27,446 bases of DNA from a virus (lineage: Duplodnaviria > Caudoviricetes). Numbering within the stretch: position 1 is the first letter of the stretch; the number at the start of each line of letters is the position of its first letter. The translations under genes were made by a program, and so were the position numbers. The notes below the pieces were generated by a model, which saw only the letters and a program-made list of their open reading frames with translations, did not search any database and had not been told where the DNA came from. The stretch covers positions 1-27,446 of the IMG/VR virus record IMGVR_UViG_3300032286_001171; one strand, 5' to 3'. Shown piece after piece: positions 1 to 27,446 of this stretch.

Positions 1-552
1 ACGTTCGCTAAGTTTAATGAACATTTTGCCTAGTTCTTCTGTGATACGTCCTTGTTCTTTGTTAAATCGACCGGTGTCCATAGGGCCACGCCAGTGACTT
101 TTGCCTACACAGACTAATTCTCCTTGATCGTTGAATTTCCAATGCTGAAATGGAGGAAAATTGACCTTTTCGTGGCTGTCCGAAGTGCTTTTTGTAGTTT
201 TCTTACGTCCTGGGGATAAAGGTATATGCTCAAAAGTCATTACTCTAAAAACAATATCAGTATTCTCAATAGTGGCAACATCTGGAATCAGTTCGGCCAG
301 TTTTATTTTTTTATCCCCTGCAGCTCTAGCAGTATTAAATTGTTGTAGTCCTATTCGTTTAGCTCTATTTACTTTGGCATCTTCGATAATGCTGTCGGTA
401 ATTTTTTTAAGTTCTGATACAATAATATCGTGTTGGCTGTACTCTTTGTTGGTAAAACTGGAAAATGTACATTTGCTTCTGTGTATTTCTGTGAGTAAAT
501 CGCGATTGTTGAGGTATTTTACCTTTCTTGTTGTGGCTATGGGTGTGGTCAT
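1..552 (-). CDS. gp55: Late-transcription sigma factor, T4 gp55-like (N-terminal 184 codons; continues past the left edge)
   Basis: Not in the ORF track. Manual translation from ATG at 552 is open to position 1: MTTPIATTRKVKYLNNRDLLTEIHRSK...KVNFPPFQHWKF...GKSHWRG...GRITEELGKMFIKLSER. 'YLNNxDLLxEI' and 'ITxELGxMFxKLxER' resemble gp55-family motifs. An AAGGA element lies upstream, and TAAATA late boxes in the window fit this call. Confidence 0.75.
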   Translation of the reverse strand, partial: MTTPIATTRKVKYLNNRDLLTEIHRSKCTFSSFTNKEYSQHDIIVSELKKITDSIIEDAKVNRAKRIGLQQFNTARAAGDKKIKLAELIPDVATIENTDIVFRVMTFEHIPLSPGRKKTTKSTSDSHEKVNFPPFQHWKFNDQGELVCVGKSHWRGPMDTGRFNKEQGRITEELGKMFIKLSER

Positions 553-576
553 TGTTATAGTTTTTCCTTACCTATT

Positions 577-605
577 ATTATAACATCTGTAATGTTAGAG
601 GTCAA
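577..605 (-). promoter_or_regulatory. Sigma70-type promoter for the late sigma gene
   Basis: The minus strand reads TTGACC-N17-TATAAT (-35 at 605-600, -10 at 582-577) with a TGn extended -10, about 25 nt upstream of the ATG at 552. Confidence 0.75.
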
Positions 606-624
606 AGGCTTTAAAATGGCACTA

Positions 625-632
625 TATTTATG
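625..632 (-). promoter_or_regulatory. Possible late promoter (CATAAATA) facing the late sigma gene
   Basis: The minus strand reads CATAAATA, a 7/8 match to TATAAATA and the mirror image of the box at 634-641. Confidence 0.4.
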
Positions 633-633
633 T

Positions 634-641
634 GGTAAATA
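634..641 (+). promoter_or_regulatory. T4-like late promoter (GGTAAATA) for the baseplate operon
   Basis: TAAATA core 25 nt upstream of the first structural gene (ATG 667), followed by an AAGGA ribosome-binding site. The T4 late consensus is TATAAATA. Confidence 0.6.
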
Positions 642-666
642 TTATATAAGGAAAATAAAATAAATT

Positions 667-1974
667 ATGCCACAGTTCACTAGCACAAAAACTTCGGGCA
701 ATGGATTAACGGTCTCTACCGTAATAGATACTGAAACAAATACACAGACCATTACGGTTACTACACCGGACGGTAAGTCAGCTTCTGTAACTGAGGATGG
801 TAACTTCAAAGGTAACTTCACCAGACCGTCTAATGTTAAGATAAACAACCTCATTAAAGATTTAGAAGCACAGGGAGCCACGGACCTAAATCTTACAGAT
901 GTAGGCAGTGCTGCCAGAGCGTCTAGCCAAGATGCAGTTCGTCAGAAAGAACTAACTAAACCACCCGCAGTAGATACCCCCCCGCCGGATCCACCTCCTG
1001 CTACACCACCTCCTACCACAGTTCTTCCGCCTGCCACAGAGACTACCCAGCCGGCTGCAGAGACTCCACCACCACCGCCATCAACTGAACAGGCCGAAGC
1101 TGTTGTTACTGCTCAGGTACAGACTGACACCGCTGCCGTCACAAATCCACCACAGTCTGAATTAGATTCGGCAGCTAAACTTGAAACGGCAGATATTGTA
1201 GATACCTCAAATCAGGTTGTTGATGAACGGGCTGAAAATCGTGCAAAAAATGTACAACCCTATGTAGATGAATCTACATCCAGGGCAGCCGCCGCCGGGC
1301 TATCTGCCGGGGCCGAAAAAGCTGCCCCGCCCCCTACCAGTGTCACAGTTGTTAACCGCCAAGGCAGTAAAATGGGGAAAGATTTTAGAGTTAGACTGCG
1401 TGTACCTGCCAAATATCTAGATCCTGGCGGTATGACTGCACCATTGATATCACTTGGTGGTATAATTTTTCCTTATACTCCTACGATCAGTTATGAAGCC
1501 AAAGCAGATTACGGGGCCAGTAACCCCATGCACAGCAATTTTGCTGTTAATTTTTATCAGCGTAGTAGCATAAGTGCTATTTCTATTACTGGAAAATTTT
1601 CGGTTCAAAACACCAAAGATGCCGAAATTTATTTGGCCACAATGCATTTGTTAAAGGCACTAATTAGAATGAGATCGGGAGGTGCCAATAATGGAGATAA
1701 GGATAGTGGCGCTCCCCCTCCAGTATGCAGATTAGATGGATATGGTACTATGATGCTAGAAAATGCACCTGTAGTTATTACAAGTTATCGAGCTGAATTT
1801 CCTGATTCGGTCGATTATTTCACTGTATCATTAAATGATAATAAAAAGTCTAGTGTTCCAACTTTGTCCACTATTGCTATTACCTGTTTGCCTATGTACA
1901 GCAGAGAAGAAATGCAGAAATTTTCTGTCACTGGGTATCTCAATGGATCATATAAAGGTAGAGGGTTTATCTAA
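667..1974 (+). CDS. Baseplate tube-initiator/cap protein (gp48/gp54-like tube fold) with a long low-complexity N-terminal extension
   Basis: The C-terminal ~200 aa has tube-like motifs: IIFPYTPTI, ISITGKFSVQN, GAPPPVCRLDGYG, PVVITSY..EFPDSVDY, VPTLSTIAITCLPMYSR. It lies directly before a LysM-like gene and the hub, the usual order in contractile tails. The N-terminal ~230 aa includes a Pro/Thr/Ala-rich stretch. Confidence 0.65.
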   Translation: MPQFTSTKTSGNGLTVSTVIDTETNTQTITVTTPDGKSASVTEDGNFKGNFTRPSNVKINNLIKDLEAQGATDLNLTDVGSAARASSQDAVRQKELTKPPAVDTPPPDPPPATPPPTTVLPPATETTQPAAETPPPPPSTEQAEAVVTAQVQTDTAAVTNPPQSELDSAAKLETADIVDTSNQVVDERAENRAKNVQPYVDESTSRAAAAGLSAGAEKAAPPPTSVTVVNRQGSKMGKDFRVRLRVPAKYLDPGGMTAPLISLGGIIFPYTPTISYEAKADYGASNPMHSNFAVNFYQRSSISAISITGKFSVQNTKDAEIYLATMHLLKALIRMRSGGANNGDKDSGAPPPVCRLDGYGTMMLENAPVVITSYRAEFPDSVDYFTVSLNDNKKSSVPTLSTIAITCLPMYSREEMQKFSVTGYLNGSYKGRGFI

Positions 1975-2273
1975 TGTCTGAATACAATTCATTTAGTCCG
2001 TACTATACAACTTCCCTAGTTAACGGTTATTTAGATGTTATGACGTTTAGGGATATTCCTGGTCAAACTGACGATACTTTATTTGAAATAGTTTCTACTT
2101 ATGAATTTCGCCCTGATTTATTAGCCTATGACCTTTATCAAGAAACTAAATTATGGTGGGTATTTGCCATGCGTAATAAGGAAATTCTCAAAGATCCTAT
2201 TTACGACATGACAGCAGGAACAAAGATCTATCTTCCTAAATTATCTGTAATTAAACGAGTATTGGGAGTATAA
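1974..2273 (+). CDS. Baseplate wedge protein, gp53/LysM-like
   Basis: 99 aa with RPDLLAYDLY...LWWVFAMRN...DPIYDMTAGTKIYLP, a typical gp53/LysM pattern. Coupled to the upstream gene by a TAATG overlap. Confidence 0.8.
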   Translation: MSEYNSFSPYYTTSLVNGYLDVMTFRDIPGQTDDTLFEIVSTYEFRPDLLAYDLYQETKLWWVFAMRNKEILKDPIYDMTAGTKIYLPKLSVIKRVLGV

Positions 2274-2276
2274 CGC

Positions 2277-5200
2277 ATGCCTGAAAATGCTGTAGTGGAA
2301 AGAAAAACCAACGATCCCGAAAGTACCAAAACAACCAATCAGCCAACAAAAGATGCCGATGCTGTACAAATTTATTCATCGTCGGGAAAACAAAATGTAC
2401 TAAACAAATATCGATCGTATACCTACAATTTTACATTGTCTGCACTTACCACTCAAGAATCTAATTCACCTGCATCATATAGGAGCAGTGAATTAAATTT
2501 AGTAATACTAAAGTCTGGGGGTAAGGGAAATGTCGATTGGGTACCTCCTGCCAGTCCTGCTAAATTTGACATGTTTATAGAAAATGTTGAAATAGAAACA
2601 ATTATGGCATTCACTCCTGAGGGCGGCCTTACCCAACCGTTACAGATTAAATTTGATGTTATTGAACCTTACAGTATTAATGGATTTATAGAAGCAATAC
2701 ATTTAGCTGCGGTAAAAGCTGGATATGACAGTTATTCTAATGCCAGTTTTCTGTTGAAAATGGAATTTGTTGGATATCCTGATAATGTAGATTTGCCTGA
2801 ACCTGAAATTGTTGAAAAATCTACTAGATATTTTGTTTTTCGTTTTACAGGAATGACGGTTGAGGTTACTGAGCGTGGTACAAAATATGCCTGCTCAGGT
2901 GTTCCGTTTGGGGACATGGCATTTGGTCAGGCGGGAAAATTAAAAAAACCAATAAAGATGTCAGGCGAAACCGTCAAAGATATATTAAAAGCATTAATGA
3001 AAGGACTCAGCGAGCAGGAAGCATATTCAGATGATAAATCTAAAACTCAATCTCTTGATTCTGATTCATATGCAATAAGTTTTCGAAGTTTTATGGGTGG
3101 TAGTTTTGTAGAAGATGAGAATGGGGCGATACCCAAGAGTAAATTAATTGAGCTCGGCAAAGATAATTCTCTTTATAAAATAGTAGATCCCGCCGATACT
3201 ACTAAACCTAATGCTTATCAGGTTGACAGTGCCACTCAACCTACCGCTGGTAATAATCCTGGAACCATCAAATATAATCCTAAAGAAACTGTAGTACAAT
3301 TTCCTGAAGGAGCTAATATTCATGAAGTTATTTCAGCAGTCGTTAGAGATAGTCAATATGTTAGAAACATTATCAAAACTTTGCCTATTGATTCTTATGG
3401 AATGGTAAACTATTTTAGTGTTAGGGCAGAAATTACAAATAAAACACAAATTAATCCTGATACTAAAAAGCCCTATCAAATTTTTACCTATGTAGTTAGT
3501 CCTTTTAAGATTCATTATACAGCTATACCTACTTATGAAGCTAATAAGATAGATGAAAAAAAATTAAAAAAACTAACAAATAGAGAATACAACTACATAT
3601 ATACAGGAAAAAATGTAGATGTCCTACATTTTAGATTGAATTTTAATAATTTATATTTTGAGGCTTTGCCCACAGCTTTAGGAAACAAAGAAACTCCGGG
3701 GACTAAAACAGCCGCCTCCCCTGGAAAGCAGCCGGAAATTAAATATACAAGTTCAGCACCCAGCGGTGGTTCTGTTCCTGCGGTTCCAAAAAATGTAGAT
3801 CCTGGGGTAACATCTGTAAGACCTCCTAGTGGGTATAATGCCAGCCAGCCACTCAACGATCCCTATAGTATTCTAGCCAAGAGCATGCATGAAAAAGTTC
3901 TCAATAGTGTTAGTCTATTGACTGGAGAGCTAGAAATTATAGGAGATCCTTTTTATCTAGTTACTGGAGGAGTAGGCAATTACAATCCGTCATCTAGCGG
4001 TGGACTTACACAAGACGGTGAGGCCGCACATACTGTTGGCCAGGTATTGATAACAATAAATTTTAGAAATCCCATAGATATTAAACCTGACGGTATGATG
4101 TACTTTGATGCCAATCGAGTTCCCTTTAGTGGAGTCTATATGGTACAGCAGGCTAACAGTACATTCAAAGATGGAATTTTTAAACAAGTATTAAAAATTA
4201 TTCGAGTACCTGGACAAATTATTGATCAAGACCTATCACCTAGCGACCCTAAGGATGGTATGGTATTATCACCTAATCCTTTAGATTCTCAAGTGGAAGA
4301 TACTACTTTTGCGGTACCCAGAGGCGAGAGGTTAGATGCATCTAGTGTTCAGGAACAGTTTGGTAGAGGAACACCTACTCCTGGTTTACCTGGTTCGCCG
4401 GTAAATGCTGTAGCGGCAACGGGAGGATTAGGGGGGAATTCTACATCATTGCTGAATCAAACTTTGGGATCTTTTCCTTCTGCAGGTTCATTATTGGCTA
4501 AATCTGCACAGATAGGACTGCCTTTGCCCGACGACGTTGCAACCAATATCAGACTAAGTTCATCTGGACTGGCCGATCTTAGCCAATATTCTTTGGCTAA
4601 CGCAGCTAAGGTTGTATCAACTGTGAAAAATTTACCAGGTGCCCTAAGTCTAGACAACGCTAAAACATTAGCCGGAAATCTTTCTTCAAATGCCATTAGT
4701 AGGGCATTAACAACAATTAATCCCGGCTCGGGAATAGGGCAAGGAGCAACATCTTTATTGTTCTCAGCAGCCGATCTAGCACTTACAGGAGGCACTTTGA
4801 GTCTATTAACTAACGGGCCTATGGGCAGTATAGCTACTTCTGTTATGGGAAAAGTAGTAGGACTTGGTGCAGATCAAATAAGTGGACTGGTTGGAAATGC
4901 TTCCAACAAAGTAGGTGCATTGTTAGGATCAGCAGCTGATCCCAAAGCATTGGCCGCTAAGGTAGGACTTGACCCTAGCAAGCTATCTGGTCTAGGCGGA
5001 AATCTGCAGAGTAAACTTTTAGGATCAATAGGTAAATTTAAAACACTACCAGAAAATGTCAATCTAACTCAGGCTGCTGCCAATGGCCTAGTTTTAGATT
5101 ACATTCCTGCTAACAAATTGGCCAATATTCCGGCCACGGCCCCATATGCAACTGCACCACCTCCAGATGTTGATACCGCTTATCTCAAAGAAGTTGCCGG

Positions 5201-5615
5201 TAAAGGTGGGCCAAGGGCATTGGCCAATCTCTATGGTGTTAGCAGTGTAGATAAAATTTCATCTAACATACTGCCTAAAGACCTGGCAAACACCGCACTA
5301 AGTAGTATTTCAGCGGGGCAGTTTAACCCACTATCTAATCTACGATCGGTTGGAAATTTAACTGATATTAAATCTTTTACAGATAAAGTTGCTGGAGCTA
5401 ATTCACAGTTATCTTCATTGACCGGTCTTCCTTTTATCAAAGATCAAAACATAGTAGGGTCTGTTGCAGCAAAATTCGGAAGTGCTGCATTAGGGCAGAG
5501 CCCTTTGACTAAATTAGTTAATAACATAGGAAACCCTAATGCTGCTCCATATACAGGCGGTGATGCTGCTATTAGATCAAAATTAGGGATACCTCCACTT
5601 CCTGGAATTGGTTAA
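2277..5615 (+). CDS. Baseplate hub protein (gp27/VgrG-N-like) with a ~430-aa Gly/Ala/Leu/Ser-rich C-terminal extension
   Basis: Lies between the gp53-like and gp5-like genes. Hub-type motifs: NVLNKYRSYTYNFTL, FDVIEPYS, LLKMEFVGY, LEIIGDPFYL, FSGVYMV..ANSTFKDGIFKQVL. GGAG SD upstream. Confidence 0.65.
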   Translation: MPENAVVERKTNDPESTKTTNQPTKDADAVQIYSSSGKQNVLNKYRSYTYNFTLSALTTQESNSPASYRSSELNLVILKSGGKGNVDWVPPASPAKFDMFIENVEIETIMAFTPEGGLTQPLQIKFDVIEPYSINGFIEAIHLAAVKAGYDSYSNASFLLKMEFVGYPDNVDLPEPEIVEKSTRYFVFRFTGMTVEVTERGTKYACSGVPFGDMAFGQAGKLKKPIKMSGETVKDILKALMKGLSEQEAYSDDKSKTQSLDSDSYAISFRSFMGGSFVEDENGAIPKSKLIELGKDNSLYKIVDPADTTKPNAYQVDSATQPTAGNNPGTIKYNPKETVVQFPEGANIHEVISAVVRDSQYVRNIIKTLPIDSYGMVNYFSVRAEITNKTQINPDTKKPYQIFTYVVSPFKIHYTAIPTYEANKIDEKKLKKLTNREYNYIYTGKNVDVLHFRLNFNNLYFEALPTALGNKETPGTKTAASPGKQPEIKYTSSAPSGGSVPAVPKNVDPGVTSVRPPSGYNASQPLNDPYSILAKSMHEKVLNSVSLLTGELEIIGDPFYLVTGGVGNYNPSSSGGLTQDGEAAHTVGQVLITINFRNPIDIKPDGMMYFDANRVPFSGVYMVQQANSTFKDGIFKQVLKIIRVPGQIIDQDLSPSDPKDGMVLSPNPLDSQVEDTTFAVPRGERLDASSVQEQFGRGTPTPGLPGSPVNAVAATGGLGGNSTSLLNQTLGSFPSAGSLLAKSAQIGLPLPDDVATNIRLSSSGLADLSQYSLANAAKVVSTVKNLPGALSLDNAKTLAGNLSSNAISRALTTINPGSGIGQGATSLLFSAADLALTGGTLSLLTNGPMGSIATSVMGKVVGLGADQISGLVGNASNKVGALLGSAADPKALAAKVGLDPSKLSGLGGNLQSKLLGSIGKFKTLPENVNLTQAAANGLVLDYIPANKLANIPATAPYATAPPPDVDTAYLKEVAGKGGPRALANLYGVSSVDKISSNILPKDLANTALSSISAGQFNPLSNLRSVGNLTDIKSFTDKVAGANSQLSSLTGLPFIKDQNIVGSVAAKFGSAALGQSPLTKLVNNIGNPNAAPYTGGDAAIRSKLGIPPLPGIG

Positions 5616-5627
5616 TAGGGAATTATT

Positions 5628-8066
5628 ATGGCTTTTGACGAAAGAAAACGATCACCTCCTCCATCAGCTGGACCTTTTCTAGCTGAAGTTAGGAGTCATC
5701 TTGATCCGATCTATATGGGTAAATTAGAAGTTTCTATAGTTAAAAACATGCCGGGTTGGATAAAAACTCAAGCTGAAACTTACATTGCTAGTTATTGCAG
5801 CCCATTTATGGGGTCCACCTCTGTTAGATATGAGGGAAATAATAGTAGTGATTTTAATGACGTGCAAAAAACTTATGGATTTTGGGCAATACCTCCCGAC
5901 ATAGGTAATACCGTTATGATAATGTTTATTGAAGGTGATGCTAACCAATGTTATTGGTTTGGTTGTGTACAAGATCCATTTCAAAATCATATGATTCCCG
6001 GAATTGCGGCTAGTAAAAATGTAGCAATGACTGGTGAACAACGTAGAAAGTACGGTACAGATTTTTTACCTGTAGCAGAAGGTCATAAATCCTCTCTTAG
6101 TGAAAGCGAAACTCCGGCAGGAAAGGCCAAACCAGTACATCCATTTGCTGAAAGATTACTGCAACAGGGGCTATTGCTTGATACCATCAGGGGAGTAACT
6201 ACCAGTGGTGCTAGAAGAGAAGTTCCTAGTGGAGTTTTTGGTATTTCAACTCCGGGGCCGTTAGACACCAGTTCCGGAGCTAAAAGAGGAAAAATTGGAT
6301 ACGGTGACGGAAAAGAAGCTCCGGTTAGTAGATTGGGCGGTAGTACCTTTGTTATGGATGACGGTGATGTCAATGGGCAAAATGAATTAGTCAGAATTAG
6401 GACCAGGACAGGTCATCAAATTTTAATGCATAACAGTTATGATCTAATTTATATTGGTAATAGTAAAGGCACTGCATGGGTTGAATTAACCAGTAACGGT
6501 AAAATAGATATTTTTGCTCATGATTCAGTTTCTATTCATAGCGAACACGATTTTAATTTCCGTGCAGATAGGGATATAAATTTTGAAGCAGGCAGAAATA
6601 TTCATATTAGTGCTGGTAAAAATATGGAAACCAATGTTGGTGGATACTATTTTCTTTTAGTTGATGATAATTCTAAAATTTCGGTCAGGGGTACACAGGA
6701 CTATAGTGTCGGTGAAACTGCAAAACTTACTGTAGGTGGTAATCACGAAATATTAACAGGCAAAAGTTTTGTAGCCAGTGCCGATGGTGGGATTGATTTA
6801 AGTGGTGAAAGCCATGTCAGCATAGGTAGTGCAGCTAATTTAAATGTTGGAGCAAATGGAAATATTTTTGTTTCTGGCTCACAAATTGACTTAAATGGGC
6901 CTGCTGCCGCCGCCCCTGCTGTTGCCAGTCAGGCTGAGACTCCACCGGTTCTTACATTGTTTTCGTTGCCCAACAGACAGGTCTCTAAAGGATGGCCCAA
7001 CAGTGTTTTTTACAAGGCTGATGATATTAAAAGTATCATGCAGCGAGTTCCTACTCATGAGCCTTGGGATCAACATGAGAGTGTTAATCCTCAAAAATTT
7101 AGTCCTCAAGCGACAGATGTTACTTCGGCACCAAGGCCAGGAATACCTCCCCCGCCAGTTACCCTAGGTGGTGAATTAGATGGAGGCGGAGGTGCTGCTG
7201 GAGGCGGAGGTGCTGCTGGAGGCGGAGGTGCTGCTGGAGGCGGAGGTGCTGCTGGAGGCGGAGGTGCTGCTGGAGGCGGTCAGGGAAATACACCCCCTCC
7301 AAAAGCCCAGGAGCCTGCTAATCAACCGGCTGTTGTACCGGGGACCTGTTCTCCTAACTATGCTAAAGAAATTAATTCTAGTGCAGCACAAACTGGTATT
7401 GCTGCCTTGAAGAAAGCCGCAGCAGAAATGGGGTTAACAAGTCCTTATGCCGTTGCTTCTTTACTTGGAGTTGCTGGAGGGGAAAGCCATTGGGAAATCG
7501 TTGAAGAAAAGTTTGGATATAGTGCAGATAGATTATTACAGGTATTTCCTAGTGTGTTTAAAGGTGATAGAGAGTTAGCACAAAAATATGCAGGAAATCC
7601 AAATAATAGTTTACCAGAATTTTTGTACGGATATGATACCGCAAAGGGTAAAGGATTAGGAAATACAGAGCCTGGTGATGGTGCTAAATTTATAGGTAGA
7701 GGGTATATAGGATTAACTGGTCGTGCAAACTATACCAATTTTAGTAAATGGATGTACGAGGCACGCAAATTACCTACTCCTACGGCCCTAGTCGACAATC
7801 CTAAAATGATCAACGACCCAAAAATTGCAGCAGAGGTCAGTGTTTTATACTTTTTAAAATTGGTAAAAACTGCTCAAACAGATCCTGGTTATTTTGAAGC
7901 TGCTTATAGAAGGGTCGGTTTCTGTACTCAAGACATTTACACTCGAAAAAAAGGGTATTACGAGTGTTTTCTTGCACAACTGAAAGGTACCACTGTAAGT
8001 AGTGGGTCTGGCGGAATAGTGACTGATGGCAGCGGAAACCCAATTAAAACTGGGTCTGCTAACTAA
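5628..8066 (+). CDS. gp5: Central spike, gp5/VgrG-like (OB fold plus beta-helix), with C-terminal GH19 lysozyme/chitinase-fold peptidoglycan hydrolase
   Basis: OB-fold motifs DPIYMGKLEV and YGFWAIPPDIGNTVMIMF..G...YWFGCV; RTRTGHQILM; beta-helix-like V/I-x-G repeats (about 6500-6900). GH19 motifs ES..EE..YSA.RL...F..LYG..GLGN..GDG.KF.GRGYI.LTGRANY (about 7440-7975). Confidence 0.85.
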   Translation: MAFDERKRSPPPSAGPFLAEVRSHLDPIYMGKLEVSIVKNMPGWIKTQAETYIASYCSPFMGSTSVRYEGNNSSDFNDVQKTYGFWAIPPDIGNTVMIMFIEGDANQCYWFGCVQDPFQNHMIPGIAASKNVAMTGEQRRKYGTDFLPVAEGHKSSLSESETPAGKAKPVHPFAERLLQQGLLLDTIRGVTTSGARREVPSGVFGISTPGPLDTSSGAKRGKIGYGDGKEAPVSRLGGSTFVMDDGDVNGQNELVRIRTRTGHQILMHNSYDLIYIGNSKGTAWVELTSNGKIDIFAHDSVSIHSEHDFNFRADRDINFEAGRNIHISAGKNMETNVGGYYFLLVDDNSKISVRGTQDYSVGETAKLTVGGNHEILTGKSFVASADGGIDLSGESHVSIGSAANLNVGANGNIFVSGSQIDLNGPAAAAPAVASQAETPPVLTLFSLPNRQVSKGWPNSVFYKADDIKSIMQRVPTHEPWDQHESVNPQKFSPQATDVTSAPRPGIPPPPVTLGGELDGGGGAAGGGGAAGGGGAAGGGGAAGGGGAAGGGQGNTPPPKAQEPANQPAVVPGTCSPNYAKEINSSAAQTGIAALKKAAAEMGLTSPYAVASLLGVAGGESHWEIVEEKFGYSADRLLQVFPSVFKGDRELAQKYAGNPNNSLPEFLYGYDTAKGKGLGNTEPGDGAKFIGRGYIGLTGRANYTNFSKWMYEARKLPTPTALVDNPKMINDPKIAAEVSVLYFLKLVKTAQTDPGYFEAAYRRVGFCTQDIYTRKKGYYECFLAQLKGTTVSSGSGGIVTDGSGNPIKTGSAN
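7181..7279 (+). repeat. Perfect 18-bp tandem repeat (TGGAGGCGGAGGTGCTGC x5.5) encoding (GGGGAA)n
   Basis: Directly visible. Copies start at 7181, 7199, 7217, 7235 and 7253, with a partial copy at 7271, and there are no mismatches. Confidence 0.97.
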
Positions 8067-8072
8067 TAAATA
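8065..8072 (+). promoter_or_regulatory. Late promoter AATAAATA, 5 nt before the gp25 ATG
   Basis: AATAAATA-CCACT-ATG, overlapping the gp5 stop codon; no SD is visible. Confidence 0.55.
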
Positions 8073-8077
8073 CCACT

Positions 8078-8515
8078 ATGCCATATAAAAATTTAGAAAT
8101 AACTAATCTTAACTATAATAATCAACATCCTAAATCTAGGAATCATATCTATAAAGGATTTAGCACAGTTGATCCTACTAACTATGGTGGAAAACTTTTT
8201 GATTTTGATTTAATTAAGCAAGACATAATTAATCATTTTAACACCAGGAAAGGTGAACGTGTAATGAACCCCACATTTGGAACCATCATATGGGATTTAA
8301 TTATGGAGCCGTTAACTGATCAAATCACAAGATTACTAACCGATGACATAACGGCAATATGTAATTTTGATCCTAGAGTCAGTCCTTTAGAAATAAAAAT
8401 TAATGAATATGATCAGGGATATCTGGTTGAATTAACCCTGTTGATGAAAAGTACAGATGAAACATCTACCCTGAGATTGGCCTTTGATCAAGCCATAGGT
8501 CTTAGAGTTCAATAA
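8078..8515 (+). CDS. gp25: Baseplate wedge/sheath-initiator protein gp25
   Basis: YKGFST...DFDLIKQDIINHFNTRKGERVMNPTFGTIIWDLIMEP...DPRV matches the GPW/gp25 signature; it lies between gp5 and gp6. Confidence 0.9.
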   Translation: MPYKNLEITNLNYNNQHPKSRNHIYKGFSTVDPTNYGGKLFDFDLIKQDIINHFNTRKGERVMNPTFGTIIWDLIMEPLTDQITRLLTDDITAICNFDPRVSPLEIKINEYDQGYLVELTLLMKSTDETSTLRLAFDQAIGLRVQ

Positions 8516-8535
8516 TATACCGGGTTTATTTTTGC

Positions 8536-8543
8536 TATAAATA
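8536..8543 (+). promoter_or_regulatory. T4-type late promoter TATAAATA
   Basis: Exact consensus in the gp25-gp6 intergenic gap, 26 nt upstream of ATG 8570. Confidence 0.75.
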
Positions 8544-8569
8544 CTCTATAGAATAGCAACCGTAAAACA

Positions 8570-11500
8570 ATGATCCCATCAACTACTAGCCAACTATTAA
8601 TTACTGAAGATTGGAAAAAGATATACCAATCTTTTCGCAATGCTGATTTTAAAAGCTATGATTTTGAAACTCTAAAACGTACCATGATCCAATATCTTCA
8701 GGAAAATTTTCCTGAAGATTTCAATGACTTTATTGAATCCAGTGAGTATATTGCACTGATAGACTTAATTGCTTATCTTGGACAAAATTTAAGTTTTAGA
8801 ATTGATCTAAATGCTAGAGAAAACTTTTTAGAAACAGCACAGCGTAGAGATAGTGTGCTAAGGCTAGCACAGCTAATTAGTTATACCCCATCAAGAAATG
8901 TTCCTGCGCATGGATTTTTAAAAGTTACCGCAGTTTCTACTACAGATACGGTGTTAGATTCTAATGGAACTAATCTAGCAGATACCAATATTCTTTGGAA
9001 TGACGCTACTAATCCGGACTGGTATCAGCAGTTCATTAATATCATGAACTCGGCAATGACTACTTATTTTGGTAAATCATTAGCTAAAAAAACCATTAAC
9101 GGAATTACCACTGAGCAGTATAGAGTAAACAGTATAAATCGAGATGTATCTATTTTTAATCTTATTAAAACAATCAACGGAACTAACATGTCGTTTGAGG
9201 TTGTTCCTTGTACATTTTTAGGTAAAGATTACGTTTATGAAGAAGCTCCTGTTCCTGGTAATACCTTTGGTTTCATCTATAAAGATGATCTTCAAGGAGC
9301 AGGAAGTGCTAACACTGGATTTTTCACGCACTTTAAACAAGGAACATTAACTGTTTCGGAATTTAGTGTCACTAATCCTGTTCCTAATGAAATTATCGGA
9401 GTCAATACTCCTGACATTAATAATACAGATATATGGTTGTGGCAGTTAAACAAGCAAGGTAACTATGACACCCTATGGACACAGATTCCTTCATTGGTTG
9501 GAAATAACATCATCTATAACAGTCTTAATAAAAGCATAAGATCTGTATATTCTATAACTTCAAGAGCTAATGATCAAATTGATTTGAATTTTGCAGATGG
9601 AGTGTTTGGTGATTTACCTAAAGGGGAATTTAGATTATTTTATAGACAAAGTAATGGACTAAACTACACTATTAAACCTGATCAATTGAGCGGAGTTGTT
9701 GTATCCATTCCTTATCTTAATGCATCTAGCCAGTTACATACCTTGCAGATGACACTGTCTTTGCAGTATTCGGTTGAAAATAGTTCTGGTACCGAATCAA
9801 ATGCTTCTATACAAAACAAAGCACCTCAGACCTACTATACTCAAAATAGAATGATCACTGGAGAGGATTATAACATAGCACCTTTAAATGCCGGGTCTGA
9901 TATTTTAAAAGTTAAGAGTGTAAATCGAGTATCTAGTGGAATCAGTAAATATTTTGATCTTAGTGATGTTACTGGCAAATACAGTAAAACAAATATCTTT
10001 GCTACCGACGGAATTCTTTATAAAGATATCGATGAGGATATATTTGAATTTGAGTTCACCGGTAGAAATCAAGTTCTAGCAGTGATTAAAAATTCAATAG
10101 CTCCTATTGTTAATAGCATAGGGATTCGCTCATTTTATTTTGAAAACTACATTAGACCCGAGTTAACCAGTTTAGCATTGATGTGGAAGGAAGTTAATAA
10201 AACTCCCGGACAAAGCAGGGGTTATTTTTATAATGCCAATAGTACTTTTGCAGTTGGCCCTATGTACACTGATACTAATCTTCGTTATGCGACTTCCGGT
10301 GCTTTGATTAAATTTACCGCTCCTACAGGCAAGTATTTTGACAGTAAAAATAATTTTAAAACTTTGCCAGCTTCCGGCTTACCTAGCTCAGGATCACTGT
10401 TTATATGGGCTCCGGTCAGTCAGGTGATCAATAATGGTGCAGGATTATTAGATGACGGAACTGGCCCTGTTATCCTTGGATCTAGGGTCCCTAGTGATGC
10501 TATTCCTACAGAAATTTTATGTAGATATGTCGATCTTTTAGGTTATCCTATTGAAACTGAGATCGCCGATATTTGTACGACCTACAAAAATTTTGGGTTA
10601 ACAATAGACACGGAAACAAGAGAGTGGACTATTATTACCAACACTAATTTAAACATTGTTGATAATTTCAGTTTAACATATCAGAATAATCTTGAAGATC
10701 AAGGATTAGACTCTAGTTGGTTAATCTCATTTACTTGGACTGGAAAATATTATAAAGTTAGGTCTAGAATATTAAGTTACATTTTTGAAAGCGAACAAGA
10801 AACGGCTTTTTATGTTGACAAGTCCTCCGTAAATTATGATTTTACCAGCAATACCGTGATTAAAGACAAGATTGACATATTGTCTATTAACACAGTTCCT
10901 TCAGCATTGTCTACTGCTACTGCTACTATTGGTAGTGATCACAATTGGCAAATTGATGGAGTAATTGTTGAGTCTGACGGATATGTCGATCCTAAACGAG
11001 TTAAAGTCAGTTTTTATGACTATAATAATTCAGGAAGGATTACTAATCCCAATTCTTTTGATGAAGTGGTTGGTAGTGAATATGTCTATTTCAAAAAAAC
11101 ATTTGACGGTTTAAATTATACATTAACTAGAGACGATATTATACCTTTGCCTAACGAACAAAGTGTAACTAACGCACTGAAAATTGACAATCAGTTGTTT
11201 TATTTCTACGATAGTTCCTTAGGTGTGGTCAAATATTGGTCAACGGCCACAGCTAGTTTGATCTATACTGACCAGTACCTAGGAAAAAGTGGCAGATCTG
11301 ATCTCAAGTTTCATTATGTGCATAATAGTGGGGGTCAAAGAAGAATTGACCCCAGTAAATCTAATATCATTGATATCTACGTATTGACCACAGGCTATGA
11401 TACCAGTTATAGAAGTTGGTTAATTGGTAACACTGAAACAGAGCCGCTGACACCGACCAGTCAAAGTTTGGAACAAAATTACAGTGAATTTTTAAATGAT

Positions 11501-11932
11501 ATCAAGGCCATAAGTGACGAAATCATCTATCATCCTGTAAAATATAAAGTTCTATTTGGAAAGAAAGCACCTGCATCTCTGCAAGGAACATTTAAAGCAG
11601 TTAGAAATTCTAGTAAAATTACTAACGATAATAATTTAAAAACAAGAATATTAACGGCCATCAATGAATTTTTTGCTTTAGAAAATTGGGAGTTTGGACA
11701 GACATTTTACTTCAGCGAATTGTCTACTTATGTCATGAATAATCTAACCCCAGACATTACCAATTTTGTATTAGTTCCTAAAACAGATACAGGATTTGGC
11801 AGCTTATATGAGGTCAGTTGTTTATCTAACGAACTGCTAGTTAATGGAGCAGGTATTGCCGATATAGAAATTATTGATGCAGTTACGGCGTCACAATTGA
11901 AAGCATCATCATCTATTATTACTACAACTTAA
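8570..11932 (+). CDS. gp6: Baseplate wedge protein gp6-like (extended, 1120 aa)
   Basis: gp6/baseplate-J signatures: DFETLK..MIQYL, FNDFIESS..IALIDLIAY, RENFLETAQRRDSVLRLAQLISY.P, FADGVFG..P, ES..SI...AP..Y.TQNRMITGEDY, and C-terminal FF...NWEFGQTFYFSEL. Confidence 0.88.
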   Translation: MIPSTTSQLLITEDWKKIYQSFRNADFKSYDFETLKRTMIQYLQENFPEDFNDFIESSEYIALIDLIAYLGQNLSFRIDLNARENFLETAQRRDSVLRLAQLISYTPSRNVPAHGFLKVTAVSTTDTVLDSNGTNLADTNILWNDATNPDWYQQFINIMNSAMTTYFGKSLAKKTINGITTEQYRVNSINRDVSIFNLIKTINGTNMSFEVVPCTFLGKDYVYEEAPVPGNTFGFIYKDDLQGAGSANTGFFTHFKQGTLTVSEFSVTNPVPNEIIGVNTPDINNTDIWLWQLNKQGNYDTLWTQIPSLVGNNIIYNSLNKSIRSVYSITSRANDQIDLNFADGVFGDLPKGEFRLFYRQSNGLNYTIKPDQLSGVVVSIPYLNASSQLHTLQMTLSLQYSVENSSGTESNASIQNKAPQTYYTQNRMITGEDYNIAPLNAGSDILKVKSVNRVSSGISKYFDLSDVTGKYSKTNIFATDGILYKDIDEDIFEFEFTGRNQVLAVIKNSIAPIVNSIGIRSFYFENYIRPELTSLALMWKEVNKTPGQSRGYFYNANSTFAVGPMYTDTNLRYATSGALIKFTAPTGKYFDSKNNFKTLPASGLPSSGSLFIWAPVSQVINNGAGLLDDGTGPVILGSRVPSDAIPTEILCRYVDLLGYPIETEIADICTTYKNFGLTIDTETREWTIITNTNLNIVDNFSLTYQNNLEDQGLDSSWLISFTWTGKYYKVRSRILSYIFESEQETAFYVDKSSVNYDFTSNTVIKDKIDILSINTVPSALSTATATIGSDHNWQIDGVIVESDGYVDPKRVKVSFYDYNNSGRITNPNSFDEVVGSEYVYFKKTFDGLNYTLTRDDIIPLPNEQSVTNALKIDNQLFYFYDSSLGVVKYWSTATASLIYTDQYLGKSGRSDLKFHYVHNSGGQRRIDPSKSNIIDIYVLTTGYDTSYRSWLIGNTETEPLTPTSQSLEQNYSEFLNDIKAISDEIIYHPVKYKVLFGKKAPASLQGTFKAVRNSSKITNDNNLKTRILTAINEFFALENWEFGQTFYFSELSTYVMNNLTPDITNFVLVPKTDTGFGSLYEVSCLSNELLVNGAGIADIEIIDAVTASQLKASSSIITTT

Positions 11933-11933
11933 T

Positions 11934-14900
11934 ATGGCCGAACAAAATAAAAAATCAGTAAATTTTTTACCGGCATATATCAGGTCGGATAGAAATTCAA
12001 AATTTCTATCTAGCACAATTGATCAGCTGGTACAGACACCTCAGTTAGAAAGAATAGACGGATTTGTTGGATCCAAGGTAATCTCTAATTTTGATCCAGC
12101 TGTGGACAACTATGTTACATCTGCTTCCCCTCTAAGAAATGCCTATCAATTAGAGCCGGCGGCGGTATTTCGTGATTCTGTGTCTAATATTACAGATGTA
12201 GTCAGCTATGACGATTTAATTAATGAAATTTCAGTTCAAGGTGGTAATGCTGATAATTTAGATAGGGTTTTTAGGACAAAATTCTATTCTTATGATCCCT
12301 TGATTGATTGGGACAAACTAGTCAATTACAATCAATATTACTGGTTACCTAATGGTCCGGATAGTATAAGCATAACAACAACCACTAATAATATTATAGG
12401 ACATCCAACATATACTATGCCTAACGGCTATGCTTTTAGTAATGGTATGAAGGTTACCTTTACTAATTCGTTTACTTCTGGTACTACTAGAGTTTCCTCT
12501 GGTACTGAATATATAATCGAAGGCGTAGGCAATTCTATTAGACTGATAGATATGAGTTTGTTAGAAGTTAACGGGTCTCTAGCCACAATCTATAACGAAA
12601 CTTTTGATAATTCATCATTTGATCAATATGGTTTTGATGCTGATGAAAAAGTGGCATTAATTCCAGAGTATATCACAATCAATCGAGCCAGTAGAGATTT
12701 AAATGCATGGTCTAGATATAACAGATGGGTTCATAGAGATGTAATCAATACAACAGCTATAATAAGTGGAACTGATCCAGTTTATCAATTTAATTATAAT
12801 GCCAAGCGCCCTATTGTAGAATTTAAAGCAGATATTCAATTATATAAATTTGGTAAAAATGGAATTCAAAATATAGATCTTATTGATGATTCTACTACAG
12901 ATATAGATATAATAGCCGGAGCTCTTGGATATTATATAGATGGAGAATTATTACAACAAGGATATAGAATAGTACTCAATAATGCCGATGATCTCACTAT
13001 TAGAAATAAAATTTATAAAGTTGGATTTACCACCGGCACTTCTACAATTTATCTAACTGAAACAGTTGATTCTGGAGTTAATGATCTAGACAGTCTATCT
13101 GTAAATTATGGAACTAATTATTCTGGAAAAAGTTTTTACTACTCAGCAGACGATAACAAGTGGTTATATGCTCAGCAGCACGAATCTTTAAATGAGTTTC
13201 CTTTGTTTGATCTTTTCAGCGACGATGGAATAAGTTATACTAAAAACGTAAACGAAAATAATTTTAGTGGAAATAAAGTTTTTGGTTATGAATTAGGATC
13301 TGGTATTGCAGACAAGGTGCTAGGATTTCCAGTCAAACAAGATCAAAATGCTATAGGAATTGGCAGCTATCTGTTTAAAAATTATTTCTCGACAGATTCT
13401 TTTTCTATTGTTATAGATAAAGTCAAACAAACACAATTAGTCTCCACAGCATTTCTTAAAATTAATAATGTTGATAATGATACATATTCTTTAACTAACG
13501 TTTGGAGATCAACAGAAGATTATCAAATTCCAATTTTAGAAACTCAAGTAATAGGGATATCGACGTCTACAGTAATCGCACTATCTTTAGATGCTCCTTT
13601 AACTAACACCGTTACTTCTTACCTATCATTTGTTAATTCAAAGATAATACATACTTCTGCAACTATTACTGCAAATTCGTTGTCGGTGTCCTTTGATAAT
13701 ACTTTAACTGAAAATGATGTTGTGTTACTAAAAATTAACACCGATCAAATTCCTAATAGCAATGGATATTATGAGCCTCCTTTAAGTTTGACTAATAATC
13801 CTCTTAATGGCCCGATAGCTAGTCTAACACTTAGCCAGTTAACTGATCATGTAGCCAGTATGGTTTATAGATCTTTCAACAATGATTTTGTTGGAGAATT
13901 TCCTGGCTCTAGCAATCTGCGAGATTTATATGATTATGCAAAATATGGGATGCAATTAATTACTAATGAAAATCCTATTAGTTTTGCACATATTTTCTTA
14001 GGAAAAAAAGAGCATAATGTTATTGATGCCCTTAGATTTGCAGCAGAACAGTATAATCAATTTAAATTAAATTTCCTTAGAACGTTAGGTACCATTACTG
14101 ATCAAATTGACGTTGTGTCTATAGTAGATACAATCTTATTGGAAATTGGTCAAAATAATACTCCTAAAGAATCTTTTTTTAGATCTGACATGGTAGGATA
14201 TGGTCCTGCAAAAACTATTAGAGAAATTACAGTTACAAATTCTTATATATCAGAGTATCCTATCGGTGTCGAGTTTGATCTCAGCAAATTGAGTTTTAAA
14301 TCGGTACTGATTTATGTTAATGATATTCAATTAATTTCGGGTCAAGACTACGAGTTTATATTAGCCAACGGATCAGTGCATTTTTTAATAACATTGTCTG
14401 TGGGCACAGTTATAAAAATTCATTACTATGAAAGCACTCTTAGTGGTTATATTCCTTCTACTCCTACAAAATTAGGACTGTATCCAAAATTTGTTCCTGG
14501 TCTTATTACCGATGACAGATATGCTGACGGTTCTCAACTGATGATACAGGGGCATGACGGTAGTTTAACAAAATCCTATGGGGATTATAGAGATAATGTG
14601 ATCCTTGAATTTGAAAAAAGAATTTTTAATAATATCAAAATAGAGTATAATCGTACACTTTATGACATGATGTCAGTAATCCCTGGTGCTTTTAGAGAAT
14701 CAGATTACACAATCGATCAGACTAACGATCGTTTGATTCACGATTATACTAAATGGGCTTCGGTCTATAACGTTGATATTTTTACCAATAATACTTATGA
14801 TTCTGGGACATATAGAACATGGAATTATACAAATACTGTCGACACATTATTAGGTAAACCAGCATTTGGGACATGGAGAGCTGTATTTAAATATTTTTAT

Positions 14901-17900
14901 GATACAGACCGTCCTCATACCCATCCTTGGGAGATGTTGGGTTTTACCATTAAACCTTCCTGGTGGAATTCTAAGTATGGGGCTGGTCCTTATACCTCCT
15001 TGAATACTCAATTGTGGACTGATTTGGAAAACGGATACATTGCAGGCGGAGAATATCAAGGAACATGGGACAAATACAAAAGACCTGGATTATCAAATAT
15101 TATTCCTGTAGATTCTAGTGGAGTACTAAGAGATCTTAATGCATTTTTAATTACAGGGGCAGGACCGTCAACTCAAAAAGAAGATTGGATTTTTGGAGAT
15201 TATAGTCCTGCTGAGGTTGCTTGGAGAAATAGCAGCTACTGGCCGTTTGCTTTAAATGTTGCTGCTGCCCTTTTATATCCTGGTAATTATAGTTCTAAAT
15301 TATTTGATGTTAGTAGAACTACTATTAATGCAGTAGGACAAGTTGTCTATAAAGAAGATAAACTTTATCTCGATCCTAGGAAATTATTAATTGATGGTAT
15401 AAATGGGGCACAGACTTCTGGATTTGGAAATTTTGTAATAGAGAGAGGACGAAAAAATTATCAAGATTATCCGATAAAATTATCACAAGATTTGATATAC
15501 TTAGATTTAAATTTATTCCATAAGTTAGGCGGATTTACCAGCAAAGAAAAGCTCCAGGTGAGGATCAACGCAGTTGATCCCCAGTCAACTAAACCTGGTG
15601 TAATTTTACCTCCTGAAGATTACAGTCTAATATTAAATATTAGTAATCCGATAAAATCAGCAAGAATTTCAGGAGTTATAGTACAGAAGGTTGATGGAAA
15701 TTTTGTTCTGAAAGGTTATGATAGAAATTATCCTTTTTTCAATATCTATCAACCAATTAACAGTGCTATAGATGGTGCAATTGTCGTCGGCGGCAAGCAA
15801 GAACATTATGATCTATGGCAGCCAGCTACTAGCGACGGCAACAGCGGGCTGAGCGCCATTGATATTACTACAGCCGGCACCTATTCTATTAAATTTTATA
15901 AACAAGGTCAGATCGTTCTACATAATGGAAGATATTATAGAGTTAAAACCAGTCATAATGCACAGACTAAATTTGATCTTAATTTATTTCAGCAGTTGCC
16001 GAGATTACCCACCACCGGTGGTGCAAGAGTTCAAACATCTAACAGATTCGAAACCGTTGTTACCAAAGTAGTCTACGGATCAGTGTTTAGCACAATTCAA
16101 GAAGTTTACGATGTCCTAATTGGCTATGGGGCATGGTTAGAGGACCAGGGATTTATTTTTGATCAATACAATTCTGATCTAGCCGAAATGATGGATTGGA
16201 AATTTAGTGGCAAAGAATTCCTTTACTGGAGCACACAAAAATGGGCAGAAGGTAATCTAATAACTCTGTCTCCCTTTGCTGACTATTTAAAATATAAATT
16301 TAAAGATTCTGTTGTAGATAATTTGTTTGCTAAAAATTATGAATATAGTTTACAGAAAGCAGACGGGCAAGGATTTCCTACAGATAATTTTGATATTGCT
16401 AGAGAAGATAGCGGTTGTGTAATACAGACTAAAGATACACAAGAAGGAATATTTTTTGCAGTACTAAATTCGGTACAAAAAGAACATGGTATGGTATTCA
16501 ATAATACTACCATATTTAATGACACCATCTATGATCCCGATTCTGGTTACAGACAGAAAAGAATACGATTATATGGATTTAGGACCAAAGGGTGGAATGG
16601 TGATCTAACCAGTCCTGGATTTGTATATGATAATGTAGAGATAACTGAGTGGCAATCTTACAAGAGTTATATTCCTGGAAAAGTGATAAGATACAATGGA
16701 GTCTATTACGAAGCTAATCAACAGATTATCAGTGATGAAACTTTTGATTTTACCAAATGGGATATCTTAGCATCAAAGCCAATTCCTCAGTTTGTTCCTA
16801 ATTTTGATTATAAGATTTCTCAGTTTGATGATTTCTATAGCTTAGACATAGATAATTTTGATTACAGCCAACAAAAATTAGCTCAACATCTTATAGGGTA
16901 TACACCTAGAAATTATTTGAATAAAATTTTTACAGATCCTATTGCTCAATATAAATTCTATCAAGGTTTTATCAGAGAAAAAGGAACTAAAAAACCACTG
17001 GCTAAAATACTAAAAGCCAGTCAAAACAGAGATCAAGGATCAATTGAAATCAACGAAGAATGGGCCATTAGAGTTGGCAATTATGGCGGCTTTGAAACCT
17101 ATAATGAAATTGAATTTACTTTACAAGAAGGACTGTATTTAGAAAATCCCTATGTTATTAAATTTGTTGATAAAGCACCGTCTGATCCACTGGCTTTAAT
17201 TCATTATACCAGTTCGAGTAATTTGTTAATAACGCCGGCAAATTATATTGCCACGTCAACTTTTGTAACAATTGACGGGACGTTTAACGATCATAATTTA
17301 GAATTAACGACCGCCGGATATGTAAGAACAGATGATGTAACCGCTACAGCATATAATAAGAATAGCCTATTAGACATAGCCAACAATAGCATATTGCAAA
17401 ATGGTGACACAATTTGGTTAGGGTTTTTAGAAAATGGTGATTGGGATGTTTATAGATACACACATCAACGGGCAAAAATAGCTGGAGTGTATGTGAGTAG
17501 TCCCGGTTCCGAGATTACTTTTGTTACCAATGTTCATCATAACTTACAGATAGGAGACATAGTTTCTGTAGTTCGATTTAATGCTCAAGTTGACGGTGTT
17601 CACATAGTGACTGCTATTCCTGAAGTAGGACAGTTCACAGTAGCTTCGACTCTTGCAGGAATAGTTAACGAACCTTTATTGGCCTACGGTAGCCTTTATA
17701 GATTTGAATCAGCTAGGCATAGTGACTTTGCAGCACTTGCTACGGCAACGGATTTGTTTAATCTTCCAGAAAACAGTAAGGTCTGGATTGATCGAGATAC
17801 TGATCAAAAATGGGCAGTGTATGAAAAAATAAAAAATTACAATACAGGGACAGTTTATTCTAGTATACCGACTCCGTTTGGTCAACACATGGGGTCTTCT

Positions 17901-20900
17901 ATTGTTGCAGATAAAGATTCTACTACTGTGTTAGTTTCTTTGCCGGGATATAAATCAGCAACATCAATTAATTATGGAAAAATTTCAGTTTATAGTAAAT
18001 CCATCAATGAAACTCTTGTTAAGAAATTTGACTATGCCTTAAACACAGGAGGTAAGAATTATTGCCAACCAAATACTTCGACAGATTTTGGATATTCATT
18101 GGCATTAGATAATGCAAAAGATTTATTCTTTGTCGGAGCCCCAATTGCTTCGGCTATTAGAGCAACAACTGCTACAGCTACGTTGGTATTATCTACAGGT
18201 ACAGGTGTTATTAGACCTTCATATAAAGAAGGATTAGTTAAAATAAGCAGTAGAAATGATCGAGATACCGCTGAGGTTACTTCGGCAGTATTGGCACAGC
18301 CTTATTCTACATCAACTAATGCCAATTCTAGATTTGGCCATTCTCTGTATGTTAATAAGGTTGCAGCATCTACATCAACCTTATTGTTAGTTGGTGCCCC
18401 AGGCAGTAGTGCATATGCTGGAACTGGAACAGTATATGCATATAATATTAACAAATTTGGCACAACGGTCACAGTAACCAATCATCCTATAGGAACTACA
18501 GTAAACAGTACATCTACAGTATCATTAAATCGTGGAAGTCTATGGGGATATTCTATTTCAGGCAGCGACACAGGGGATATTATAGCAATTAGTGCTCCAA
18601 AGTTTTACAGTTCGGGGTCGGCTGGAATTGTTCAAATATTTGATAAAAATTTGCATTGGAAACAGAATCTCTATTCACCATTTGATGTAAATGATCAATT
18701 TGGGCATGCTGTAGAAGTCTCGTCTAGTGGAGAATTTATATTTGTTTCCTCGGTTAGATCGCAATCTTATATAGGTACTATTGGTAAAGTTGCAGTGTAT
18801 ACTGTAAATAGTTCCGGCACATATGTACTGTCTCAAATACTAAGTAACCCTTTAGAGAATACTAATTTAAAATTTGGATCAGCAATATCGATCAGTCAAG
18901 ACGAGCAAAATTTAATCATCAGTTCATTAGGAACTAATAGATCTAGGATTTTAAAATTTTATCAAAATGCCAGTAAAAAATTAGGTGAGACCACTTTCGA
19001 TAACAATGAAACACGATTTTTATCATCGGTACCTGATTCGGGAGCAGTCTATATCTATAATAATTTTGATAGTGTTTTTGTGCAGGCAGATGAGCTATTA
19101 CCCGATGAAATATTAGAGGGTAGTCAATACGGTCGGTCATTGGCATCAACAGACAACAACATATTTGTCGGAGCACCATTTAACGACATTACTCAATCTG
19201 CACAAGATAAATCTCGAGTCTATCAATTTAAGAAAAAGGATTCTACTAAAAATTCTTGGTATAGATTAAGAAATCAAGAAGCCCTAGTTGATGTTAAACC
19301 GTTTCAGCGAGTTGCACTAATTGATACATTTAACGAAGAAGTTCTTGATTATCTAGATATAGTAGATCCGTTAAAAAACAAAGTAGTTGGAACTGCAGAG
19401 CAAGAATTAAAATATAAATTGGCTGCAGATCCAGCTGTATACTCTGTTGGTCTAGCAGCAACTAATAATGATACAGAAACTAACTGGTTAGATGAACATG
19501 TTGGTGAACTGTGGTGGGATTTGAGCACAGCCAAATATGTTTGGTATGAGCAAGGCAATGATACCTTCAGGAAAAACAATTGGGGGAAATTGTTTCCCGG
19601 AGCCAGCATCGACATTTATGAATGGGTTAAATCTGATCTGTTGCCTAGCGAATGGGCGGCACGGGCAGATACTACACGTGGTCTAATCAAAGGTATAAGT
19701 GGTCAACCGAAGTATCCTGACAATACAGTAATATCAGTTAAACAGGTGTTTAATACAGTGACAGGGTCCTTTGAAAACGTCTATTATTTCTGGGTAAAAA
19801 ATAAAACAACGGTGCCTGGATTAGTTAATAGAAGATTAAGTTCTCTCCAGGTAGCTAATTTAATTGCAGATCCCTTGGCCAATGGATTAAAATTTGTTGA
19901 GGTTCTTTCGGCTAATTCTATAGCATTTGCCAATGTGCAGGCTTCGTTAGTGGGCGATAGAATTTCTGCTAACATAGCATTTGACACAATCGATAATCAA
20001 ATTCCTAGACATACTGAATGGATGTTGATGCAGGAGGGTAGTTCGCATTCGATGCCTAATGAATTATTAGATAAAAAACTAATAGACAGTTTGTTGGGTA
20101 GAGATTTATATGGGCGATCTGTTCCAGCACTTGAATTGACGTTTAGAAATAGATACGGGCTAGGTATAAGGCCGCAGCAGACCCTGTTTAAAGACAGAAT
20201 TGAAGCATTAAGAAATTTAATAGATTTTTCTAACTATGTTTTAAAGAATAATCAAATTACCAACAATTATAACTTTGATAAATTAAATTCTTACGAATCA
20301 ATTCCTGATGAGATGCAACGGGAATATGATCAGATAATTGATGATATAGAACAACTTGACACCATTAACACAACTGCTTATAGACAAGGGCAATTAACTT
20401 GTATAGTTAGAAACGGTAAAATTTACAGTGTGTCTATAATTGATTCTGGATATGGATATCTATTACCGCCTAAAGTTTCTGTAGCCTCTTCTATCGATGC
20501 AGAAATTTTAACCACTATTGATAATCAAGGTCAGATTATTTCTGTTAGAGTACAAAATGCAGGTGGAGGATTTGTTCAAGCCCCAATATTGACAGTAAGA
20601 CCTCAGGCAGTTGTAGTTGCTAGCAATACCAATGCTGGAGGTAGATGGACACTGCACACATTTAACTATCGACAAAATCTTTGGGATAAAATTAGAACTC
20701 AATTGTACAATACTCCATTATTCTGGGATTATATAAATTGGACAGCAGATGAGTATGATCAATATAAATCTATAAAATATATTATAGATAATGTTTATGA
20801 ATTAAATTTAATCACTGATCCTCAACCTGGTGATTATATCAAAATTAAAAATATTGGAGACAATAGATCCGCTATATTGGAAAGAATAGATCAGCAGTTA

Positions 20901-23687
20901 GGAAACTTTACTGATTATTATAACATTGTTTTTAGCGAAAACGGAACTATTCAAATTAAAAATAGTATATGGGATTATAGTAATGTAAACTATTCTTACG
21001 ATTCTGCTCCATTAGATGAAGCTCTATTTGATCAGGTACCTGATTTAGAATTATATTATATTCTAAATGCCTTAAAGGATGATCTATTTGTTAATGATCT
21101 CAAGGCCAATTGGAATTTATTTTTCTTTAAGGCTGTACGATATGCACTTACTGAACAAAAATTATTAGATTGGGCATTTAAGACCAGTTTTATCAGTGTA
21201 AAAAATACCACTGATATATTAAGCCAGCCGGTAGCCTATAGCCTAGATGCTAGTCAATACTATGAAGAATTTATCAAAGAGATAAAACCCTATCACTCCC
21301 AGATTAGGGAATTTGTTGCTACCTACAGTAATTTAGAAAATACCAGAATTAACACAACTGATTTTGATTTGCCTCCTTATTACGATGCAGAAATTGAAGA
21401 TTTTAATGTTGTAGAATTACAGGTTAATTCAATTAATACTGCAACATTAACTAGCACACCATTAGATCAATACCCTTGGAAATCATGGGCCGATAATTAT
21501 ACATATACATTAGACTCTATATTAGTCGCTGACTCAGGTAGTGGATATACTGAAGATCCTACTGTTAATATTACTGGTGGTAGTCCTGACGTTAATGCTA
21601 CTGCCAAGGCTTATATTCGAAATGGAGGTGTTTATCGAATTGTAGTCACGTATCCGGGTGTTAATTTTAGAGCGCTCCCACAAATAACCATAGCGGGTGG
21701 TGGGCTATATGTTACTAGAAATGCCACTGCTTCGGCTGTGCTTTCTAATCCTGTTGTACGTAAAAATATTGTAGGGATAAAATTTGATAGGTACAGTGTA
21801 GATTCTGAAATAGGCAATATTGAAGTAACTGAAACATTTACCTGTGACGGAAAGACAGCTGAATTTGAATTAGAGTGGATGGCAGACCCTGACAAGTTAA
21901 AAATATTTCCCACACTTGATAAGAAATTAGTACTATCTGCCAATTACAAAATTGTTCAATTTTCTAAAAATGAAGACGCTGAAAAATTTAACAAATATTC
22001 TAAATTTGTGTTCCTTGATACACTACCTAAAGAAAATCAAATTTTTAAAATTACCTATAGTAAAAATATTAGCTTATTCAATGCAGTAGATAGGGTGGAC
22101 ACTTATTATAATCCTAGTTCAACAATGCCAGGAAAATATTATCCATTATTAATGACTGGGTTTGAATATCCTGGAACATCTATCCAGGGACTGAGATTTA
22201 ATTATTCTACACCATTAGGCAATGAATACGGTAATTATGGAGGTGGTGGTTGGGATGATTTCGTTGACTATTACGCCAAAGCTAAGGTAGTTGCTGACGT
22301 TACTACCAGTACTACTACATTATTTTTAAGTACTACTACTGGTATTATTCCGGGACAAGTGATAAATTTCTTAAATTCCTCTACTCTTCGAGTAAGAACA
22401 GATACTGTGGTTGTTTCTGTTGATACATCGACTCGTTCTATTCAAATTAGTGCTCCCCAATATAATATTATAAGAGCTAGATCAACTGCTACTGCTATTG
22501 GTTCTGCTATGACTATAGAAACCTTGACAGAATTTTATGGGGACTATAGAGTAGGTGATAGGATATTGATCTCTGGAATAACAACCAGTGGATACAATGG
22601 TGAATATACCATTGACGCCATCTACAATAACACTATGTTTGGTGTTACCGCATATCAGGTGCTAGGAAATACGGTAGCCAATCTTACTATGGCTACTGTT
22701 AGAGCCTATAGTATATTGTCTCCGGTCTATGCTCAAACAAAATTACTAGGCAATTATAGTTTCAATGCAGGCTACTGTCCAGTATCAACGTCGACACTTA
22801 CTGCGGGTACGTTTGCAATTTCAGTAGCACCAGATGCGTATACCTGGTATTTTGGAACACCGTATTATTCATTTGGAACTATCCCATCGAGTATTAATGA
22901 AGGCTCTGTCGGTACATTTAATGTTGTTACAGCCAATGTTACAAATGGAACCACATTATACTGGACCATAGGAAATGTTAGTACTGCGGCCGCAGACTTC
23001 TCTGCATCATATGGCTCATTTACTGTTAACAATAATACCGGATCGTTTACAGTATCTCCTACTGCCGACACTACTACAGAAGGATTTGAAACATTTGTAG
23101 TTTATCTCAGAACTTTGAGTACATCGGGATCTATTGTGTCGACCAGTACCTCGGTGACAATTAATGATACAAGTCAAGGTGGTGGTGGAGGTGGTGGTGC
23201 TGCTGTAGCAGCATTCGCAGGCGGAACAGCTTTCTGGAATACTTTCTCATATTGGAGTTCTAACCAAATGACTGCTGTTCCGGCTAGTTATGCTGAATTC
23301 CAATTCAACACAAATGGTACAATATCTGTTGCTTACTCTAGTCCAGCTGGTCCATTATATGGCTATGTAGACCGATATGTCAATACATTTACCAACACCG
23401 GTACTAATTATGATATCAAAGTAGATATGAGAGTTGGTGATGGAGTACAACGGAGTACGGCTGCTAGAACCGATTATTATGTACTAGGTAACTTTGAATC
23501 TCCTGCTTCAGGTAATTCTACAGGGTGGGTCAACTTAGGAACACAGAGGACTATTCGTGTTGCATTGTCCTCTGGTGCAGATCCAATGGATTATGTGGCA
23601 CTGGCAACAACAGTGTCTATAGGACCTACAGGTACAGCTACTACTAGCACATCGTCGGTCTTTACTATTGACATAGGGGTCATCTAG
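11934..23687 (+). CDS. Giant multidomain baseplate wedge/fibre protein (gp7-position; N-terminal part of a split protein)
   Basis: 3917-aa ORF after gp6, beginning 'SVNFLPAYIRSDRNSKFLSSTIDQL'. Contains gp7-like motifs FYQGFIREKGT and FIKEIKPYH, two CBM5/12-like modules, FG-GAP-like repeats, GxGY..P.V.I.GG repeats, and a terminal Calx-beta-like plus beta-sandwich appendage. Confidence 0.75.
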   Translation: MAEQNKKSVNFLPAYIRSDRNSKFLSSTIDQLVQTPQLERIDGFVGSKVISNFDPAVDNYVTSASPLRNAYQLEPAAVFRDSVSNITDVVSYDDLINEISVQGGNADNLDRVFRTKFYSYDPLIDWDKLVNYNQYYWLPNGPDSISITTTTNNIIGHPTYTMPNGYAFSNGMKVTFTNSFTSGTTRVSSGTEYIIEGVGNSIRLIDMSLLEVNGSLATIYNETFDNSSFDQYGFDADEKVALIPEYITINRASRDLNAWSRYNRWVHRDVINTTAIISGTDPVYQFNYNAKRPIVEFKADIQLYKFGKNGIQNIDLIDDSTTDIDIIAGALGYYIDGELLQQGYRIVLNNADDLTIRNKIYKVGFTTGTSTIYLTETVDSGVNDLDSLSVNYGTNYSGKSFYYSADDNKWLYAQQHESLNEFPLFDLFSDDGISYTKNVNENNFSGNKVFGYELGSGIADKVLGFPVKQDQNAIGIGSYLFKNYFSTDSFSIVIDKVKQTQLVSTAFLKINNVDNDTYSLTNVWRSTEDYQIPILETQVIGISTSTVIALSLDAPLTNTVTSYLSFVNSKIIHTSATITANSLSVSFDNTLTENDVVLLKINTDQIPNSNGYYEPPLSLTNNPLNGPIASLTLSQLTDHVASMVYRSFNNDFVGEFPGSSNLRDLYDYAKYGMQLITNENPISFAHIFLGKKEHNVIDALRFAAEQYNQFKLNFLRTLGTITDQIDVVSIVDTILLEIGQNNTPKESFFRSDMVGYGPAKTIREITVTNSYISEYPIGVEFDLSKLSFKSVLIYVNDIQLISGQDYEFILANGSVHFLITLSVGTVIKIHYYESTLSGYIPSTPTKLGLYPKFVPGLITDDRYADGSQLMIQGHDGSLTKSYGDYRDNVILEFEKRIFNNIKIEYNRTLYDMMSVIPGAFRESDYTIDQTNDRLIHDYTKWASVYNVDIFTNNTYDSGTYRTWNYTNTVDTLLGKPAFGTWRAVFKYFYDTDRPHTHPWEMLGFTIKPSWWNSKYGAGPYTSLNTQLWTDLENGYIAGGEYQGTWDKYKRPGLSNIIPVDSSGVLRDLNAFLITGAGPSTQKEDWIFGDYSPAEVAWRNSSYWPFALNVAAALLYPGNYSSKLFDVSRTTINAVGQVVYKEDKLYLDPRKLLIDGINGAQTSGFGNFVIERGRKNYQDYPIKLSQDLIYLDLNLFHKLGGFTSKEKLQVRINAVDPQSTKPGVILPPEDYSLILNISNPIKSARISGVIVQKVDGNFVLKGYDRNYPFFNIYQPINSAIDGAIVVGGKQEHYDLWQPATSDGNSGLSAIDITTAGTYSIKFYKQGQIVLHNGRYYRVKTSHNAQTKFDLNLFQQLPRLPTTGGARVQTSNRFETVVTKVVYGSVFSTIQEVYDVLIGYGAWLEDQGFIFDQYNSDLAEMMDWKFSGKEFLYWSTQKWAEGNLITLSPFADYLKYKFKDSVVDNLFAKNYEYSLQKADGQGFPTDNFDIAREDSGCVIQTKDTQEGIFFAVLNSVQKEHGMVFNNTTIFNDTIYDPDSGYRQKRIRLYGFRTKGWNGDLTSPGFVYDNVEITEWQSYKSYIPGKVIRYNGVYYEANQQIISDETFDFTKWDILASKPIPQFVPNFDYKISQFDDFYSLDIDNFDYSQQKLAQHLIGYTPRNYLNKIFTDPIAQYKFYQGFIREKGTKKPLAKILKASQNRDQGSIEINEEWAIRVGNYGGFETYNEIEFTLQEGLYLENPYVIKFVDKAPSDPLALIHYTSSSNLLITPANYIATSTFVTIDGTFNDHNLELTTAGYVRTDDVTATAYNKNSLLDIANNSILQNGDTIWLGFLENGDWDVYRYTHQRAKIAGVYVSSPGSEITFVTNVHHNLQIGDIVSVVRFNAQVDGVHIVTAIPEVGQFTVASTLAGIVNEPLLAYGSLYRFESARHSDFAALATATDLFNLPENSKVWIDRDTDQKWAVYEKIKNYNTGTVYSSIPTPFGQHMGSSIVADKDSTTVLVSLPGYKSATSINYGKISVYSKSINETLVKKFDYALNTGGKNYCQPNTSTDFGYSLALDNAKDLFFVGAPIASAIRATTATATLVLSTGTGVIRPSYKEGLVKISSRNDRDTAEVTSAVLAQPYSTSTNANSRFGHSLYVNKVAASTSTLLLVGAPGSSAYAGTGTVYAYNINKFGTTVTVTNHPIGTTVNSTSTVSLNRGSLWGYSISGSDTGDIIAISAPKFYSSGSAGIVQIFDKNLHWKQNLYSPFDVNDQFGHAVEVSSSGEFIFVSSVRSQSYIGTIGKVAVYTVNSSGTYVLSQILSNPLENTNLKFGSAISISQDEQNLIISSLGTNRSRILKFYQNASKKLGETTFDNNETRFLSSVPDSGAVYIYNNFDSVFVQADELLPDEILEGSQYGRSLASTDNNIFVGAPFNDITQSAQDKSRVYQFKKKDSTKNSWYRLRNQEALVDVKPFQRVALIDTFNEEVLDYLDIVDPLKNKVVGTAEQELKYKLAADPAVYSVGLAATNNDTETNWLDEHVGELWWDLSTAKYVWYEQGNDTFRKNNWGKLFPGASIDIYEWVKSDLLPSEWAARADTTRGLIKGISGQPKYPDNTVISVKQVFNTVTGSFENVYYFWVKNKTTVPGLVNRRLSSLQVANLIADPLANGLKFVEVLSANSIAFANVQASLVGDRISANIAFDTIDNQIPRHTEWMLMQEGSSHSMPNELLDKKLIDSLLGRDLYGRSVPALELTFRNRYGLGIRPQQTLFKDRIEALRNLIDFSNYVLKNNQITNNYNFDKLNSYESIPDEMQREYDQIIDDIEQLDTINTTAYRQGQLTCIVRNGKIYSVSIIDSGYGYLLPPKVSVASSIDAEILTTIDNQGQIISVRVQNAGGGFVQAPILTVRPQAVVVASNTNAGGRWTLHTFNYRQNLWDKIRTQLYNTPLFWDYINWTADEYDQYKSIKYIIDNVYELNLITDPQPGDYIKIKNIGDNRSAILERIDQQLGNFTDYYNIVFSENGTIQIKNSIWDYSNVNYSYDSAPLDEALFDQVPDLELYYILNALKDDLFVNDLKANWNLFFFKAVRYALTEQKLLDWAFKTSFISVKNTTDILSQPVAYSLDASQYYEEFIKEIKPYHSQIREFVATYSNLENTRINTTDFDLPPYYDAEIEDFNVVELQVNSINTATLTSTPLDQYPWKSWADNYTYTLDSILVADSGSGYTEDPTVNITGGSPDVNATAKAYIRNGGVYRIVVTYPGVNFRALPQITIAGGGLYVTRNATASAVLSNPVVRKNIVGIKFDRYSVDSEIGNIEVTETFTCDGKTAEFELEWMADPDKLKIFPTLDKKLVLSANYKIVQFSKNEDAEKFNKYSKFVFLDTLPKENQIFKITYSKNISLFNAVDRVDTYYNPSSTMPGKYYPLLMTGFEYPGTSIQGLRFNYSTPLGNEYGNYGGGGWDDFVDYYAKAKVVADVTTSTTTLFLSTTTGIIPGQVINFLNSSTLRVRTDTVVVSVDTSTRSIQISAPQYNIIRARSTATAIGSAMTIETLTEFYGDYRVGDRILISGITTSGYNGEYTIDAIYNNTMFGVTAYQVLGNTVANLTMATVRAYSILSPVYAQTKLLGNYSFNAGYCPVSTSTLTAGTFAISVAPDAYTWYFGTPYYSFGTIPSSINEGSVGTFNVVTANVTNGTTLYWTIGNVSTAAADFSASYGSFTVNNNTGSFTVSPTADTTTEGFETFVVYLRTLSTSGSIVSTSTSVTINDTSQGGGGGGGAAVAAFAGGTAFWNTFSYWSSNQMTAVPASYAEFQFNTNGTISVAYSSPAGPLYGYVDRYVNTFTNTGTNYDIKVDMRVGDGVQRSTAARTDYYVLGNFESPASGNSTGWVNLGTQRTIRVALSSGADPMDYVALATTVSIGPTGTATTSTSSVFTIDIGVI
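15810..16765 (+). other. Two CBM5/12 (ChtBD3)-like carbohydrate-binding modules within the giant protein
   Basis: W...FYKQGQIVLHNGRYYRVKTSH...F (about 15810-16000) and EWQSYKSYIPGKVIRYNGVYYEA...W (about 16647-16765) fit the W..Y..G..V.yNG..Y pattern. Confidence 0.6.
17875..19235 (+). other. FG-GAP/integrin-alpha-like beta-propeller (~7 blades) within the giant protein
   Basis: Repeats MGSSIVA..VLVSLP, FGYSLAL..FVGAP, FGHSLYV..LLVGAP..GTVY, WGYSISG..IAISAP..GIVQIF, FGHAVEV..IFVSS..GKVAVY, FGSAISI..LIISS..GAVYIY, YGRSLAS..IFVGAP. Confidence 0.75.
22860..23174 (+). other. Calx-beta-like Ig domain near the C-terminus of the giant protein
   Basis: SSINEGS...TF.V.T.NV..GTTLYWTI......ADF....GSFTV....GSFTV...AD.TTEG.ETF.V.LR.........S.SVTINDTS. 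Confidence 0.7.
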
Positions 23688-23692
23688 CACCT

Positions 23693-23700
23693 TATAAATA
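23693..23700 (+). promoter_or_regulatory. T4-type late promoter TATAAATA, 5 nt before ATG 23706
   Basis: Exact consensus within an 18-nt intergenic gap: TATAAATA-TTAGC-ATG; no SD. Confidence 0.75.
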
Positions 23701-23705
23701 TTAGC

Positions 23706-25286
23706 ATGTCAACAGCAACATTTACAATATCAAACATAGGTGACAATCCGGTTACCATAACTGGCATTACATTTAATACGCCTAGCGGTATTTCTCATGT
23801 TGCTGATTTGACAAATTTAGGCGGAAGTTCTGCATTTACGGGCACAGTGGCTTCACTGTCCTACAATCTAAATTATCCGAATAGTCAAACTTTCACAGTT
23901 AATCATACTACAAATACTGGTGTACTAACAGCCTCAACATTGGCCAGTACTATAGTTATTAATGGTTCGAGTGGTACTTCGGCTACTATCACTGTAACTG
24001 ATATTGTGACAACATCTACAAATTTAGTATCTCCTACAACTTCTACATTTTATTCTTACACAGTCCCGGGTACCTACTATCTTGTACCACCTTATCGATA
24101 TGCTACTGCAACAATAATTGGAGCCGGTGGAGGAGGGGGCGGTAATGATGGTGGGGGCGATAATTGGGCAGGTGGCGGCGGTGGTTCCGGTGCCTACACC
24201 GTTAGTTATTTAGATTTCAACAACACAGGAAGTCTAGAGATTGTTGTCGGAGCAGGAGGTCTACCTGCTAGTGTAAGTTTTAATGGTTACGATTATCCTG
24301 GAATAGAAGGCAAAACCAGGACAGGTACTAAGGCCGGAGGAACCGGCGGTACCTCCTTTGTTTTTTGGACTACTTCGGGTTATTATTATTCATCATTTGC
24401 TACTGGCGGCGGCGGCGGTAGTGGTAATACCAGTGATGCACAATATAACATCACAGGTGGGGCAGGGGGGTCTACTTCCGGTACAGGTCTTTCACAAAAT
24501 GGAGCCAAGGGCGAGGATGTAACTAGGCCTACCTTTGAAAGAAACAGTTATAGGGCCGCATACGGTGGGGCTATTTCAGGAATTACCACAGGTACTGGCG
24601 GCAATAGCCATGACAGTAATTTTGGTGATAATTTAGATATACATTTGCCTCAAGGTGGTGGTGATGGTGCTGTTTTTCTTCTTTTCAGTAACACAAATCC
24701 TGCAGGTGCCGGTATATCAGTTGTTTCAAACTTTGGACAACCTGGATCTAGCATAACCTCTCTCAATGGTAGATCAAAACCTTCATACACTATGGTGCAG
24801 ATAACTTCTGCTGGCGGATTCAATTTTGATATTAGTTCACTATCGAGTCAAGCAGGTTCTGGAATTGATGTATATCCAGCTCCTGCTAGCAATCAAAGAT
24901 GGGCTACAGAACCGTTAATTGGAGGTACCCCGGTCAGCAGTACCGGATATTATGTAAGGGCTAGAGTCGATCCATTAACCGCTTGGTTAGGTGATGCTGC
25001 ATTTACAGGGCCAGGATTTGCCACCGCACTTGATAACAGCTATTTTGCTATTTATGGTTATAGTTCGGTGCAAGGTAGTTGGGTAACTATAACTACCGCA
25101 ACTAATTATGTTAATGGGTTTGGAAAATCAGGATGGCGTTTATATGGAATATATGATCCTTCGTCGGGGGATGATTCTTCTGCTCTATGTAATTTAACTA
25201 TAGAAGTTTCGAATACGACGACCGGAGTTATATTAGCATCTGGCTCTTATCAATGCTACATGTACTCCAATAATTCTTACGCATAA
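23706..25286 (+). CDS. Putative adhesin/receptor-binding protein: Ig-like (ASH-type) domain, polyglycine domain and C-terminal beta-sandwich
   Basis: N-terminal TFTISNIGDNPVTITGI...SQTFTV (Ig/ASH-like). The middle YTVPGTY...IIGAGGGGGG..GGGGGSGAY..IVVGAGG..GGTGGTS..ATGGGGG..GGGDGAVFL resembles glycine-rich phage adhesin domains (T-even gp38-type polyglycine sandwich). The C-terminal domain is aromatic-rich. Confidence 0.7.
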   Translation: MSTATFTISNIGDNPVTITGITFNTPSGISHVADLTNLGGSSAFTGTVASLSYNLNYPNSQTFTVNHTTNTGVLTASTLASTIVINGSSGTSATITVTDIVTTSTNLVSPTTSTFYSYTVPGTYYLVPPYRYATATIIGAGGGGGGNDGGGDNWAGGGGGSGAYTVSYLDFNNTGSLEIVVGAGGLPASVSFNGYDYPGIEGKTRTGTKAGGTGGTSFVFWTTSGYYYSSFATGGGGGSGNTSDAQYNITGGAGGSTSGTGLSQNGAKGEDVTRPTFERNSYRAAYGGAISGITTGTGGNSHDSNFGDNLDIHLPQGGGDGAVFLLFSNTNPAGAGISVVSNFGQPGSSITSLNGRSKPSYTMVQITSAGGFNFDISSLSSQAGSGIDVYPAPASNQRWATEPLIGGTPVSSTGYYVRARVDPLTAWLGDAAFTGPGFATALDNSYFAIYGYSSVQGSWVTITTATNYVNGFGKSGWRLYGIYDPSSGDDSSALCNLTIEVSNTTTGVILASGSYQCYMYSNNSYA

Positions 25287-25292
25287 TCTAAT

Positions 25293-27446
25293 ATGAATAC
25301 TATTGACAATATATCTACAGCACAATCTGTAACGTTAATTACAGATAGTCCTTTTACGGACGTCACTAAGGCTATAGTCATAGTCAATAATGTCATACTT
25401 ACTACAGCTACTTCTACTGTTACTTCCTACTATGAGTTAATAGCAGATTCAGTGGGCCGAGCAACTATAAACATCAAAAATGTAACAGACACTTCCGTAT
25501 GTTACGCCATCACAGCTACTATCTATGGCGATCCTGCGGTTGAATTTTGGAAATATGATTTTGACGCTGCCGGACTAGATACTGCTATATCAGGTGGAAA
25601 TTGGGACAATTCTGGAAACTTAATTGGAGCCTTAGGATATGCTCCGGAGGATTTGATCATAGATGGTGATGCTTTTATGTCGCCTAATGTCAGTTATGCT
25701 CCTGAAGAATTTGTTCCCGGTCATACTTTAGATAGTCTTGGCATAAATGTATATACCAAAGACAGCCAATCATACGGCACAATAATAACTGGCTCATTTC
25801 CAGTAACAGCAGGAACTACGACATCTGCATATCTTTCTACTTTGCCAGAAGCTGATGCAGGTATTATGGTCTATTACGGCAACACAATATTTCAAAGATC
25901 TACATCTTTAGGGTCACTGACAGGCAATCAATTTTTTATAGAAGGTGATCAGCTAATTCTTCCTCCCCAGGCTGTTTCCGGGCGTGGAGGATACACAATA
26001 GTGAGAATTGGAGGAAGTGGGCTAGTTGATAGCAATGTAGTATCTGTGGTTAACACATCCACCGGTGTTGTAGATAGTTTATTGAGTTATGCGGATGTTA
26101 GAGCAGTGTATGTGTTAGTTAATGGACAAGAAGTCAGTCAAGTAACTACAACATCTAACTATGGTTACATGATACAACCTGATTTTACAGATAATAAAAG
26201 AGCTAGTGTTTGGTTATATAATTTACCTTATGATTCCAACACTATAGAAGCATGGTTCTTTGATACTCCCTATATAAAATTCAATAGGATGAATGAAGAA
26301 TATTTTTCTGCGATATCTCCAACATCTACCTTTGTCTTAACACATCCTCCGGGAGATTGGGAACCGTTTAGTGACAAAGCCATAGTTGAAACCGGGTTTG
26401 GTTCATCTGGAACTGTTCGCACAAGAAAATCACCACCACCTGTTAGTAACTATTTTATTGCTAATAATCAAACTGTTTTTGCAATTGATAATAAAGTGAG
26501 TCATCCTCCTAGCTATTATCTAGCTGGCCAAATTATGGTCTATGCAAATGGAATTCGGTTGTCGTCGGGATTTGATTTTACATTTGACCTGCCTAATAAT
26601 AACATAATATTGACCACTGGTCTGTTTCCTAATGGAACTTATATTTCTATTGCTAGATTAGAAGATTACGAATATGTGATCAGTGGAAATATTTTACAGT
26701 TTGTAACACCTGTGTCTAATACCACAATTAAAGTCACTACATTTAATAATCACGATGCTATGTTTATGCAAACTGAAAAATTTTCATATACTCCCATCAA
26801 ACGATTTACACTTCAAAGACCTGTAATCAATGACAATTATGTTTGGGTATATCTTAACGGAGTTCCCTTAGTTCATCGTTATGATTTTGAAATATTAGAA
26901 GATCAAAGAACAATACAGTTAGACGAGTGGTTAGTGGTAGCCGACCTTAATAGTACACTATTGATTACATCAATTCTGATGCCAGAATATACTGGTAGAA
27001 TTTTAGGGTTTAGAGTTTTCAATGACTTTTTTGACAGATCGCATTACAAAAGATTATCGGCCTATCATACTACCTTTTTGACCGAACCTTTAAAATATAC
27101 CGATAATAAAATAGTAGTTCACGATGGGGATGGCAGGCTATCCCCATTTAATGCTCAAAGAAATATACCGGGTGTTGTGCTCATTGACAGAGAAAGAATC
27201 GAATACAATGAAAAAGATGGTAATGTTTTAACATATCTAAGAAGAGGCACGTTAGGAACAGGTCCTGCGTTTTATGCAGACGAAGCTACTAAGGTAATAG
27301 ATCAAGGAATTCAACAGACTATTCCCTATTCAGATACTGTATATATTCAACATTTTACATCAACAAATACCACTACCTATATCATAACAGCTACTAGTAC
27401 ATCGACAATTGGTGATGGTATAACATTAACCAGTGGAATTGACGCT
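25293..27446 (+). CDS. C-terminal portion of the giant baseplate/fibre protein, encoded as a separate ORF (>=718 aa, runs off the window)
   Basis: Not in the ORF track. Manual translation from ATG 25293 is open to the end: MNTIDNISTAQSV...VEFWKYD..LDTAISGG..ALGYAPEDLIIDGDAF.SP..SYAPEEFVPGHTLDSLGINVYT...FRVFNDFFDRSHYKRL...PGVVLIDRERIEY...LRRGTLGTG...QTIPY. I recall these motifs from the C-termini of giant post-gp6 proteins of related large myophages. It also has repeated VYxNG-type Ig-like units. Confidence 0.8.
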   Translation, partial: MNTIDNISTAQSVTLITDSPFTDVTKAIVIVNNVILTTATSTVTSYYELIADSVGRATINIKNVTDTSVCYAITATIYGDPAVEFWKYDFDAAGLDTAISGGNWDNSGNLIGALGYAPEDLIIDGDAFMSPNVSYAPEEFVPGHTLDSLGINVYTKDSQSYGTIITGSFPVTAGTTTSAYLSTLPEADAGIMVYYGNTIFQRSTSLGSLTGNQFFIEGDQLILPPQAVSGRGGYTIVRIGGSGLVDSNVVSVVNTSTGVVDSLLSYADVRAVYVLVNGQEVSQVTTTSNYGYMIQPDFTDNKRASVWLYNLPYDSNTIEAWFFDTPYIKFNRMNEEYFSAISPTSTFVLTHPPGDWEPFSDKAIVETGFGSSGTVRTRKSPPPVSNYFIANNQTVFAIDNKVSHPPSYYLAGQIMVYANGIRLSSGFDFTFDLPNNNIILTTGLFPNGTYISIARLEDYEYVISGNILQFVTPVSNTTIKVTTFNNHDAMFMQTEKFSYTPIKRFTLQRPVINDNYVWVYLNGVPLVHRYDFEILEDQRTIQLDEWLVVADLNSTLLITSILMPEYTGRILGFRVFNDFFDRSHYKRLSAYHTTFLTEPLKYTDNKIVVHDGDGRLSPFNAQRNIPGVVLIDRERIEYNEKDGNVLTYLRRGTLGTGPAFYADEATKVIDQGIQQTIPYSDTVYIQHFTSTNTTTYIITATSTSTIGDGITLTSGIDA

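Follow-up and report, generated by a model that had tools for sequence, protein, structure and literature searches.

In the window, by which we mean the whole stretch of 27,446 nucleotides analysed here (positions 1–27,446 of IMG/VR record IMGVR_UViG_3300032286_001171), a giant virion protein has only the first strand of a domain before it runs into a tail and ends, a gene for a 526-aa protein follows, and the remainder of the domain is found at the start of the next gene, ORF 25293. The locus raises the question of how the interruption arose and how two chains could make up one structure. The explanation that we consider probable combines a single fission of an ancestral protein, a two-way exchange of beta-strands between its products, a lock formed by two cysteines and a side arm.

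The baseplate module and its genes

The window is a baseplate module of a PA5oct-like jumbo myophage. The genes neighbouring the giant match the gp53, gp5, gp25 and gp6 families, and a late sigma factor gene occupies positions 1–552. The giant lies after the gp6-like gene, with the same gene order as in phage PA5oct, and this order suggests a gp7-like role. A search by sequence against solved structures returned no homologue of the giant; one BFVD row, named baseplate wedge initiator, was a weak match (E 4.2e-5, TM 0.31). ORF 25293 is open at the window end after 718 aa, and measures 841 aa in two related contigs, L001 and L002. The phages concerned are a group of uncultured freshwater giant phages. 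The positions of the features are given in Table 1.

Table 1. Features of the split baseplate locus (window positions; residue numbers are those of the respective protein).
Feature	Position	Strand	Basis
Giant virion/baseplate protein, N-terminal part, 3917 aa	11934..23687	+	phrog_10938, E 0, 1018.7 bits
Outer beta-barrel, about residues 3444–3505, lacking its last strand (predicted to come from ORF 25293)	22263..22448	+	AF2 model of fused L075; predicted contact 1:13 with 2:85
Second barrel, set into the outer one, about residues 3506–3597	22449..22724	+	L075 model, range 71–160 matched as a separate barrel
Putative donor strand, residues 3603–3612 (KLLGNYSFNA), first strand of the split beta-sandwich	22740..22769	+	aligns with strand 169–178 of fused L075
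G-x-C motif; Cys3615 (22776–22778), candidate disulfide partner	22770..22778	+	invariant in 14/14 rows of A4; in P0056; absent from fused forms
Calx-beta-like Ig repeat of the tail	22860..23177	+	Pfam E 0.07, below cut-off
Gly7 linker	23178..23198	+	sequence
Terminal domain U, distantly related to domain T, with the stop codon	23199..23687	+	shared intermediate profile
TATAAATA, late-promoter-like motif upstream of the 526-aa gene	23693..23700	+	TAAATA distribution; late sigma factor gene
526-aa protein: Ig-like module (about 1–105), Gly_rich_2 (120–336), domain T (336–526)	23706..25286	+	PF21722 and P0056 fusion
ORF 25293, C-terminal part of the ancestral giant, now its own gene	25293..27446	+	one ORF with the giant in 66/86 tree rows and in PA5oct
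Acceptor beta-sandwich without strand A, ORF 25293 residues 10–80	25320..25532	+	hhalign; complex prediction
Cys70, the only cysteine of ORF 25293 in its 718 residues	25500..25502	+	32/32 rows of A3
Return strand PAVEFW, predicted to complete the giant's outer barrel	25533..25550	+	L075 model; complex prediction
Intact internal paralogue of the split sandwich, ORF 25293 residues 243–325	26019..26267	+	hhalign 97.8%, E 6.6e-13

One fission in a clade of relatives

The preliminary description had seen here a giant gene split by an insertion of about 2.5 kb, and had looked to relatives with one continuous ORF. Such relatives exist: among 86 distinct rows, the giant and ORF 25293 formed a single ORF in 66, joined exactly at this point, and were split in 17, three rows being unclassified. 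The split point was identical in all 17 split relatives, which made up one clade. They occupied one side of a branch supported at 99 by FastTree and at 94 by SH-aLRT; values of 89/77 were obtained with sequence L096 and of 100/99 without it. A point against the fission is that, within the rows that bear the sandwich, both IQ-TREE trees placed the split clade as the sister of the fused forms and not nested within them. Judged from these sequences, the split is one old fission common to the 17-phage clade and not a recent insertion. In phages PA5oct and Atu_ph07 both parts also lie in one ORF, and the RRGTLGT-type C-terminal region, which is found here in ORF 25293 and not in the giant, belongs to the same chain as the giant in these two phages. 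No match to this region was seen in SCTP-2 at E < 0.01.

The 526-aa gene, previously taken for an inserted adhesin cassette, is on the same kind of evidence a piece that came off the end of the giant's own tail. In P0056 the tail and the counterpart of the 526-aa protein are still one chain, 42% identical over residues 74–523, and this fusion with the giant rules out a foreign cassette. The glycine-rich domain of the 526-aa protein matched PF21722 (E 5e-7, 30.4 bits, cut-off 24.3); against solved structures the protein gave four weak rows, gp38 and gp24 not among them, and no convincing homologue. The upstream motif resembles a T4 late promoter; TAAATA occurs nine times in the window, four of them within the 219 intergenic bases. 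In the lineage of the window, a second break set the tip of the arm free; the resulting 526-aa protein has an N-terminal module of its own, and its gene a separate promoter-like motif. We lean towards the presence of this protein in the virion. Comparison of the relatives shows where the fission lies, that the split forms make up a single clade, where the 526-aa gene comes from and the cysteine pattern described below.

Two nested domains and their predicted rejoining

Two nested domains are cut: a beta-sandwich, whose first strand remains in the giant, and an outer barrel, whose last strand is in ORF 25293. In the AF2 model of the fused L075 junction (pLDDT 89.8), strand A lies at 169–178 and the last strand of the barrel at 246–252, after the sandwich; structural matches spanned 11..252. 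The hhalign alignment of the N-terminal domain of ORF 25293 with its own paralogue began only at residue 10. Its counterpart in fused relatives aligned at 96.9%, first strand included, and the strand KLLGNYSFN (giant residues 3603–3611, positions 22,740–22,766) had been correctly named as the missing one. Within the return strand, all 38 rows of A2 have E84. The outer split domain and the cysteine pair were both absent from the preliminary description.

The second protein thus lacks, in its acceptor domain, a strand present in intact homologues, and the giant carries that strand and is predicted to insert it. A predicted complex of one piece from each protein scored 0.73, compared with 0.01 for the best control, and both strand contacts were recovered; the score mark was reached by 116 of 157 solved pairs and by 2 of 215 mismatched pairs. 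Since 24 fused relatives contributed their corresponding halves to the alignments, and the halves of split genes tend to pass, the score measures the fit to the fused fold and not binding. The runs agreed in at least 90% of contacts. The predicted donor strand was antiparallel to residues 71–79 of ORF 25293 (register 170:78, 173:75, 176:72), and the outer-barrel contact was 13:85. The confident interface covered residues 163–181 of chain 1 and 66–88 of chain 2, both cysteines being inside. An earlier proposal, that one domain is encoded in two genes and made whole by strand complementation, agrees with this predicted complex, in which the giant's strand enters the sandwich of ORF 25293. We propose that the ancestral giant, a single protein, underwent one cut, which fell between strands A and B of a small beta-sandwich lying within a barrel, and that the products would rejoin after translation by a two-way exchange: giant residues 3603–3612 would fill the sandwich of ORF 25293, and PAVEFW the barrel of the giant. 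Going by the models, the two halves probably fold and reassemble in this way.

All 15 split giants and all 33 stand-alone partners whose N-terminus is intact have a cysteine flanking the joint, and none of the 43 fused sandwich domains has one at either site; these counts stem from one origin and not from independent events. Having gained one cysteine on each side, the joint would probably be locked once the virion is outside the cell, and an inter-chain disulfide between Cys3615 and Cys70 is a rather likely candidate. In the predicted register, Cys70 faces Gly3613 and Cys3615 lies two positions further on; the cysteine pair was absent among the best 25 predicted contacts listed. This offset would fit a real strand complementation in which the cysteines bond other virion proteins, bind metal or stay free, and baseplate cysteines can link different wedge proteins, as described for Milano (PMC10811340) and proposed for T4 gp10 Cys555 with gp7 (PMC3004832). 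We hold this alternative to be unlikely, though not negligible: both cysteines turn up as a pair, are confined to split forms and lie at the chain ends that come together. Cysteines are scarce elsewhere, Cys70 being the sole one in the 718 residues of ORF 25293 within the window and the giant having five in 3917 residues.

Improbable, to a greater degree, is a fission that repaired itself, in which ORF 25293 has used its first residues to make a short strand A anew and folds alone. Nothing but the barrel strand and further baseplate contacts would then connect the halves, and the old strand of the giant would serve as a linker or an added edge strand. All stand-alone partners do begin with M-K/N-T/I-I-D-Q/N-I, which resembles the fused KLLDQV, and the partner start MNTIDNI, with its invariant Asp5, could supply part of strand A. 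However, the alignment with the paralogue starts after this segment, residues 1–12 are outside the confident interface, and it is the strand B residues 13, 15, 17 and 19 that touch the giant piece. Moreover, the pLDDT of the partner, 77–79 in the complex, fell to 56 when the giant piece was replaced, and the donor strand and G-x-C were kept down to 38–52% identity.

A rejoining into one protein by splicing, ribosomal bypass or stop readthrough might be imagined from the window, where the giant, the 526-aa ORF and ORF 25293 share one frame (as computed from coordinates) and are separated by TAG and TAA. It is very improbable. At 8 of 14 split loci the partner starts out of frame with the upstream ORF, which excludes readthrough as a general way of joining, and ATGA or TAATG overlaps occur in 7; in L001 and L002 the giant and the 526-aa gene are out of frame and 29 bases apart. 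Met1 of the partner is invariant, the tails continue the frame of the giant without a stop, and no joint skipping the insert was seen among the DNA contigs of the examined runs.

Finally, an assembly artefact or a dead gene, which the metagenomic origin of the contig could suggest, has practically no weight given 17 distinct split loci with intact ORFs. L001 and L002, two independent contigs with 88–91% protein identity, carry the same three genes; contigs of run X2 bridge 22,780, 23,687–23,706 and 25,286–25,293, and the first two of these are also bridged by a contig of X6, which comes from a different study. This bears out the ORFs as first described, within runs in which no single contig covers the whole stretch, X5 and X7 are patchy and 23,170–23,215 was skipped as a repeat.

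The side arm and comparison with known systems

Under the proposed fission with strand exchange, the chain would leave the joint and continue as a side arm of Calx-beta-like repeats and an Ig-like end domain. After KLLGNYSFN, the giant of the window shows a weak Calx-beta match, the glycine linker and the terminal domain. The tail repeat is 43–70% identical to repeats of multi-repeat proteins carrying PF03160, and PF03160 matched 5 of 12 tails scanned with 13.6–20.8 bits; we call it Calx-beta-like because these scores stay under the curated cut-off of 27. U and T each matched a shared intermediate profile (88.1% and 95.9%), their direct comparison giving 0.5%. Against solved structures, domain T had no informative match (best Z 5.3, rmsd 4.4, 118 aligned). 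Since 9 of 15 tails have a complete repeat beginning 3–4 residues after the cysteine, the donor strand does not belong to this repeat. From the start of this strand to the end of the giant there are 315–692 residues; the donor is not at a chain terminus, and because the chain runs on past it the linear protein would become a Y.

The tails vary in module content and the block recombines between close relatives, which agrees only in part with the earlier idea of a swappable host-range slot; on the other hand, the T domain encoded directly before the partner gene is the same in all 17 split loci, and it forms the end of the giant's own tail in the 11 further loci with the junction covered. We slightly favour a role of the arm in binding the host or other surfaces. 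More tentatively, the whole may be a "cut and staple" event whose ancestors are known: fission of nested domains, two-way exchange and a new disulfide in place of a peptide bond, the freed C-terminus becoming a branch point with a recombining host-attachment arm, and the tip becoming a chaperone-like or intein-like self-processing end (L008, L087) or, in the window, its own gene. This would be a route for a structural virion protein to gain a free end in mid-chain while keeping its fold, by cutting an inserted domain, zipping the strands and stapling them. Because the fused and split forms, the cysteine gains and the second fission share one tree, the origin of baseplate branches and new binding modules is testable, with fragments of 194 and 102 residues. 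If the binding is as predicted, the pair would be a natural covalent split-domain coupler.

The giants of PA5oct (PQE65_gp355, 3857 aa, annotated as found by ESI-MS/MS) and Atu_ph07 (FDI40_gp180, 4449 aa), both phrog_10938, lie at the same place after the gp6-like gene and are 27–33% identical to that of the window; the RRGTLGT region of ORF 25293 is 43% identical to PA5oct over 92 aa. They differ in being single ORFs, and the barrel-sandwich junction and the tail had no BLAST match in them. In chaperone-usher and type V pili, too, one chain lends a strand to an incomplete beta-sandwich of another; these systems use polymerising subunits, terminal donor strands, and chaperones or proteases. 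Here the joint would be one-to-one, between two unlike chains, made by gene fission in a virion protein. A polymerising exchange of the chaperone-usher type does not fit, with one predicted joint, unlike chains and an intact paralogous sandwich in ORF 25293.

The candidate disulfide recalls the inter-chain baseplate disulfides described for Milano BW1–BW3 and the link proposed in T4, but those join long-separate proteins, whereas the present pair would replace a lost peptide bond. Pam3 gp24 and S16 gp38 are described as glycine-rich fibre tips (PMC9608196); the 526-aa protein has domain T after its glycine-rich domain and gave no sequence match to those solved structures. Strand donation between phage proteins is already known from the BppU–BppA pair of Lactococcus phage Tuc2009, for which PMC4742702 describes donated beta structure completing the sheet of another baseplate protein and attaching an extra host-binding module, as is predicted here. 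According to the same description, the donated element in that siphophage is a hairpin that extends the C-terminus, and the exchange goes in one direction only. In contrast, the donor here would be one internal strand with a long chain after it, and the exchange would be two-way across two nested domains; fused ancestors are available and a cysteine pair was gained. On the models, the system would be an inter-protein strand complementation in which the internal donor is what is new, and since the donor is internal the joint makes a branch.

Layout of the locus and its fused relatives

The window is the late-gene module of a jumbo myophage, with the features collected in the table below. Its gene order is identical to that of phage PA5oct, in which a single ORF of 3857 aa, annotated as virion-detected, matches both the giant ORF and the region of ORF 25293 (the partner) containing the RRGTLGT motif. 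The giant and the RRGTLGT region also lie in one ORF in Atu_ph07, and in SCTP-2 only the giant was matched. Matches in cultured phages were limited to the RRGTLGT region (11 records), and 0 of 64 candidate stretches in genome_contigs were relatives.

Positions of the features discussed in the window and in two relatives
Feature	Position	Sequence	Remark
Late sigma factor gene	1–552	window	
gp53-, gp5-, gp25-, gp6-like genes		window	in this order, between the late sigma factor gene and the giant
gp5-like hub	5628–8066	window	
Giant ORF	11934–23687	window	3917 aa, phrog_10938; follows the gp6-like gene
Recently moved block (putative)	22695–24130	window	
Donor strand	22740–22769	window	giant residues 3603–3612
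Domain U	23199–23687	window	terminal domain of the giant
Indel region	23660–23706	window	
526-aa ORF	23706–25286	window	follows the giant
First module of the 526-aa protein	23706–24020	window	relatives P0064–P0114
Mosaic tracts	24070–25265	window	
ORF 25293 (partner)	from 25293	window	718 aa, open at the window end
Tail end	6097–8001	L008	S74-like
Tail end	4955–6994	L087	intein/Hint-like

The coordinates, the internal paralogue (hhalign, 97.8%) and the promoter-like motif given in the preliminary description were all confirmed. The three boundaries were bridged by contigs of other runs, and no joint skipping the insert was seen among them; the runs from other studies carry the label freshwater metagenome. 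The three-gene layout was repeated in the relatives L001 and L002. No informative DNA repeats were found at the ends of the supposed cassette. Stop-codon recoding was ruled out, the ORFs being intact under table 11 and the frames differing among relatives.

At the giant's end the window differed from L001 and L002 by an 11-base indel and several substitutions. All three giants terminate with IDIG-x-I-stop despite this indel, and the window's version of the region puts the giant in the same frame as both the 526-aa ORF and ORF 25293. The gp5-like hub contains five GGGGAA repeats, and its C-terminal domain matches endolysin/chitinase PHROGs (phrog_181, phrog_14712). Residues 1572–1600 of the giant showed a CBM_5_12 match above cut-off, in two stretches.

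Requiring at least 550 matched residues and removing duplicates left 86 rows, of which 66 were fused (both parts in one ORF), 17 were split and 3 were truncated by contig ends; L021 was set to fused by hand, and of the upstream ORF no more than its end is present on the contigs of L007, L095 and L096. The split rows occupied one side of a branch with a support of 99 (FastTree, all 86 rows), 94 (quick IQ-TREE, 33 rows) and 89/77 (careful tree, 25 rows), or 100/99 in the latter for the group without L096. These trees were built on the partner from about residue 80, with the junction mostly excluded. As all outgroups were fused, one fission event is the most parsimonious history. Seven fused relatives (L013, L019, L078, L079, L101, L107 and P0060) have extra domains elsewhere in the C-terminal part and remain unsplit, so that insertion without fission is common in the family.

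The divided domains and their predicted reassembly

The fused junction of the relative L075 was modelled by AF2 (24 rows, pLDDT 89.8). The model runs from a barrel, into which another barrel is inserted, through a six-stranded sandwich to a strand returning to the first barrel; structural matches covered residues 11 to 252. A likeness of the sandwich to residues 187–250 of CBA120 TSP4 (Z 6.7, rmsd 2.2, 61 aligned) fell within background. The sandwich is missing in fused relatives with a simpler layout (L023 and P0007, for example), and in the IQ-TREE trees the split clade stood beside, not within, the sandwich-bearing fused rows. The break lies between sandwich strands A and B. The equivalent of strand A is KLLGNYSFNA of the giant, and strands B to F are found in ORF 25293, as is the return strand, with its Glu84 invariant in 38 of 38 rows. 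Two domains are therefore shared between the genes.

The strand complementation proposed in the preliminary description was reproduced by the complex prediction. With giant residues 3436–3629 and partner residues 1–102, the giant's strand was inserted into the partner sandwich with a score of 0.73, compared to 0.01 for the best control; both alignments contained the halves of 24 fused relatives, and split-gene halves tend to pass. Of 157 solved complexes, 116 attained this score mark, as did 2 of 215 mismatched pairs. Contact agreement between runs was at least 90%, and the pLDDT of the partner was 77–79 with the giant piece versus 56 with an unrelated chain. In the top contacts the donor strand ran antiparallel to residues 71–79 of the partner, and in the barrel Ala3448 met Phe85; residues 1–12 of the partner were outside the confident interface. 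No solved homologue was detected by sequence, which makes memory of a solved complex unlikely. As a modelling result, the prediction speaks for fit to the fold and not for binding. Reassembly of the giant and ORF 25293 by strand exchange is considered probable.

A cysteine pair accompanies the split. The G-x-C motif followed the donor strand in all 14 split loci holding the junction (L001 and L002 carrying one common allele) and in the relative P0056. All 32 rows of the alignment of stand-alone partner N-termini carried Cys70; both counts represent one origin, with retention down to 38–52% identity. This alignment comprised the window and 31 of 36 search hits, the others being P0011 and P0015 (near-copies, cysteine also present), P0043 and P0045 (without N-terminus) and P0046 (a fused fragment). 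The 68 profile hits in long proteins consisted of 43 fused junction domains and 25 internal paralogues; at both sites cysteine was absent from all 43, one of which had a cysteine elsewhere. Cysteines are few, 1 in the 718 residues of ORF 25293 and 5 in the 3917 of the giant. In the predicted register Cys70 faces the invariant Gly3613 and Cys3615 lies two positions on, so a bond would require a bulge or a diagonal geometry. An inter-chain disulfide Cys3615–Cys70 is a reasonably likely candidate. Inter-chain disulfides are documented in Milano baseplates (PMC10811340) and one is proposed between T4 gp10 and gp7 (PMC3004832).

The tail and the origin of the 526-aa gene

The giants extend for 315–692 residues, counted from where the donor strand starts, with one to three Calx-beta-like repeats detected. 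Domain T, the 526-aa protein's C-terminal domain, ends the tail in 11 of 14 loci, immediately 5' of the partner gene, and among the loci examined was confined to split ones. Its model is an elaborated Ig-like sandwich (AF2 pLDDT 90.2); there was no close solved match (best Z 5.3), BFVD matches were unnamed or uncharacterised, and Atlas gave nothing on its function. For domain U a weak lead came from Atlas, namely DUF6645 (0.92, low recognition). A direct U–T comparison failed (hhalign, 0.5%); the two domains are probably distant relatives, the link being indirect, by way of 8 domains picked by hand.

Other tail ends differ. That of L008 resembles a Peptidase_S74 intramolecular chaperone (E 4e-4, under cut-off). 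Peptidase_S74 usually caps trimeric fibres, and such a cap is surprising here, since the protein should be a monomer. The intein/Hint-like end of L087 (Pfam E 1.6e-3, under cut-off) starts with Gly-Cys and finishes near His-Asn, with a similar end seen by eye in P0072, and may be self-processing. Six tails (L007, L010, L012, L086, L093, L095) have a short acidic terminal motif like DFRDLL, adjoining or overlapping the start codon of the partner, and this may either act as a peptide motif or simply result from the translation start region.

A foreign-cassette origin of the 526-aa gene is ruled out by P0056, in which one chain comprises the giant with G-x-C, then two repeats, Gly_rich_2 and domain T. 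Over residues 74–523 of the 526-aa protein this chain shows a 42% match, and its domain T nearly equals that of L096. The 526-aa gene thus corresponds to the tip of the tail. A second break would have freed this tip as a separate gene, with a new end (U) arising on the giant and a new first module on the tip. The first module, of about 100 residues and without a Pfam match, has 51 relatives; it begins many modular proteins of 100–900 aa, also occurs alone, and may serve as a virion anchor. That this module is in turn complemented by the last strand of the giant (IDIGxI) was ruled out: most of the 51 relatives begin at or near Met, and in 11 with a longer leader the domain is preceded by Thr/Pro-rich or other linkers without a conserved strand.

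L001 and L002 differed at 55 of 286 bases before position 22695; within the block, of about 1,440 bases, the differences dropped to 20, compared to approximately 15% in the flanks. This near-identity suggests recent movement between lineages of one block, comprising the donor strand with its cysteine, the tail and the first part of the 526-aa gene. Of the swappable slot initially envisaged, recombination between close relatives is retained, and exchange of unrelated cassettes is not: the L001/L002 exchange is one of alleles. Further mosaic tracts were visible within the 526-aa gene, where the window was 93–98% alike with L002, and 98% alike with L001 over the last 300 bases.

A host-range role would rest on domain content, by analogy with glycine-rich fibre tips (PMC9608196). 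An attachment function of the arm is slightly favoured.

Comparison with known systems

The accessible part of PMC7318152 describes the PA5oct virion proteins without this split, and no paper on it was found in the literature searched, mostly open-access main texts. The closest solved case is phage Tuc2009, in which a hairpin of BppU completes a sheet of BppA (PMC4742702). The joint in the window would work in the same way, one chain completing the sheet of the other. It departs from the Tuc2009 pair in its donor, which is internal and not terminal; exchange would moreover run both ways, and the joint would stand in for a peptide bond. We consider the split to be real, and the predicted strand complementation to be a variant of known inter-protein strand donation.
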